Shown piece after piece: positions 1 to 64,000 of a stretch of 64,000 nucleotides of DNA. The stretch comes from a bacterium (GTDB lineage Bacteria; Hydrothermota; Tepidihabitantia; SM23-42; JAOAFX01): the NCBI GenBank assembly GCA_049700315.1, contig JBNAVN010000005.1:4305-68304 (forward strand), in the 5' to 3' direction. How positions within the stretch are numbered: the first letter of the stretch is position 1; each line of letters starts with the position of its first letter. Position numbers and translations under genes: made by a program. The notes under the pieces are model-generated. The model saw only the letters and a list, made by a program, of their open reading frames with translations, ran no database searches and was not told the origin of the DNA.

Positions 1-1
1 G

Positions 2-454
2 TATCCAGTCTATGTGGTGTATCCAACGGCAAAGCAGGTATTTGTAGGTGGAGAATTTGCTACTTATAGATTTGACCGAGCAGGTGGGAAATGGTACAAA
101 GTCTTTCCCCGGGGGGTAAAAGATATTTGTGAAGTTGCTCATTCGTTATATTTTTTGACCACCGACAATCAGTTGATACAATATTCTCCTTCTTATGATT
201 CAGTTTTGAATGAGAATAGTGAGTTACCTATTGTTTTGCCTTATTTCAATATTTATGATATTGATTCAGACGGCGAAATATTATACTGTGCAACTGGTTC
301 TGGGATTAACTATTTTGATCCCAAAACGCAACTTTACAATCCCATATACAATCTGCCAAGGATAAAATTCAATTATGTAGCAGTAATTGATGAATACATT
401 ATTGCAATCTCAGATCAGAATATTTATCGCCTTGGAGTGAGATTCAGGGATTGA
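2..454 (+). CDS. 3' part of a hypothetical, probably beta-propeller-like protein (open at window start)
   Basis: Frame is open from position 2 and is rich in short beta-strand-like segments. The stop at 454 abuts tatC. Confidence 0.55.
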   Translation, partial: YPVYVVYPTAKQVFVGGEFATYRFDRAGGKWYKVFPRGVKDICEVAHSLYFLTTDNQLIQYSPSYDSVLNENSELPIVLPYFNIYDIDSDGEILYCATGSGINYFDPKTQLYNPIYNLPRIKFNYVAVIDEYIIAISDQNIYRLGVRFRD

Positions 455-455
455 G

Positions 456-1172
456 GTGCTCCTGAAAGAAAAGCAGGCTTCTTTTGTTGACCATCTTGAA
501 GAATTAAGAAAAAGAATACTTGTTTCAATCGCATTTGTATTGATTTTCTCAGTGATTTGCTTTGCCTTTGCCCAACATATTTTGAATTTTATTATCAAAC
601 GGACCAATATCAGTACTGCTTACTTTTTCTCACCCACTGAAGCATTTTTGGTAAATATAAAGGTCGCCATTTTTGTAGGAATTTTTGTTTCTTTTCCGAT
701 AATTTTATATCAAATCTGGGCTTTTATTGGGCCGGGCCTGACAAAAAAAGAGCAGCGAGTTTCATTGCCATTTTTGTTTTCCGGGATAGTGCTATTTTTG
801 GTTGGTTGTTGTTTTGCATATTTCATACTGATCCCGGTTGGTTTGAAATTTTTCTTTTCTTTTGGTACCGAGAATATCAAGCCACTGATGAATATAAACA
901 AGGTCCTTGAATTTATTTTCTGGTGTATCCTCGGCAGCGGATTTCTTTTTCAATTGCCTTTGATAGTTTTCTTCTTAATAAAAATAGGTGTTGTGCAGGC
1001 TTCAACCCTGACTAAACACAGACCGGAATTTATTGTTGCCATTTTAATTATTTCCGCGGTAATCACACCAACCGGAGATATGTTTACACTCCTTTTGATA
1101 TCTGTTCCTTTGGTAGTATTGATTGAAATCAGCATTCTTTTGGCAAGAATAACAACACATAGGAAAGAGTAA
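456..1172 (+). CDS. tatC: Twin-arginine translocase subunit TatC
   Basis: HLEELRKRI, SPTEAF, YQIWAFIGPGL, FQLP and AVITPTGD motifs; about 6 hydrophobic segments. Confidence 0.95.
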   Translation: MLLKEKQASFVDHLEELRKRILVSIAFVLIFSVICFAFAQHILNFIIKRTNISTAYFFSPTEAFLVNIKVAIFVGIFVSFPIILYQIWAFIGPGLTKKEQRVSLPFLFSGIVLFLVGCCFAYFILIPVGLKFFFSFGTENIKPLMNINKVLEFIFWCILGSGFLFQLPLIVFFLIKIGVVQASTLTKHRPEFIVAILIISAVITPTGDMFTLLLISVPLVVLIEISILLARITTHRKE

Positions 1173-1252
1173 ATACCTCATCGGGGATTTTACTTCATCC
1201 AGAGTGCAAGAGTTCTGTTCTGATGAAGGTCGGTGTTGTTGTTACGATTATT

Positions 1253-1279
1253 GTCGCGGTTAGGAAACCGCTCCCACAG
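1253..1279 (-). repeat. REP-like palindrome, class 1 (GTRG-GA-stem), copy 1
   Basis: Minus strand reads CTGTGGGAGCGGTTTCCTAACCGCGAC: GTGG tetranucleotide followed by a GCGGTT/AACCGC stem. Confidence 0.7.
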
Positions 1280-1375
1280 AATTATCGTGGAAGGTGAAAC
1301 GTGTAACGCGAAACGGATAAAACAAAAAACTACGATTAACGAAACTGTAGAACAAAACGGGCTGCAAAACCGTAT
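1280..1375 (+). repeat. 96-bp direct repeat, left copy
   Basis: Manual ungapped alignment to 10341-10436 gives 88/96 identical positions. Confidence 0.9.
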
Positions 1376-1421
1376 AACGACGAACCATTTTTTAACGGCA
1401 ATAAATTGTCTACTCCATTAA

Positions 1422-1510
1422 TAACCATCCAACCATAAAACCATCCAACTATCCAACCATCAAACCAGGCTATAAGACAATACGACAATAAGACTATCAG
1501 ACGATAAGAC
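1422..1510. repeat. Two adjacent degenerate 8-bp-period tandem arrays
   Basis: TAACCATC CAACCATA AAACCATC CAACTATC CAACCATC AAACCAGG, then TATAAGAC AATACGAC AATAAGAC TATCAGAC GATAAGAC. Confidence 0.8.
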
Positions 1511-3716
1511 TACCCAACAATGTCTCTACTTCTTCAGAATCCGGGATTACCCTCAATACCTTTTCTAAGACCTTTTTTGCATCGTGCTTATTGCGATGTT
1601 CTAAACAACTCTTGGCGAAATTTATTGATTCATTCTCAAACTCGGTCAAAATCTTGAATCTCATATTCACCGACCAATCATCAAAGTTCTTCTTAAATGG
1701 CTCACCACGAAATAGATTGATTGCCTCTGTGAACTTTTTCATCGCGAGTTCATATTCGTTTGCTAAAATCAATGCCCTTGCCTGGGCAGTTAATTCATTA
1801 AACTTTGCCCAATCAGTGATAAACCGGAATTTGAGTTCAATATCACCACCCTTGATTATCAACGCATATTTGGGTAAATTTAAAGCCTTTCTGATTTTAG
1901 ATATTGTTTGATAAAGATAATGTTTTGCATTCTTTTTATTTGGCCAGAAATTACTGTTTATTTCATCAATACTCAAATTCCATTTTTCCTTCAGACATAA
2001 ATAAATGAAAAGTGCTTCTTCTTTAGGTCTCAGTCCAAGCGATTTTAAAGGAATATTGTTTTTTAATACCTTTAATGGCCCTAAAAAAGAAATCTCATAA
2101 TAGGGGATGGATTCATTAAAAATGGGAAGGGGAAAATATCGGTGCGGAAACTCTAATTTCTTTCCTTTTTTGAGATAAATATTTATCAAATCAGAAAAGA
2201 ATAAGGAATAGAGTAAGAAGTTACCCCATATTCTATTTTTTATAGCAAATTCTGTTGCTCTTTTTAATAAATAATATTTTTTCTCCTGATAAGCCCTACA
2301 TAAGAGCAAAAGAAGTCTGAGTGGCGGTGTTAGGAAAGGCGTAGAAGAATAGAAATTCTTTTCCATCAAACTGTTGAAAGTTAAAACCTGCATTGCCATT
2401 TTATGTTTTTTAAATAGAGATAAATAATCGCTTATTGATAGTTTGACTTCTTCTTCCTGACGCAAGGCATATTTTGCTCCAAAGATAATGAGTAAACAAC
2501 GGGATAGGTAATTAAGAATATTTTCTCTCTTTGCCAATTTTAAACCCTGGCTTGCATACTCAATTGCCATTTCAGGGTTGCCACTTGTCAGTTCCTTTTG
2601 AGCCATTATCAGATACTTCCTTGACTCATAACCCCACACATGTCTCGTCCTTTCGTTCATTCTTAGTGCCTCAGCAAATTCTCCATTTGCCAGTTTACTG
2701 GCCATGGTTGCCATGTAAAAACTACCGAGCTGTGTGTGTTCTTCTGACTTTTGCATAATATTTAGCCATTTTTCAGCATCTAATATAAATCCAGAAGAGG
2801 TCCCAAATGCTGCCATATCTGCCAGTAGGGCAAGGGGTTTCTTTGTAAAATTTTTCAGAATGGCTTTGCATATACTTATTGCATTTTTCGCTTCTTCAAA
2901 TTTTAAAAGTGATACACAAAATAAAGCTTTGCACAAGAAAAATACAAAGCAAAGGCCTTTGTCCTGGAGTCCCAAATAAAATCTTTCTGTATTTTTAACC
3001 TTCTGATATCCTTCATTAAAGCGTCCCATCCAGTGGAGAATAAAAATTTCAGCGTAATTTGCCCTTAAAAAGGAGTAGATCAATTTCTTTTTTAAAAATT
3101 TTAGTTTTAAATATCTGGCATCGCAGAGGAGTTCGTCAAGCGGTTTCTTTCCGAAGTTCAAATACAACTGCGCAAGGCGATGGTGAAGGGGAAGGATTTT
3201 GGGGTCTAACTGGAGCAAGAAATCCTCATCACTAAGCACCGGAAGGCTGGCAAGCAAGCATTGAATATTCCGTGAGGATAGAATGTGCTTCTGTCCTTTT
3301 AGAAATTCTGTTGCCCATTCTGAATATTTTGGAATATAAACAGATTTAATATACATATTTGAAATATATTTTTTGTTAAATCCCGCATAACCCCAGACAC
3401 GCCAGGCATTCCATATCTTTTTTGAAGACAGATAAATTCCTTCCTTTTTTAACACATCTTTTGTTTCTTTCACTGTGAGATTAGGATTTTCTTCCTTTAT
3501 TTTCACTAATATCTTTAATATTTTTGGAGAAATCCCCATATCTTTGTAAAATCTCTTTTTTAAATCTTCATAAGGATTTTTTATTTCATTCAGCCACCGC
3601 TGGATGGTGGTGAAATGGATTGATTTTTCTCTGGCGATTTTGCGCAGAGAAGTCTTGCCATTTAAATATTCCTGGATACATTTATACTTAAAGAGTGGGT
3701 CATATCTTGTATGCAT
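1497..3716 (-). CDS. Large transcriptional regulator: N-terminal transposase-like tandem HTH, TPR-like helical middle, C-terminal SARP-type winged helix + BTAD
   Basis: N-term YLNGKTSLRKIAREKSIHFTTIQRW and KEENPNLT..LKKEGIYLS. C-term EISFLGPLKV..LFIYLCL..SIDEINSNFWP..LYQTISKIRKAL..TDWAKF..AINLFRGEPF..DDW. Confidence 0.75.
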   Translation of the reverse strand: MHTRYDPLFKYKCIQEYLNGKTSLRKIAREKSIHFTTIQRWLNEIKNPYEDLKKRFYKDMGISPKILKILVKIKEENPNLTVKETKDVLKKEGIYLSSKKIWNAWRVWGYAGFNKKYISNMYIKSVYIPKYSEWATEFLKGQKHILSSRNIQCLLASLPVLSDEDFLLQLDPKILPLHHRLAQLYLNFGKKPLDELLCDARYLKLKFLKKKLIYSFLRANYAEIFILHWMGRFNEGYQKVKNTERFYLGLQDKGLCFVFFLCKALFCVSLLKFEEAKNAISICKAILKNFTKKPLALLADMAAFGTSSGFILDAEKWLNIMQKSEEHTQLGSFYMATMASKLANGEFAEALRMNERTRHVWGYESRKYLIMAQKELTSGNPEMAIEYASQGLKLAKRENILNYLSRCLLIIFGAKYALRQEEEVKLSISDYLSLFKKHKMAMQVLTFNSLMEKNFYSSTPFLTPPLRLLLLLCRAYQEKKYYLLKRATEFAIKNRIWGNFLLYSLFFSDLINIYLKKGKKLEFPHRYFPLPIFNESIPYYEISFLGPLKVLKNNIPLKSLGLRPKEEALFIYLCLKEKWNLSIDEINSNFWPNKKNAKHYLYQTISKIRKALNLPKYALIIKGGDIELKFRFITDWAKFNELTAQARALILANEYELAMKKFTEAINLFRGEPFKKNFDDWSVNMRFKILTEFENESINFAKSCLEHRNKHDAKKVLEKVLRVIPDSEEVETLLGSLIV

Positions 3717-3725
3717 AGTTTGAAA

Positions 3726-3753
3726 ATTTTATCTAATTCAGAGCAAAAGTCAA
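3726..3753 (-). promoter_or_regulatory. sigma70-like promoter of the regulator gene
   Basis: TTGACT-16 bp-TAAAAT, ending 9 nt before the ATG at 3716. Confidence 0.65.
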
Positions 3754-3836
3754 GTTCTATCTTGAAAACTGCCCAAAACCCAATGAAATTTAATGAATTT
3801 TAAGCGACATAGGTCCTATATTTTTCTCATATTTTT

Positions 3837-3845
3837 TGATATAAT
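3837..3845 (+). promoter_or_regulatory. Extended -10 promoter (no -35) for the secreted-protein cluster
   Basis: TGATATAAT, no TTGAC at the -35 position; GGAGG RBS before ATG 3866. Confidence 0.45.
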
Positions 3846-3865
3846 TATATCTGAAGGGAGGATTT

Positions 3866-6391
3866 ATGAGACGTGCACTTATCATTGGTTCAATGCTGGT
3901 AAATATCCTATTTTGCCAGCAGGGATGGGTCTCATTACAGGGACCAGAAGGCGGGGCAATGCGGTATATGCTCTGGTTACCGCCTGACTACAACAATATA
4001 ATCGGATGTGCCTCAAATGGAGAATGGTTTCAATTAGAACATTCTGAAGGGTTATACTATTCCCGAAATTGTGGAAATAGATGGTATCTCTGTGAAAATG
4101 GGATTGACTGGTCTAAAGGAGGAATTCAACAGATAGATTACAACTATCTCAATCCTGATATTATTTATGCAGCACAAGGAGATTTACACACCGGTGCAGC
4201 CTATAAAACTACAGATGGCGGATTGACTTGGGTAAATATTGCACCTATTGAGGCGGACTTTAGAGCGATATACTGCTCCCGTAAAGACCCCAATGTTCTT
4301 TTAATTGGTTCAAGATGGCCGGGTATTGGGATATTTAGGAGCACTGATGGAGGAAATAGTTGGACGAATGTTAACTCAAGCATTAGATGTTATGAATTTG
4401 CTTATGACCCGAAATGTCCAGATACTGTCTATGTGGGTGGGCCGAGTAGCTATATATGGCGGTCAGTAGATGGAGGACAAACCTGGTCTCAGATAACGAA
4501 TCTTCCTATTTCAGATATTGTGTCAGTGGCAGTTGACCCCCAGAACGGCAACATAATATATTGTATTCCTGATAATGGTACAGACCATTATGGTGTTTAT
4601 CGTAGTTCAAATTTTGGCGCGACCTGGCAACAGGTACTTGCTCCTCCTGCTTCGTATGTGTTGTTTGTTCAAGTAAGGATCTCTCCGGTAAATCCGAATA
4701 TTGTCTGGGCGGTTGGTTTGAGCGGTTTATATAGAAGCACTAACCGGGGGCTAAATTTTACACGAATTGCGACCTTCCCAGGAACAGGGTGGGGGATATT
4801 ACCACATCCTGCAAAGGATAGCACTGTAATTATCTCATCGGGTAATAAATTATGGCTTACAACTGACCTTGGAAACACCTGGCATGACAAGAATTTCCGG
4901 CTCCATGCCTTGTGGGCATACCCAAAACCCTTTAATACGAATCTGATTTATGCCCTTGCATATGGTGCATATTATTCAGCATTAGTTAAAACCACCAACA
5001 GAGGCAAAACCTGGACTACATTATTAGAGAAATATTGTAATCTCCCGTACAATCCAGGAACGATCTATAGTTGTTCTGATGTCCACCCTGTTGATTCAAA
5101 TTGCGTAATTGTTGGGAGTAGGGCCGGTGTTCTTAGAACTACTGATGGTGGAGTTACTTGGAATTCACCAGCGGGTCTTACTAAAATGTGTGATGTCCAT
5201 TTTTCTCATGCCAATTACAATCATGTCTGGGCTGCTGCAATAGATTCAGGTATTTACAAATCAATGAATAAGGGAAGTGTATTTGTGCGCACAAATGCGC
5301 CCTACGGCGCGGATAAACCCTATGTATCACTTGCACTCCATCCTGCTGATAGTAATATCGCCCTTGCCGGGACAGCGAAGGCTAGTCAGTACGTGAATGC
5401 TATGATGATTCGTACCTCAGACGGTGGCACAACCTGGCAAATAGTGTTCAACGCACCACCCTCTTTCTATAATTTTCAGGATATTGAATTCTCTCCATCA
5501 TCGCCAACAATTGCTTATTTTTGTGAGACCAGGAATGTATATAAGAGCACAGATGAAGGATTAACATGGAGTCTTGCTGGCTCTGTCCCTGATTATATAT
5601 ATGACCTTGAAATTGACCCGAGCAATCCGAATATATTATACGCGGGAACGAAGGAATCAGGAATCTTCCAGAGCACCGATCAGGGTGCTTCTTGGACTTC
5701 ATTTAATTTTAATTTACCCAACAATGAAGTTGTATTTGGAATCAAAATTCTTCAAGCAGGAGCCACTTCCTATATTTACTGCGGAGATACACGAGGAGTT
5801 CATGTATTAGGATCTCTTGATACATTAAAACCCTCTGTCTCCGTTATCCAGCCCAATGGGGGTGAAGTCCTGTGGAGTGGTCAGAGCTACAATATTCTCT
5901 GGAGTGCCAGTGATAATTTAAATGTTGATGGGATAGATATCTTTTACTCCACTGATGCTGGCAGTACTTATCAAGGTGTCTCATACAATGAATTGAATGA
6001 CGGTGTTTACTCCTGGACTGTGCCCAATACTCCATCAAATCAGTGTTATGTCAGGATTGATGCCTATGATTTTGCTGGAAATATGGCAACCGACCGTAGC
6101 AACAATTACTTTACCATTGGCCAGGTTGGTATTAACGAATTGAAGGGCAAGAATTTAGTCTTGAATTTAAAGGGCACAATCAATCCGATTCTGATTTTAC
6201 ACTCAGAAAATCCAATGGATATAGCCCTTGCCCTTTATGATTGCACCGGTGCCCGAGTTTATAGCCTAACTGAATCCAACTTCTGTGGAAAGAAAGAGAT
6301 AAAATTTAATAGCCTTCCTGGTGGAGTCTATTTTTATGTGCTGACTGAAAATGGTGTTTCTCATCAGGGGAAGATTGTAGTAATAAGATAG
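3866..6391 (+). CDS. Secreted BNR/Asp-box (VPS10/sialidase-like) beta-propeller protein with an Ig-like domain and a T9SS type A-like C-terminal domain
   Basis: Signal peptide; many S/TxDGGxTW Asp-box motifs; QPNGGEV..YNILW..YSWTVP Ig-like module; C-term LYDCTGARV..LPGGVYFYVL..GKIVVIR. Confidence 0.8.
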   Translation: MRRALIIGSMLVNILFCQQGWVSLQGPEGGAMRYMLWLPPDYNNIIGCASNGEWFQLEHSEGLYYSRNCGNRWYLCENGIDWSKGGIQQIDYNYLNPDIIYAAQGDLHTGAAYKTTDGGLTWVNIAPIEADFRAIYCSRKDPNVLLIGSRWPGIGIFRSTDGGNSWTNVNSSIRCYEFAYDPKCPDTVYVGGPSSYIWRSVDGGQTWSQITNLPISDIVSVAVDPQNGNIIYCIPDNGTDHYGVYRSSNFGATWQQVLAPPASYVLFVQVRISPVNPNIVWAVGLSGLYRSTNRGLNFTRIATFPGTGWGILPHPAKDSTVIISSGNKLWLTTDLGNTWHDKNFRLHALWAYPKPFNTNLIYALAYGAYYSALVKTTNRGKTWTTLLEKYCNLPYNPGTIYSCSDVHPVDSNCVIVGSRAGVLRTTDGGVTWNSPAGLTKMCDVHFSHANYNHVWAAAIDSGIYKSMNKGSVFVRTNAPYGADKPYVSLALHPADSNIALAGTAKASQYVNAMMIRTSDGGTTWQIVFNAPPSFYNFQDIEFSPSSPTIAYFCETRNVYKSTDEGLTWSLAGSVPDYIYDLEIDPSNPNILYAGTKESGIFQSTDQGASWTSFNFNLPNNEVVFGIKILQAGATSYIYCGDTRGVHVLGSLDTLKPSVSVIQPNGGEVLWSGQSYNILWSASDNLNVDGIDIFYSTDAGSTYQGVSYNELNDGVYSWTVPNTPSNQCYVRIDAYDFAGNMATDRSNNYFTIGQVGINELKGKNLVLNLKGTINPILILHSENPMDIALALYDCTGARVYSLTESNFCGKKEIKFNSLPGGVYFYVLTENGVSHQGKIVVIR

Positions 6392-6453
6392 AGCGTATCA
6401 ACCCTCTCCCCGATAACGTGTTATCTTGGGGAGAGGAAAGGATAGGAGGTTAT

Positions 6454-8643
6454 GTGGTCATAATATTTATTGCTCTGGTTTCTTTTCAGGGCTTTGATTC
6501 ACTGAATGTTAAGTTCCTTGGCAACTGGCCATTTGGAGATGCATGGGCAGTTGCGATTGATTCTGCAAGGAATTTGACATATCTTGGTTCAGGAGGCGGG
6601 ATTTATATTCTTGATGTCTCAGACCTCTCAAATCCAACAAAGACTTCAGAAAGGATTCATACCCGGGGAATTGTCCGGGGAGTATTTTATGAACCAGAAA
6701 CCAATATCCTGTATGCAGGTTATGATAAGAGAATTTCGTGTAGTGGCGGAGGTGCGGATGATACTATTTCCGGCATTGAACTATGGAATATTCAAGACCC
6801 GCTAAATCCTACAAAATTGAGTTCCTGCTTTATATCCGGGAATGTTTATGCAATTTCTGTGGCAAATATCCCCGCGCGCGGCAAATTTGCATTTGTTGCC
6901 TCTGGAAAGAATGGGTTGCGAATAATTGATGTTACCAATCCACTTTCACCAATAGAAGTTGGATATTTTGATACACATGGAGCACTGGATGTTTTCGTTT
7001 CAGACAGCACTGCTTATCTGGCTGATGCGGACTCGGGTTTAAGGATTATAGATATCTCTATTCCTCAAAACCCGGTAGAAATCGGACGATATCAGACCGC
7101 AAGTGCTGCGTATGGTGTTTATGTGGCGGGTATTTACGCTTATGTCGCCGCATCCACATCAGGGCTGCGAATAATCAAAGTTTCCCAACCTAATCATCCG
7201 ATAGAAGTCGGCTATTATGATACACCGGGTTATGCAGTTCGGGTAAGTGTTGCTGACAACATTGCCTGCGTTGCAGATGAAATTGCTGGATTACGGATAG
7301 TAGATATTTCAGCACCATTCAATCCTGTTGAAGTTGGTTATTATGTTACCCCTGATACTGTGCCGGGAATGGCAGAGGGAGTAACTATTTTTAATTCCCG
7401 TAGTTGTGCAATGGTTGCCTTTGCCAGAGCAGGATTGCGGATAATAGATATCTCAAGCCCTAACCGATATGGCGAAGAACTTGGGCACTTTCTAACCCCA
7501 TCACCTACATCCCAGATTCATGTTGCGAACAATTTTGCATATTTGGCAACAGGTAATTCCGGGTTAAAAATAATTGATGTTTCAGACCCATTTAATCCTT
7601 TTGAAGTTGGTTCTTGTAATACCCCAAATTATGCGCTTGATGTCTTTGTTGCAAATGGATTTGCTTATATTGCGGACAATGCCTCGGGTCTCAGAATAAT
7701 TGACATTACAGATCCCTATAATCCAATTGAAGTTGGTTACTATGATACACCAAATTGGACTACAGGGGTCTTTGTAAAAGATACCTTTGCCTACCTTGCA
7801 GATGGAAATGGAGGTGGCTTGAGGATAATCAATATTTCAGACCCCCATAATCCTTATGAGATTGGAAATTGTCCAACCCACTCCTGTGCAGGGGCTGTAT
7901 TTGTTTTAGATACTCTTGCCTATATTGCAGATGGGTCTGCTGGATTGACGATAATAGATATTTCAAATCCCGGTTCCCCACTTGAGATTAGCAACTGTCC
8001 TATAATGGGTTGGACGAATGATGTGGCGGTTTCAGGAGATCATGCCTATGTTGGAGTAATGGATTTTGCCCCTGGTTTCAGGATAGTTGATGTTTCTGAT
8101 CCAACAAATCCTCACGAGGTTGGTTCCTATCCGACCACCGGTTTCACCTATGGTGTCGCAATTTCCAATCGCATCGCCTATGTTGCGGATGGGTATTTTG
8201 GACTCAGGCTGATAGATATTACCAACCCATTGAATCCATATGAAATCGGGTATTATGGGACATCGGCTTGTGCAGTGGGGATCTTTGTGAACGAGTCTTC
8301 TTCAGTCTACTATCTCGCTGACCTTGATGATGGATTGCAAATTTATGGTCCCTTATCTTATATCAAAGAGAATAAAGAAAAGATTTTAAGAAGAACCCCT
8401 CTCTCAATTTCTACTATCTTCAGAAAGAATATCAGGATAAGACTTGGAAAATCAGTCTCTTCTCCGGTGAAGGTTAATCTTTATAATATCTGTGGGCAGT
8501 GCGTATTTGAAAAAAATTATTCTATCCAGGGTTCAGAGATAATAATTAACGAGACAGATATCTCAAACCTCGGTTCGGGCATTTATTTTGTTAGATTGAG
8601 TACAGTGCTACAAAATACAATAAAGATTATAAAAATAAAATAA
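6454..8643 (+). CDS. Secreted LVIVD-repeat protein with a T9SS type A-like C-terminal domain
   Basis: About 12 repeats of AYxADxxxGLRIIDISxPxNPxEVGYYDT; C-term LYNICGQCV..LGSGIYFVRL..KIIKIK. Start set at the GTG after GGAGG (ORF track starts at 6418). Confidence 0.85.
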   Translation: MVIIFIALVSFQGFDSLNVKFLGNWPFGDAWAVAIDSARNLTYLGSGGGIYILDVSDLSNPTKTSERIHTRGIVRGVFYEPETNILYAGYDKRISCSGGGADDTISGIELWNIQDPLNPTKLSSCFISGNVYAISVANIPARGKFAFVASGKNGLRIIDVTNPLSPIEVGYFDTHGALDVFVSDSTAYLADADSGLRIIDISIPQNPVEIGRYQTASAAYGVYVAGIYAYVAASTSGLRIIKVSQPNHPIEVGYYDTPGYAVRVSVADNIACVADEIAGLRIVDISAPFNPVEVGYYVTPDTVPGMAEGVTIFNSRSCAMVAFARAGLRIIDISSPNRYGEELGHFLTPSPTSQIHVANNFAYLATGNSGLKIIDVSDPFNPFEVGSCNTPNYALDVFVANGFAYIADNASGLRIIDITDPYNPIEVGYYDTPNWTTGVFVKDTFAYLADGNGGGLRIINISDPHNPYEIGNCPTHSCAGAVFVLDTLAYIADGSAGLTIIDISNPGSPLEISNCPIMGWTNDVAVSGDHAYVGVMDFAPGFRIVDVSDPTNPHEVGSYPTTGFTYGVAISNRIAYVADGYFGLRLIDITNPLNPYEIGYYGTSACAVGIFVNESSSVYYLADLDDGLQIYGPLSYIKENKEKILRRTPLSISTIFRKNIRIRLGKSVSSPVKVNLYNICGQCVFEKNYSIQGSEIIINETDISNLGSGIYFVRLSTVLQNTIKIIKIK

Positions 8644-8659
8644 CTAAAAAGGGGTTATA

Positions 8660-10099
8660 ATGATTGAATTATTAATAAATTTTGTAGTATTGTTCGCATA
8701 CACGCAGTTTCCTCCTGATACCATGTGGACACGAACATATGGAGGAGAATATAGTGATGGTGCATATCAGGTGCAGCCAACTATAGACAGTGGATTTATT
8801 GTTACCGGCTGGACATCCCTCACGCCTTTTGATAGAGATGTTTATTTGATAAAGACGGATGACGAAGGTATACTCCAGTGGATAAGGACAATTGGTGGAG
8901 GTGGTCATGATATTGGACGGTCAGTTGCGCAGACTTCAGATAAGGGTTATGTCATAGCTGGGGAGACCAGTTCTTACGGGGCAGGGTCTTTTGATGTCTA
9001 TCTGATAAAGTTTGATTCTGCTGGAAATCTATTATGGGAAAAGACTTTTGGCAGGAGTTTTCAGGATGGTGCCCGATCAATCCAGGAACTTCCCGATGGT
9101 GGTTTCATAATTGCTGGACTTACTGATTCTTTAGGATTTGGTGCCTTCAAAGTATATTTGTTAAAAACAGATGCACAGGGAGAAATAATATGGGAGAAGA
9201 CCTATGGTGGTCAGGGCGCGTGCTGGGCCGAGGAGGTACGGCAGACCAATGATGGAGGTTATATAATCATTGGCAGGAACTACTCAAGTGGTAGCGGTGA
9301 TATCTATCTGGTGAAGTGTGATTTCAATGGTGATACATTGTGGACAAAGATTTTTGGGAACAATGGTGAAGATTATGGATTTTCAGTTAGACAGACTCCA
9401 GACAATGGGTATATAATTTGCGGTTGCACATCATCATTGGGTGCTGGTGGTTATGATATTTACTTGATTAAAACCGATTCGGCAGGCGTAAGAATTTGGG
9501 AAAAGACATTTGGTGGAGCAAATGATGATTATGGATATTCAGTAGCACTTGCTAATGATGGTTTTCTTGTTTCTGGTGCAAGTAACTCCTTGGGGCAGGG
9601 TGCATTTGATATATATCTCATTAAAACGGATAATTCTGGCAATACTTTATGGTATAAAACAATTGGTGGAATTGAGGACGAAATATCTTATTCAGCTCAG
9701 CATACCTTGGATGATGGGTGGATTATTGCTGGAACTACCCGTTCTTTTGGGTCAGGAACCCCAGGGCAACCCAATCTCTATCTCGTAAAACTTGGTTCAG
9801 AGGTTGTAGTTACAGAAGTAAAACGAGAAGAAAAAGGAGTTCTTTTATCCCTTTCACCAACATTATTTAGGGATAAACTTACACTAAAATTAACAACAAC
9901 CTTGAGAAGTCCATTACAGATAGTTCTCTATGATGCTGTTGGTAATAAGGTTTATGAGAAATACAATAATCCGGCCCCCACAATTGAATTGACGGGAAGA
10001 GGAATATCTTTACTTAAAAGTGGGATTTATTTCCTGAGTGTTTATTCAAATGGTAAAAAAATAGGAATGTTTAAGGTAATTCATCTTTCTGCTAAATAA
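8660..10099 (+). CDS. Secreted beta-propeller protein (WxKTYGG repeats) with a T9SS type A-like C-terminal domain
   Basis: Repeated WEKTFGG..D.GYSV.QT.DGGYII.G..DIYLIKTD; C-term LYDAVGNKV..LKSGIYFL. Confidence 0.85.
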   Translation: MIELLINFVVLFAYTQFPPDTMWTRTYGGEYSDGAYQVQPTIDSGFIVTGWTSLTPFDRDVYLIKTDDEGILQWIRTIGGGGHDIGRSVAQTSDKGYVIAGETSSYGAGSFDVYLIKFDSAGNLLWEKTFGRSFQDGARSIQELPDGGFIIAGLTDSLGFGAFKVYLLKTDAQGEIIWEKTYGGQGACWAEEVRQTNDGGYIIIGRNYSSGSGDIYLVKCDFNGDTLWTKIFGNNGEDYGFSVRQTPDNGYIICGCTSSLGAGGYDIYLIKTDSAGVRIWEKTFGGANDDYGYSVALANDGFLVSGASNSLGQGAFDIYLIKTDNSGNTLWYKTIGGIEDEISYSAQHTLDDGWIIAGTTRSFGSGTPGQPNLYLVKLGSEVVVTEVKREEKGVLLSLSPTLFRDKLTLKLTTTLRSPLQIVLYDAVGNKVYEKYNNPAPTIELTGRGISLLKSGIYFLSVYSNGKKIGMFKVIHLSAK

Positions 10100-10274
10100 A
10101 TCTCTCATGGTTCAGCGAAGATATGATATCTTGGCTGGCGATACATAGTCAATAGCGCTATGCAACCTTCAAGTGCTCGGCATTACAAGAGAGTAAATAT
10201 AAGTTTTTAATCTGATGATTTTTTGAAGTAGTATAATCATAAAATTGCTGGGTGAACGCGGACACTTGATTTTT

Positions 10275-10301
10275 GTCGCGATTGGAAAATCGCTCCTACA
10301 G
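10275..10301 (-). repeat. REP-like palindrome, class 1, copy 2
   Basis: Minus strand CTGTAGGAGCGATTTTCCAATCGCGAC: GTAG followed by a GCGATT/AATCGC stem. Confidence 0.7.
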
Positions 10302-10340
10302 GTATGGTTATTGGGCATGAGATTAAAATCCCTACTCCTT

Positions 10341-10436
10341 AATTATTGTGAAAGGTGAAACGTGTAACGTGAAACGGATAAAACAAAAAACTACGATTAA
10401 CGAAACTGTAAAACGATATGGGCTGCGAAACCGTAT
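10341..10436 (+). repeat. 96-bp direct repeat, right copy
   Basis: 88/96 identical to 1280-1375. Confidence 0.9.
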
Positions 10437-10534
10437 GACCCTTAACGATATTCGGGGCGGGATACACTTTTTGATAATCAATCCTGCCGAATGAACTTAT
10501 CCATTAAAATTTTGAATTGAAATTTAAATATAAA

Positions 10535-10606
10535 AGGCGGCAGCCGGATTTGCACCGGCGAATAGCGGTTTTGCAGACCGCCGCCTTGCTACTTGGCTAT
10601 GCCGCC
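10535..10606 (-). tRNA. tRNA-Cys(GCA)
   Basis: Cloverleaf with acceptor stem GGCGGCA/TGCCGCC, anticodon arm GCGGT-CTGCAAA-ACCGC and U73 discriminator; CCA not encoded. Confidence 0.95.
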
Positions 10607-10618
10607 TTAGATATGTTT

Positions 10619-10646
10619 AGTATATTTAAAAATAGAGTGATGTCAA
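10619..10646 (-). promoter_or_regulatory. Promoter of tRNA-Cys
   Basis: TTGACA-16-TATACT, 12 nt upstream of the tRNA. Confidence 0.7.
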
Positions 10647-10657
10647 GTCAACAATTA

Positions 10658-10685
10658 TTGACATTTTTTAAAAAATAACTATAAT
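10658..10685 (+). promoter_or_regulatory. Promoter of the murA operon (likely leaderless)
   Basis: TTGACA-16-TATAAT, 6 nt before the ATG; no SD. Confidence 0.8.
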
Positions 10686-10691
10686 CCATTT

Positions 10692-11954
10692 ATGGATAGA
10701 TTTGTTATAGAGGGTGGTAAAAGACTTTCTGGCGTTGTTGAAATTTCAGGTGCAAAGAATTCAGCATTACCGATCATCGCTGCATCAATACTTACTGACA
10801 AACGAGTAATCATTGAGAATGTTCCGGATGTAGTAGATGTCCATACAATGATTGAACTTATCAGGCATCTTGGTTCATCTGTTAGTTTTAAGAAAAATAT
10901 CCTTGAGATTTATACTCCGAAGATTAGAAATATTGTAGCACCATATAATATTGTCAGGAAAATGAGGGCCTCCTATTATGCACTTGGCGCGCTCATTGCT
11001 CGTGAAAAGAAGGCAAAGGTTTCTTTGCCTGGTGGTTGTGCGATAGGTCCAAGACCTGTTGATCTGCATATCAAGGGATTAAAGGCACTTAATTGCAACA
11101 TTACAATTGACCACGGTTATATACACGCCAATTGTAAGAAACTGAAAGGTAATGAAGTCAATCTTCAGGGTGCAAAAGGAACTTCGGTCGGTGCAACAAT
11201 CAATGTGATGCTTGCAGCTACTGGTGGACAGGGCACAACCATTATAAATTCTGCTGCCTGTGAACCCGAAGTTGTGGATGTAGCGAATTTTTTGAAGAAA
11301 TTGGGTGTCAATATTAAGGGTGCAGGAACAAATCAGATAACAATAAGGGGCAACTGGTGCCCGTTTGAAGGGCATTACAGAATCATTCCCGACCGAATTG
11401 AGACCGGGACATTTGTCGTAGCATCAGCAATTACTGCAGGGAATGTTACAATCAGGAATTGTCAGCCTGAACACCTTACTGCAGTGATTGATAAGATTAA
11501 AGAAGTTGGCGCAGATGTTCAATTAAGGAATAATGAGATTGTAGTAAAAGGGAGAAAGCGGATTCTGCCAACAGATATCTTTGTTGCTCCATATCCGGGT
11601 TTTCCCACAGATATGCAGGCACAATTTATGGCATTGCTATCCATGTGCAAAGGGACAAGTACGATAAAGGAGACAATTTTTGAAAATAGGTTTATGCAGG
11701 CAGTGGAATTGAGTAGAATGGGCGCGAATATTACCCTTGAGGGTGACACTGCAGTGATCAAAGGTGTCAAGGAATTGACCGGGACTTATGTAATGGCTTC
11801 GGATTTAAGGGCTTCGGCATGTCTGGTTCTTGCTGGCTTGGCAGCCAAGGGGAAGACTTATGTTCGTCGTATATATCACCTTGATAGGGGATATGAACAA
11901 TTTGAGAGAAAATTGAGACAACTCGGTGCGCGTATAAAAAGAGAGAAAGAATGA
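10692..11954 (+). CDS. murA: UDP-N-acetylglucosamine 1-carboxyvinyltransferase
   Basis: SGAKNSALP, LPGGCAIGPRPVDLH (catalytic Cys), PGFPTDMQAQ, DLRASA. Confidence 0.97.
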   Translation: MDRFVIEGGKRLSGVVEISGAKNSALPIIAASILTDKRVIIENVPDVVDVHTMIELIRHLGSSVSFKKNILEIYTPKIRNIVAPYNIVRKMRASYYALGALIAREKKAKVSLPGGCAIGPRPVDLHIKGLKALNCNITIDHGYIHANCKKLKGNEVNLQGAKGTSVGATINVMLAATGGQGTTIINSAACEPEVVDVANFLKKLGVNIKGAGTNQITIRGNWCPFEGHYRIIPDRIETGTFVVASAITAGNVTIRNCQPEHLTAVIDKIKEVGADVQLRNNEIVVKGRKRILPTDIFVAPYPGFPTDMQAQFMALLSMCKGTSTIKETIFENRFMQAVELSRMGANITLEGDTAVIKGVKELTGTYVMASDLRASACLVLAGLAAKGKTYVRRIYHLDRGYEQFERKLRQLGARIKREKE

Positions 11955-13006
11955 GAAAGATAAAAAGGGTTGTTAGAATCGGTAACATAAAGATTGGAGG
12001 CAAGAATCCAATTGTTGTCCAATCAATGACCAAGACCAGGACTTCAGATATCAAAAGGTCCGTTAATCAAATCAAAAGAATGGAGAAAAAGGGTTGCGAA
12101 CTGGTGCGCCTTGCAGTAGTTAACAAGAGTGATGCAAATGCATTAAAGGAAATAAAAAAACAGATTGCTATTCCAATGGTTGCTGATATTCACTTTGATT
12201 ACCGACTTGCACTAATGGCAATAGATGCAGGAGTAGATAAACTCCGCATCAATCCTGGCAACATAGGTGATGAATGGAAGGTGAGTGAAATAATCAAAAA
12301 GGCATCAGATTATAAAATCCCGATTCGTATTGGCATAAATACCGGTTCTCTGCCCAAAAAAATACTGTCAAAATACAAACACCCCACTTCAGACGCAGTA
12401 ATTGAAACCCTTAATTCCAGTCTTGAGATCTTTTATAAAAACAACTTTTCGGATATTGTTATTTCAGCAAAATCTCCTGATGTCTGTGAAACAATTGAGG
12501 TATATGAGGCGATTCATAAGAAATTTGATTACCCTCTACATCTTGGAATAACAGAATCAGGACTTGTTTTTTCTGGTGGGATCAGAAGTGCAATTGGAAT
12601 TGGTATTCTTCTGCATCAGGGTATTGGAGATACCATTCGTGTATCACTTGCTGGTGAACCAGAAAAAGAAGTTGTGGCAGGCTATGAGATTTTGAAGTCT
12701 CTGCATTTGAGAGAATATGGCCCAAAATTGATTGTCTGTCCAACCTGTGGAAGATGTGAAGTCAATTTGTTGAAGATTGCGCGTCTTGTAGAAAAACGAT
12801 TGGACCATAAGAAATATCCTCTGACCATAGCAGTAATGGGTTGTGTGGTGAATGGACCTGGTGAGGCAAAGGAGGCAGATTTTGGCATTGCCTGTGGCAA
12901 GAGAGTTGGTGCGATTTTTGCCCGGGGCAGAGAAATAAAAAGAGTAGCAGAAAAAAAACTCGTTGAAGAACTGTTTGAGGTGATAAATGAGAACATTAAT
13001 CATTGA
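11951..13006 (+). CDS. ispG: 4-hydroxy-3-methylbut-2-en-1-yl diphosphate synthase
   Basis: VQSMT, VADIHF, RINPGN, GDTIRVSL, CPTCGRC, MGCVVNGPGE. Confidence 0.97.
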   Translation: MRKIKRVVRIGNIKIGGKNPIVVQSMTKTRTSDIKRSVNQIKRMEKKGCELVRLAVVNKSDANALKEIKKQIAIPMVADIHFDYRLALMAIDAGVDKLRINPGNIGDEWKVSEIIKKASDYKIPIRIGINTGSLPKKILSKYKHPTSDAVIETLNSSLEIFYKNNFSDIVISAKSPDVCETIEVYEAIHKKFDYPLHLGITESGLVFSGGIRSAIGIGILLHQGIGDTIRVSLAGEPEKEVVAGYEILKSLHLREYGPKLIVCPTCGRCEVNLLKIARLVEKRLDHKKYPLTIAVMGCVVNGPGEAKEADFGIACGKRVGAIFARGREIKRVAEKKLVEELFEVINENINH

Positions 13007-13592
13007 TTGTTATCTACCAAATTCACCCCAGATAGAACATCTTTACAAAGTAATCAGTGATGTTACTACAGATATTGTTGAAATAAAAGACTCTTCAACT
13101 ATCGGGGTTCAGGAAGATGTGAGACTATATAATGCTATTATCATATCCGGTTCACAAAGGAAACTTGCGGAGATTGGTACATTTGAACTTTATTCCAATC
13201 TTGCTGAATTGATAAAACACTGCGAAAAACCAATATTGGGCATTTGTTTCGGACATCAGTTGATTTCAATGGCATTCTATGAAGATGTTGTTTCAATGGG
13301 AAACAGGATAGAAGGCTATTATATGGTTAAAAAGGTAAATCATGATGATCTTTTTGATGGATTGGCTGAAAAATTTCTCGTAATGGAATCACACGAAGAA
13401 ATGGTGGTCAATGTACCTTATGAATTCATAAAACTTGCCGAATCTCCAAATTGTCCGATTGAGGCGATAAAACACAGGATTCTGCCGATCTATGGGGTGC
13501 AATTTCATCCTGAAAGATTTGACGACAAACATCCGGCAGGTGTTATAATTCTTGAAAATTTCTTCAGGATCGCAAGTTTTTATATAAAATAG
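12987..13592 (+). CDS. Class I glutamine amidotransferase (GMP synthase subunit A-like)
   Basis: PILGICFGHQL nucleophile elbow and GVQFHPE (His-Glu). Confidence 0.88.
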   Translation: MRTLIIDCYLPNSPQIEHLYKVISDVTTDIVEIKDSSTIGVQEDVRLYNAIIISGSQRKLAEIGTFELYSNLAELIKHCEKPILGICFGHQLISMAFYEDVVSMGNRIEGYYMVKKVNHDDLFDGLAEKFLVMESHEEMVVNVPYEFIKLAESPNCPIEAIKHRILPIYGVQFHPERFDDKHPAGVIILENFFRIASFYIK

Positions 13593-13645
13593 ATTTGTTT
13601 GAACAGTTTGTCACGAGGTTTAAGGAGTAAAAAAGGAGAAAATGA

Positions 13646-14866
13646 ATGAAGAAAGAAATTGATTTTTATATGAAGAAAAATGGTGCGAATGCAATCGTCG
13701 CAATGGGCAGTGTACATAATGATTCAATTATGTATTATCTCTTAAATGGTGTTAATATAACTGCCTGTTATGTCAAAAAATATAAACAGCCTGCGCGTAT
13801 AATTCATTCGGCAATTGAACGCGAAGAGGCAATGAAGACTAAGTTGAAGAGGATTGGATGGGAGAAATTCGGAATCAATGAAATCTATAGTAAATACAGA
13901 GATCGTATAAAGGCGAATGCAATCTTGCTTGATGCAGTCCTGAGGAATTTCAAGATAAAAGGCAGGATCGCATTCTATGGCAATGCATCTTTTGCATATG
14001 GTTATAATCTTCTCAAGCAATTAAAAAGGATCAATAACAAGATAGAAATCCTTTATGAACCAGAAAGAAGCCTTATTACAGAATTACGAATGACAAAGGA
14101 TGAACAGGAGATAAAGAGAATAAAAAAAGTTAGAAATGGAGTGATCAGAGCGTTTGACAAGACCATTGATTGGGTACGGAAGATGAAAGTTAAGGATGGG
14201 TTTATTTACAAAGAGAAGAATCGCAAACTATTGATTAGAGATTTAAAAAGACATATTTCTGATGAATTATTCAAAGATGGGTTTGTCAACTCAAGTGGTT
14301 TGATTATTTCTCAGGCAAGGGACGCAGGTGTTCCTCATAATTCTGGTAAAGATGCCGAGCCGGTAAAAACAGGTAAAACGGTTGTTTTTGATATATTCCC
14401 CCAGGAAATTGGTGGTGGTTACTATTTTGATTTTACAAGGACAGTCTGTTTTGGTTTTGCACCTGACAATATCAAAAGAGAATATGAACAGGTAAAGCAG
14501 GCCCAGAATATTGCCTTTGATAATCTGCGCATTGGTAGAAGGACAAGGGATGTTGAAAAGGCAGTTTGCCAGTATTTTGAAAAAAATGGACATCCAACAT
14601 TTCTTAGTTATCCTGGTGTTCAGAAAGGATATTGTCATTCTTTAGGACATGGTCTGGGTCTAAATGTCCATGAAAACCCGGGGTTTGGATTGCTGAAAAC
14701 AAATCTGGATCGTCTGGAAAAAGGTATGGTCTTCACAATTGAGCCCGGTTTATATTATCCGGAAAAAGCGTATGGAATAAGGCTTGAGGATGTTATCTAT
14801 CTTGATCAGAAAGCAAGGGTGGTCAATCTTACGAATTACCCGAGAAAACTTGTGGTTGAAATGTGA
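13646..14866 (+). CDS. M24 family Xaa-Pro aminopeptidase
   Basis: YYFDFTRT, HSLGHGLGLNVHE, TIEPGLY, GIRLED metal-binding motifs. Confidence 0.9.
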   Translation: MKKEIDFYMKKNGANAIVAMGSVHNDSIMYYLLNGVNITACYVKKYKQPARIIHSAIEREEAMKTKLKRIGWEKFGINEIYSKYRDRIKANAILLDAVLRNFKIKGRIAFYGNASFAYGYNLLKQLKRINNKIEILYEPERSLITELRMTKDEQEIKRIKKVRNGVIRAFDKTIDWVRKMKVKDGFIYKEKNRKLLIRDLKRHISDELFKDGFVNSSGLIISQARDAGVPHNSGKDAEPVKTGKTVVFDIFPQEIGGGYYFDFTRTVCFGFAPDNIKREYEQVKQAQNIAFDNLRIGRRTRDVEKAVCQYFEKNGHPTFLSYPGVQKGYCHSLGHGLGLNVHENPGFGLLKTNLDRLEKGMVFTIEPGLYYPEKAYGIRLEDVIYLDQKARVVNLTNYPRKLVVEM

Positions 14867-14880
14867 GGTGTACTTAAGTA

Positions 14881-14908
14881 TTGACTTTTGCCATTTTTTG
14901 AATATAAT
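14881..14908 (+). promoter_or_regulatory. Orphan consensus promoter
   Basis: TTGACT-16-TATAAT with no + strand CDS downstream. Confidence 0.6.
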
Positions 14909-14951
14909 AAACCATTAAACTATTTAGGGTGTCTAATAAATAGATCATCTT

Positions 14952-15002
14952 TCCCCTCCCGGTCGTGGCCCTCGGGCCGCGGCCGGAGGGGATTTTATGT
15001 TT
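14952..15002 (+). terminator. GC-rich intrinsic terminator
   Basis: TCCCCTCC(C)GGTCGTGGCC-CTCG-GGCCGCGGCCGGAGGGGA followed by TTTTATGTTT. Confidence 0.75.
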
Positions 15003-15737
15003 TTAGAGGAATTTTAGCGCATTCAAAGCCATGCCATTGAGGTGGTAAAACACATAAGATTCAAATACTTTTTTTAATAATGGACACACTTCAGGAGTGA
15101 TGTCAAAGGGATATAGGTTCTTTTTTGCATTCTTAATAGCCTCAATTGCCTCTTTTCCCAGTTTGATCACTGATTCATCAAAATGTGTATCGCACACAAG
15201 CCCGCCTGCTGAAATGCTGAAATTGAATACTGGATTGTCATAGACCGGTTTATGACAACGTACACAATCCAGTGTATGAGGGTCAAGCCCTGCAAACTTC
15301 AGCGTTCTAAAAAGCATTATCAGTGTCCATAATCTTGTGATTTCATCATTTATCTTAGAGATCTTCTGGAAAAATGATAAGGTTAGATTGTAAAGTGCTG
15401 GATTTGGTTCTTCAAATACCTGAATTCTGTCAATAAACTCACAGATTGTCTCACAGGCAGTGACCTTAACAGTAGATTGCCTGATATCCGAAAAATCATC
15501 AATAATCAGTGCATCAGAAAGGGTATAGACATCCTTGAATTCTCTTCTATAAAAGATTATTTCAGAATGATTAAAAGGCTCAAGGGTGCCACACAGTTTG
15601 CTTCTGGGTCTGCGTGCACCTTTGGCAAGGAGATTCAATTTGCCAAAGTCTTTACTCAAAACCGAGCAGAAAAGGCTTGATTCTTTGAATGGAAATGTAC
15701 GCAGGATAATGCCTCTGGTTTTCTGGATATCAGGCAT
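15003..15737 (-). CDS. recO: DNA repair protein RecO
   Basis: GIILRT.PFKESS, GKLNLLAKGARRP, C4 Zn module CVRC..GGLVCDTH. Confidence 0.93.
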   Translation of the reverse strand: MPDIQKTRGIILRTFPFKESSLFCSVLSKDFGKLNLLAKGARRPRSKLCGTLEPFNHSEIIFYRREFKDVYTLSDALIIDDFSDIRQSTVKVTACETICEFIDRIQVFEEPNPALYNLTLSFFQKISKINDEITRLWTLIMLFRTLKFAGLDPHTLDCVRCHKPVYDNPVFNFSISAGGLVCDTHFDESVIKLGKEAIEAIKNAKKNLYPFDITPEVCPLLKKVFESYVFYHLNGMALNALKFL

Positions 15738-15757
15738 TTCAAATCAAATCGTCTTAT

Positions 15758-17482
15758 TTACTCTTCAATTCTTAGATGTAGTTCTTTCAATTGCTCTGGC
15801 TCAACAACATCAGGAATATTTTCAAGTAAGCCCTGTGCCTGGGTTGTCTTGGGAAATGCTATGACGTCCCTGATTGATTTTACACCGGTAAGGAGCATTA
15901 CTATTCTTTCAATGCCCGGAGCAATACCACCATGGGGTGGTGCACCATAATCAAGTGCCTCAAGTAAAAGTCCAAATTTTTTTCCTGCAGTCTCCTTATC
16001 CACCCCTAATATTTCAAATATCTTTTCCTGCAGTTGTCGGTTATTATTTCTGATACTGCCTGAGGCAAGTTCATTGCCATTCAGCACAAGGTCATACTGT
16101 CTGCCCCTTACTTTTAGCGGGTCTGAATCAAGATATTCCAGATCTTCTGGTTTTGGCTGGGTAAATGGGTGATGGCAGGGACTAAATCTGCCTGTTTTTT
16201 CATCTATTTCAAACAGGGGAAAATCATAGACCCATAGAAAATGGAAATTCGTGCCTCGCAAATTGAGCTCATCAGCAATGCGGTTCCTCAATGAACCAAG
16301 AAAAGAGAGTATTTTTCTGTCTCCTGCAGCTGTTATCAATAGGGCACCATCTTTGAGTCCAATCTGGTTTGTGATCTCTTCATTGAGATATTTAGCAATG
16401 CTTCCGCTCAGGTTTGCCTCTTTCCTTACCCAGTATATTCCGCCTAATCCTGCATTTTTTGCGTCTTCATTATACTCATCAAGCAATTTTCGTGAAATTG
16501 CCTTCCCATTTGGGACTATTATTCCGCTTATCTTTTCTTTATCAAAAAACGGGGGAAACTGCAATTTGCTAAAATTTTGCTTTAAGTCAATAATTTCCAA
16601 ACCAAAACTCATATCCGGCTTGTCTGTGCCATATTTGTTCATTACCTGTTCAAATGTAAATCTTGGAAAAGGTATTTTTAGTTCCTTGTTGAGCACTTTT
16701 TTGAAAATATACTTAAACATTCCTTCAATCAATTGATAAATGTCTTCTTCATTTACAAATGACATCTCAAGGTCTAACTGTGTGAATTCTGGCTGTCTAT
16801 CATGTCTTGGGTCTTCGTCCCGCATACATCTTGCGATCTGATAGTATCTTTCAAATCCTGCAACCATAAGAAGTTGCTTGTACATCTGAGGAGATTGCGC
16901 AAGTGCATAAAACTTGCCAGGATACAATCGTGAAGGAACAAGATAATCCCTTGCACCCTCAGGCATACTCCTGGTAAGAATTGGTGTTTCAATTTCAATA
17001 AAACCGTTGGTGTTGAGATATTCACGGATTGCAGTTACTATGTAATGTCTGAAAATAATTATTTTTTGCATTGAGAGTCGTCTTAGATCAAGATAGCGAT
17101 ATTTCAAACGCAATTCTTCACTTGCCTTGAGTTCTTCTTCAACAACAAATGGTGGTGTCTTTGACCGGGCAAGCACAGTTAACTGTCTGACATCAAGTTC
17201 AATCTCACCTGCTGGAACATCTTTGTTTTTTTGATTTTCAGGTCGTTCACGAACAAATCCATTCACCATTATGCAATCCTGAAGATTTAATTTGTTTGCC
17301 TCAGGAATCTTTTTTGGGTCTAATACAAGCTGTAGTATTCCGGTGCGGTCTTTGAGGTCAATAAAGACAAGGCCACCCAGATTTCTAATCTTGAATACCC
17401 AACCGGCAATCTGAAGTTCCTTGCTTGCATAGGATTTATCAATCTGGGCATTGAAAATCTGTTTAATTGGACCCCCTGACAC
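15758..17482 (-). CDS. aspS: Aspartate--tRNA ligase
   Basis: PEGARDYLVPSR, QSPQMYKQLLM, RDED..RQPEFTQ, PPHGGIAPGIER. Confidence 0.96.
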   Translation of the reverse strand: MSGGPIKQIFNAQIDKSYASKELQIAGWVFKIRNLGGLVFIDLKDRTGILQLVLDPKKIPEANKLNLQDCIMVNGFVRERPENQKNKDVPAGEIELDVRQLTVLARSKTPPFVVEEELKASEELRLKYRYLDLRRLSMQKIIIFRHYIVTAIREYLNTNGFIEIETPILTRSMPEGARDYLVPSRLYPGKFYALAQSPQMYKQLLMVAGFERYYQIARCMRDEDPRHDRQPEFTQLDLEMSFVNEEDIYQLIEGMFKYIFKKVLNKELKIPFPRFTFEQVMNKYGTDKPDMSFGLEIIDLKQNFSKLQFPPFFDKEKISGIIVPNGKAISRKLLDEYNEDAKNAGLGGIYWVRKEANLSGSIAKYLNEEITNQIGLKDGALLITAAGDRKILSFLGSLRNRIADELNLRGTNFHFLWVYDFPLFEIDEKTGRFSPCHHPFTQPKPEDLEYLDSDPLKVRGRQYDLVLNGNELASGSIRNNNRQLQEKIFEILGVDKETAGKKFGLLLEALDYGAPPHGGIAPGIERIVMLLTGVKSIRDVIAFPKTTQAQGLLENIPDVVEPEQLKELHLRIEE

Positions 17483-17499
17483 CGTATGCTTTATTATAG

Positions 17500-19569
17500 T
17501 TATTGTTTTTCATTGTCTGTTTCTTTTTCACCTTCTATAACAATTTTTGACAAATTGGCAAATTTCAAAAACAACTGATGAATATAATTAACAAGTGAAA
17601 GACGATTTTTCTGTAGTTTTTTGTCATCACACATTACCAGAACTTCATCAAAAAATTTATCAATGTCTTTGCGTAGTCCTAACAAGAGTTTCATTATTTC
17701 CGTATATTTCTTCTCCGGAAACAAAGGTTCCATTCTTTCTTCGGTCTCTTTACCTCTCTGATAAAGATTCTTTTCTGCAGGCTCCCTGAACAGGGAGATA
17801 TCAATTGAATTGTGGTTTTCAATATTTCTCAGAATATTACGCACTCTTTCCTGACCAATAACCAACTGCAAGAATTCCTGTTTGTCTCTGAAAGCTTTTA
17901 ATGCTTCGCACCGGAGTTTTGCATCATAAATATTGAAATCCGTATTATGGGTAACTGCATTGACTTCATCGTATCGGTATCCAGAGTCAACAAGATATCG
18001 GGCAAATCTTTCTTTGAGAAAATCTTTGATCGGATTTTCACTTATATTGCTCTTGTAAAGTTTAATATGATTCTGGATGATGGGTAACAGTGCAATATCA
18101 AAATTCTGGGCATCTGCAATATTGAAGAGGGCATAGGCATTTCTTCTTACGCCAAAAGGATCATATGAACCGCTTGGTTTTTGTCCGGAAATAAATGCAC
18201 CGAGTATGTTATCTATCTTATCAACCATTGAAAGCACTGCACCTTCTCTGGTTTGTGGTTGGCTGTCTCCGCTGAACCCTGGAAGATAGTGTTCTTTTAT
18301 TGCGATTGCTACTCTTTCATCTTCACCTGCTGATTTTGCATAATAATATCCCATTATGCCCTGCAGCGAGGTGAATTCCTTTTCCCTTATCATATTGGAA
18401 AGCAAATCTGCCTTGCACAGCGCAGCTGACCTTTTCAAAATTTCAATATCTATGTCTTTCACGCCTTCAAAATTTTTCATAGATTTGACCAGTCGCATTG
18501 ACTTATCATAGACTGTGCCCAGCCCTTCTAACCAGACCATATCTTTAGTCGCTTCCTGCATTTTTGCAATGCCCATTTTCAAATCGTTCTGATAATAAAA
18601 CAGCGCATCCTGTAACCGGGCTTTCAAAACCCGTGCATACCCAGCGGCCACATTTTCTGCAGCCTTTCTTCTACCATTGAAAACACCGATAAATCTGTTT
18701 GTTCCTTTAACCCAGACAAGATTACCCAGCGACTTTAATGTAGTCTTTAATATCTCTTCGGGGAGTTTCAAAAATTCTGAATCAAATTCTGCACTTGCAA
18801 CATCAGGATATTCTATTGTGGAGTTTATTTCTTCAAGCATATTATCATCATATACAGGTTCACCCTTGAGTTCTCTTGCTGCTTCATTGATACGGTTTTT
18901 TATTATCTTTCTACGTTCATTAGGATCAACCACCACTCCACCATGTCTTAAATGGTTCATATATTCCCTTGGTTTTTCCATGCGAATTGGCTCAAAAGAA
19001 AAATGGAAATTGGGCATACTATATCTTTCTGCCTCAAGCCCGGCATATTTGAATCTCAAGGGTTTTCTATCAAGCAATCCCACAATCCATCTAATTGGTC
19101 TTGGAAATCTTATCTTTTCTTCATTCCAGATCATTGTTTTGGGAAATTCCAGACTGGCAATTATCTTGGGAATTTCATAATAAAGAATGTCTTCGGTGTC
19201 CTTGGCAGGGACCTGTTTTACAGCACTGATATACTCACCTTTCTGGGTTTTGACAGTTTTTACCTCACTCAATTTCAAATTATGGGCATTTAAGAATCCT
19301 TCAAGCATCTTGGTTGGTTTCCCATTTTCATCATAAGCAAATTTCTTTGGCGGACCCTGGACTTCTACTGCCTGAGCTTTTTGTTTACGAGCGACCCCCA
19401 AGACCAATACGCCAATTCTTCGGCTCGTATATATCTTTCTTATGGTTCTATAAAATATCCGTTCTCTTCTAAACAGTGCTTCAACCATTTCAGTCAAATC
19501 GGTTGCAGCCTTCACAAGAAAACCAGGCGGAAACTCTTCAAATCCTATTTCTAACAAAAAATCAATCAT
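17500..19569 (-). CDS. glyS: Glycine--tRNA ligase beta subunit
   Basis: [39 protein letters not shown]. Confidence 0.95.
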
Positions 19570-20428
19570 TCTTCTCCTGTTTCTTTAAAAACAGTCTTGC
19601 TGCTTCAGATGTGAGTGCCCTGACCCGGGCAATCATTTTTGCCCGTTCAGAAACACTTATTGAACCTCTTGCCTCAATCAGATTAAAAATATGTGAGCAT
19701 TTTACTGAATAATCATATCCAGGATACACAAGTCCCTTGTCAAAAAGACTCTTTGCTTCGCTTTCAAATTCATTGAACAGCAACAGGAGCCTTTTCGGAT
19801 CTGACTCTTCAAAATTGTATCGGGAAAATTCCTTTTCATTTTCTTTATATATATCACCCCAGGTCAGTTTTTCGTTCCATTTAATATCAAATATGGATGA
19901 AACTTCCTGAATATTCATACAGATTCTTTCCAGCCCATAGGTGATTTCAACCGGTATGATATCCAGGTCAACACCACCTGCCTGCTGGAAATATGTGAAT
20001 TGGGTTATTTCAAGACCGTCAAGCCAGACTTCCCAGCCAATTCCCCAGGCACCCAATGTCGGGCTTTCCCAGTCATCCTCAACAAATCTCACTTCGTGTT
20101 CTTTTAATTTAAATCCAAGTGCTTCAAGTGATTCAAGATATATCTGCTGGATATTATCAGGAGTTGGCTTCATAATCACCTGGAATTGATAGTATTGCTG
20201 GACGCGGTTTGGATTTTCCGCATATCTACCATCCCTTGGCCTTCTGCAGATTTCAACATATGCAACATTCCAGGGTTTTTTATCAAGAATTTTCAAAAAT
20301 GTTGCAGGATTAAATGTTCCTGCACCTACTTCAGAATTATAAGGTTCAAAAATAAGACAGCCTTTTTCCTGCCAGTATTTTTTTAGACTGAGTATCAAAT
20401 CTTCAAAGGTAGTTAACTTACGACTCAT
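19562..20428 (-). CDS. glyQ: Glycine--tRNA ligase alpha subunit
   Basis: [48 protein letters not shown]. Confidence 0.97.
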
Positions 20429-20970
20429 AGACCCAGGTCATTACTAATGCCTGTCATGCCCTTGAGGCAGAGTTCAATGAATTTTTCAAGTTCCAGTCCG
20501 AGGTTTTTACAGGCAAGAATCTGCTCCCGATTTGCGCCTGCAGCAAACCTTTTTTCCTTAAATCTTCTGAGGACAAAATCTGTATCAAGGGATGAGAGTT
20601 TTTTGTCTGGATGCATCAGTGCGGATGCGACAATCAATCCGGTCAAGGGGTCAGTTGCGAACAACGCCCAATCCAGTCGTGATTTCGGCGTAAAGTGCCC
20701 AGCATGCACTTTAATCGCATAGACAATCTCTGGTGCTATTCCCTGTTTTTCAAGCAATTCGCCCCCGATAATGCCGTGGTGCGCAGGGTCATTGAGTGTT
20801 TCTTCGTAGTCAATATCATGCAATAGTCCAGCCAAACCCCAGGTTTCCTCGTCCTCCCCAAAATGATGGGCAAGTTCTCGCAAACAGGCTTCAGCAGCCA
20901 GGCAGTGCTTTACTAAGTTCTTATTCTTTAGTTTTCCAGATATTAAGTTCAGGGCATCAGTCCTATTCAT
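20425..20970 (-). CDS. HDIG/HD-domain metal-dependent phosphohydrolase
   Basis: [20 protein letters not shown] motifs. Start set at the ATG downstream of the promoter. Confidence 0.88.
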
Positions 20971-20979
20971 AAGTACAAT

Positions 20980-21007
20980 ATTATCCACATTTTTGAAAAA
21001 AAGTCAA
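20980..21007 (-). promoter_or_regulatory. Promoter of the HD-glyQ-glyS-aspS-recO operon, overlapped by one perfect DnaA box (TTATCCACA, 20981-20989)
   Basis: TTGACT-16-GATAAT, 9 nt before the ATG. Confidence 0.6.
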
Positions 21008-21066
21008 GAGAAAAGATTCATCGGATAACTACTACCCACCAATTACTACCTACTGCTTCTATTTCT

Positions 21067-22503
21067 TCATCTCTCCATCAATACGATATTCTGGGTCTTT
21101 TGCCAGTTTTTTGTTTTGATTTGTACAAAATATACTCCGGCAGGAAGTTTGCATCCAGAATTGTCATCACCCTGCCATTTAACCCTGCCGATATTCAGGT
21201 GCGCATTTTTGAATTGAACAAAATCCTTTACGAGTCTTCCTGAGGCATTATATATCTTCAATTGAAAATCTTCAGGAATAGCAAAAGAAATCGTAAATTC
21301 TGTTCCGGATAAAGTAGGATAAACTCTGAAATTTGTCTTGTTTGTAAGTTGCTGACTTCTTGATTCTTCAACTCCTGTTGATGCCACAAATTTATAATAA
21401 GTGCTTTCAGGTGCGCATATCGGGTCTGTGTGCCATAAGTCAACACCATTTGCTACGCAAAAAGAATCCTCAGCCCATATAAAATAACCAAGTGTGCAAC
21501 TCTGTGCAACTTCAGGAATATGAAAGTAATAAACATTTCCAGCAATACTGTCATGACCAACACCTATAAAGTCTCCACCATTGATCTTATAAAAAAGTGA
21601 GTCAGTGCCGATTCCTGTTGAATCAGTAATAGTTGACTGGACAATAAACGGACCTGCAAAACTCGTATCTTGCCAGATTGTAGTATTGGCAAATTCCGGC
21701 CCATGAACATCCCAGCCTGGTACATAGAGTTCACTTAATTTCAGAAAATTATCTACAATCATAAAATTCTGACTTGCACCGTTTGTGCTCTGTGCAGCAG
21801 CAACTCCATTAGCACCGCCAAATCTGCCAGGTACTACCCACTCATAAATCCAGCGTGTATCCACGGTTCCAAAATTATCTGTAAACTCCATATAATCCCT
21901 TATCACGAGACAGGGCCAGAAATGATTACCGCTGAATGGAACCCTGACTTTGCCTTTCGCTACAACAACTTTTTGATGGGTCTCATTGGCAGTATAGGGT
22001 AGCCAGCCATCAATATAATATGTCCAGGTCCAGGCAGTATTCCAGCCACCGCCATCATAAATAGGATAGAAGTAGCATTTATAATCCGGCTGATAGTTTC
22101 CAATAAATCTGATTCCTCCAGTTTCAAAATCTATGCCCTGAACATACAGGTATATCTGGTTTTCAGAGAGATATGACCATACTGCACTATTATCACCAAG
22201 TGTATCCAGTTCAATGACCTGGGCATTAGGAAATGTGTCCGGGGCAGGGGGGATACCCTGCGATGGATTAAGCAACTTGACACGGGCATATCCACCACCT
22301 GGATATACGGTCAAATCCCACCAGGTGCGCATAGAATCAAATGGAGTCCATTCAAACAGATCAGCGTTCTGTTCGTATCTTGCACTTGTTCCAATGACAA
22401 ATGGAACATCGTTCTGCCGGATCTGGACTTCTGGTATTGCTGCTAAAAGAACCGGCATTAAAATCACGCTTATTAAAAAACATTTTTCACTTCTCGTAAG
22501 CAT
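21067..22503 (-). CDS. Secreted protein with a FlgD-Ig/T9SS-like C-terminal domain
   Basis: Signal peptide; C-term LKIYNASGRLVK..WQGDDNSG.KLPAGVYFV; AAGGAGG RBS; TTGTCA-16-TATAAT promoter at 22526-22553. Confidence 0.8.
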   Translation of the reverse strand: MLTRSEKCFLISVILMPVLLAAIPEVQIRQNDVPFVIGTSARYEQNADLFEWTPFDSMRTWWDLTVYPGGGYARVKLLNPSQGIPPAPDTFPNAQVIELDTLGDNSAVWSYLSENQIYLYVQGIDFETGGIRFIGNYQPDYKCYFYPIYDGGGWNTAWTWTYYIDGWLPYTANETHQKVVVAKGKVRVPFSGNHFWPCLVIRDYMEFTDNFGTVDTRWIYEWVVPGRFGGANGVAAAQSTNGASQNFMIVDNFLKLSELYVPGWDVHGPEFANTTIWQDTSFAGPFIVQSTITDSTGIGTDSLFYKINGGDFIGVGHDSIAGNVYYFHIPEVAQSCTLGYFIWAEDSFCVANGVDLWHTDPICAPESTYYKFVASTGVEESRSQQLTNKTNFRVYPTLSGTEFTISFAIPEDFQLKIYNASGRLVKDFVQFKNAHLNIGRVKWQGDDNSGCKLPAGVYFVQIKTKNWQKTQNIVLMER

Positions 22504-22811
22504 AAAGCCTCCTTAGCTCTACTATATTATAATTAGAAATTGGAATTTGACAATACCGAGAATCAAAGCGCATCTTGAGGAGTAGTGCCCTGCCTTTTTA
22601 CTCAAGACATGTTTTGCCGCCATAATTTTACAAAATTTTTCATATTGTCATCTCAACCTGATTCAATAGAATTTTAACGAAAACCGAAATTGCCCAACAT
22701 AACGCATTTCGTAACCGTATAATGTTAGACCATCAATTAAGGAATACAACGGCTTGTTATTATGTCGTTTGAAATAATTGGTGGTCTCACAGAATCACAG
22801 AAATTGCAGGG

Positions 22812-22839
22812 TTGACTTTTTATTATTTTTGCGTATAAT
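22812..22839 (+). promoter_or_regulatory. Promoter of the rpmH operon (likely leaderless)
   Basis: TTGACT-16-TATAAT, 5 nt before ATG 22845. Confidence 0.8.
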
Positions 22840-22844
22840 TGATT

Positions 22845-22979
22845 ATGAAGAGAACTTATCAACCAAGCAATAGAAAGAGAAAAAAAACCCATGGTTTCAG
22901 GGCAAGAATGAAGACCAAAGACGGAAGAAAGGTTCTAAGCCGGCGAAGAAAAAAAGGCAGGAAACGTTTGGTTGTTTAA
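22845..22979 (+). CDS. rpmH: 50S ribosomal protein L34 (not in the ORF track)
   Basis: Translates to [44 protein letters not shown]. Confidence 0.98.
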
Positions 22980-22987
22980 AGGTAAAA

Positions 22988-23329
22988 TTGCTTGAAAAAA
23001 AAGGTCATTCTGGACTTGATAAAAGAAGGATAATCCGTAATAAAAAGGAGATAATAGATTTATTAGCAAAGGGAACAAGATTTTCTTGCAATGAGTTTGT
23101 TATAATCTACAAACCCGACAGCGAACCTAAGGTTGGTTTTTTTGCCTCCGGGAAGATCAGAAGTGCGGTAAAACGGAACCGGGTAAAAAGAATTTTAAGG
23201 GAGGCATATAGAATGAATAAGGAAATATTTGAAGGGTTGAAGGTGATTTTTTACGCACATAATTTGCTTGATGCGGAAAATGTGCTTAATGGTTTTGCAT
23301 CATTCAGAAAGGAGCGCTCAAATGGCTAA
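22988..23329 (+). CDS. rnpA: Ribonuclease P protein component
   Basis: RNR motif [14 protein letters not shown]; follows rpmH. Confidence 0.92.
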
Positions 23330-23591
23330 TCTGTTTTTCAGCGTCAAGCAATCAATTCTGCATTTTCTGATTTTTGTAATAAGGGTTTACCAGCATACAT
23401 TTGGACTTGTTCTTCCGAATGCCTGCAGATTCACTCCGACTTGCTCCGAGTATTCAATTGAAGCCCTGAAACGTTTTGGAATCCTCAAAGGTGGATTAAT
23501 GGGTATTAGCCGTATTATGCGGTGTAATCCATTTTCCCCTGGCGGCTATGACCCGGTCTGTGCAAAAAGGATAGGCGACAATGGAAAATGA
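23322..23591 (+). CDS. yidD: Membrane protein insertion efficiency factor
   Basis: [31 protein letters not shown]; AGGAG RBS. Confidence 0.95.
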
Positions 23592-25077
23592 CCAGAAGCG
23601 TACCCTTGTTGCTTTTTTGCTGATCATTGTAATTCTGTTGATCTGGAGTTTTCTGGCAAAACCACCGGCGAGAAAAGCGGTTGTTGAACAACGAACCGAG
23701 ATAACAGATACTACAAAAGTACAGAAAAATGTTTCGGAAAATGTCCAGGTGTCAGGTGATACAATAATCATTGAACGCGAATATTTTCGCGCTGTTTTTT
23801 CAACAATTGGTGCGGGCGTAAAGAGTTTCTATATCAAAAAATATAATGTTGATATTGTACCGGAATCAGGAATACTTTTTCTGACAAAGATCGCTGATTC
23901 CATTTTTGACTTCAATTATGAATTATACGATGATTCTCTGGTGTTCTTCAGAGAAGTCAAAAACAAAAAACTCGTTAAGGTTTATCGATTTAATGAGAAA
24001 CAGGGATTCACATTAAGCATAAATTACCCTGATGCAGTCAATCAGACTCTGAGTCTGAAATCGGGAATAAGAATTACTGAGAAAAAGAATCAAACCGATG
24101 ACCTCAGGCATTTCAATGCCTATGTGCAAAGTAATAAATTTAACAATATCACTAAAAATATAAAAGACCGATTTGTATATAAAGATAACTGGGAATGGTT
24201 CGCGCTGAGGAATAAGTATTTTGTTTTGATTGTCAATAACTTGAATACACATGGCTATTCTGAATTTTACAAACTCACAAAATGTTCAAACAAAGATGAA
24301 ATAAGCTTAGGCTATCTTGGTTGTGCAATGGGTGGTAATACAGGCCGCTACGGAATGGAGATATTTGCTGATTCTGTTTTGAATATTTCCGCTTTATTCC
24401 TGCCAATTATACATTCAGAACTTGCAAAATATAACAAAGGTTATGAACAGATTGCCAGTGGTGGTATCTGGGGACCAATTGCAAGGATTATCATTTTGGT
24501 CCTGAACATTTTCTATTCGTTGTTTAAGAATTATGGAGTTGCGATTATTGTCTTTGCAATTTTGTTCAAGATAATATTCTTTCCTTTATCTCGCCAAATG
24601 CTGATTTCTCAACAGAAGATGCAGATGGTCCAGCCCGAATTGAAGAAATTGCAAGACAAATATAAGAACGACCCACAGGCATTGAATCGGGAAATGATGC
24701 ATCTTTATAAGACCTACAAGGTCAATCCATTTTCTGGATGTTTGCCACTTTTGATTCAGTTTCCGATATTCATTGCCCTTTATCAGGTGCTTTCCACATC
24801 TTTTGAATTTCGCGGTGCGCCTTTTATTCTCTGGATTACAGATCTGTCAATCAAGGATCCGTATTATGTTTTGCCGATCAGCATGGGTGTATTGATGTTT
24901 GTACAATCTTTAATGACTACTGTTGACCCAAGACAGAGATTAATGGTCATTATGATGCCAGTGGTGATGATTTTTGTGTTTTTGAACTTTCCATCAGGCT
25001 TGCAACTATATTGGTTCACTTATAATATTCTGTCCATTATTGAGCAGTTTGTGATAAAAAAGAAAGTTATTCGTTAG
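23581..25077 (+). CDS. yidC: Membrane protein insertase YidC
   Basis: [46 protein letters not shown]. Confidence 0.95.
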
Positions 25078-25141
25078 TTGTTGAATTTTTTGTCCTGCAT
25101 TATGCAGGCATTGGTCTTTAATAAAAAAAGAGGAGGCATAA

Positions 25142-25756
25142 ATGAAAACGATTGAGGCTACAGGAAAAGACCTGAATGAAGCGATCGCTCAGGGAATCAA
25201 GATATTAGGGGTTATCCAGGATGAGATAACCTATGAAATTCTTTCTCAAAGTGAAACAGAAACCAAGGTCAAGATAACAATAAAAGAGCCTCGTCAGTAT
25301 CTGCAAACTCTTACAAATTATGTGTTGACGAGTATGGGGTTCAAGGTTGGCATTACAGTAACCAAAGATGAACAGGGATTTAATATTAGTATCAAAACAA
25401 GGCATGCTGATTCGTTGCTTATCGGTAAAAACGGAGAGAATCTCTGGGCTTTACAGTATATCATTTCAAGACTTGTGAAAAGATTTTATTCTAATATTAA
25501 AATTCTGGTTGATGTTAATGGTTATCGCCAGCACCGTAATAATTTCCTGAGAAAAAAGGCTGAAGCAATTGCGCGCATTGTCTTGCAGACCGGCCGGGAG
25601 ATGGCTCTGGATCCAATGACACCCCGAGAAGAAAGGATAGTAACCAACAAAATAAATGAACTGAAAGGTGTAAAACTATATTCAATCGGTAGAGGCAGTA
25701 ATAGAACTATCATCATTGCACCTACCGTGGAAAATAGTGAAGAGTCAAAAGAGTAG
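25142..25756 (+). CDS. jag: Jag/EloR (KhpB) RNA-binding protein
   Basis: Jag N-term, KH LLIGKNGENLWALQ, R3H-like LDPMTPREER. Confidence 0.88.
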   Translation: MKTIEATGKDLNEAIAQGIKILGVIQDEITYEILSQSETETKVKITIKEPRQYLQTLTNYVLTSMGFKVGITVTKDEQGFNISIKTRHADSLLIGKNGENLWALQYIISRLVKRFYSNIKILVDVNGYRQHRNNFLRKKAEAIARIVLQTGREMALDPMTPREERIVTNKINELKGVKLYSIGRGSNRTIIIAPTVENSEESKE

Positions 25757-25761
25757 AAAAT

Positions 25762-27102
25762 GTGAATGATACGATTGTTGCATGTGCAACACCTGCCGGC
25801 TATTCAAGCATTGCTGTAATCAGGTTCAGCGGTGATGAGGCGATAAATCTTCTAAGAAAGATTTTTGTTTCTTCACAGAATATCTCAGTCTTCTTAGCTG
25901 GTCATGTTTATTATGGCAAAATCGTAAATCCGTCAAATCAAGAAATCATTGATTATGGATTAGCCACTGTGTTCTTTGCACCCAATTCTTACACAGGCGA
26001 AAATGTTGTGGAAATTTCTTGTCATGGAAATCCCATGATCGTTGACCGTATCGTCAAAATTGCGCTGAAACTTGGTGCACGGATTGCCCAGCGTGGCGAA
26101 TTTACAAAGCGGGCTTTTTTGAATAACAGGATTGACCTGATTCAGGCTGAGGCAGTGCTGGATACGGTCTATGCCAATTGTGACACGGTTAGAAAACTTG
26201 CTATCTATCAACTTGAAGGGAAACTTTCAGAATTCATTGAGAGAATAAAAACTGAGATAGTTTCCTTTCTAACCAGAATTGAGGCAAATATTGATTTTCC
26301 CGAGGAAGAGGAAACCGGCTTTGACAGAAATGAATTCAGGAGAGAAATCAGTGAGATACAGAAAAAAATACTAAGTCTATTAGAGTCAGCAGAACAGGGA
26401 ATAAAATTAAAACAGGGTTATAAAGTTGTCATTGCTGGAAGGACGAATGTTGGAAAATCCACGCTCTTTAATAGATTACTTGGCTATGACCGGGCAATTG
26501 TTCATGAAACACCAGGGACCACAAGAGATTATCTTGAAGAACCGGTGGAGATAGAAGGAATTCTGGTCAGATTGATTGATACCGCAGGAATCTTTCTGGA
26601 GGCAGGCGGTCCTGATGATATTGCGAGTAAACGAAGTGAAGAATTGTTGAAGAATGCTGATTTGATACTACAGATTTTTGATGGTGCTGAAGCAATGAAT
26701 GAACAAGACGCTTATCTTTATAATTTAATGAAAGACCTCAATAAAATTTATATCATTAACAAGATTGATTTGAATATTGCGCTGAAGGAAAGTGAGATAT
26801 TAGGTGATGCGATAAAAATTTCCGCAAAAAATGGCGAAAATATTGATATCTTAAAAAGGGCTATTAAAGAACATTTGTTCCCTGAAATGCCCAACGAAAA
26901 TATTCTGATAACAAGAACGCGTCAGATTGAAGCGCTAAAAGCGCTGTACAAATGTCTTTCAAATACCGGGGAATCTCAAACATTGGAGACGGTCGCATTT
27001 GAGTTGCATAATGCACTTGATATCATTGGTGAACTCACAGGAAGGGTATTCCGTGAGGATATCCTCAACAAGATATTTGAAGAATTCTGTGTCGGCAAAT
27101 AA
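25762..27102 (+). CDS. mnmE: tRNA modification GTPase MnmE
   Basis: SYTGENVVEISCHG, GEFTKRAF, GRTNVGKS, PGTTRD, DTAG, FCVGK. Confidence 0.96.
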   Translation: MNDTIVACATPAGYSSIAVIRFSGDEAINLLRKIFVSSQNISVFLAGHVYYGKIVNPSNQEIIDYGLATVFFAPNSYTGENVVEISCHGNPMIVDRIVKIALKLGARIAQRGEFTKRAFLNNRIDLIQAEAVLDTVYANCDTVRKLAIYQLEGKLSEFIERIKTEIVSFLTRIEANIDFPEEEETGFDRNEFRREISEIQKKILSLLESAEQGIKLKQGYKVVIAGRTNVGKSTLFNRLLGYDRAIVHETPGTTRDYLEEPVEIEGILVRLIDTAGIFLEAGGPDDIASKRSEELLKNADLILQIFDGAEAMNEQDAYLYNLMKDLNKIYIINKIDLNIALKESEILGDAIKISAKNGENIDILKRAIKEHLFPEMPNENILITRTRQIEALKALYKCLSNTGESQTLETVAFELHNALDIIGELTGRVFREDILNKIFEEFCVGK

Positions 27103-28569
27103 TCAGTCTTTTATTACAGTCATACCGGGTTCAAACGCCATTTTCCAGAGATTAGTCAAAGTAAGCGTATCAAGTTTTTCAATTGATACAGCGTATATTT
27201 CATATATTTGTTTTTTCGTTCGCAGACTATTGAAAATGTCTTTGTAGTAAATCGGGGCATCAATAAATTCTATTGAATCTTTTTCTATCGCCCTCTCTCT
27301 GATTGACTTGAATTTTTCGCTGAAATCTTCAAATATTGAAGAGTAAATAAGCAAAAGATACTTTTCCTTTCTGAGCAAGTTTTCGTCTTTCTTTATGATT
27401 TCACGAATCTGCAAATTTTTGATGTTTCTCAATGCTGTGGGAATGTTAGATTCAGATTGCAGAATGGTTCCATCAAAATAGAAAACAATGTTCGGCGGAA
27501 CAAGGGCAAATAGATATGTATTATTGTATTTCTTTTTTAGAGATTCAACCCTCTGCGCAATCAATAACGGAAACTTTGAATTATAAATAAGGGTATTATG
27601 ACCAATTAGAATATTGAAGAAAAAAATCAGTGCCAGCAGATAATAGCGAATTTTCTTGAGTTTATACAGGAGTGCAGCTGAAAAAAGTGAAAGGAACGGT
27701 ATCAAAGGATAGGCAAGCCGCAGATACGGATAGTAAAATCCTAGCACAATGAAAAAGATTATTATTATTGCGAGAATGAAATAGTCTGTTTTCTCCTTCA
27801 TACGATAGAAAATTCCAGAAAGAAAAATGAGCGGTGCAAAACGGATTATATAATACAAGAATTTAAGGTGGTTTATACCAAGGAGTTTTCCATGACGTTG
27901 GGTTATATTTGTGATTGATACAATCTTAATGAATATAATAATATAGGGGAGAAGTAGTAAAATTGGAATAATAATAGCGAATATAAACCAGGATTTATTG
28001 AGTTCTTTTCGGCGGGTAGTGCCAATGAATAAGAAAATCAAGAAAAGCACAGGTCCGGTGTATTTTGTATAACAAGCGAAAACAGTGAATAAACAACAAA
28101 AAAGATAATAAACAATTTGATTTGCTTTGATTGATTGATAAAAAAAATAAACTGCTCCAACAAAAAACAAAAGAAAAAATGCATCACTCAGCCCGGACTT
28201 GGAGAAAAAAAAGAAAAATTCTGTGGAGATAAACAATATAACTGCAATAAGCCCGGTGATTTCATTGTACAGACTCTTTCCAAAAGAGAAAAGAAAATAT
28301 ATAGTAACTGCAGAAGAAATGATTGAGATTAGGGGCATTAGCCAGGCGTGTTCACCAAAAATCTTGAATAGCAGTGCAATAATCATCTGATATAGGGGTG
28401 GGGTCTGAAAGTTAAAGGGTTTGCCTTGCGCACCCATTGTTGCCAGGTATTTTGCCTGCAGGACAAAGGCACCTTCATCCCAGTCAATCAATGAAAGATT
28501 TTTGAGGTTCAGTATGTTTGCAATAACAAATATTAGGACAATAATGTGGATTAGATATATTTTCTTCAC
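27103..28569 (-). CDS. ArnT/PMT-like (GT39/GT83) membrane glycosyltransferase
   Basis: DWDEG, PPLY, multiple TM segments, TKYTG motif. Confidence 0.8.
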   Translation of the reverse strand: MKKIYLIHIIVLIFVIANILNLKNLSLIDWDEGAFVLQAKYLATMGAQGKPFNFQTPPLYQMIIALLFKIFGEHAWLMPLISIISSAVTIYFLFSFGKSLYNEITGLIAVILFISTEFFFFFSKSGLSDAFFLLFFVGAVYFFYQSIKANQIVYYLFCCLFTVFACYTKYTGPVLFLIFLFIGTTRRKELNKSWFIFAIIIPILLLLPYIIIFIKIVSITNITQRHGKLLGINHLKFLYYIIRFAPLIFLSGIFYRMKEKTDYFILAIIIIFFIVLGFYYPYLRLAYPLIPFLSLFSAALLYKLKKIRYYLLALIFFFNILIGHNTLIYNSKFPLLIAQRVESLKKKYNNTYLFALVPPNIVFYFDGTILQSESNIPTALRNIKNLQIREIIKKDENLLRKEKYLLLIYSSIFEDFSEKFKSIRERAIEKDSIEFIDAPIYYKDIFNSLRTKKQIYEIYAVSIEKLDTLTLTNLWKMAFEPGMTVIKD

Positions 28570-28645
28570 GATTTTGACTTACTTACAATCATATGTATTG
28601 CAATAGTGAATATGTATTAGCCCAACACCTAATTCAAAGTCTCTT

Positions 28646-28996
28646 TCATTCCTCACGCCAGAACAAAATTCTGCCACAATTTGGGCAGGTCACAATTTCA
28701 TTGCTTTTTGTTAACATTTCAGTTGGCAATTGCTGGAAGCAGCCAAAACAGAATCCATTTTTTACTTCCGCGATCGCGAGCGGATAACGTTTTCTTATCC
28801 GCTCATAGACCTCTGCATACTCTTTTGGGATTTGTTTCAGTAAGCCGCTTCTTTCTCTTTTCAAACTCAATAACCCTACTTCTTCATCAATCCTAAAACC
28901 TATTTTCTTATCTGCTTCTTTGTCCGCAATAAGATTATCCAAATCAAAAAGTCTTTTCAAAAGACGCATAATATCTATTTCTTCATTCATAATCAC
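28646..28996 (-). CDS. Short C4 zinc-ribbon (DUF164-like) protein
   Basis: CFGCFQQLP...CPNCGRIL after a short helical region. Confidence 0.8.
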   Translation of the reverse strand: MIMNEEIDIMRLLKRLFDLDNLIADKEADKKIGFRIDEEVGLLSLKRERSGLLKQIPKEYAEVYERIRKRYPLAIAEVKNGFCFGCFQQLPTEMLTKSNEIVTCPNCGRILFWREE

Positions 28997-29460
28997 CTCT
29001 TCTTGGAGATTGCCTTTTCTATTTCATTTATTAGGGCAATGAATTCATCCGGGGTTGTTGGTTTGTTCATCAGACTGCCTTTGGTCATTTCCTTTGATAT
29101 TTGGACAACCCTTCCTAATGTTATCAAGTATTGATTTCCAGGATCCTGAGGTGGCGCAATAATCAGGAAAAATAATGATACCGGTTTTTTATCAATGGCA
29201 TTGAAATTTATTGGTTTTACTGTTCTACCAACCGCGATTTCTAATTTGCTTACCGCAAGTGAACGGCAATGAGGAATTGCAATACCCTTGCCAATGCCAG
29301 TAGAACCAAGTTCTTCCCTTTTCAAAAGCGTTGAATAGATCAATTCAGCATCAGTTTTGCTTTTTATCATATACACAAGATCTTTCAATACCTCTTCTTT
29401 TTTTGTTGATTTCAATTCCAGATTTATTCTTTCTCTGGACAAAAGACTTGCAAGATTCAT
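28993..29460 (-). CDS. ptsN: PTS EIIA (Ntr/Fru-like) protein
   Basis: REELGSTGIGKGIAIPHCR phospho-His motif. Confidence 0.85.
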   Translation of the reverse strand: MNLASLLSRERINLELKSTKKEEVLKDLVYMIKSKTDAELIYSTLLKREELGSTGIGKGIAIPHCRSLAVSKLEIAVGRTVKPINFNAIDKKPVSLFFLIIAPPQDPGNQYLITLGRVVQISKEMTKGSLMNKPTTPDEFIALINEIEKAISKKR

Positions 29461-29528
29461 TTAACCTCCCTATTGTTAAATGTTAAGATCCAAACACCAA
29501 ATTCCAAACAAAATTGGGAATTTTTTCA

Positions 29529-31100
29529 TCACATCCTTTCCGGACAAGAACAGCCGAGTAATTCCATACCTGTTCTTATTGTTTGGGCGGTCCGGGCAAT
29601 AAGATATAGTCGTGCCTGACTTAGAACTTTGTCATCGCTGACCACGCGATGTTTTTGATAAAAATGGTGGAACATTCTTGATAGTTCAATCAAGTAATAT
29701 GTAAGCATAAATGGTTCAAGGTTTTTCACAGCATCTTCCACCAACTCTTCAAATCTCAGCACATATTTTATAAGTGCCAGTTCTTCATTCTCTTTGATCA
29801 AATGCAAGTCTTCGTTTTCATTAAGAGTAATGTTGTGTTCCTGGGCATATTTCAAGATACTCATAATTCTCGCATACGCATACTGCACATAATATACAGG
29901 ATTGTCTTCTGATACAGTGCGTGCCAAATCCAGGTCAAAGTCAAGGTGCTGGGAACTTGAACGCATCAGGAAAAAAAATCTGATGACATCAACTGGAATT
30001 TCTTTAAGCAAATCTTCAAGCGGTGTAAAGGTGCCCGCCCTTTTTGACATTGAAACATAGACGTCATCTTTCTTCAGTTTCACTTGTTGAACAATGATAA
30101 TTCTAAGAATATTTTCAGAAAAGTCAAGTGCCTTAAGTCCTGCATACAAACTATCCACCTGCCCAAGATGGTCGGGTCCAAGTATCGTAATCAAATTTTG
30201 ATAATTTCGTTCAATCTTATTGAGATGATATGCAATATCAGGCAGTAAATAGGTATATCTCCCATCCTTCGTGATTATGACGCGGTCCCGGCTATCATTG
30301 TAAGAAGTTGTCTTCAAATATGTTGCCCCATCCTGTTCAAATATCAGATTTTTATGCTCATAGGTCTTCAATACCTTTTCTACATAGCCCTTGTTTCGTA
30401 TTTCAGATTCCCGTATCCAATTCTTGAATATGACACGGAAGTTTTCCAACATTGACCGATGTTGTTCTACAAAATAATTGACCGCATTGATTTTAATATC
30501 TTCTATATCAGTTATTTTCTTCTGCAGGAAATGTTGGGCAACTGAGATAAGATATTCACCATGATAACCATCCTCCGGGATAGAAAATTCTTTACCTTCA
30601 ATCTGGTTCATTCTTTGTTTGATGCTTTCAGCGAGTAACTCAATCTGTCGTCCGGAATCGTTTACATAGTATTCTGCATCAGCATAGAATCCTGCATAGT
30701 TCAATAACCTGACCAGTGAATCACCGAATGCAGCGGCCCTGCCATTGACAATATTTATCGGACCTGTGGGATTGACACTCACAAACTCAACATTCACTTT
30801 CAAACCTTTGCCGATATTGCATTTCTCTTTGTTTTTGAATTTTTCCTTGATATATTCAGGATTAAGCACGAAATTAACAAAACCCGGAGGATAAATTACT
30901 GCTTCATTGATGATAGGTGATTTTGTCTTACTTGCGATATCTTCAGCAATCTTTAATGGACTTAAGGATTTGCCGGCAGCAAGCCGCATTGCCAGGTTTG
31001 TTGTATAATCACCTTTTTTTCCTGCAGGAACATAATCAATCACAATTTTTTGCTCAGGAAACAAGTCCTCCAAGAGCTTTTTTAGATCATCGCGGACCAT
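29529..31100 (-). CDS. argS: Arginine--tRNA ligase
   Basis: EFVSVNPTGP HIGH-like region, MSKRAG, YYVQYAYARI, FHHFY, PERM C-terminus. Confidence 0.95.
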   Translation of the reverse strand: MVRDDLKKLLEDLFPEQKIVIDYVPAGKKGDYTTNLAMRLAAGKSLSPLKIAEDIASKTKSPIINEAVIYPPGFVNFVLNPEYIKEKFKNKEKCNIGKGLKVNVEFVSVNPTGPINIVNGRAAAFGDSLVRLLNYAGFYADAEYYVNDSGRQIELLAESIKQRMNQIEGKEFSIPEDGYHGEYLISVAQHFLQKKITDIEDIKINAVNYFVEQHRSMLENFRVIFKNWIRESEIRNKGYVEKVLKTYEHKNLIFEQDGATYLKTTSYNDSRDRVIITKDGRYTYLLPDIAYHLNKIERNYQNLITILGPDHLGQVDSLYAGLKALDFSENILRIIIVQQVKLKKDDVYVSMSKRAGTFTPLEDLLKEIPVDVIRFFFLMRSSSQHLDFDLDLARTVSEDNPVYYVQYAYARIMSILKYAQEHNITLNENEDLHLIKENEELALIKYVLRFEELVEDAVKNLEPFMLTYYLIELSRMFHHFYQKHRVVSDDKVLSQARLYLIARTAQTIRTGMELLGCSCPERM

Positions 31101-31101
31101 T

Positions 31102-31446
31102 CTAAATCTTCACCTGTGGGGCATCACCCCATAATCTTTCGAGTCCATAGAACTCTCGCGCTTCTTTTGAAAATATGTGAACAATCACATCTATGTAATC
31201 AAGTAAAATCCAACCTCCTTCCTCAACGCCCTCAATGTGGTCAGGTCTTTCATATTCAGATAGACAGTTAGCAAGTGTCTTATTGTGGATGTCTGATAAA
31301 CCAGTCGCAATCACAAAAAAGTCTGTTATCGGTGAGATATCCCGTAAATCAAAGATTATAATATCTTCACCCTTCTTGTCACTTATGATACGGGCAAGTT
31401 CTCTTGCCAATTCAACGGGTTGTTTTTCAGAATCTTTTTTCTGCAT
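31102..31446 (-). CDS. rsfS: Ribosome silencing factor
   Basis: DKKGEDI, DFFVIATG, WILLDYIDVIVHIF..REFYGLERLWGDA. Confidence 0.93.
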   Translation of the reverse strand: MQKKDSEKQPVELARELARIISDKKGEDIIIFDLRDISPITDFFVIATGLSDIHNKTLANCLSEYERPDHIEGVEEGGWILLDYIDVIVHIFSKEAREFYGLERLWGDAPQVKI

Positions 31447-31909
31447 CGGGAAATATCTTTGTATAATCTTCACCAACTATCAGCGTGATATCAATGTATA
31501 GTGCAGGGTCAACATCCTTCCCAATATTCTTGCAACCAATCCGCTGAGCAAAATACTTGCCATTTTTCATATCATCATCAGCCCTTTCAATTACGATTGT
31601 TTCTTTGTATAATGCCTCAGTAGTTCCAATTTTGACAACATTAAATCCTTTTTCACGCAAGATGTCACTGACCCTGATTGCAAGGCGGTTCACTTTACAT
31701 CCATTCAAGACTTCTACGCGTAGATTGCTATTTTTCTTATATATTTGCTCAGGATCTTCTCTCGTGCGCATATAGATGACTGAAGCACCAAATAGAAAGA
31801 CAATAATTATCAAAATAATCAAGAGCACTCTGCCCGCACTGGGTTTTTGCAAGGGGATGTGTGAGTGTGACATCGCGGAATTTAGAAATGCTGGATTTTC
31901 TTCAGTCAT
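31427..31909 (-). CDS. Membrane-anchored LytR C-terminal domain protein
   Basis: One TM segment, then VEVLNGC..LA..L..KGF and DITLIVGED. Confidence 0.85.
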   Translation of the reverse strand: MTEENPAFLNSAMSHSHIPLQKPSAGRVLLIILIIIVFLFGASVIYMRTREDPEQIYKKNSNLRVEVLNGCKVNRLAIRVSDILREKGFNVVKIGTTEALYKETIVIERADDDMKNGKYFAQRIGCKNIGKDVDPALYIDITLIVGEDYTKIFPDAEKRF

Positions 31910-32847
31910 ATCTTTAGTGATTTCTTTTTCCCATCCCTGATCCAGACAAACGGTCCGACTGTGCTATTGTCTTTTATGAATGTTCTCCCTTCAATCAGTG
32001 TGAATGGATGTATATGAACAAATTTCCCAATTCTGACAGTTAAATCAATATTTGTAGTCATTGGGTCTTCAATATAGACACCGCGGAGCATGAGTTCATT
32101 TAGAAAATTCTTCTTTATTATCGCTCTGACTCGGGCAAGATCTGACTTGGTGTTAATACCCAAGATTTCTTCTTCATTGCTTATTTTTAAACCAATGACC
32201 TTTTTCTTTTCTCTTATTAATTCATGAACGATATCAGTTAAATAGAACTCATTTTGTTTGTTGTTCGTTTTAATATTGGTGAGTGCTTCCGTGATCAGTT
32301 CCCGGGAACCGAAATATATACCAGTATTTATCTCTCTTATCATTAATTCTCTTTTACTGGCATCAATATGCTCCACGATTCTCAGGATGTTTCCGTTTTT
32401 ATCTCTTACGATTCTACCATATCCAGAGGGATCAGATAGTTCACACGTCAGGATGGAGAGGTCAGCCATTTGCCTGAAATGATTCTCTATCATTCCGTTT
32501 ATTGTCTCTTTTCGTAAAAGCGGAACATCTCCATACAAGATCAGGACATTATGACCTGTAGCAAGTGCAATCCCCTTTTTCGCAGCGTCTCCGGTGCCTC
32601 GAGGGATTTTCTGGATTGCGTATTTAACCGTATTGCCAAGAATTTTTCTAATTTCTTCGGTTTTGTTGCCAACTACTACAATTATCTCATTGGATTTCAG
32701 TTCATAAGCAAGGTCCACTACAAACTGAATCATCGTTTTCCCCAATATTTTGTATAGAATTTTGGGCGTCTGAGTGTGCATTCTTTTGCTAATGCCTGCC
32801 GCAAGGATTATGCTTGAAAAAGAATGAAGATTGGTTTTTAATGGCAC
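31906..32847 (-). CDS. glmU: GlmU-like N-acetylglucosamine-1-phosphate uridyltransferase (C-terminally short)
   Basis: ILAAGISKRM..PK, RGTGDA, YGDVP, GYGRI, EINTGIY, NEFYLTD. Only the start of the left-handed beta helix is present. Confidence 0.8.
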   Translation of the reverse strand: MPLKTNLHSFSSIILAAGISKRMHTQTPKILYKILGKTMIQFVVDLAYELKSNEIIVVVGNKTEEIRKILGNTVKYAIQKIPRGTGDAAKKGIALATGHNVLILYGDVPLLRKETINGMIENHFRQMADLSILTCELSDPSGYGRIVRDKNGNILRIVEHIDASKRELMIREINTGIYFGSRELITEALTNIKTNNKQNEFYLTDIVHELIREKKKVIGLKISNEEEILGINTKSDLARVRAIIKKNFLNELMLRGVYIEDPMTTNIDLTVRIGKFVHIHPFTLIEGRTFIKDNSTVGPFVWIRDGKKKSLKI

Positions 32848-32852
32848 ACCTA

Positions 32853-32880
32853 AATATATTCAAAATTTGAATTATGTCAA
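32853..32880 (-). promoter_or_regulatory. Promoter of the glmU operon (likely leaderless)
   Basis: TTGACA-16-TATATT, 5 nt before the GTG. Confidence 0.65.
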
Positions 32881-32980
32881 GTCCGGAAACTCAAGTGCCA
32901 ATTTTGTAATTAATCTTTTCTTTCTGACAGGATCATTTGAACAGTTTTCATTTCATAATCATTTGACCAAATCTGAGGGG

Positions 32981-33008
32981 TTGATTTTACGAAATTTTTT
33001 TATATAAT
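32981..33008 (+). promoter_or_regulatory. Promoter of the liv operon
   Basis: TTGATT-16-TATAAT, 7 nt before the ATG. Confidence 0.65.
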
Positions 33009-33015
33009 AGGCTCA

Positions 33016-33900
33016 ATGTCATATTTTCTCCAGCAAGTGATAAATGGCCTTCAATTAGGTTTTGTTTATGCACTGATTGCCCTTGGCTATACCATGGTCT
33101 ATGGTATTGTCCGTTTGATAAATTTTGCCCACGGTGATGTATTTATGGTTGGTGCGTATCTCGGGTTTTATGGTCTGGCATTATATCACTTGCCTTTTCC
33201 TTTTGCTATTCTGTTTGCCATGGCAGGTTGTGCAATAATTGGCATCACAATTGAAAGATTTGCGTACAAGCCATTGAGAAGTGCACCGCGAATATCCGCA
33301 TTGATCACGGCAATGGGTGTTTCATTGTTCCTGGAATATTTTACCAGTCTGAAATTTGTGTTTGGTCCAAATTACCTTGCTTATCCCAGACCTTTTGAAG
33401 TATGTACATATCAAATTGGTCCTGTATGCATATCCAATATCCAGATACTTGTATTCAGTGTGGCGATTTTTTTGTTAATTCTTCTGCAGTTCATTGTTCA
33501 AAAAACAAAAATTGGCATGGCAATGAGGGCCGTATCTTATGATAAAGATACTGCAAAATTGATGGGAATAGATGTGAATTTTATCATTTCCATCACCTTC
33601 GGGATTGGTTCAGCACTTGCTGGTGCTGGTGGAGTGCTTTACGGAATTGCCTATCCCCAGATACATCCATTTATGGGAATAATGCCCGGGTTGAAGGCAT
33701 TTGTTGCTGCTGTGCTTGGTGGTATTGGTTCAATTCCTGGTGCAATGCTCGGTGCTCTGATCATGGGCACTGTTGAGACAATGTCTTCAGCATATATTTC
33801 TTCTACAATGCGCGATGCCATTGCCTTTTCAATTTTGATAATTGTTCTTCTGGTAAAACCCACCGGAATATTGGGAAAGACAGAAACAGAGAAAGTATGA
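33016..33900 (+). CDS. livH: Branched-chain amino acid ABC permease
   Basis: ALGYTMVYGI..INFAHG, GMAMRAVS, KAFVAAVLGGIGS. Confidence 0.92.
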   Translation: MSYFLQQVINGLQLGFVYALIALGYTMVYGIVRLINFAHGDVFMVGAYLGFYGLALYHLPFPFAILFAMAGCAIIGITIERFAYKPLRSAPRISALITAMGVSLFLEYFTSLKFVFGPNYLAYPRPFEVCTYQIGPVCISNIQILVFSVAIFLLILLQFIVQKTKIGMAMRAVSYDKDTAKLMGIDVNFIISITFGIGSALAGAGGVLYGIAYPQIHPFMGIMPGLKAFVAAVLGGIGSIPGAMLGALIMGTVETMSSAYISSTMRDAIAFSILIIVLLVKPTGILGKTETEKV

Positions 33901-34000
33901 CCGGTAAATTTCAAATTCCAAATAGAGAAAAATGTAAATATTGGCACTTAACAATTTTGCCAGATTTGGAATCTATAGTCCGGTCTATTGAGAGAAAGAA

Positions 34001-34978
34001 ATGAGAATGAGAAGCAATCTTTATTCAATTGTAATCGTCTTCGCTATCTATGTATTCGTAACAGTGCTTATTTCTCTTGGCATTCTTAATCCATATTGGG
34101 TTCAGATAATTCAGTTTGCTGGAATTATAACAATTTCTGCCCTGGGGCTAAATCTTATCTATGGTTATACAGGGCAGTTTTCCTTAGGACACGCTGCTTT
34201 TTTTGGACTGGGTGCATACTCTTCAGCACTGATAACGAAAACCCTGTATAATCTTGGGTTCTTCTCATTCATTATCGGTCTGATTGTTGCGATAGGGATT
34301 GTTGCCATAATCGCATTTCTCATTGGCTTGCCGATTCTCCGGTTGAAATCAGATTATCTGGGTATTGCAACACTTGGTTTTGGAATCATTGTTAAGGTAC
34401 TGTTTGACAATGCAGATGCGGTCATTCCTATCTTGGGTGGTTCACGCGGAATGCTGGGAATTTCAAAATACACAGTTTTCCCTTTGACCTACCTGTTCGT
34501 GATTGCTGCTGTTATTGTCATAAGAAACTATGTATTTTCTGATATTGGCAGGGCTTGCATTTCCATAAGAGAAGATGATGTTGCTTCAGAATCTGTAGGT
34601 GTTGATACAACAAAATACAGAACTATGGGTTTTGTATTCGGTTCGGTGTTTGCTGGTGTTGCAGGAGTGCTCTACGCCCATTTGTATTCTTTTTTACACC
34701 CTTCTAATTTTGATTTTCTCAAATCAATTGATGTTCTTTTGATTGTAGTACTTGGTGGTCTGGGCAGTATTTCCGGCACAATAATTGCGGCAATTGCCTG
34801 GACATTTCTTCTGGAAGGACTCAGGGTTGTTCTGCCTGCACAGATTCTTGATTGGCGACTTGTTATCTATCCTTTAGTGCTGATAATTGTTATGCTTATC
34901 AAACCAATGGGAATTGGAAGTGGAATGGAATTCAAATTTTTGAGAATGGAAAGTCATTATACTGATAAAAAAGGGTGA
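34001..34978 (+). CDS. livM: Branched-chain amino acid ABC permease
   Basis: GYTGQFSLGHAAF, LRLKSDYL, AIREDD-like, LGGLGS. Confidence 0.92.
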   Translation: MRMRSNLYSIVIVFAIYVFVTVLISLGILNPYWVQIIQFAGIITISALGLNLIYGYTGQFSLGHAAFFGLGAYSSALITKTLYNLGFFSFIIGLIVAIGIVAIIAFLIGLPILRLKSDYLGIATLGFGIIVKVLFDNADAVIPILGGSRGMLGISKYTVFPLTYLFVIAAVIVIRNYVFSDIGRACISIREDDVASESVGVDTTKYRTMGFVFGSVFAGVAGVLYAHLYSFLHPSNFDFLKSIDVLLIVVLGGLGSISGTIIAAIAWTFLLEGLRVVLPAQILDWRLVIYPLVLIIVMLIKPMGIGSGMEFKFLRMESHYTDKKG

Positions 34979-34990
34979 AAAGATATCATT

Positions 34991-35791
34991 ATGCAAAAAA
35001 ATATTGATAATACAGATATGGCTAATAGTCCTGTACTGAAGATCTGGAAGTTGACCAAGTATTTTGGTGGATTAAGGGCAGTATCAAATTTTGACCTTGT
35101 TGTAAATAAATATGAACTGGTCGGTTTGATCGGTCCCAATGGCGCGGGTAAGACCACAGTGTTTAATTTGGTCACTGGCATATATCAATCTGATTCTGGA
35201 AAGATTATGCTAAACAATGAAACAATTAATAATTTAAAACCCTTCCAAATTGCCCATCGTGGCATTGCCCGGACATTCCAGAATATCAGGCTTTTCAGTA
35301 ATCTTACAGTTCTTGATAATGTAAAAATCGCTTGCCACAAGGATGTGAAATACGGCGTATTATCAGCAATTTTCAGAGACAAGAAATTCACTAATGAAGA
35401 AAAGAAAATTGAGCAAAAGGCTTATGATATTCTTTCTATCTTTGGTCTGAATGGACGTGCACACGAATTGGCAAAGAATCTACCTTACGGCGAACAGCGA
35501 AAGTTGGAAATTGTTCGTGCCCTTGCTACAAACCCTGAGGTTTTGTTACTTGATGAACCGGCAGCAGGGATGAATCCGCAGGAGACGATTAAACTTATGG
35601 ATTTGATCAATTTTATTCGGGAAAAATTTAGACTGACAATCTTATTGATTGAACACCAGATGAGGGTGGTAATGTCTATCTGCGAGAGAGTGAGTGTAAT
35701 GGATTTTGGTGAGAAGATTGCTGAAGGCAATCCCAAGGAAATCCAGAACGATCCCAGAGTCATTGAGGCATATCTTGGAAAAGATAGTTAG
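34991..35791 (+). CDS. livG: Branched-chain amino acid ABC ATPase
   Basis: GPNGAGKTT, RTFQN, LPYGEQR, LDEPAAG, YLG. Confidence 0.93.
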   Translation: MQKNIDNTDMANSPVLKIWKLTKYFGGLRAVSNFDLVVNKYELVGLIGPNGAGKTTVFNLVTGIYQSDSGKIMLNNETINNLKPFQIAHRGIARTFQNIRLFSNLTVLDNVKIACHKDVKYGVLSAIFRDKKFTNEEKKIEQKAYDILSIFGLNGRAHELAKNLPYGEQRKLEIVRALATNPEVLLLDEPAAGMNPQETIKLMDLINFIREKFRLTILLIEHQMRVVMSICERVSVMDFGEKIAEGNPKEIQNDPRVIEAYLGKDS

Positions 35792-35794
35792 TTT

Positions 35795-36538
35795 ATGCAA
35801 AATATGGAGAACAAACCCGAAAGAAACAACCTAATCCTGGATGTAAGAAATTTAAGCGTTCACTATGGCGCAATTCATGCACTGCATGAGATCGTCTTTA
35901 AAGTATGTGCCGGCGAAATTGTTGCCTTGATCGGTGCGAATGGTGCAGGAAAAAGCACAACCTTGAGGACAATTTCTGGACTGGTAAAGGCAAAATCCGG
36001 CAGTATTTACTTTGAAGACAAAGATATTACAAATCTTCCGGGACATAAGATCACTGGGCTTGGTATTGGACATGTGCCCGAAGGAAGAAAACCCTTTGCC
36101 AATCTCTCGGTCTATGAGAATCTAAGACTTGGTGCCTATTTGATCAATGACCAAAAGTTAATTGGCAATACAATGGAGCGTATATTTAAATCTTTTCCGC
36201 GATTGAAAGAAAGGCTTTCTCAGCCTTCTGGAACACTTTCTGGTGGTGAATTGCAGATGCTGGCAATAGCAAGGGCTTTGATGTCCAGACCTAAACTCTT
36301 GATGCTTGATGAACCATCAATGGGTTTGTCACCCATATTGGTTAATGAGATTTTCAGTATAATCAAAGAGATCAACAAACAGGGCACAAGCATTTTGCTT
36401 GTTGAACAGAACGCACATAAGGCATTGTCAATATGCAATTATGCTTATGTGCTTGAAACAGGAAGAGTAACAATACAGGGGAAGGGCAGAGATTTGCATG
36501 ACAATCCTGTTGTAAAAGCAGCATACCTGGGTGCATAG
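35795..36538 (+). CDS. livF: Branched-chain amino acid ABC ATPase
   Basis: GANGAGKST, VPEGR, LSGGELQM, LDEPSMG, LVEQN. Confidence 0.93.
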   Translation: MQNMENKPERNNLILDVRNLSVHYGAIHALHEIVFKVCAGEIVALIGANGAGKSTTLRTISGLVKAKSGSIYFEDKDITNLPGHKITGLGIGHVPEGRKPFANLSVYENLRLGAYLINDQKLIGNTMERIFKSFPRLKERLSQPSGTLSGGELQMLAIARALMSRPKLLMLDEPSMGLSPILVNEIFSIIKEINKQGTSILLVEQNAHKALSICNYAYVLETGRVTIQGKGRDLHDNPVVKAAYLGA

Positions 36539-36624
36539 AAACTGTATATACAAACTCCAGGGTCAAAATACTAAAAGACCGTTTACAAAAAAGTCCTCTG
36601 ACATAAATGGGATAGGTCGTTCTA

Positions 36625-36652
36625 TTGACTTTTCTCGTATTCTGGATATAAT
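36625..36652 (+). promoter_or_regulatory. Promoter followed by a ~170-nt 5' leader
   Basis: TTGACT-16-TATAAT; AAGGAGG RBS before ATG 36825. Confidence 0.7.
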
Positions 36653-36824
36653 AGAGTGAAATATAGGAACTTTTTAAGCATTCTCAAGTGCCCTTTTCAA
36701 TATTTTCCTTTATTCAATCTATGGCAAAAAGGGCTGAAATTAGGTGAAATTTTGCATAAATATGGAACATGCAAATGGCATTTTTGAGTGAATCTGAGGT
36801 ACTGAGGTTTCTCAAGGAGGTTTA

Positions 36825-38141
36825 ATGAGAAGGGTCATTATTATGGGCGCAGCAGGTCGGGATTTTCATAATTTTAATACTTTTTTCAGACAAAATCGTG
36901 ACTACAAAGTCATTTGTTTTACTGCTACCCAGATACCGAATATTGAGGGTAGAAAATACCCGACAGAACTTGCTGGAAAATATTATCCATCTGGTATTCC
37001 CATTTATTCTGAGAGGGAATTAGCAAATCTGATCAGGCGATATGATATTGATATTGTCGTTTTTTCATATTCTGATATTTCCCATAATTATGTAATGCAC
37101 AAGGCTTCTGAAGTGATTGCTGCAGGTGCTGATTTCTGGTTGCTCGGTCCCAAATCTTCAATTTTGACTTCCAGAAAGAAGATAATATCTATCTGCGCCG
37201 CACGCACTGGCGCTGGAAAAAGCCAGACTACAAGAAAGGTGTGCGAAATACTAAACAAATATGGTATAAGATTTTCCGTTGTTAGGCATCCCATGCCCTA
37301 TGGAGATTTGAAAAAACAAGAAGTGCAGCGATTTTCTTCATTGAAAGACCTGGATAAATATAACTGCACGATTGAAGAAAGGGAAGAATATGAGCCTCAT
37401 ATAAAGAAAGGCAATACAGTGTTTGCTGGGGTTGACTACTTGAAGATCTTAAGGTCTGCAGAGAGAATCTCAGATGTTGTTGTATGGGACGGTGGAAATA
37501 ATGATTTGCCATTTTACAAACCTGATTTGCATATTGTCGTTGTTGATCCATTAAGACCAGGTAATGAATCCACATACCATCCAGGAGAGGCAAATGTCAG
37601 AATGGCAGATCTGATAATAATTAATAAAGTAGATTCAGCAAAGGCAAAAGTCGTTGAAAAATTGAAACAAAATTTAAGAATATTAAACAAAAATGCTAAG
37701 ATAGTTGAAGCCTTTTCGCCAATCATTGTTGATAAACCAGAAAAAATAAGAAACAAGCGTGTTGTCGTGATTGAAGATGGTCCTACCCTAACTCATGGTG
37801 AAATGAGTTTTGGTGCAGGTATTATCGCCGCAAAGAATTACCACGCCAGAACCATTGTCAATCCAAAACCCTATGCGGTCGGTACAATAAAAAGGACATA
37901 TGAAAAATATCCGCAGATTGGTCCATTAATTCCTGCGCTTGGTTATTCAAAAAGGCAAATCCAGGAACTTAATCAAAGCATAAATAATACCCCTGCTGAT
38001 GTGGTAATAATAGGAACACCGGTAGATTTGAGAAAATTCTTGAAAATAAACAAGCCAGCAGTTAAGGTGAGCTATGAACTGAAAGAAAAACACGGCAATG
38101 TTCTGGAAAGACTTATCAAAAAGTGTCTGAGTATAAAGTAA
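36825..38141 (+). CDS. COG2403 P-loop NTPase (cyclic 2,3-diphosphoglycerate synthetase-like)
   Basis: MGAAGRDFHNFN, RTGAGKSQT, RHPMPYG, WDGGNND, EDGPT family motifs. Confidence 0.8.
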   Translation: MRRVIIMGAAGRDFHNFNTFFRQNRDYKVICFTATQIPNIEGRKYPTELAGKYYPSGIPIYSERELANLIRRYDIDIVVFSYSDISHNYVMHKASEVIAAGADFWLLGPKSSILTSRKKIISICAARTGAGKSQTTRKVCEILNKYGIRFSVVRHPMPYGDLKKQEVQRFSSLKDLDKYNCTIEEREEYEPHIKKGNTVFAGVDYLKILRSAERISDVVVWDGGNNDLPFYKPDLHIVVVDPLRPGNESTYHPGEANVRMADLIIINKVDSAKAKVVEKLKQNLRILNKNAKIVEAFSPIIVDKPEKIRNKRVVVIEDGPTLTHGEMSFGAGIIAAKNYHARTIVNPKPYAVGTIKRTYEKYPQIGPLIPALGYSKRQIQELNQSINNTPADVVIIGTPVDLRKFLKINKPAVKVSYELKEKHGNVLERLIKKCLSIK

Positions 38142-38200
38142 TTATCATTTTGCTTCAAATGAATTTTATGAAACAATGTTATTAGAAAGAAAGGAGTAGA

Positions 38201-40954
38201 ATGAAGAAATTGGTTTATAATTTTGGTGGGAAAAAGGCTGATGGTTCAGCCAGGGATAAGAATCTACTTGGCGGCAAGGGTGCAAATCTTGCTGAGATGA
38301 CAAATCTTGGTGTCCGGGTACCACCTGGTTTTACTATTACCACTGAGGTTTGTAACTATTACTACAAAAACAAAAAACAATTGCCAAAGGCATTGAAGAC
38401 ATACGTGAATCAGGCAATAAAAAGGATTGAAGGCATTATCGGCAAGAAATTTGGCGATCCAGGAAATCCCCTTCTCGTTTCAGTTCGATCTGGTGCACGC
38501 GCATCAATGCCCGGAATGATGGAGACTGTCTTGAACATTGGTCTGACTGAAAAAACCATATCTGGATTGATAAAACAGAGCGGCGGAAATGAAAGGTTCG
38601 CTTATGATTCATACAGAAGATTGATAATGATGTATTCAGATGTTGTGATGGAAAAGGCGGCCGGCATAGAACCAAAGGATGAAAATTCAGGGATTAGAAG
38701 ACAGCTTGAAGAAATAATGGATGAAATGAAAAAGAAAAAAGGATATAAGAATGATACGGAGCTGACTACAGAAGACCTGAAAGAACTCTGCAAATTGTTC
38801 AAGGAAAAGGTCAAAGAAATATTAGGAAAAGAATTTCCTGATGACCATAATGAACAACTCTGGGGTGGAATTAAGGCGGTATTTGCTTCCTGGAATGGAA
38901 AGAGGGCGATTGCATACAGAAGGATAGAAGGAATTCCTGAAGACTGGGGCACTGCTTGTAATGTTCAGGCAATGGTTTTTGGCAATATGGGTGAGGATTC
39001 AGCAACCGGTGTGGGATTCACAAGAAATCCAGGTAATGGAGAAAACCAATTCTATGGTGAATATCTAATAAATGCCCAGGGTGAGGATGTGGTTGCAGGA
39101 ATAAGAACCCCTGCTCCAGTGAATGAATATTCAAAGAGTGAACATAACAAAAACTTGGTTTCGTTGGAAAAGGCAATGCCAGAAGTCTACAATGAACTTT
39201 TCCAATATCAGAAAAAACTTGAGCGTCATTATCGGGATATGCTTGATATTGAATTTACGATTGAACGTGGAATATTGTATATGCTACAATGCAGGGTTGG
39301 TAAACGTAATGGCCCTGCCGCTGTGAAGATGGCAGTTGATATGATGAAGGAAAAGCTGATTACAAAGGAAGAGGCAGTAATGCGGGTTACTCCTTCGCAG
39401 CTTGATGAACTGTTGCACCCGATGATTGATCCAAAGGCTGAAATCAATGCCCGACCAATTGCGCGCGGCTTACCCGCTGGTCCAGGTGGAGCGAATGGCC
39501 AGATTGTATTCGCATCTAAGGATGCGGTTGAATGGTCAAAGCAGGGTAAAAAAGTGATTCTGGTGCGTGAGGAGACAAATCCTGAAGATGTGGACGGTAT
39601 GCGTGCTGCGCAGGCAATCCTTACTGCCCGTGGTGGTATGACTTCACATGCTGCACTTGTTGCCCGGGGCTGGGGTAAATGCTGTATAGTAGGTTGTGGC
39701 GCATTACAGGTTGACTATGATGAAAAATTACTAAGAATTGGTTCCAGGGTTTTTAAAGAGGGTGATTGGCTAACACTCAATGGCACAAAGGGTAATGTGT
39801 ATGAAGGGCAATTGCCTATGCTTGCATCCGCAGAAGAGAATGTTTTGCTTCAGAAATTCTTGAAAATATGTGACTCAGTCAAACGCTTGGGTATCAGGGC
39901 AAATGCGGATACCCCAACAGATGCGCAAAGGGCAAGAAAATTTGGTGCCCATGGTATTGGACTTATGCGTACTGAGCATATGTTTTATGGAAAAGGATCA
40001 GACCAACCTCTTTTCCTGTTGCGCAAAATGATTGTATCAAAGAATGAGCAAGAAAGACGTACTGCCCTTGATGAATTGTTTCCTTATGTGAAAAAGGATA
40101 TGAAGGGAGTGCTTGAGGCAATGGATGGTTATCCAGTTGTTATCAGACTCCTTGACCCACCGCTTCATGAATTTGTTCCAAATGAAGCTGAAAAAAGAGA
40201 GAAACTTGCCAGGGAATTGAATATTACGCTGGAAGAACTGAACGAACGTGCTGATAACTTGCATGAATCAAACCCAATGATGGGACACCGTGGAGTAAGA
40301 CTTGGAATTACCTATCCAGAGGTTAGTGAAATGCAGATTAGGGCAATATTTGAGGCGGCCGCAGAATTGATAAAAGAAGGTAAAAATCCCTATCCTGAAA
40401 TAATGGTGCCGGTGGTTTGTGAGGTTAATGAACTAAGAGACCAGGTTGTGATTGTTGAGCGTGTTTACAAAGAAGTTCTCCAGAAATTTGGATTGAAGAA
40501 GATAAAGTATATGTATGGAACGATGATTGAGATTCCGCGTGCCTGCTTTGTTGCCAATGAAATTGCCCAGGTTGCCCAGTTCTTTTCTTATGGCACAAAT
40601 GACCTGACACAGATGGGATTTGGATTTTCCCGTGATGATATTGGTGGATTTTTGCCCGATTATCTAAAGAAAAAGATTCTGCCTGGTGATCCATTCCAGT
40701 CTGTTGATGTAAAAGGAATTGGTGAATTGATAAAGATAGGAATTGAGCGTGGTAGGAAAACAAGGGTTGACTTAGAAGTTGGAATCTGCGGCGAACATGG
40801 TGGAGAACCGAATTCAATTCATTTCTGCCATAAGGTTGGTATGGATTATGTTTCCTGTTCACCATTCAGGGTTCCGATTGCCCGTCTTTCAGCAGCCCAG
40901 GCAAATGTGATGTTCAAAGCTGAAAAAACAAAGAAATCCAGAAAGAAAAAATAA
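38201..40954 (+). CDS. ppdK: Pyruvate, phosphate dikinase
   Basis: LLGGKGANL, SVRSGA, GGMTSHAA phospho-His, NPMMGHRG, GTNDLTQ, GEHGG. Confidence 0.97.
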   Translation: MKKLVYNFGGKKADGSARDKNLLGGKGANLAEMTNLGVRVPPGFTITTEVCNYYYKNKKQLPKALKTYVNQAIKRIEGIIGKKFGDPGNPLLVSVRSGARASMPGMMETVLNIGLTEKTISGLIKQSGGNERFAYDSYRRLIMMYSDVVMEKAAGIEPKDENSGIRRQLEEIMDEMKKKKGYKNDTELTTEDLKELCKLFKEKVKEILGKEFPDDHNEQLWGGIKAVFASWNGKRAIAYRRIEGIPEDWGTACNVQAMVFGNMGEDSATGVGFTRNPGNGENQFYGEYLINAQGEDVVAGIRTPAPVNEYSKSEHNKNLVSLEKAMPEVYNELFQYQKKLERHYRDMLDIEFTIERGILYMLQCRVGKRNGPAAVKMAVDMMKEKLITKEEAVMRVTPSQLDELLHPMIDPKAEINARPIARGLPAGPGGANGQIVFASKDAVEWSKQGKKVILVREETNPEDVDGMRAAQAILTARGGMTSHAALVARGWGKCCIVGCGALQVDYDEKLLRIGSRVFKEGDWLTLNGTKGNVYEGQLPMLASAEENVLLQKFLKICDSVKRLGIRANADTPTDAQRARKFGAHGIGLMRTEHMFYGKGSDQPLFLLRKMIVSKNEQERRTALDELFPYVKKDMKGVLEAMDGYPVVIRLLDPPLHEFVPNEAEKREKLARELNITLEELNERADNLHESNPMMGHRGVRLGITYPEVSEMQIRAIFEAAAELIKEGKNPYPEIMVPVVCEVNELRDQVVIVERVYKEVLQKFGLKKIKYMYGTMIEIPRACFVANEIAQVAQFFSYGTNDLTQMGFGFSRDDIGGFLPDYLKKKILPGDPFQSVDVKGIGELIKIGIERGRKTRVDLEVGICGEHGGEPNSIHFCHKVGMDYVSCSPFRVPIARLSAAQANVMFKAEKTKKSRKKK

Positions 40955-40959
40955 GAATT

Positions 40960-41017
40960 GTAGTGCCTGATTTATCAGGCAAAAATCCTTTTTTGTAGTT
41001 GCCCAATTTATTGGGCA
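40960..41017 (+). repeat. Tandem pair of REP-like palindromes, class 2
   Basis: GTAG-TGCCTGA-TTTA-TCAGGCA (40960-40981) and GTAG-TTGCCCAA-TTTA-TTGGGCA (40995-41017). Confidence 0.7.
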
Positions 41018-41036
41018 GATTAATGGAAAAGAATTA

Positions 41037-41678
41037 TTAGAATCCCAGGATATCGTTTACGAGTAGGACAGTGATATTTGTGTGCCAGGGTCTAAATTGA
41101 ACAATTGATATCACCCTGCAGATCCTGCCTTTAACATTACAATCTATGCACACACCGGTATTAACACAGGGTGTTTTCGCACTCACCCTCTTTGCGTTCA
41201 TCACTGCTGCAATCTCTTTGCTCCTTTTAATACCGTCATGGATGGATGGAACAATTTTGTTATATCCTGCGATTATGTAAACATTATCAGGTCCATAAAT
41301 CATTGCAGCGATGCGATTTCCTATCCCATCAATATTTATTATATCACCATTCTTCGTGATTGCATTTGCACTCGTCAAATAATAATCCGCAAGCATCTCT
41401 TTCTTTCTCACTTCCTTATCAGTCTCTTCAGTCAATCCTTTCTGCCAGTGGTGAACCACTTTATTACCACGCTGTTCCAATCTTTCTATAATTCCAATCT
41501 CCCTTATCGTCATTGAACCACCGATGCCAATGCTTGCTTCGGGAGGTATTGATTTTAATAGGTATTCATTAAGCTTATCAATTGTTTGAAAATACTCGGC
41601 ATTAAAATCTCTTTTTTTCAAGGCGTCAACCACCCTTAATAAAATTTTTTCCTGATGCCACTTCTTCACTTCATCCAT
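41037..41678 (-). CDS. LUD domain (LutC/YkgG-like) protein
   Basis: GIGGSMT, SANAIT..G..NIDGIGNR, GYNKIV, TPC..TG.C.DC; TTGACT-16-TATAAT promoter at 41684-41711, 5 nt before the ATG. Confidence 0.85.
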   Translation of the reverse strand: MDEVKKWHQEKILLRVVDALKKRDFNAEYFQTIDKLNEYLLKSIPPEASIGIGGSMTIREIGIIERLEQRGNKVVHHWQKGLTEETDKEVRKKEMLADYYLTSANAITKNGDIINIDGIGNRIAAMIYGPDNVYIIAGYNKIVPSIHDGIKRSKEIAAVMNAKRVSAKTPCVNTGVCIDCNVKGRICRVISIVQFRPWHTNITVLLVNDILGF

Positions 41679-41735
41679 GGTGAATTATACATAATTTGGT
41701 TTTAAAGTCAATCATTCAGGTATGTGTTTGTTTTT

Positions 41736-41761
41736 CTGTGTGAGCGGTTTTCAACCGCGAT
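41736..41761 (+). repeat. REP-like palindrome, class 1, copy 3
   Basis: CTGTGTGAGCGGTT-TTC-AACCGCGAT. Confidence 0.6.
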
Positions 41762-41876
41762 AGTAGTCAACGGGTGTTGCACTCCAACAATAAGAAAGCG
41801 CATGGTCATAAGGTAATTGGCATAATTCGACGAAAGCGCATTAAGACTGAGGAAAAGGGGGTATTTTTTCTTTCAG

Positions 41877-41904
41877 TTGACACCGCATAATAATTGGATA
41901 TAAT
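41877..41904 (+). promoter_or_regulatory. Promoter of pdxJ-secDF-pgpA (likely leaderless)
   Basis: TTGACA-16-TATAAT, 5 nt before the ATG. Confidence 0.8.
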
Positions 41905-41909
41905 ACCCA

Positions 41910-42620
41910 ATGGAACTTTCGGTTAATATTGACCATATTGCGACACTTCGTGAAGCAAGAAAAGAGAAATTTCCTGACCCGGTTTTTGCCGCTGTGGAAG
42001 CAGAACTGGGTGGTGCAGATGGTATTACAGTCCATTTAAGAGGTGATAGAAGACACATTAAAGAAAGAGATTTGAGATTACTGAGAGAAATCATAAAAAC
42101 CGAATTAAATCTTGAAATGGCGGGTACTGATGAAATGCTAAAGATTGCTTGTTCATTAAAACCTGATCGCGTTACATTGGTGCCTGAATCACCAGGGGAA
42201 GTGACGACCCAGGGTGGATTGAACTTGATAAGCTTCAAAGGTAATCTGGCTGGTTTTATCAAGAAGCTAAATGACACCGGCATCAGGGCAGGTGTATTTA
42301 TTGATCCTGATATTGCTCAAATCAATGAAGCATTAAAAGTCGGTGCAGAATACATTGAGATAAATACAAACGAATATTCAAAAAATCCCCAGAATAAAAA
42401 TGAGATTGAAAAAATATATGAGATAGCAGAGAAGGCAAAAGAATCAAACCTTTTGGTCCATGCAGGCCATGGCATTGATTACAAAAATATTGTTAAGTTG
42501 CTTGAGATAAAAGAAATAACCGGGTACTCAATTGGTTTTTCAATTGTTGCTCGTGCAGTGTTTGTTGGTTTGCGTCAGGCAACTGAAGAAATGGTGAAGA
42601 TAATAAAAGGAGTGAAATGA
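41910..42620 (+). CDS. pdxJ: Pyridoxine 5'-phosphate synthase
   Basis: VNIDHIATLREAR, HLRGDRRHI, NLEMA, TTQGG, HAGHG. Confidence 0.95.
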   Translation: MELSVNIDHIATLREARKEKFPDPVFAAVEAELGGADGITVHLRGDRRHIKERDLRLLREIIKTELNLEMAGTDEMLKIACSLKPDRVTLVPESPGEVTTQGGLNLISFKGNLAGFIKKLNDTGIRAGVFIDPDIAQINEALKVGAEYIEINTNEYSKNPQNKNEIEKIYEIAEKAKESNLLVHAGHGIDYKNIVKLLEIKEITGYSIGFSIVARAVFVGLRQATEEMVKIIKGVK

Positions 42621-44128
42621 AGAATATAGGATTGAAAATGGCGATTGTCATCATCCTTATTGCGGTTGGACTTTATACACTATATCCGAGTCTCAGACTT
42701 TATACTACAAAAGACCTATCCAAAGAAGAAGAAAATAGTTTGATGAGACGGGCAATCCACCTTGGACTTGATTTAAAAGGTGGAATGCATCTTGTGCTTG
42801 AGGTTGATACAACTGGTTTGAAGGAAAAACCATCAGACCTTCGGGATAGGGCATTGGAAATTGTTAAGAATCGTATTGATGAGTTTGGTGTATTTGAGCC
42901 AACCATAGAGAAACAGGGTAATTCGCGGATACTTGTACAATTGCCCGGTGTGGATAGAGAAAGGGCACTTAATCTTATTCGCAAGGTTGCCCATCTTGAG
43001 TTCAAGATTGTCAGTGATAAGACTCAGGATGTGATAAAGAATATTGACAAATATCTTGCCAAGAGTGATACACTTGGTTTTGAAGAACCCTTCAGTTCAT
43101 ACCTGTTTGGTGTGGAAGGAGACATTGGTTTTGATATTAGAGATGAAGATTCATTAAGAGCATTGATTGCTCAGGCAGAGGCAGTGATACCTCAGGATTT
43201 GCAGTTTCTTTTTGGTTCTAAGGAACTGTATCAAGGCAAAGAGGTGAAGCGCCTTTACCTTCTTAAAAGGGAACCTGAGTTGACCGGTGAGACAATTCGT
43301 GATGCTACACATAGGCCATACCAGGGGGCTGAACTTCAATATACAGGGGCCTGGATGATTGAACTTGAATTCAAGAGAGAAGCGGCTCGGCTTTTTGCTT
43401 CTGTCACGGGCAAAAACATTGGTAAGAGACTGGCAATTGTGCTGGATGATATTGTTCAGTCCGCACCATACATAAGAGAAAGAATTCCCCAGGGCAAGGC
43501 AGTTATTACTGGCAATTTTAAGGCTGAAGAAGCAAGAGACCTCGCAATTGTTTTGAGGGCAGGTGCATTGCCTGCACCACTTAAGATCGCCGAGGAACGT
43601 TCTGTGGGTCCCTCACTTGGAAAGGATTCAATCATCAGTGGAATCCGCGCATCACTCATTGGTGCACTCTTTGTGGTTTTATTCATGCTTATCTATTACT
43701 CTCTGACCGGCCTGGTTGCAAATTTTACCCTTATCCTGAATGTCATACTGCTCGTTGGTGTTCTATCTGCATTTGGTGGAACCCTAACAATGCCTGGTAT
43801 TGCAGGCATAGCCCTTACCATTGCTATGTCAGTTGATGCGAATATTCTTATCTTTGAAAGAATAAGAGAAGAATTGCATATTGGCAAAACTGTGCGGACT
43901 GCAATTGATCAAGGATTCAGTCGTGCATGGCTTGCAATATTTGATTCCAATGTTACAACGATCATTACTGGCATTGTGCTATACATATTTGGTACGGGTC
44001 CAATAAGGGGCTTCGCCCTAACCCTTATCATCGGTTTGATTGCAAATCTGATCTGTGCGGTGTTTGTGACGAAAGCTATACTTGACTATTTTACATTGAA
44101 ATTTGAAGTAACAAAGTTGAGGATATAA
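42617..44128 (+). CDS. secD: Protein translocase subunit SecD
   Basis: LGLDLKGG, RIDEFGV.EP, LRAGALPAP, VGPSLG, VDANILIFERIREE. Confidence 0.96.
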   Translation: MKNIGLKMAIVIILIAVGLYTLYPSLRLYTTKDLSKEEENSLMRRAIHLGLDLKGGMHLVLEVDTTGLKEKPSDLRDRALEIVKNRIDEFGVFEPTIEKQGNSRILVQLPGVDRERALNLIRKVAHLEFKIVSDKTQDVIKNIDKYLAKSDTLGFEEPFSSYLFGVEGDIGFDIRDEDSLRALIAQAEAVIPQDLQFLFGSKELYQGKEVKRLYLLKREPELTGETIRDATHRPYQGAELQYTGAWMIELEFKREAARLFASVTGKNIGKRLAIVLDDIVQSAPYIRERIPQGKAVITGNFKAEEARDLAIVLRAGALPAPLKIAEERSVGPSLGKDSIISGIRASLIGALFVVLFMLIYYSLTGLVANFTLILNVILLVGVLSAFGGTLTMPGIAGIALTIAMSVDANILIFERIREELHIGKTVRTAIDQGFSRAWLAIFDSNVTTIITGIVLYIFGTGPIRGFALTLIIGLIANLICAVFVTKAILDYFTLKFEVTKLRI

Positions 44129-44130
44129 AT

Positions 44131-45027
44131 ATGGAACTGATAAAAAATCCTAATCTACCTTTCATGTCCTGGCGAAAATATGGCTTCATTTTCTCAGGTG
44201 TGCTTGTGGTTATTGCACTTTTGTTGATCTTTGTAAAAGGACCGAAACTTGGTGTTGATTTTTCAGGCGGCGCTCTTGTCTGGGTGAAATTTGAAAGATC
44301 AATAGAGGTGAGTGATGTTCGTTCTTCCCTTGCAAGGATTGGGCAGGAACAGGCATCAATCCAGAGGTTGTCTGGCACAAACGAATTTGTTGTCCGTTCA
44401 GTGACCAGGACTGATCCCGATGCATTCGCCAATGCTATCATTGCTCAACTGCGGAAAGATTTTGCTGACAATCCATTGGATCTACGGGCGAAGGAAACTG
44501 TGGAACCAAAGATCAGTCAGGAGCTTACAAGAAATACAATAATCGGCGTCCTTGTAGCGCTCTTTCTAATGGGTATATATATCTGGTTCAGATTTGATTT
44601 CCGTTTTGGCGTTGCCTCAGTGATTTCAATATTTCACGATGTGCTGATTACGACTGGTGCACTGATTCTTACTGGCAGAGAATTTACCATTGTTGTTGTT
44701 GGTGCGCTTCTAACAATCGTGGGGTATTCAATAAATGATACAATTGTTATATCAGACCGGGTTCGTGAGAATCGCAAAAAAGTGAGAGGTATACCTTTCA
44801 TTGATTTGATTAATACGAGTATCAATGAAACATTCTCACGAACAATCCTCACAGGCTCGTTTGTCATTGTGACTCTTTTCTGTCTGTTATTTCTTGGTGG
44901 ACCAGTGATTGCAGATTTCGCCTTTACTCTTATCGTGGGTCTAATATTTGGGACTTACTCATCTACATTTGTTGTCTGTGCCCTTGTTTCTGAGTGGGAA
45001 ACAAAAATTCCCCAGAAACGAAAATAG
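44131..45027 (+). CDS. secF: Protein translocase subunit SecF
   Basis: GVDFSGG, HDV, GYSINDTIVISDRVRE, TFSRT, GTYSS. Confidence 0.96.
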   Translation: MELIKNPNLPFMSWRKYGFIFSGVLVVIALLLIFVKGPKLGVDFSGGALVWVKFERSIEVSDVRSSLARIGQEQASIQRLSGTNEFVVRSVTRTDPDAFANAIIAQLRKDFADNPLDLRAKETVEPKISQELTRNTIIGVLVALFLMGIYIWFRFDFRFGVASVISIFHDVLITTGALILTGREFTIVVVGALLTIVGYSINDTIVISDRVRENRKKVRGIPFIDLINTSINETFSRTILTGSFVIVTLFCLLFLGGPVIADFAFTLIVGLIFGTYSSTFVVCALVSEWETKIPQKRK

Positions 45028-45052
45028 AGCAGCCTGAATAGAATTATCAGGA

Positions 45053-45538
45053 GTGCATCAGCTTGCTGATGCATTTTATCAGAATTATATGATCAGAATA
45101 CTAAAAATGGGGTTCATAACTGGTTTAGGTACAGGTTATGTACCCATCGCGCCCGCTACATTTGCCTGTTTTATCGGCATCGTGCTATGGTACTTTTTGG
45201 TTGATTTTCCATTTATCTATTGGGCAGTTTTTCTAACGCTGTTTATCTGGGGTCTGACAATCAGCCAGGAATTTGTGAAAGAGTGGGGTAAAGATCCGAG
45301 AAAAATTGTTGTTGATGAATATGCTGCAATCCTTATTCCACTTTATTTTGTTCCTAAAAAGATATTGCCGCTTTGCATTGCATTTGTTTTGTTCAGGGTT
45401 TTTGATGTGATAAAACCACCGCCATTAAGGCAATTAGAAAAACTTTCCGGTGCCTGGGGTATTATGTTTGATGACGTAGGAGCAGCGGTATATACGACAA
45501 TAATAGTAATCATAATACGGTTCTTCTTTATTATTTAA
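45053..45538 (+). CDS. pgpA: Phosphatidylglycerophosphatase A
   Basis: KDPRKIVVDE, FRVFDVIKP, GIMFDD; the start may be ATG 45089. Confidence 0.9.
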   Translation: MHQLADAFYQNYMIRILKMGFITGLGTGYVPIAPATFACFIGIVLWYFLVDFPFIYWAVFLTLFIWGLTISQEFVKEWGKDPRKIVVDEYAAILIPLYFVPKKILPLCIAFVLFRVFDVIKPPPLRQLEKLSGAWGIMFDDVGAAVYTTIIVIIIRFFFII

Positions 45539-45567
45539 CTGTATTTACTCATTTCATTAAGTGAATT

Positions 45568-46734
45568 TTATTCAAAGTTGCCTGATAAACATTTTCTCAT
45601 TATCTCAAAAACCTTCTCAATCTCCTCTTCTGTATTATAAAAATGTGGTGAAAACCTCAGACAATTGTTACGCAATGATATAATGATCTGATTCTTAACC
45701 AAATATTGATATATCTTTCTGGGGTTTTCTGGTTTTACAGTAATAATGCCTGACTGTGGTTCTTTTTCTGGTGTAATTATGGGAATTTTTAATTTTTTGA
45801 ACCCTTCCCTCAATTCTCTCTTTAATTTCAATATTCTTTTTTCAACATTTTTCATTCCTAATTCAAGCAGAATTTTTATATTTTCCGTGAGCGCGCTTAT
45901 GCCAATCACATTTCTTGTCCCCATTTCAAACATCCGCGCATCATCAAAGAGCGGGGGAGAGACTTCAAAATTTTCAAAGCTCTTCCAATCAACACCAAGC
46001 CAACCAGTATGAAGTTTTTTCAGATTTTTGAAATTCTTTTTATTTATATACAAAAATCCTGTACCTCCTGGACCAAACAGCCACTTGCCCCCGCCTGTAG
46101 AGAGAAAATCTACTTGTGTCATTTTTGTATCAAATGCTACAGCACCGATTGACTGAATAGCATCAACGATGAGATAAATTCCTTTGCTACTTAGAAACTT
46201 TGATAAAATTGCCAAATCAATCATTTCGCCAGTAAAGAATTGTGTATGATCAAGAACTACAGCGCGGGTTCTTTTGTTTAAGTATCTTTTGATTGCCATA
46301 ACCGGATTCTTGCCACAGAGTTTAACATAGATTTTCTTAACTTCCGGAAGGTTATATTGAACAACATAATGGACAGCAGGGAAGACCTCTGACATTACAA
46401 TTATTTCATCGCCTCTTGTGAATGGTAGATTGATAAGGGCGATGTAAATACCCTCAGAGGTATTATGAGTAAAGACAATTTCTTCAGGTCCAGCATTTAT
46501 CAGGTCTGCAAATGCTTTACGGCTTTTTCTTAATTTTTCAAAATAAGATTTGAAATCGTATTCTGCCTGGCTCTGGTATGTCATTATACATTGTTCAATT
46601 GCCATTTTTGCCCGCATACTCATCGGACCTGTTCCTGCATGATTCAAATAAATTGTTCTATTCGTAATCGGAAACAGCTTTCTGAATTCCTTTATTTTCT
46701 TGTCTTCATCTGTATAAGGTTGCAAAGACTTCAT
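45568..46734 (-). CDS. Class V PLP-dependent aminotransferase / desulfurase-like enzyme
   Basis: YLNHAG, NTSEG, DAIQSIG, GKWLFGP (PLP lysine), FEMGT, RFSPHFYN. Confidence 0.88.
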   Translation of the reverse strand: MKSLQPYTDEDKKIKEFRKLFPITNRTIYLNHAGTGPMSMRAKMAIEQCIMTYQSQAEYDFKSYFEKLRKSRKAFADLINAGPEEIVFTHNTSEGIYIALINLPFTRGDEIIVMSEVFPAVHYVVQYNLPEVKKIYVKLCGKNPVMAIKRYLNKRTRAVVLDHTQFFTGEMIDLAILSKFLSSKGIYLIVDAIQSIGAVAFDTKMTQVDFLSTGGGKWLFGPGGTGFLYINKKNFKNLKKLHTGWLGVDWKSFENFEVSPPLFDDARMFEMGTRNVIGISALTENIKILLELGMKNVEKRILKLKRELREGFKKLKIPIITPEKEPQSGIITVKPENPRKIYQYLVKNQIIISLRNNCLRFSPHFYNTEEEIEKVFEIMRKCLSGNFE

Positions 46735-48640
46735 GAGGTATCTCCTTTAAGAATGGGGAAGGTGTTGTAAAAATAAAATTACCCTGGTAGGTCTTGCGCC
46801 TGCTTGCAGTGGTAATAAACAATTTTCTTTTTGCCCTTGTTATACCTACATACAGCAATCTTCTTTCTTCTTCATACCTTCCTTCTTCTCGGGATCTGTA
46901 ATGGGGTATTATTCCATCCTCAAGTCCGGTTATAAACACCGCTTCAAACTCCAGTCCTTTTGCATTGTGGAGTGTCATCAGGGAAACCTTTTCATTTGAC
47001 CAATCATCAATATCACTACGCAAAGATACACCTTCCAGATAATCCTGGATTGAGGCATTTGGATTATTTTTTACATAATCATTGATAGAAATCAGCAACT
47101 CTTCCACATTTTTACGACGGTCAATTTCTTCTTCGGTCTGTTTTCTTCTGAGTAGTTCAAGATATCCGGATTCATGGGCAATGCGCAGGGCAAGATCGTA
47201 GAGATTTAACTTTTTGTTCATTTTCATGAATCCTTCAAGCATTTTCACAAATGATTTTATGCCTTCTGCACTCCGTGCTACCAATCCCTTAATCTCTGAG
47301 ATTCTTCTTAACGCCTCAAAAAGCGTGATGTTCTGCTCTTTTTGAAAACTTACTATCTTATCAAGAGTTTCCTTGCCAATACTTCGGGCAGGAAGGTTTA
47401 CTATTCTTCTCAGGCTTATTGAATCATTGGGATTATTGATCACCCTGAGATACGCAAGCATATTCTTTATCTCTGCCCGTTCATAAAATTTTAGTGCGCC
47501 AACCACTTCATAAGGAATTTTGTTTCGCGCCAGACATTCTTCAAAAATTCTTGATTGGTAATTTAACCGATAGAAAACAGCAATATTATTGTATTCCCTG
47601 CCTTGATAATGTTCCTCATAAATTTTCTGAGCAACATATTCTGCCTCTTCTTTATCGTTCTCTGCATCATAATATTCTATTGGCTCACCTGTTTCATTTT
47701 CACACCAGAGTACCTTTTTCTTGCGTTCCCGATTGTTCTTGACAACCTCAGATGCTGCCTGTAATATGATTTTCGTTGAACGATAGTTCTGTTCAAGTTT
47801 TATTACCTTGGCCTCAGGGTAATCTTTTTCAAAATCAAGAATATTTCTTATTTCCGCACCGCGCCAGGAATAGATAGACTGGTCGTCATCGCCGACTACG
47901 CACAGATTGCGGTATTTCCCCGCAAGCAATTTTGTGAATTCATACTGGGCGCGATTTGTATCCTGATATTCATCAACCATAATATACCTAAATTTTTCCT
48001 GATAATGTTCAAGAATTTCTGGTTTTTTTCTGAAGAGTTCAACAGTCTTTAAAATCAAGTCATCAAAATCGAGGGCATTGAATTCTTTCAATCGTTGATT
48101 ATACAATTTATAGACGGTCTTAATTATATTTGCATAGGGATTATAACTACTGGTTCGGTATTCATCAGGAGAAATCAAATTCTCCTTTGCACGATTTATG
48201 CACTGAAGGATGAAATCAGGTTTCAATTCTCTGATGTCCAGTTGCAATTCTTTCAAACACTCTTTTGTTAAAGATAACTGGTCTGCTTCATCATAGATTG
48301 TAAAATTTGAAGGAATTGCCAGATGGTGTGATTCTTTACGAAGAATTCTTGCACATGTTGAATGGTATGTTCTTACCCAGACATCTGGTTCTTCACTGTT
48401 CAGAAGGTTGCACACCCTTTGTTTCATTTCATCCGCAGCTTTGTTTGTAAATGTAACAGCAAGGATGTTTCTGGGATTTATTCCTTTTGAAATTAGATAT
48501 GCTATGCGATAGGTGATGACACGGGTCTTACCACTACCTGCACCGGCAAGAATGAGTATGGGACCATCAATTATCTGTACTGCCTTCCATTGTTCAGGAT
48601 TGAGTTCTTCTTCAAAATTAGTTATTCTGCTTGTTAACAT
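46706..48640 (-). CDS. pcrA: UvrD/PcrA superfamily 1 DNA helicase
   Basis: AGAGSGKT, VDEYQD, VGDDDQSIY, LEQNYRS, TLHNAKGLEF, EERRLLYVGITRA. Confidence 0.93.
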   Translation of the reverse strand: MLTSRITNFEEELNPEQWKAVQIIDGPILILAGAGSGKTRVITYRIAYLISKGINPRNILAVTFTNKAADEMKQRVCNLLNSEEPDVWVRTYHSTCARILRKESHHLAIPSNFTIYDEADQLSLTKECLKELQLDIRELKPDFILQCINRAKENLISPDEYRTSSYNPYANIIKTVYKLYNQRLKEFNALDFDDLILKTVELFRKKPEILEHYQEKFRYIMVDEYQDTNRAQYEFTKLLAGKYRNLCVVGDDDQSIYSWRGAEIRNILDFEKDYPEAKVIKLEQNYRSTKIILQAASEVVKNNRERKKKVLWCENETGEPIEYYDAENDKEEAEYVAQKIYEEHYQGREYNNIAVFYRLNYQSRIFEECLARNKIPYEVVGALKFYERAEIKNMLAYLRVINNPNDSISLRRIVNLPARSIGKETLDKIVSFQKEQNITLFEALRRISEIKGLVARSAEGIKSFVKMLEGFMKMNKKLNLYDLALRIAHESGYLELLRRKQTEEEIDRRKNVEELLISINDYVKNNPNASIQDYLEGVSLRSDIDDWSNEKVSLMTLHNAKGLEFEAVFITGLEDGIIPHYRSREEGRYEEERRLLYVGITRAKRKLFITTASRRKTYQGNFIFTTPSPFLKEIPHEVFATLYR

Positions 48641-48646
48641 AGAACT

Positions 48647-49225
48647 TTATCTCAAGCCGGTTATGCTCAAAAAAACCAGACTTATCAGTGCGAGAATTGA
48701 CAATTCCATAAACAATCGCCATGGTCTGGATATTTTTTTGATTAGATAGATCCGTTCTTTAATTGTCATAAAAATCAATATCACAACAAGATAACCCAAA
48801 CCTGACGCCAAAACAGATATTGTGGTATCTAAAAATACAAGTTTGCGATTGATGTTCAGAAATACTGTACCATAAATTGCATAATTTGTATAGAAAAATT
48901 CAGGATATTTATCAAATAATATTGCAAGGTAAGGATAGGATTGATTCATTGCAAATCTTATATAATGAATTGTAAGCCAGGTGATAAGAATAAACAGGAC
49001 AATTGCTACATGTGTGAAGTTCAGCGGTCGCAATAAGAAATAAAAAATAAACAGATTTAACCAGGCGCTGATGAGCATAATAACGATTAGAATGATACCT
49101 ATCATAAGGCATTCTTTAAGATTTACTGCATACAATATGAGGGGGCAAATACCAAGCAAAGTGTAAAGAACGATATTACTGCCGATAATATGATCTACGA
49201 GTATTGCAAGAAGGTTATTTGCCAT
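48647..49225 (-). CDS. rnfA: RnfA-like membrane subunit (second cluster Cys replaced by Tyr)
   Basis: LLGICP and TNYAIYG at the canonical 88-aa spacing; IKERI; position in the rnf operon. Confidence 0.8.
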   Translation of the reverse strand: MANNLLAILVDHIIGSNIVLYTLLGICPLILYAVNLKECLMIGIILIVIMLISAWLNLFIFYFLLRPLNFTHVAIVLFILITWLTIHYIRFAMNQSYPYLAILFDKYPEFFYTNYAIYGTVFLNINRKLVFLDTTISVLASGLGYLVVILIFMTIKERIYLIKKISRPWRLFMELSILALISLVFLSITGLR

Positions 49226-49796
49226 CGGTCTTTTTCTTTACCAATTCAAAACCTAATAATACAAGTGCGGTCATCAGAAATGCACCAGCAGGGGCATTTA
49301 TAAACAACAAAGCTTTCGATGCCATATCAGGACTCAGTATGGGTTTGTTAACTAATGTGCCCTGTCCCAAAATTTCTCTCAAAATGCCTATAACGAAAAC
49401 AATACAGACAACACCAAGCCATTTCTTTGCAGCGGCAAGCACAAATCTTAATCCTGAATTCTGAGTATTGTTGTATCTTAAACTATACAGCACAAAACTA
49501 TTGATAGCTATCAAAGATATAAATACATCTAAATTGTTGCAGAGTTCAGGAAGATGATATGATAATACCTGCTTAATAATAGTAGTAATCGTACCAGTAA
49601 TAATTATCAGAACAAATGTTCTTGAAGGTTCATTCAAGAATTTAGCAAACAATAAGAAAACTATTCCTGACAAAAATAGTACAATCAATGTCACAATACC
49701 GATGCCCAGGGCATTCAATGCTGTATCAGTTAGGGCAATTATGGGCATAACACCAAGAATAATCAAGAATCCATTTTCTCTTTGATTTTGGATCAT
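49215..49796 (-). CDS. rnfE: RnfE-like membrane subunit (both cluster Cys absent)
   Basis: LGVMP, NALGIG, INS, LREILGQG, PAGAF; ATGA overlap with rnfG. Confidence 0.82.
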   Translation of the reverse strand: MIQNQRENGFLIILGVMPIIALTDTALNALGIGIVTLIVLFLSGIVFLLFAKFLNEPSRTFVLIIITGTITTIIKQVLSYHLPELCNNLDVFISLIAINSFVLYSLRYNNTQNSGLRFVLAAAKKWLGVVCIVFVIGILREILGQGTLVNKPILSPDMASKALLFINAPAGAFLMTALVLLGFELVKKKTDGK

Positions 49797-50698
49797 TTCA
49801 GATAATCTTTGAATTTTTTGATATTTTTTTGAACGCTTTTGATCAAGGCACATGATGAAATTGTCGCGCCAGTTATTGCGTCAGGTATACCAGTTTTGAA
49901 TTTATCAAGAAATTCATGTTCTCTTATTTGTTCACCAATGCCTTCGGTTTCTTTTGAATAGGTAATGATAATCCGTTCAATTGAACCATCCTTTCGTAAT
50001 CCAAGAAGGTATTTGATTGTGTCAAGATAGCCAAATGTCTCACCTGAAAACACTATTCCCAGTGTATCAGAATAGGCAATTGCATACCACAGTGTATCTT
50101 TTATTACTTCAGCGAAATTTCTGGCATCAGCAAAGATTTCCTTTTTTATGTCCTGGATTTTGCCCTGATTTAACACCGATCTGTATCTTTCCATTCCTTT
50201 CTTGATTCCTTCACAAACTGCCTTTGAAGAAATAGTCGCACCGGTTATTGCATCAATTTCACCGCCTTCGCTCTTTAATGAAATATGTGATATTTCTTTA
50301 CCGACAAATTGATTTGTAAAAGCCGCGTCTCTGACCTTTGAACCAAGTCCCTGGGTTTCTTTGAATCCTTCTCTCTTCCCGCCGATTCTTATTCCAGTAA
50401 TCTTGCCATTCACATCAACACCTGCAGTTATCGGAATGACACCGGCATAGGCCCTTGTCCAGACTTTGAAGACGATTCCTTCTAAGTTCTTCAATGAATC
50501 ATATGCCTGCCACAGAGTTTCAGGAAGAACCGGCACAAATTCAACAGCCTTGATCACTGATTTCAGTTTGCTGAGATTAGTGTTATCTTCAGTCTGCGCA
50601 ATCAACGGCTTCGTTTGAATATCTGCTATTGTGAGTATCAAGATACTACATATTATGCTAAACAACACAGGGGCTGTTTGATTCAAAAAATTTTTCAT
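49793..50698 (-). CDS. rnfG: RnfG-like membrane-anchored flavoprotein with two FMN-binding domains
   Basis: N-terminal TM segment; two copies each of ETxGxG and DAITGATISS. Confidence 0.88.
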   Translation of the reverse strand: MKNFLNQTAPVLFSIICSILILTIADIQTKPLIAQTEDNTNLSKLKSVIKAVEFVPVLPETLWQAYDSLKNLEGIVFKVWTRAYAGVIPITAGVDVNGKITGIRIGGKREGFKETQGLGSKVRDAAFTNQFVGKEISHISLKSEGGEIDAITGATISSKAVCEGIKKGMERYRSVLNQGKIQDIKKEIFADARNFAEVIKDTLWYAIAYSDTLGIVFSGETFGYLDTIKYLLGLRKDGSIERIIITYSKETEGIGEQIREHEFLDKFKTGIPDAITGATISSCALIKSVQKNIKKFKDYLK

Positions 50699-50709
50699 TG
50701 AAACCTCCC

Positions 50710-51696
50710 TTATTTAATTTTTGGTTGCCACAATCTTCTATTAGTGAGTTTGTCAATCAGTGGCGTTATGAGATTCATCAGGAGTATCGCAGGTGTCACC
50801 CCTTCAGGATAATGTGAGTAATGTCTGAAAATTGTTGTGAGTATACCGCAGCCAACTCCAAATATCCATCTGCCGTTCTTCGTTATTGGAGTAGTAACCC
50901 AATCCGTTGCCATAAAAAAGATCGCGATCAGGACACCGCCAGTAAATAATTGAAAGATTGGATTAATACTATTGGGCATAACGAAATTTAATAATAGAAA
51001 ACCAACAATATAACCTGATACAATTCTGTAGTCAATGATTTTCAGAAAAAGCAATGCCAGGCCACCAATGATCAAGGCAATTTTGCAGGTTTCTCCTATT
51101 GAGCCTCCAATCATGCCTGAAAACAAGGTTCTCAAGAAGTCGGGTGAATTGAATCTGTTAATTATGGTCTCGGTATTACCATAATACGCAGGATTTTTCA
51201 AGATTGTCAGTGGTGTTGCCTGACTGATCGTATCAATTCCTGAAAAAGAGCCATAGGATGGTGTACGCCATGCTGTGTTCATTATCTGTGGAAAACTTAG
51301 AGTCAAAAACGCCCTTGCAGCAAGTGCGGGATTGAGATAATTAAAACCAAGACCGCCAAATACCTGTTTCACCAGTATGATTGCAAAGCCCGAACCAATG
51401 ATTGGCACCCATAACGGAACCCCCGGCGGCAGGCTCATTGCCAATAATAGTCCAGTCAAAATCGCAGTGCCATCACTTATTGTTATCTTCTTTCCGGCAA
51501 GATATTCAAAAACTGCCTCAGATGTTGTGCTTGATATAACACTGAGAAAGACAATCAAGAAAGCATATGTTCCGAAATTCAATATGCCGAAAACCATTGA
51601 TGGAACGAGTCCAAGACATACTGCATAAACTGCTCTATTTGTACTTAGATTTGAATGAATATGGGGGGGAGCAGATACTACAAGGAGCTCATCCAT
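50710..51696 (-). CDS. rnfD: RnfD membrane subunit
   Basis: KQVFGGLG..NPAL, SQATPL FMNylation motif, GGSIGET, FFMATD..TTP, YPEGV. Confidence 0.92.
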   Translation of the reverse strand: MDELLVVSAPPHIHSNLSTNRAVYAVCLGLVPSMVFGILNFGTYAFLIVFLSVISSTTSEAVFEYLAGKKITISDGTAILTGLLLAMSLPPGVPLWVPIIGSGFAIILVKQVFGGLGFNYLNPALAARAFLTLSFPQIMNTAWRTPSYGSFSGIDTISQATPLTILKNPAYYGNTETIINRFNSPDFLRTLFSGMIGGSIGETCKIALIIGGLALLFLKIIDYRIVSGYIVGFLLLNFVMPNSINPIFQLFTGGVLIAIFFMATDWVTTPITKNGRWIFGVGCGILTTIFRHYSHYPEGVTPAILLMNLITPLIDKLTNRRLWQPKIK

Positions 51697-52969
51697 TTGA
51701 AAATCTCATTTTTGCATATTTAAAGTAGTGAACAAGAGGAATATAAGAAGGGCAGACATAGGCGCAGGAACCACATTCAATACACTCATTCAATCCTTGT
51801 CCAAAGGCATCATCATAATTGCTCTGCGTTATCCTGGCAAAAATTGTCTGGGGTATGAGATGCATTGGACAGGCATCAACACATTTTCCGCATCTTACAC
51901 ACCCCTTTTCTTCTCCATCGTTTATTGAATCTTGAAATACAATACCATTGATAGTCTTTATGACAGGTGTGCTCATAGAAAATTGAGCAATACCGGTCAT
52001 AACACCGCCAAAAATAATTTTTTTTACATTGCTTTTCAAACCGCCACAAAACTGGACGATATCACTTATTGGAGTTCCAATTTTCACCAGGATATTTTTT
52101 GGTTGTTTTATTCCATTTCCGCTTACTGTTATTACCCTTTCAATCAGTGGTTTGCCATACTTTACCGCCTGGAAAATAGCATAGCATGTGCTAACATTCT
52201 GTACAAAAACACCAATATCCATTGGCAATCCATTTGCCGGAACATTTTTCTTTAATATTTTTTTTGTCAATAAACTTTCAGCACCCTGGGGAAATCTATC
52301 CGGCATTATTTTTACTTCTGCACCTTCTTTTTTTAAGAGTCTTGCTGCACCTTCATAGTTTTCTGAAATCGCAAAAACAACTCTGGGGACATTAAGAATC
52401 TTTTGAACAATTTTCGCACCTTCAATCACACAGACCGGATATTCAAGGATGATGTGATAATCCGTGGAAATATTGGGCTCTGATTCACAGCCATTGACTA
52501 CCAATATATCCAGTTTTTTTTCTACAGCATAAGAGATTTTTGAATGCGTAGGAAAACCACCACCTCCTAAACCGACAATACCTGCCTCTTTTATTTTTTC
52601 AAGAAGTTCCTTTCTATCAAAAGACTGGTAATCAACATTGATAAGTGCCTGGTCCCAATCCTCGGAATAATCAGTTTCAATAATACAACACAATGCCCTG
52701 CCAAGCGTGGGATGGGTATAGGATCTTATATCTATTACTTTGCCTGCAACACATGAATGAATACAGGCAGATTGATTTCCGTTTGAATCTCCAATCTTTG
52801 TGCCTATTTTTACGATATCACCAGGCTCTACGACAGGAGTAGCGGGTTTGCCCTTGTGCTGACAAAAAGGAATATATACTCGTTCCGGAATAGGCATTAC
52901 TTCAACGGGAAGATCAAGAATATTTTTTTGTTTTCTCAGGTGAACTCCGTCGCAAAAATTTCCAAACAT
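51689..52969 (-). CDS. rnfC: RnfC NADH/FMN-binding 2x[4Fe-4S] subunit
   Basis: GIVGLGGGGFPT, NGCESEP, PQGAE, CVRCGKCVDACP, CIECGSCAYVCP. Start set at ATG 52969, 7 nt after a TTGACT-16-TATAAT promoter (52977-53004). Confidence 0.92.
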   Translation of the reverse strand: MFGNFCDGVHLRKQKNILDLPVEVMPIPERVYIPFCQHKGKPATPVVEPGDIVKIGTKIGDSNGNQSACIHSCVAGKVIDIRSYTHPTLGRALCCIIETDYSEDWDQALINVDYQSFDRKELLEKIKEAGIVGLGGGGFPTHSKISYAVEKKLDILVVNGCESEPNISTDYHIILEYPVCVIEGAKIVQKILNVPRVVFAISENYEGAARLLKKEGAEVKIMPDRFPQGAESLLTKKILKKNVPANGLPMDIGVFVQNVSTCYAIFQAVKYGKPLIERVITVSGNGIKQPKNILVKIGTPISDIVQFCGGLKSNVKKIIFGGVMTGIAQFSMSTPVIKTINGIVFQDSINDGEEKGCVRCGKCVDACPMHLIPQTIFARITQSNYDDAFGQGLNECIECGSCAYVCPSYIPLVHYFKYAKMRFSNG

Positions 52970-53019
52970 TATTGGTATTATACATGATTTTGGCACCAAG
53001 TCAAGTTTCACATTTCCTC

Positions 53020-53047
53020 TTGACTTTTATCAAAATATGTATATCAT
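53020..53047 (+). promoter_or_regulatory. Promoter divergent from the rnf operon
   Basis: TTGACT-16-TATCAT. Confidence 0.6.
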
Positions 53048-53079
53048 ATATTATGCTCACGAGAAGAGGAGGTGGCATT

Positions 53080-53340
53080 ATGCAAAAGACAGTTGGAGTT
53101 CTTCTGCTTGCCCTGATATTCATTGGTTGTGGTCCAAAATGGGCAAAGAAGGAGACGATGGATGCGCTTAATGAGGCGCGCGCTGCCCTTCAGGCAGCTG
53201 AGGCAAAAATAGGTGAACTTGAGACTGAAAAGGCACAATTGCTCTCTCAAAAGAATGCCCTTGAACAGGAAATTGCAAATCTTTCTGCTGAGGTTGATGC
53301 ACTTCAGACCAAGATAGATACTCGCTGCAAGAAGAAATAG
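53080..53340 (+). CDS. Small coiled-coil lipoprotein (86 aa precursor)
   Basis: Lipobox LIFIG-C, Ala/Leu heptads, C-term RCKKK; AGGAGG RBS. An in-frame leaderless ATG at 53053 is also possible. Confidence 0.8.
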   Translation: MQKTVGVLLLALIFIGCGPKWAKKETMDALNEARAALQAAEAKIGELETEKAQLLSQKNALEQEIANLSAEVDALQTKIDTRCKKK

Positions 53341-53349
53341 GAGGTAAAA

Positions 53350-53946
53350 ATGAAAAGGATACTTGCCATTCTATTTGTTTTGTTCCTGATTCCCACAGCA
53401 ACGGGCTTTGCCCAGGAAAAATTGACTGAGGAACAGGCGCAGGCTGAACTGCAAAATGTAAGAGAAAAACTTCAGCAGGCAGAGGCAAAAATTGCTTCAC
53501 TCCAGTCTGAGATTGCAAACTTGAAGAATGAGATTGCCAATCTTGAGACAAGGCGTGAAGAACTGAAAAGTAAACTCGCTGAATTACAGGAAGCCTGGAA
53601 AAGATGCCAGTATGGAAGATATAAAGTTAATGAAGGCGACTGGCTTTCAAAGATTGCGAGTATGCGTAATGTATATTGCGATGGCAAAAAATGGCCAATG
53701 ATATATGAAGTTAACAAAGATAAAATTAAGAATCCAAATCTCATATATCCGGGCTGGGTCTTATTGATTCCCACGCTTGACGCATATACTGTAGTGCCTG
53801 GCGATTGTCTTGGCCTTATCGCATCCTATCTATCAATTTACTCTGATGCCAAAAAATGGCCAGAGATCTATGAAGCAAATAAAGGCAAGATCAAAGACCC
53901 GGACCTGATTTTTCCGAAGCAGGTTCTTACTATCCCGCACGACTAA
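53350..53946 (+). CDS. Secreted coiled-coil protein with two LysM domains
   Basis: Signal peptide, heptad region, YKVNEGDWLSKIA..W..IYEVN..I.NPNLIYPG and YTVVPGDCL..IA..IYEAN..DPDLIFP. Confidence 0.88.
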   Translation: MKRILAILFVLFLIPTATGFAQEKLTEEQAQAELQNVREKLQQAEAKIASLQSEIANLKNEIANLETRREELKSKLAELQEAWKRCQYGRYKVNEGDWLSKIASMRNVYCDGKKWPMIYEVNKDKIKNPNLIYPGWVLLIPTLDAYTVVPGDCLGLIASYLSIYSDAKKWPEIYEANKGKIKDPDLIFPKQVLTIPHD

Positions 53947-53953
53947 TTGATCT

Positions 53954-53978
53954 GGGAGGGGTCATTCTGACCCCTCCC
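53954..53978. terminator. Perfect GC-rich hairpin (terminator or stabiliser; no U-tract)
   Basis: GGGAGGGGTCA-TTC-TGACCCCTCCC. Confidence 0.5.
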
Positions 53979-53999
53979 CAAAATGCTCAAAAATAATCC

Positions 54000-54902
54000 T
54001 TGAAGGCAGAGATTTCGCTTGTTGGTTATGATCCTGCATATGTATTGGGTATGCAGGACGAGTTATTAAAATTTGTACAGAGTGAATATGGAATCACTGT
54101 AGTAATGAGAAATGAAACAATATTCTTGAAGGGACCAAGTGAGAAGGTGAGAGAGGCGAAGATTTTTGTTCAGGAAGTGCTCAAGGCGTATCCCAAACCT
54201 TTCATATTTGACAAACATTCTGAAGACATTAAACCGGAGAGTCCCGGTGTGATAATCACACCTAAAAGAAAGATTCGTGCGAAAAGTCCTGGACAGGTAG
54301 AATATGTGAAATCAATTGATGAATACGACATTGTTGTCAGTATCGGTCCAGCAGGAACTGGTAAGACCTATCTTGGTGTGGCAAAGGCAGTTTCTTATCT
54401 AATGGAAAAGAAGGTGGAACGTATTATCCTTACTCGTCCAGCAGTTGAAGCAGGTGAATCCCTCGGTTTTCTACCAGGAGCAATTGAGGAAAAAGTGGAT
54501 CCCTATTTAAGGCCGCTTTTTGATGCTCTGAATGATTTTTTGCCTTTTGACCGTATTAGAAAGTATCTTGATATGAAGGTTATTGAAGTTGCGCCATTAG
54601 CATATATGAGAGGAAGGACATTGAATGACTCTTTCATTATACTAGATGAAGCCCAGAACACAACTGGAATGCAGATGAAAATGTTTCTCACAAGGATGGG
54701 CTGGAGATCAAAAGTAGTAGTTACCGGAGACATTACCCAGATTGACCTTCCAGCAAATGTTCTTTCAGGACTTGTTGAAATTCAACAACTTCTCGCCAGC
54801 ATCAGAGGGATTCAATTTGTGTACCTGGATGAAAAAGATGTGGTGCGACATAGACTTGTCCAGGACATAATTAAGGCTTATGAAAACAAAAATTCCTTAT
54901 AA
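54000..54902 (+). CDS. phoH: PhoH-like ATPase
   Basis: GPAGTGKTY, RPAVEAGE.LGFLPG, PLAYMRGRTL, DEAQN, GDITQIDL. Confidence 0.93.
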   Translation: MKAEISLVGYDPAYVLGMQDELLKFVQSEYGITVVMRNETIFLKGPSEKVREAKIFVQEVLKAYPKPFIFDKHSEDIKPESPGVIITPKRKIRAKSPGQVEYVKSIDEYDIVVSIGPAGTGKTYLGVAKAVSYLMEKKVERIILTRPAVEAGESLGFLPGAIEEKVDPYLRPLFDALNDFLPFDRIRKYLDMKVIEVAPLAYMRGRTLNDSFIILDEAQNTTGMQMKMFLTRMGWRSKVVVTGDITQIDLPANVLSGLVEIQQLLASIRGIQFVYLDEKDVVRHRLVQDIIKAYENKNSL

Positions 54903-56952
54903 GTATCTCATACTAATTGGTATAATTGTTTTTTTGAACATTGTTTTTCTACCCCACTTTGGTGGCAAGAGATTCAATTTTAAAGAAGGGGAAATTGCAA
55001 CTGAGGATGTTATTGCACCTTATGATTTTGTGATTCCTAAAACCGAACAGGAATTAACCGAAGAAAAAGATGAAATTGCCCGGCGTTTGCCACCAATTTA
55101 TGATTACAATACTGATATTGCTAAGAATCTGGAAAATGATATTGCCCGACTTGAGGCATTGATTGATACATTGAAAGGCAAATATCCCAGGGATACATTG
55201 ATTTATCTGATTCAAAGGGATTATGGGATACCGAAAGATGTTGTTAATTTTTTGCTAAAGAACAACTACAAATACACATTAAGAAGGCTTATGAAAGACA
55301 TCGGTTTCTATTTTTCAAAAGGTATTGTGACAAACAAATCGGTGCCTTATAGAATTATTATTGTTGCGCGTGGAAATAAAGAGACATTGATCTCTGTTGA
55401 TGAGGTCTATTCAATTGCCGACGCTGAAAATCTGATCACGAAGAATTCTACACCCGAATATAAGCAACTCGTCAAATTTTTCATAAAACCTAATATTCTT
55501 TTTAATGAGGCAAAAACCCAGGAACGTATAGATGAGGTCTTTGCCAATGTTAAGAAGACAAAGGGCGAGGTTTTGAAAGGAGAGATAATCATAGAGAAAC
55601 ATAAAAGAATTAGCCGGGAAGCCCTTGAGAAAATCGCAGCACTTGAACAAACATATGTATCATACGGAACCTGGCAGATATTGAAGACACTGCTTTTCCG
55701 TAATATTCTTTTCTTTAGTTTATTATTCTTTCTCGCTACTTTCAACCGTCAAACAAATTTTAATCTTATGGAAAATAAGAATTTGATATTTTCTTTTCTC
55801 TTGTTTGTTGTGTATATAGGCATTGGAAAGATAAGCCAGGAGACCAATACCATTTATCTTCTACCAATTTCTTTCTTTATTGCGCTATTTGCATTATACT
55901 TCAATGCGTATGCTGGTTTTGTCTTTACCCTCATCTGCAGTACAATCTTTGGTGTTATTTATAATTCACTGCCCGGGTTCTTATTCCTGCTGGTCAGTGG
56001 TGTGAGTGCCTGTTTCTCAATTCATACAATAAGGAGTAGATATCTGCTGCTCAGACCAATGGTGTATATAGGTGTTGCGAATATCGTTACTATACTATTC
56101 ATAGATAGCTATTTGTTAAGATCAGGCATTAATCTCCTGCATATTGGCGCTGGACTATTGAATGGAGTGGTGAGTGTTGTGGCACTGGCAATATTCTTAC
56201 CCGTTTTTGAACGTCTTTTTGATTTTACAACTGATTTCACCCTGCTGGAGTTAGGAAATCTAAATTTACCGATTTTCAAAGAAATGTCCATGCGTGCTTC
56301 TGGAACATATCATCATTCTGTAGTGGTCGGAAACCTGGCTGAGGCTGGTGCAGGTGCAATCGGCGCAGATCCCGTGCTTGCCCGGGTTGGCGCATATTAT
56401 CATGATATTGGGAAGTTGAAAAAACCTGAATACTTCATTGAGAATCAAATTGGTCAAAAAAATCCACACGATAATCTAAAACCCCAGATGAGTGCGCTGG
56501 TCATAATTTCACATGTAAAAGAAGGCTATGATATGGGAAAAGATATGAAGTTGCCAAAGAATTTGCTTTCCATCATTGCTGAGCATCATGGAACCTCCCG
56601 TATTGAGAGTTTTTATCGCAAGGCACTGCATTCCACAGAAAAGATCAGCGAAGATGTGTTCAATTATCCTGGTCCTAAACCAAAAACAAGGGAGGCAGCA
56701 CTGGTGATGCTTGCGGATTCTGTAGAGGCGACCGCACGTGCTGAAAAGAATATTACAGTAAGCAAGTTGCAGAAGATTCTAAAGGAGAATTTTGATAAGA
56801 AGTTCAACGAAGGACAACTTGATGACTGTCCAATAAACCGCGTTGAACTTGAACAAATAAAAACTGCATTTTTACCCATATTAATGGGTATTTTCCATCC
56901 ACGCGTAGACTATGAAGAAGAAAATCAGCCAACTCAAAATAAACATATTTAA
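54880..56952 (+). CDS. 7TM-7TMR_HD (PgpH-like) phosphodiesterase
   Basis: Extracellular domain, 7 TM segments, GTYHHS, YYHDIGK, HV..G, HHGT, MLADSVEA. Confidence 0.88.
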   Translation: MKTKIPYKYLILIGIIVFLNIVFLPHFGGKRFNFKEGEIATEDVIAPYDFVIPKTEQELTEEKDEIARRLPPIYDYNTDIAKNLENDIARLEALIDTLKGKYPRDTLIYLIQRDYGIPKDVVNFLLKNNYKYTLRRLMKDIGFYFSKGIVTNKSVPYRIIIVARGNKETLISVDEVYSIADAENLITKNSTPEYKQLVKFFIKPNILFNEAKTQERIDEVFANVKKTKGEVLKGEIIIEKHKRISREALEKIAALEQTYVSYGTWQILKTLLFRNILFFSLLFFLATFNRQTNFNLMENKNLIFSFLLFVVYIGIGKISQETNTIYLLPISFFIALFALYFNAYAGFVFTLICSTIFGVIYNSLPGFLFLLVSGVSACFSIHTIRSRYLLLRPMVYIGVANIVTILFIDSYLLRSGINLLHIGAGLLNGVVSVVALAIFLPVFERLFDFTTDFTLLELGNLNLPIFKEMSMRASGTYHHSVVVGNLAEAGAGAIGADPVLARVGAYYHDIGKLKKPEYFIENQIGQKNPHDNLKPQMSALVIISHVKEGYDMGKDMKLPKNLLSIIAEHHGTSRIESFYRKALHSTEKISEDVFNYPGPKPKTREAALVMLADSVEATARAEKNITVSKLQKILKENFDKKFNEGQLDDCPINRVELEQIKTAFLPILMGIFHPRVDYEEENQPTQNKHI

Positions 56953-57316
56953 TTTCGCCAATAAAGTGACTTTCGAAAAGGTGGATGTAGAAAGGTTGAT
57001 TCGTTATATTCTCAAGAATGAGTGCTATCAAGATCTCGAAGTACTTAATATAATTGTCGCAAATGCGCAATATTTAAAAAATTTGAATCGAAAATTCTTT
57101 CACAGGAATAGAACAACAAATGTTATTTCTTTCAATCTTGATAGCACCGGTGAGATATATGTTTCAAGTGACGAAGTTAATTCACCGAGTGATCTGTATT
57201 ACTATTTTGTTCATGGTCTACTACATATTATTGGCTATGAACATAGAGACAAGGAAACCGAAGACCTGATGCACAGAAGGTGCCGAGAGTATTTGAAGAA
57301 GTTTTCTCTTCTGTAA
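56912..57316 (+). CDS. ybeY: Endoribonuclease YbeY
   Basis: TNVISF, GEIY, VHGLLHIIGYEH metal motif. Confidence 0.92.
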   Translation: MKKKISQLKINIFNFANKVTFEKVDVERLIRYILKNECYQDLEVLNIIVANAQYLKNLNRKFFHRNRTTNVISFNLDSTGEIYVSSDEVNSPSDLYYYFVHGLLHIIGYEHRDKETEDLMHRRCREYLKKFSLL

Positions 57317-57329
57317 ATTTTCACCTAAT

Positions 57330-58301
57330 ATGATATTCTACATTTTCTTGGTATTGATACTTATGATATTCAGCGCTTTTTTCTCGGGGATGGAAGCTGC
57401 CATATTCTCAATAAGCAAATTCCGTGTAAAAACGTTATTGTTTGAGAATGTCAGGGGTGCAAAAAACCTTTCGCGCATAAAAGAAGACCCGGGCAGGACT
57501 CTTTCCACATTGCTTTTGTTGAATGATGTGGTTAATATAGGTGCTTCTTCGGTTGCGACCATTATAATAAGCCAATTATTATTACAATATCAGTTATCTC
57601 CGGCATTCTTTTATGTTTTTGAAATATTTTTAATGACATTTGTTCTTTTATTACTTGGTGAAATCACACCCAAGACTATTTTTCTAAATAATGCGGAGTT
57701 CTTCAGTCTGAACTTGAGTCTTGTTGTGGAATTTTTTAACAAACTTACAATACCTTTCACGAGAATGGCGAGCAAAATTATTCACTTAATTTTTCCTGTC
57801 AAGAAAAACATTGAGGTTTCCGAAGAAGATGTTAGAAAGATGTTGACCGAAGCAAGAAAATTAAAAATTCTTGATGAGACCGAAGAACAACTGGGATATA
57901 GAATGCTCAAATTCGGTCAAGTATTGGTCAAGGAAATTATGGTATCAGCGTGCAATGTTGTGAGCCTGAATTTAGACAAAACCGTTGAAGATGCAATGGA
58001 ATTATTGAAAAGATACGGGCATTCACGCATCTGCGTCTTAAACAATGCGAACCAGGTAGTTGGTGTGTTGTATGCGAAAGATTTGATTCTGCACAACTTA
58101 TCAAAAAGCCGGCCGATTTCAGAATTTATGCGAAAACCTTTTTTTATTTTGAATACAAAGCCTATTGATGAGTTGCTTGTTGAATTTAGAAAGAAAGGTG
58201 TGCATTTTGCAGTGGTGCACGATTTAAATGGAAATTTCGTGGGTATTGCAACTTTGAATGATGTTCTAAAATATCTTTTTGGTGATATACCCGAAGTGTG
58301 A
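57330..58301 (+). CDS. CNNM (DUF21) + CBS-pair protein, paralogue 1
   Basis: FFSGMEAA, GEITPK, HSRI, GIATLNDVL. Confidence 0.88.
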   Translation: MIFYIFLVLILMIFSAFFSGMEAAIFSISKFRVKTLLFENVRGAKNLSRIKEDPGRTLSTLLLLNDVVNIGASSVATIIISQLLLQYQLSPAFFYVFEIFLMTFVLLLLGEITPKTIFLNNAEFFSLNLSLVVEFFNKLTIPFTRMASKIIHLIFPVKKNIEVSEEDVRKMLTEARKLKILDETEEQLGYRMLKFGQVLVKEIMVSACNVVSLNLDKTVEDAMELLKRYGHSRICVLNNANQVVGVLYAKDLILHNLSKSRPISEFMRKPFFILNTKPIDELLVEFRKKGVHFAVVHDLNGNFVGIATLNDVLKYLFGDIPEV

Positions 58302-58302
58302 T

Positions 58303-59229
58303 ATGATGTTGATTTTTGTTTCACTTGTACTGGTATTACTGATAGGAATTTTTACTTCTTCTGAGACTGCATTCTTGTGTGTGGATAAAACAAAAGTACT
58401 TTATGCCGCTGAAGAGAAAAAAGCCTGGGCAATGATAACCAGAAAATTTACCCAAAAGCCAGCAGAGTTCTTTTCTACAATTCTTACTTGCGAGGATTTT
58501 CTCATTGTTGCCGCATCTAATCTCTTAACAATCTACTTTATCAGGAACTACAGCGAAAACTGGGTCTTTCTTTCAACAATATTCCTCTCTTTTTTCTCTC
58601 TAATATTTGGTCAACTGATTCCAAAATCCATTGCCTTGTTGTATCCAGAGAAAATACTTATGGTTAATACAAGAATTATTGTATTTTTCAAAACTGTTCT
58701 TCTGCCAATTGTTGCATTGTTTGCAGGGATCAGCCAGGGTCTTGCCAATCTATTCAGAATGCATTCAGGTAATGCAATTATTCGGCATCAGGATATCGTC
58801 TTTGCGATAAGTGAATATGAAAAAGATACGAGTTTGCTTGCTGCACGTTTGTTTGATTTTTCAAAAAGAAGAGTTTCGGAGAGTATGGTTCCAATCAGTA
58901 TCGCGCTGGTCTGCAGAAATACTGAAGATTTCAAAGAATTTTGCCTTGAATCAGGACGCTTATTCAGATATGTTCCTATCATGGATAGCCAGAAAAATGA
59001 AATTGTTGGCGTAATCAACACTAAAGACTATTTTATCAATGATTCGGTTGAAATAAAACCTCCTTTCTTCATTAAAGAAAACGAGAGATGTATGGAGGCG
59101 TTTTTGAAAATGAAGGAAAAAGGCGAACACATTGCAGTTGTTCAAGATGGGGATGGACAAGTAGTTGGAATAATTACGATTTATGATTTGATTGAAGAAC
59201 TGGTAGGAGCAATAAGAGAAGAGAAGTAG
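58303..59229 (+). CDS. CNNM (DUF21) + CBS-pair protein, paralogue 2
   Basis: TSSETAF, GQLIPKS, GIITIYDLIEELVG. Confidence 0.85.
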   Translation: MMLIFVSLVLVLLIGIFTSSETAFLCVDKTKVLYAAEEKKAWAMITRKFTQKPAEFFSTILTCEDFLIVAASNLLTIYFIRNYSENWVFLSTIFLSFFSLIFGQLIPKSIALLYPEKILMVNTRIIVFFKTVLLPIVALFAGISQGLANLFRMHSGNAIIRHQDIVFAISEYEKDTSLLAARLFDFSKRRVSESMVPISIALVCRNTEDFKEFCLESGRLFRYVPIMDSQKNEIVGVINTKDYFINDSVEIKPPFFIKENERCMEAFLKMKEKGEHIAVVQDGDGQVVGIITIYDLIEELVGAIREEK

Positions 59230-59244
59230 AGATAGTATGTGCTA

Positions 59245-59272
59245 TTGACTTTTTTCTGAAATTTAATATAAT
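59245..59272 (+). promoter_or_regulatory. Promoter of tRNA-Phe
   Basis: TTGACT-16-TATAAT. Confidence 0.75.
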
Positions 59273-59282
59273 CAATTACTTA

Positions 59283-59355
59283 GCCAGGGTAGCTCAGTTG
59301 GTAGAGCACCGGACTGAAAATCCGGGTGTCCGCAGTTCGATTCTGCGCCCTGGCA
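59283..59355 (+). tRNA. tRNA-Phe(GAA)
   Basis: GCCAGGG/CCCTGGC acceptor stem, anticodon arm CCGGA-CTGAAAA-TCCGG, GTTCGATTC T-loop; CCA not encoded. Confidence 0.96.
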
Positions 59356-59375
59356 TATTTTGTTGACATATTTTT

Positions 59376-60272
59376 ATGGAAAAATATTTTGGCGAACTTG
59401 CCGCATTAGGAACTTCTTTTTGCTGGTCTTTTGGTTCGGTATTGTTCACTATGGCATCGCGCTTGGTAGGCTCAACCGAAGTAAATCGCATCCGGTTGGT
59501 TGTGGGAATGATGCTTCTGATGTTTACTCATTGGATACTATATGGAATGTTATTTCCAGTAAATGCTACTGCACATCACTGGTTCTGGTTTGGCATTTCA
59601 GGTATAATTGGCTTTACAATTGGAGACACATTCTTGTTTCGCGGATATCTACTGATTGGACCTCGTTTGACGATGCTGTTAATGTCTCTCTCGCCAATTT
59701 TCGGCGCAATATTAGCCTGGTTATTTCTCAAGGAATCGTTAAGGTCTCTTGAAATTCTTGCGATAATAATAACACTCTTGGGTATTAGTTTGGTCCTTTA
59801 TGACAAAAGGAATGAGGGATTAGATGAGAAAAATTTCCTTACTGGTATTATCTGTGGTATTTGCGCATCGCTCTGCCAGGCACTTGGTTATTATGCATCA
59901 AAGAAAGGGCTTTTGTGTTGTGATTTTCCTGCTATTTCAGGGAATGTTATACGGGTCACATTTGGCGCAGTTTTCATCTGGCTAATAGCTGGAATCCAGG
60001 GGCAAATAAAAGAGACTTTGGGTAAACTGACAAATAGAAGAGCAGATATGTCCATCTTAGGAGGTGCATTTTTCGGTCCTTTTGTGGGTGTATGGCTATC
60101 ATTGGTTGCAATTCAATATACCAATATCGGGATTGCCTCCACGCTAATGGCGTTACCGCCAGTCATTCTCATCCCAATTTCGCACCTGCTTTTCAAAGAA
60201 CATATCACTCACATTTCAATATTTGGTACGATCATCGCTCTAATTGGCGTTGCTTTGATATTCCTCACTTGA
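59376..60272 (+). CDS. EamA/DMT family transporter
   Basis: 10 TM segments in two repeats; GFTIGDTFLF, GPRL, GIAST..ALPPV. Confidence 0.9.
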   Translation: MEKYFGELAALGTSFCWSFGSVLFTMASRLVGSTEVNRIRLVVGMMLLMFTHWILYGMLFPVNATAHHWFWFGISGIIGFTIGDTFLFRGYLLIGPRLTMLLMSLSPIFGAILAWLFLKESLRSLEILAIIITLLGISLVLYDKRNEGLDEKNFLTGIICGICASLCQALGYYASKKGLLCCDFPAISGNVIRVTFGAVFIWLIAGIQGQIKETLGKLTNRRADMSILGGAFFGPFVGVWLSLVAIQYTNIGIASTLMALPPVILIPISHLLFKEHITHISIFGTIIALIGVALIFLT

Positions 60273-60280
60273 TTCCATCA

Positions 60281-60308
60281 TTGACAAATGACAAATTTTT
60301 GATAAAAT
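60281..60308 (+). promoter_or_regulatory. Promoter of the chemoreceptor-cheW pair
   Basis: TTGACA-16-TAAAAT, 8 nt before ATG 60317. Confidence 0.7.
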
Positions 60309-60316
60309 ATATACAT

Positions 60317-63300
60317 ATGGCTGAAGAAGTCGTTCAGAAATTGCTGGAAAGGCTTAAGCCTTTACTGAGCCAGTACGATTCCAACTTTCAAAATTTTCTT
60401 AATATCGGACAGAGAATAGATAATGCGCTTCAAATCAATACTGATCTTCTGGGAGAAATACGTCAAAGATTCTATAGTTTATCTGCAACCGTGGAACTGG
60501 TGCTTGAAGGTGTTGCGGTGTTTGATGGTGAAATAAAAAAGACCCACGAGTTATTGAAAAAAAGCATTGAAAATTTCAGAGATTCGCTTGCGATTTCCGA
60601 TAAGATAAGTTTTGATCTTACGAATATTGCGAGCATTTTAAAGGAGATACACGAACAGACAGGAAAACTTGCTGATACTATTCAGAATATAGATATGGTT
60701 TCTGAGTCAATAGAAGTTGCGTCTCGCAATGCGGGGATTACCGCTTATCACGCTGGGAGGCAAGGGCGTGGTTTTGAAGTGATTGCACGAGAGATGACCG
60801 GTTTGGTTCGTAGCTCACAGAAACCCACCAGCGCAATCCCCACAATTTCTTTTGAATTGCTCAAAGGTGTTGATGAACTTCATCAAGATTTGAAAAGAAT
60901 TCAGGATGTTATAGTATTTTTGAAGGAAATCGCAAACAAATTCTTGAACATCAATAATGAATTGCTCAATTTGATTCCTTATCTTGAAGACTCCATAAAA
61001 GATATTTCCAACAGCGTTTTGGTTCAGAAAGATTTGCATACTGCCCTGCACAGCGAAAGTGAAAAACTGCCCGCATATTTGAATGAAATATACAGTGTTA
61101 CTCGCACTACCGCAATAACTGAGATGTTTTTGTCCGCATTTTTTCAGCATTTGAACAATACCAAGAATAGTCTGATTTCAGCGAAAAATGATAATAACTT
61201 CTATTATTTTTTTAATACCTTCAATAGAATATTAGAAAACGAGCCCCGTTTAGAGGAAGGCATTGAACAATTAGGTCGTGCCAGCCTAAAAAGACTTGAA
61301 ATTCATTCCTTAGAACGTCTGGCACTGCAGTTTGTATCAGAAGCCAAACACCTGAATGAAATCATAACTCAGATTACAGAAAAAATAAGATCGTGGATAA
61401 ATACCCACAAGTTTGCCAATGAAACGCTTTCTCGTGCTAAAGTTTTCTATGAGGATATTGGAGAATTAGTCAATTCCCTGAGTGTTAAGGCTCACGAGTT
61501 AAAGGAACTTATTAATAAGATAGATAAACCATTGCAGGAATTAAAAAGGATCACTGAACGTTCGCGATTACTTGGATTGTATGCTGGTATTGAAAGTGCG
61601 CGGAGTGGCGAATACTCAAGCGCACTCGGTGTGGTTACATCTGAAATAAAAACGCTATCAGTCAAGTCCACCGAATTTGTGGCTGCAATTGACAAGATTG
61701 AGGGTGAAATGCTGGCAGATTTCAGAAATTTGATTTCCTGTTTCATACGTGCTTCAGGAGACGTGGAATTAGGGCTTGATGCACTAAATGACTCTTTAGT
61801 GGCAATAAATGAAAGTTCCAAAGTATTAGACAATCTTTCTTCTCTTTCTCAAGAGATGCTCAGTTCCACGCGTGAAATGACAAATCAATGCGGGTTGCTC
61901 AGTGACCATCACAGGATCTTTGAATCTGAGTACCAGAAGATCAATGAGGATTTTGCTTCGTACGGGAATACGATAAAAACAGGCGAAACATTGACCAGGG
62001 AAATAAAGTCAATCATCGCTGAATTCAAGAAAGATGTCTTTGTCATTACAACTTCACGAAAAACAATCGTTTTTCGTGCAACAGAAGATCCTATTGTTCT
62101 GGATCCCGCTATCAAGACTGATACTACAAGTCACCAGATAATTGAACAGATGTTCACAGGGCTCTATACCTTTGATCAGTTGAATCATTTGATTCCCGGT
62201 GTAGCAAAGTCTTTTTCGGTTTCAGCAGATGGTAAGATCTGGGATTTCTTTATCAAAAAGGGAGTCAAATTTCACAATGGAGTAGAAGTTCAGGCAAAGG
62301 ACGTAGTTAATTCACTAAATAGAGTAAGAAAAGGTCCGAATGCATCTTTTATTGAGTATGTCTCAGATATGATAGTCATTGACCCTTATCATATTAGGTT
62401 CACCCTCAAGTTTCCTTATGTGCCATTTTTGGCGAACATTTCCTGTGGTATTGGTGATATTGTTCCATCTGATTTTGATCAAGAACACCCAATAGGTTGC
62501 GGTCCGTACAAACTCATTTCCTACGAAAAGAAAAGACAGATCATCCTGGAGGCATTTGAAGATTTTTTTGACGGTAGACCACCTGTAGACAGTTGTGTCG
62601 TTTTGAATATCACAGATGACAATGAAGCCATAGACCTTTTCAAAAAGGGCCAGATTTCAATCTTGAGTCTAACCTCAAATATGCTAAGAGATTTTTCCCC
62701 TGAAACTATCTATTCTGGTTCAGCACTTTCTACCCAATACCTGGCGATCAATTTTTCAAAGAAATCACCTTTCTTAGATTTGCGCGTGCGTCAGGCAATG
62801 AATTATGCAATTGATAGAGATCTTTATTGCCGGGAACTGCTCGGAGGAAAAGCAATTCCTGCGTATGGCGTTTACCCGCCAGGATTGCCAGGATACAACA
62901 AGGGTCTAATAAGTTATAACTATGACCTGAAAAAAGCTCGAGATTTGATGAAAGAAGCAGGCTTTGGAACCGGCATATCAGATGTATTTCAGCTTGATGT
63001 ACGGTCAGGCGTTGACAATATAAGAAGAGCAAAATTTATTAAAGATTCATTTGCAAAAATTGGGATATATTTGGAGGTCAATGCATTGCCCTGGGAGGAA
63101 TTTCTGAATAAGACCTATAGTGGTAACAGCATTCTTTGTTTACGAGGCTGGGTTTCAGACAACGGTGATCCTGATAATTTTGTTTCACTATTTCACTCCA
63201 AAAATTTTGGGGCAAGTGGCAATACTTCTTTCTACGGCAATGAAGAACTTGACAGGATGATTGAATCGGCTCGCGCAGAGCAAATAATAAGACGCCGAAT

Positions 63301-63457
63301 GGAATTGTACCAGAAAATAGAAAAATTCATTGTTGATAATGCACTCTGGGTTTTTGTTTCACACGGTGTTGACTGTTATGCTGTTCAGAAAAATATAAAA
63401 GGTTTTGTGGTTGATCCATTTGGTTTGGTTCGTTTCAGAAACCTTTATTGCGAGTAA
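60317..63457 (+). CDS. Soluble chemoreceptor-like protein with two MCP signalling domains fused to a C-terminal ABC solute-binding family 5 (OppA/DppA-like) domain
   Basis: RNAGITAYHAGRQGRGFEVIAREM and RLLGLYAGIESARSGEYSSALGVVTSEI hairpin motifs; LDP..IIEQMFTGL..A.S..S.DG..W.F.IKKGVKFHNG family 5 signature; no TM segment seen. Confidence 0.85.
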   Translation: MAEEVVQKLLERLKPLLSQYDSNFQNFLNIGQRIDNALQINTDLLGEIRQRFYSLSATVELVLEGVAVFDGEIKKTHELLKKSIENFRDSLAISDKISFDLTNIASILKEIHEQTGKLADTIQNIDMVSESIEVASRNAGITAYHAGRQGRGFEVIAREMTGLVRSSQKPTSAIPTISFELLKGVDELHQDLKRIQDVIVFLKEIANKFLNINNELLNLIPYLEDSIKDISNSVLVQKDLHTALHSESEKLPAYLNEIYSVTRTTAITEMFLSAFFQHLNNTKNSLISAKNDNNFYYFFNTFNRILENEPRLEEGIEQLGRASLKRLEIHSLERLALQFVSEAKHLNEIITQITEKIRSWINTHKFANETLSRAKVFYEDIGELVNSLSVKAHELKELINKIDKPLQELKRITERSRLLGLYAGIESARSGEYSSALGVVTSEIKTLSVKSTEFVAAIDKIEGEMLADFRNLISCFIRASGDVELGLDALNDSLVAINESSKVLDNLSSLSQEMLSSTREMTNQCGLLSDHHRIFESEYQKINEDFASYGNTIKTGETLTREIKSIIAEFKKDVFVITTSRKTIVFRATEDPIVLDPAIKTDTTSHQIIEQMFTGLYTFDQLNHLIPGVAKSFSVSADGKIWDFFIKKGVKFHNGVEVQAKDVVNSLNRVRKGPNASFIEYVSDMIVIDPYHIRFTLKFPYVPFLANISCGIGDIVPSDFDQEHPIGCGPYKLISYEKKRQIILEAFEDFFDGRPPVDSCVVLNITDDNEAIDLFKKGQISILSLTSNMLRDFSPETIYSGSALSTQYLAINFSKKSPFLDLRVRQAMNYAIDRDLYCRELLGGKAIPAYGVYPPGLPGYNKGLISYNYDLKKARDLMKEAGFGTGISDVFQLDVRSGVDNIRRAKFIKDSFAKIGIYLEVNALPWEEFLNKTYSGNSILCLRGWVSDNGDPDNFVSLFHSKNFGASGNTSFYGNEELDRMIESARAEQIIRRRMELYQKIEKFIVDNALWVFVSHGVDCYAVQKNIKGFVVDPFGLVRFRNLYCE

Positions 63458-63459
63458 CT

Positions 63460-63879
63460 ATGGAAACATTAATAATATTTAAGATAGCCGAGGAGGTGAT
63501 TGGTATGGACATCAGAAAGGTGCGTGAAGTGACTGAATTACCGGCAGTGGTGCCTGTACCTAAATCTCCGGATTTTCTGTTTGGGCTGGCAAATATACGC
63601 GGTGAGATCGTGCCGGTCATCTCATTGCGAAGACGTCTGGGAATTGGTGGTGATGAATTGTGTAATCTATTGCTCGTGGTTGAAGATGGAGAGCGGATTG
63701 CTGGGTTGCGTGTTGACAATCTTCTTGGCACAAAGAAAATCAATGAGAGAAATATCAACACAAAATCCGATATGCTTGCAACAAAGAAAAAGAAGGATTT
63801 TTTCTTCGGTGTATATGAAACTGAAGAAAAACCTATTCTCATCTTAGACCTTAACAAGACTTTGGCAGAAGATGAATGA
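63460..63879 (+). CDS. cheW: Chemotaxis adaptor CheW
   Basis: VREV..VVPVP..P.FLFGLANIRGEIVPVISLRRRLG, GLRVD. Confidence 0.92.
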   Translation: METLIIFKIAEEVIGMDIRKVREVTELPAVVPVPKSPDFLFGLANIRGEIVPVISLRRRLGIGGDELCNLLLVVEDGERIAGLRVDNLLGTKKINERNINTKSDMLATKKKKDFFFGVYETEEKPILILDLNKTLAEDE

Positions 63880-63952
63880 ACAGGGTTCGTTCTTAGTAAA
63901 ATAATATTAGAATCTTGACTTTTTTCAAAATTGTGATAAAATTATTATCTTA

Positions 63953-64000
63953 ATGATTGGTGGTTTGATTACCAAACTATTTTTGCAGATTAGGATGAAT
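63953..64000 (+). CDS. 5' start of a gene running off the window (unknown product)
   Basis: ATG 10 nt after TTGACT-16-TAAAAT (63915-63942); frame stays open to the end. Confidence 0.4.
   Translation, partial: MIGGLITKLFLQIRMN

Follow-up and report, generated by a model that had tools for sequence, protein, structure and literature searches.

The 64,000-nucleotide stretch of DNA analyzed here (the window) encodes a member of a conserved, unstudied receptor family of WOR-3 bacteria, in which two chemoreceptor signaling hairpins in tandem are followed by a DppA-like family 5 solute-binding protein (SBP) domain. The newly found feature of this family is the complementary degeneracy of the two hairpin tips, observed in 86/86 double-hairpin sequences. 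At a probability of about 0.45, we read the receptor as a single-chain heterodimer born by duplication, with tip roles split between its hairpins and adaptation free of methylation; it would inform a non-flagellar machine for polarity or motility in WOR-3 about the level of peptides in the cytoplasm. The receptor could represent a naturally occurring single-chain form of the customary dimer.

Table 1. Positions in the window of the receptor gene, its parts, and the adjoining features
Feature	Position	Strand	Evidence or content
Promoter-like site, TTGACA-16-TAAAAT with TG extension	60281..60308	+	Consensus scan, 11/12 matches; pattern match only
Receptor gene, 1046 aa plus stop	60317..63457	+	Hairpin 1, junction, hairpin 2, linker, SBP5 domain
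Signaling hairpin 1, aa 1-288	60317..61180	+	Pfam MCPsignal, 43.9 bits; AF2 secondary structure
Tip 1, aa 130-161, ESIEVASRNAGITAYHAGRQGRGFEVIAREMT	60704..60799	+	Alignment to Tsr 1QU7
Junction between hairpins, aa 289-329	61181..61303	+	AF2 DSSP
Signaling hairpin 2, aa 330-573	61304..62035	+	Pfam MCPsignal, 46.6 bits; AF2
Tip 2, aa 414-445, ERSRLLGLYAGIESARSGEYSSALGVVTSEIK	61556..61651	+	Alignments to PcaY 6S18 and Tm14 3G6B
Short linker from last bundle helix to first SBP strand, aa 574-582	62036..62062	+	AF2 DSSP
Family 5 solute-binding (DppA-like) domain, aa 583-1046	62063..63454	+	Pfam SBP_bac_5; phmmer; Foldseek
Pocket motif GWVSDNGDPDNF, aa 944-955	63146..63181	+	Alignments
cheW, 139 aa, single CheW domain	63460..63879	+	Pfam CheW, 99.6 bits; sequence

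Architecture, gene boundaries, and family

Each half of the receptor was scanned alone with the Pfam model MCPsignal (PF00015; gathering score, 34.6 bits), and both passed the cutoff, with matches at aa 101 to 234 (43.9 bits, E value of 3e-11) and aa 385 to 523 (46.6 bits, E value of 5e-12). The two MCP domains proposed by an earlier inspection of the DNA (the sequence-only reading) are thus confirmed, and the objection that profiles might detect only one of them fails. The complete family 5 SBP domain that it described was borne out as well, by an SBP_bac_5 (PF00496) match at aa 625 to 963 (262.6 bits, E value of 8e-78) and by the two-lobed fold of the AF2 model. No hydrophobic segment was found in the 1,046-aa receptor, where the highest Kyte-Doolittle 19-aa window was 1.21, and the protein is therefore without a transmembrane segment or signal peptide; nor was a lipobox present. 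For comparison, the N-terminal hydropathy windows of free SBP relatives recovered by the same search reach about 1.9 to 2.9. An upstream export signal was looked for and was absent; the hydropathy agrees with the soluble, export-signal-free protein read initially. The protein is soluble, and both its double MCP module and its family 5 SBP domain are real; it is therefore a cytosolic sensor, as had been suggested.

The start ATG lies 45 nucleotides past the end of an EamA gene at 60272. A longer open reading frame, from 60092, runs into the EamA gene, and homologues share the start Met of the receptor, M1 being nearly invariant. The promoter-like site ends 8 nucleotides upstream of the ATG, and the mRNA may therefore lack a leader or carry a very short one; across the region, such sites were no more numerous than in shuffles. 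The stop codon (TAA, 63455 to 63457) is followed after 2 nucleotides by the ATG of cheW, exactly as first noted.

The architecture is shared by at least 86 full-length relatives, which fall into around 30 clusters at 50% identity and were found in WOR-3, Stahlbacteria, Edwardsbacteria, and UBP2. Sixty-three relatives have identities of 37 to 79%, nearly all with lengths of 1,043 to 1,051 aa. A second, orphan paralogue is present in many WOR-3 genomes, and single-hairpin MCP+SBP5 relatives occur in Firmicutes and elsewhere. The triple architecture had been called unusual, a description to be taken with reservation, since it belongs to a conserved family with single-hairpin relatives.

Most database records label relatives of the receptor “ABC transporter substrate-binding protein.” This name and the strong SBP_bac_5 match would fit an exported or transporter-linked SBP with a coiled-coil extension, a reading that we reject as extremely improbable, given the two MCPsignal domains and the missing export signal. 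Moreover, che genes adjoin the receptor, with no ABC permease or ATPase genes, and the DppA equivalog model scores the SBP domain below its cutoff (196 versus 1,005 bits); the widespread label is here corrected for the family. Equally to be rejected, and with next to no probability left to it, is an artificial fusion of two or three neighboring genes during assembly or gene calling, an objection raised at the outset. The same unbroken architecture and length recur in more than 80 independent assemblies, two closed chromosomes among them, and this conservation therefore excludes the artifact. No support for a fusion was found; the homologue at locus L006 is split, but by a frameshift.

Complementary tips and the packing of the hairpins

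Tip 1 (...SRNAGITAYHAG-RQGRGFEVIAREM, with the turn G147-R148-Q149) retains GRGF, the Phe F153 (Tsr F396), and N138 (Tsr N381), on a divergent N-helix in which Tsr L380 is replaced by R137, E385 by T142, and R388 by H145. Tip 2 (...RSRLLGLYAGIESARSG-EYSSALGVVTSEI, with the turn G431-E432-Y433) has a canonical N-helix, where L419, L421, I425, E426, and R429 equal Tsr L378, L380, V384, E385, and R388; it is without GRGF, with L437 in place of Tsr F396 and Y422 in place of Tsr N381. The alignments therefore bear out that the tips depart from the canonical motif in unlike ways, as stated in the sequence-only reading. Both rank among the best-conserved parts of the receptor. Tip 1 is invariant at S136, R137, N138, A139, A143, H145, G147, G150, G152, and F153 (61 sequences), and tip 2 at R415, L419, L421, Y422, A423, I425, E426, and L437. 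About 20/22 single-hairpin MCP+SBP5 relatives have the full canonical tip.

To our knowledge, every chemoreceptor array studied consists of dimers whose identical subunits occupy different environments (the trimer axis versus CheW or CheA-P5), and their roles are therefore genetically inseparable. A natural receptor with two unlike, invariant tips would separate the inner and outer roles and reveal which tip features each of them needs. In the usual dimer, the inner N-helix lies at the trimer axis and the outer one binds CheW or CheA-P5; this split between N-helix roles, like the F396 pair, has been described, and all known MCPs are said to have the Phe pair (PMC6681711). A pseudo-dimer with F153 and L437 would carry an F/L pair, versus the F/F' pair of usual dimers.

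AF2 models hairpin 1 as an N-arm helix (aa 5 to 145), a turn (146 to 148), and C-arm helices (147 to 248 and 251 to 288), and hairpin 2 as helices 330 to 400 and 403 to 429, a turn (430 to 432), and helix 431 to 573. The junction has helix breaks at 289 to 291, 308 to 312, and 322 to 329, with two short helices between them, and pLDDT values of 59 to 70 at aa 311 to 330. It contains the least conserved 20-aa stretch of the receptor (aa 301 to 320; 0.36), and indels fall within it (4 aa after position 315 in 45 sequences and 12 aa after position 293 in one). The arm lengths agree (about 148, 285 [2 x 142], and 151 residues) and co-vary among 28 representatives (Spearman coefficient of 0.76, a correlation that ignores phylogeny). 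Relatives with the order MCPsignal-SBP5-MCPsignal-SBP5 show the same tip asymmetry, which suggests descent from a [hairpin-SBP5] homodimer. These data (complementary tips, matched and co-varying arms, a broken and variable junction, and relatives with a doubled hairpin-SBP unit) lean toward the pseudo-dimer geometry proposed in the sequence-only reading. At slightly better than even odds, we favor a pseudo-dimer made of one chain, in which the hairpins would pack side by side and each four-helix bundle would have one sensor.

Also in favor of this geometry, the AF2 model of aa 1 to 580 had a pTM of 0.63, above the value of only about 0.45 to 0.5 that we estimate for two independently placed halves. 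An AF2 monomer run would tend to pack the two hairpins together regardless of their state in the cell. Equal hairpins would likewise be demanded by a symmetric two-layer array. In an underpowered covariation test with a possible entropy-gradient confound, positions at the same height in the two hairpins gave no stronger signal than the intra-hairpin controls.

DosM of Vibrio cholerae (VC1403, F9) is likewise soluble, with two tandem MCP signaling domains, and is encoded in a che cluster. Tandem signaling domains define DosM, an extended rod by cryo-electron tomography, with a tip at each end (PMC7534058, PMC9321776). A receptor built in this way would be a homodimer with hairpins 1 and 2 opposed, spanning and bracing the two CheA/CheW baseplates of a sandwiched cytoplasmic array; its SBP domains would lie in the mid-plane. 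Such a rod would suit a soluble receptor, as purely cytoplasmic arrays are often two-layered, and the equal hairpin lengths would suit a symmetric sandwich; the orphan paralogue could occupy the remaining positions of the trimer, a need that DosM also has. We nevertheless consider it unlikely here. DosM clusters encode a triple-domain CheW (CheW3) and cheB/cheR (PMC9321776), whereas in our case CheW is a single domain and cheC is present in place of cheB/cheR, neither of which was called in five operon loci; this is therefore not a DosM/F9 system. The receptor carries a 464-aa SBP domain, and 98% of DosM homologues have no sensor (PMC9321776). Each end of a homodimeric rod would hold two incomplete tips, one end without the canonical N-helix and the other without GRGF and the Phe pair. 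The two tips of the receptor are complementary halves of the canonical motif. In addition, the broken, variable junction offers no continuous helix, and two 52-kDa SBP domains per rod would probably crowd the mid-plane. Of the two geometries in the sequence-only reading, the DosM-type bridge is thus the one that loses ground, and side-by-side packing is favored.

It is more doubtful still that only one hairpin bears a working kinase-control tip, the other being a degenerate coiled-coil spacer or adaptor in an ordinary homodimer, such as a bundle for dimerization or input relay placed between tip and SBP. Each tip is short of part of the canonical motif, hairpin 2 lacking GRGF and the Phe, and in distant paralogues (P0080) Pfam sees one MCPsignal stretch only. 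However, both halves pass the cutoff in the window protein, the losses are complementary instead of limited to one hairpin, and tip 2, with a mean column conservation of 0.83 and eight invariant residues, does not resemble a spacer.

In the side-by-side arrangement that we favor, the tandem hairpins would fold back on each other to give, from a single chain, one four-helix bundle of about 20 nm with both tips at the same end. The canonical tip features would be shared out, hairpin 1 contributing GRGF, the Phe, and the Asn, and hairpin 2 the Leu-rich N-helix with its Glu-Arg pair. In this way, the hairpins would have divided between them for good the inner (trimer-axis) and outer (CheW/CheA-binding) functions, which identical subunits fulfill jointly in all receptors studied, and tandem duplication of a [hairpin-SBP5] homodimer would be the origin of the receptor. 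The fused Tar/Tm14 dyads and foldons of the Crane laboratory embody the same idea of two hairpins in one chain forming a pseudo-dimeric four-helix bundle. Those fusions are artificial, with 71 residues per hairpin and identical copies, in contrast to a natural, full-length, asymmetric receptor (about 142 residues per arm) with a sensor. Binding to CheA and CheW, with a change in CheA activity, has been reported for engineered single-chain receptor “dimers” (bioRxiv 10.1101/2020.03.27.011866).

The single-hairpin soluble MCP-SBP_bac_5 proteins (e.g., WP_379804118.1 of Haloimpatiens sp. FM7330) share the sensor placement and the SBP5 subfamily and align to positions of about 300 to 1047 of the family profile. 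With their canonical tip, they presumably form ordinary homodimers. They are uncharacterized as well; in the one locus analyzed, L009 of a Clostridium-type genome, the gene (P0131) stands as an orphan.

The DppA-like sensor domain

The best solved relative of the SBP domain is Escherichia coli DppA (1DPP; E value of 1e-58 by phmmer against PDB). Superposition of its AF2 model on DppA, GbpA, and OppA gave TMt values of 0.81 to 0.86, and Foldseek matched it to the liganded form of 1DPP (TMt of 0.84, rmsd of 2.9) and to GbpA 3M8U (TMt of 0.86); the model fits the closed DppA form. By its score with the equivalog model (NCBIfam NF043070), far under the cutoff, the domain is therefore not a DppA orthologue. 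In DppA, Arg355 binds the ligand carboxylate; the corresponding region has a 2-residue deletion, and R896 is found in 53/61 sequences, with the alignment off by 1 to 2 residues, which makes it an ambiguous counterpart of Arg355. Nickel, opines, heme, and sugars are also bound by family 5 SBPs. The pocket motif is invariant at W945, G950, D951, D953, and F955, and D948, kept in 59/61 sequences, equals DppA Asp408, which salt-bridges the amino terminus of the ligand (PMC3295651). Retention of D948 and the closeness of DppA among solved structures make the peptide part of the initial proposal (a peptide or metabolite sensor) plausible, and we give even odds to a peptide-like cytoplasmic ligand.

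We propose that a single DppA-like Venus-flytrap domain sits on the last helix, at the bundle end away from the tips, and that its ligand is a cytoplasmic compound bearing a free amino group and resembling a di- or tripeptide. Closure of the domain would be relayed through the last helix to the tips and would set CheA activity. The family would also test whether one sensor domain per bundle is adequate for kinase control, and it extends the range of known chemoreceptor sensors by a DppA-type domain that is fused and cytoplasmic. In the E. coli DppA-Tap pair, a DppA-type family 5 binder is also the ligand-recognizing element of chemotaxis, and the Asp for the amino terminus is shared. However, DppA is free and periplasmic and docks on a transmembrane receptor, while the domain described here is fused covalently to the C terminus of a soluble one and remains cytoplasmic. 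SgrR of E. coli, which acts in the cytoplasm, is a precedent for a family 5 fold as a cytoplasmic sensor fused to a signaling module. Its NCBIfam match is partial (E value of 5e-15, part of the domain), and its output is a DNA-binding helix-turn-helix instead of a chemoreceptor bundle.

Operon and putative output

A cytoplasmic MCP accompanied by CheW, CheA, and CheY was found in the window and the syntenic locus L002, as well as in L001 and L003. In the clade of the window, the receptor always heads the operon, and cheW-cheY-cheA-cheC-TPR follow downstream in 20/20 loci extending far enough, the TPR protein being large; Roadblock/LC7 genes come next in 17 of these 20. CheW has 137 to 152 aa and a single domain in the loci of relatives. 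Pfam gene calls covered five operon loci (L001 to L004 and L007) and included neither cheB nor cheR within 10 kb. The receptor has no conserved EE/QE pair and one methylation-consensus match in the query, and only 18/86 sequences have at least one such match. We infer that adaptation is not based on methylation. The family points to a chemosensory pathway of uncultured WOR-3 with an operon ending in Roadblock/TPR/PATAN genes, not adaptation enzymes.

In our model, the adjacent single-domain CheW would couple CheA, and CheY~P, reset by CheC, would act on the TPR/Roadblock module (plus PATAN in distant clades), which we liken to polarity or type IV pilus control more than to a flagellar switch. 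Judged by domain content, we give about even odds to a non-flagellar output. The Frz (FrzCD)-MglA/MglB system of Myxococcus and the cyanobacterial Tax/Pix systems with PATAN likewise place a cytoplasmic MCP with CheW, CheA, and CheY upstream of Roadblock, TPR, and PATAN proteins. There, these proteins steer pilus or gliding polarity, whereas the motility link proposed here comes from domain content. No MglA-type GTPase, pilus, or gliding genes were found within 10 kb of the operon or in the 64-kb window, in contrast to Frz with its MglA. Also unlike Frz, the Roadblock, TPR, and PATAN genes are inside the che operon, and CheA and CheY are not joined in one protein; for the PATAN protein, no receiver domain is on record. 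PATAN is added in the distant loci L004 and L007. In L001, L003, L004, and L007, the last genes of the operon are Robl_LC7 genes. These genes are located past the window's end, and their best sequence match in PDB is the Robl_LC7 protein 7F8M.

Domain architecture and predicted structure of the receptor

A sequence-only reading had described a soluble protein, with neither signal peptide nor transmembrane segment, in which two separate MCP signalling domains precede a full family 5 solute-binding (SBP5) domain and after whose stop codon cheW starts at a distance of 2 nt, and our analysis bore this out. Scanned alone against Pfam, both signalling halves exceeded the MCPsignal gathering score of 34.6 bits (43.9 bits for amino acids [aa] 101 to 234 and 46.6 bits for aa 385 to 523), and SBP_bac_5 was matched in full with 262.6 bits. 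No membrane segment or signal peptide was found in the receptor, since Kyte-Doolittle values in 19-residue windows never exceeded 1.21; free family 5 binding proteins from the same searches, unlike the receptor, have hydrophobic N termini. The receptor gene begins 45 nt past the stop of the upstream EamA-type transporter gene, and the ATG of cheW, which encodes a single-domain CheW, indeed lies 2 nt past the receptor stop. A longer receptor ORF starting at 60092 was rejected: it overlaps the EamA gene, and homologues align from the Met at 60317.

The AF2 model (61-sequence alignment) had a mean pLDDT of 89 and a pTM of 0.67. The hairpin turns G147-R148-Q149 and G431-E432-Y433 align with G390-E391-Q392 of the reference chemoreceptor Tsr, and their positions therefore define four arms of approximately 141 to 148 residues each. 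Among 86 members, median lengths were 148 residues from the N terminus to tip 1, 285 between the tips and 151 for the remaining stretch up to the SBP domain, and arm lengths co-vary between clades (Spearman correlation of 0.76 for the first and last arms of 28 representatives, without phylogeny correction). Indels fall in the junction between the hairpins, and the 20 consecutive residues with the lowest conservation in the receptor (aa 301 to 320, 0.36) are also located there.

Features of the receptor gene, its predicted protein and nearby promoter-like sites
Feature	Position	Strand	Description
Receptor gene	60317-63457	+	1046 aa; ATG at 60317, TAA stop at 63455-63457
Hairpin 1	aa 1-288		helix 5-145, turn, helices 147-248 and 251-288 (AF2)
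Junction	aa 289-329		broken, two short helices; pLDDT 59-70 at aa 311-330 (AF2)
Hairpin 2	aa 330-573		helices 330-400 and 403-429, turn, helix 431-573 (AF2)
Linker, then SBP domain			nine residues, then two-lobed fold (AF2)
Sigma-70-like site	60281-60308		TTGACA/TTGACT-type, 16 nt, TAAAAT, with TG; ends 8 nt before the receptor ATG
Sigma-70-like site	63915-63942		TTGACA/TTGACT-type, 16 nt, TAAAAT, with TG; within the ~150-nt gap past cheW

Hairpin tips and the arrangement of the two hairpins

Few parts of the receptor are as conserved as its two tips (mean column conservation of 0.83 to 0.93). All 86 double-hairpin proteins carry the pattern (A/S)RNAxIxA(Y/F)HAGxxG(R/K)GFEV(I/V)A at tip 1, while tip 2 reads (L/I)L(S/G)LYAxIExAR.G, with no GRGF after it. 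Hairpin 1 retains Tsr N381 (N138), V384 (I141) and G393-R394-G395-F396 (G150 to F153), followed by V398-A400, and has exchanged L380 for an invariant Arg, E385 for Thr or Lys and R388 for an invariant His. Hairpin 2 retains I377, L378, L380, V384 and the E385-R388 pair (L418, L419, L421, I425, E426 and R429), with N381 replaced by an invariant Tyr and F396 by an invariant Leu. Of the residues at the Tsr interfaces (PMC13098124), the two hairpins retain different ones. The two differently degenerate tips noticed in the sequence-only reading were thus confirmed by alignment, and because they split the canonical features between them and both stay highly conserved, the two hairpins are, judging from these alignments, complementary and not independently decayed. 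The same asymmetry was found in the distant paralogues and in proteins with a duplicated hairpin-SBP5 unit, and single-hairpin MCP relatives with SBP5 have a textbook tip (27 residues, not shown) in about 20 of 22 cases. Such a fixed asymmetry would be both surprising and experimentally useful to chemotaxis specialists. In a distant clade with orphan paralogues (P0080-type), tip 1 is GRGL and not GRGF, leaving these proteins without any tip Phe.

The subunits of a Tsr dimer, although identical, already function asymmetrically: in the trimer of dimers, inner N-helices come together at the trimer axis, and outer ones bind CheW and CheA-P5. F396 of one subunit stacks with F396' of the other between their C-helices, and such a Phe pair is reported for all known MCPs (PMC6681711). 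We favor (probability of about 0.55) a single-chain pseudo-dimer for the receptor, in which the unlike hairpins would pack into a single bundle and place their tips at the same end; either hairpin may be the inner one. This is favored because canonical tip features are divided between the hairpins, all four arms have similar lengths, the chain is broken and has a variable cap at the point where it must reverse direction, and relatives resemble a duplicated hairpin-SBP5 homodimer. In addition, aa 1 to 580 alone gave a pTM of 0.63 (7-sequence alignment), above our estimate of ~0.45 to 0.5 for independently placed halves, although AF2 monomer prediction is biased toward intramolecular packing, and engineered fused receptor dyads fold as pseudo-dimers and regulate CheA (bioRxiv 10.1101/2020.03.27.011866). 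The engineered single-chain dimer would be the nearest to the receptor in its working, the latter adding a fused DppA-type sensor. Foldseek comparison of the aa 1 to 580 model with the PDB gave nothing better than poor coiled-coil hits (SMC, pore-forming toxins and MCP hairpins, with rmsd of 8 to 125 Å) and was uninformative on the geometry. In covariation analysis (mutual information with APC, 86 sequences, Neff of 43 to 70), the same-height bands N1-N2, N1-C2 and C1-N2 took ranks 2 to 3 among 21 and C1-C2 rank 15, but the signal between hairpins was no stronger than in the within-hairpin positive controls, and an entropy gradient may be a confounder.

Vibrio cholerae DosM also has two signalling domains, arranged as an extended rod connecting two baseplates (PMC7534058), and a homodimer of the receptor built in this way, with tips at opposite ends, would be compatible with the equal hairpin lengths and with the frequent second paralogue. 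However, F9 systems, whose definition is DosM together with a triple-domain CheW, carry cheB/cheR, and a sensor domain is missing from 98% of DosM homologues (PMC9321776), whereas here CheW is single-domain, the operon has cheC in place of cheB/cheR and a large sensor is attached; moreover, such a homodimer would show two copies of an incomplete tip at either end. We consider this rod unlikely. That one of the hairpins is merely a spacer seems quite improbable, being hard to reconcile with the invariance of both tips. By HMM, the receptor belongs to both the MCP signalling-domain family and the family 5 SBPs, but it falls outside the DppA orthologues, the exported SBPs and the DosM/F9 systems.

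Family and distribution

A word-indexed search recovered 63 relatives with 37 to 79% identity, nearly all of 1043 to 1051 aa; the named ones all belong to candidate division WOR-3, and two are on closed chromosomes. From 1.84 billion representative proteins, a profile search retrieved about 30 clusters (50% identity) with identical end-to-end architecture (1018 to 1137 aa) and about 22 clusters of shorter soluble proteins (~800 to 845 aa) with a single MCP hairpin and the same C-terminal SBP5, as well as membrane-anchored MCPs with C-terminal SBP5 and proteins of ~1600 aa arranged as MCPsignal-SBP5-MCPsignal-SBP5. These last alternate the domains in a single chain (P0066, 1605 aa, locus L062; P0098, 1673 aa; P0162; P0204), and the tips of P0066 show the same asymmetry as the window protein; such proteins resemble a halfway stage between a homodimer of hairpin-SBP5 chains and the hairpin-hairpin-SBP5 form. 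An isolate example with a single hairpin is WP_379804118.1 of Haloimpatiens sp. FM7330, labeled only "ABC transporter substrate-binding protein."

In a scan of species-representative genomes, the double-hairpin family was found in WOR-3, Candidatus Stahlbacteria, Candidatus Edwardsbacteria and UBP2. Two paralogues occur together in many of the WOR-3 genomes, one at least 37% and the other ~26 to 29% identical to the window protein. In WOR-3/Stahlbacteria pairs, one receptor heads a che operon and the other is an orphan gene, as in the pair L060 (CP070834.1, 148697-171606) and L031 from one chromosome; further pairs are L041/L023, L053/L020, L071/L022, L054/L029, L050/L021, L043/L013 and L044/L017.

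Conservation of the architecture across relatives rules out a gene-fusion artefact. Two candidate natural split versions gave no support for a two-gene heterodimer, P0090 being a contig-edge fragment and P0103 (L006) a frameshifted copy. The latter homologue, from a MAG (L006/L027, JAOZNQ010000198.1, 291-3436), is frameshifted near residue 270 into ORFs of 349 and 687 aa, either an assembly error or a pseudogene. An exact look-up found no identical record of the window's own protein, and no public sequencing runs containing the stretch were listed. The literature search found no paper on the MCPsignal x2 plus SBP_bac_5 architecture, a fused cytoplasmic SBP5 sensor or complementary tips, although automatic JGI annotation already names both domains.

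Sensor, operon and possible output

By sequence, the closest solved relative of the SBP domain is E. coli DppA (1DPP, E value of 1e-58). The model fits liganded DppA (rmsd of 2.9, TMt of 0.84) better than the open form (rmsd of 5.9), and the best superposition among close relatives was with the glutathione-binding GbpA (TMt of 0.86). The motif GW(V/T)(S/G)DNGDPDNF is near-identical to that of DppA, in which Asp408 salt-bridges the amino terminus of the dipeptide (PMC3295651). D948 aligns with this residue and is present in 59 of 61 sequences. For DppA Arg355, which we take to bind the ligand carboxylate, equivalence to the conserved R896 (53 of 61) is uncertain because of a two-residue deletion and an offset of one or two positions. 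The receptor was rejected as a DppA orthologue (196 bits against an equivalog cutoff of 1005). Other family 5 ligands include nickel complexes, opines, haem and sugars; our best guess, at even odds, would be a molecule whose amino group is free, such as a glutathione-like compound or a di- or tripeptide. SgrR, to which there was a partial NCBIfam match, is a precedent for family 5 sensing in the cytoplasm.

Only 121 nt of the window remain past cheW, and later genes were read from the syntenic locus of the 79% identical relative (L002) and from other loci. Upstream, L002 shares with the window genes for PhoH, 7TM-HD, YbeY, two CNNM proteins and EamA; downstream it has cheW, cheY, cheA, cheC and a gene for a 794-aa TPR protein. 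Within the window's clade, cheW is immediately 3' of the receptor in 24 of 24 species-representative loci, cheY-cheA-cheC and a large TPR protein are found in 20 of 20 loci extending far enough, and a Roadblock/LC7 gene was reached in 17 of those 20. In distant clades (L004, L007, L040 and L059) the operon is retained and also encodes a PATAN-domain protein, and second paralogues, together with the Edwardsbacteria and UBP2 receptors, are orphan genes. From these data, methylation-based adaptation looks absent: no conserved Glu/Gln methylation pairs were found in the family (at least one consensus match in only 18 of 86 sequences), and in the five operon loci with Pfam gene calls (L001 to L004 and L007) neither cheR nor cheB appeared within 10 kb.

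MglB and MglC, both Roadblock proteins, control the polarity switch MglA downstream of Frz chemosensory signalling, and in cyanobacteria the motor of the type IV pilus is bound by PATAN response regulators. From these roles, the output may, on an evenly balanced judgement, be polarity or surface motility and not flagellar. No MglA-type GTPase, pilus, gliding or flagellar genes were found in the 64-kb window or at distances of up to 10 kb from the operon, and the WOR-3 motility literature gave nothing specific. Elsewhere in the window, large secreted-type proteins (6418-8640, 8660-10096 and 21070-22503; also 3866-6388), several with type IX secretion C-terminal sorting domains, include one with LVIVD x8 and Por_Secre_tail, two with weak Por_Secre_tail/CHU_C matches and a BNR/sortilin-repeat neighbor, which suggests that the organism has a type IX secretion system; in Bacteroidota, this system is tied to gliding motility.

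The ~150-nt gap past cheW is shared by L002. No Shine-Dalgarno sequence lies between the first sigma-70-like site and the receptor ATG, and the two sites suggest that the receptor mRNA may be leaderless and that a second transcription start may lie upstream of cheY. A Liv-type branched-chain amino acid ABC transporter (33016-36538; two permeases and two ATPases) is present, and no substrate-binding protein gene was seen beside it. Between ybeY and EamA, the CNNM/CBS (CorC-type) genes are tandem and overlapping (57330-58301 and 58279-59229), likewise in L002. In the closed WOR-3 genomes L001 (7619-9298) and L003 (8178-9762), on the minus strand in both, and also in L024, a divergent cstA (carbon starvation/peptide-pyruvate transporter family) lies just upstream of the receptor, where the window and L002 have EamA. 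A gene for PCMT (protein-L-isoaspartate O-methyltransferase) is directly 3' of the Roadblock genes that close the operon in L001 (19934-20644), L003 (19960-20676), L010 and L012 to L015.
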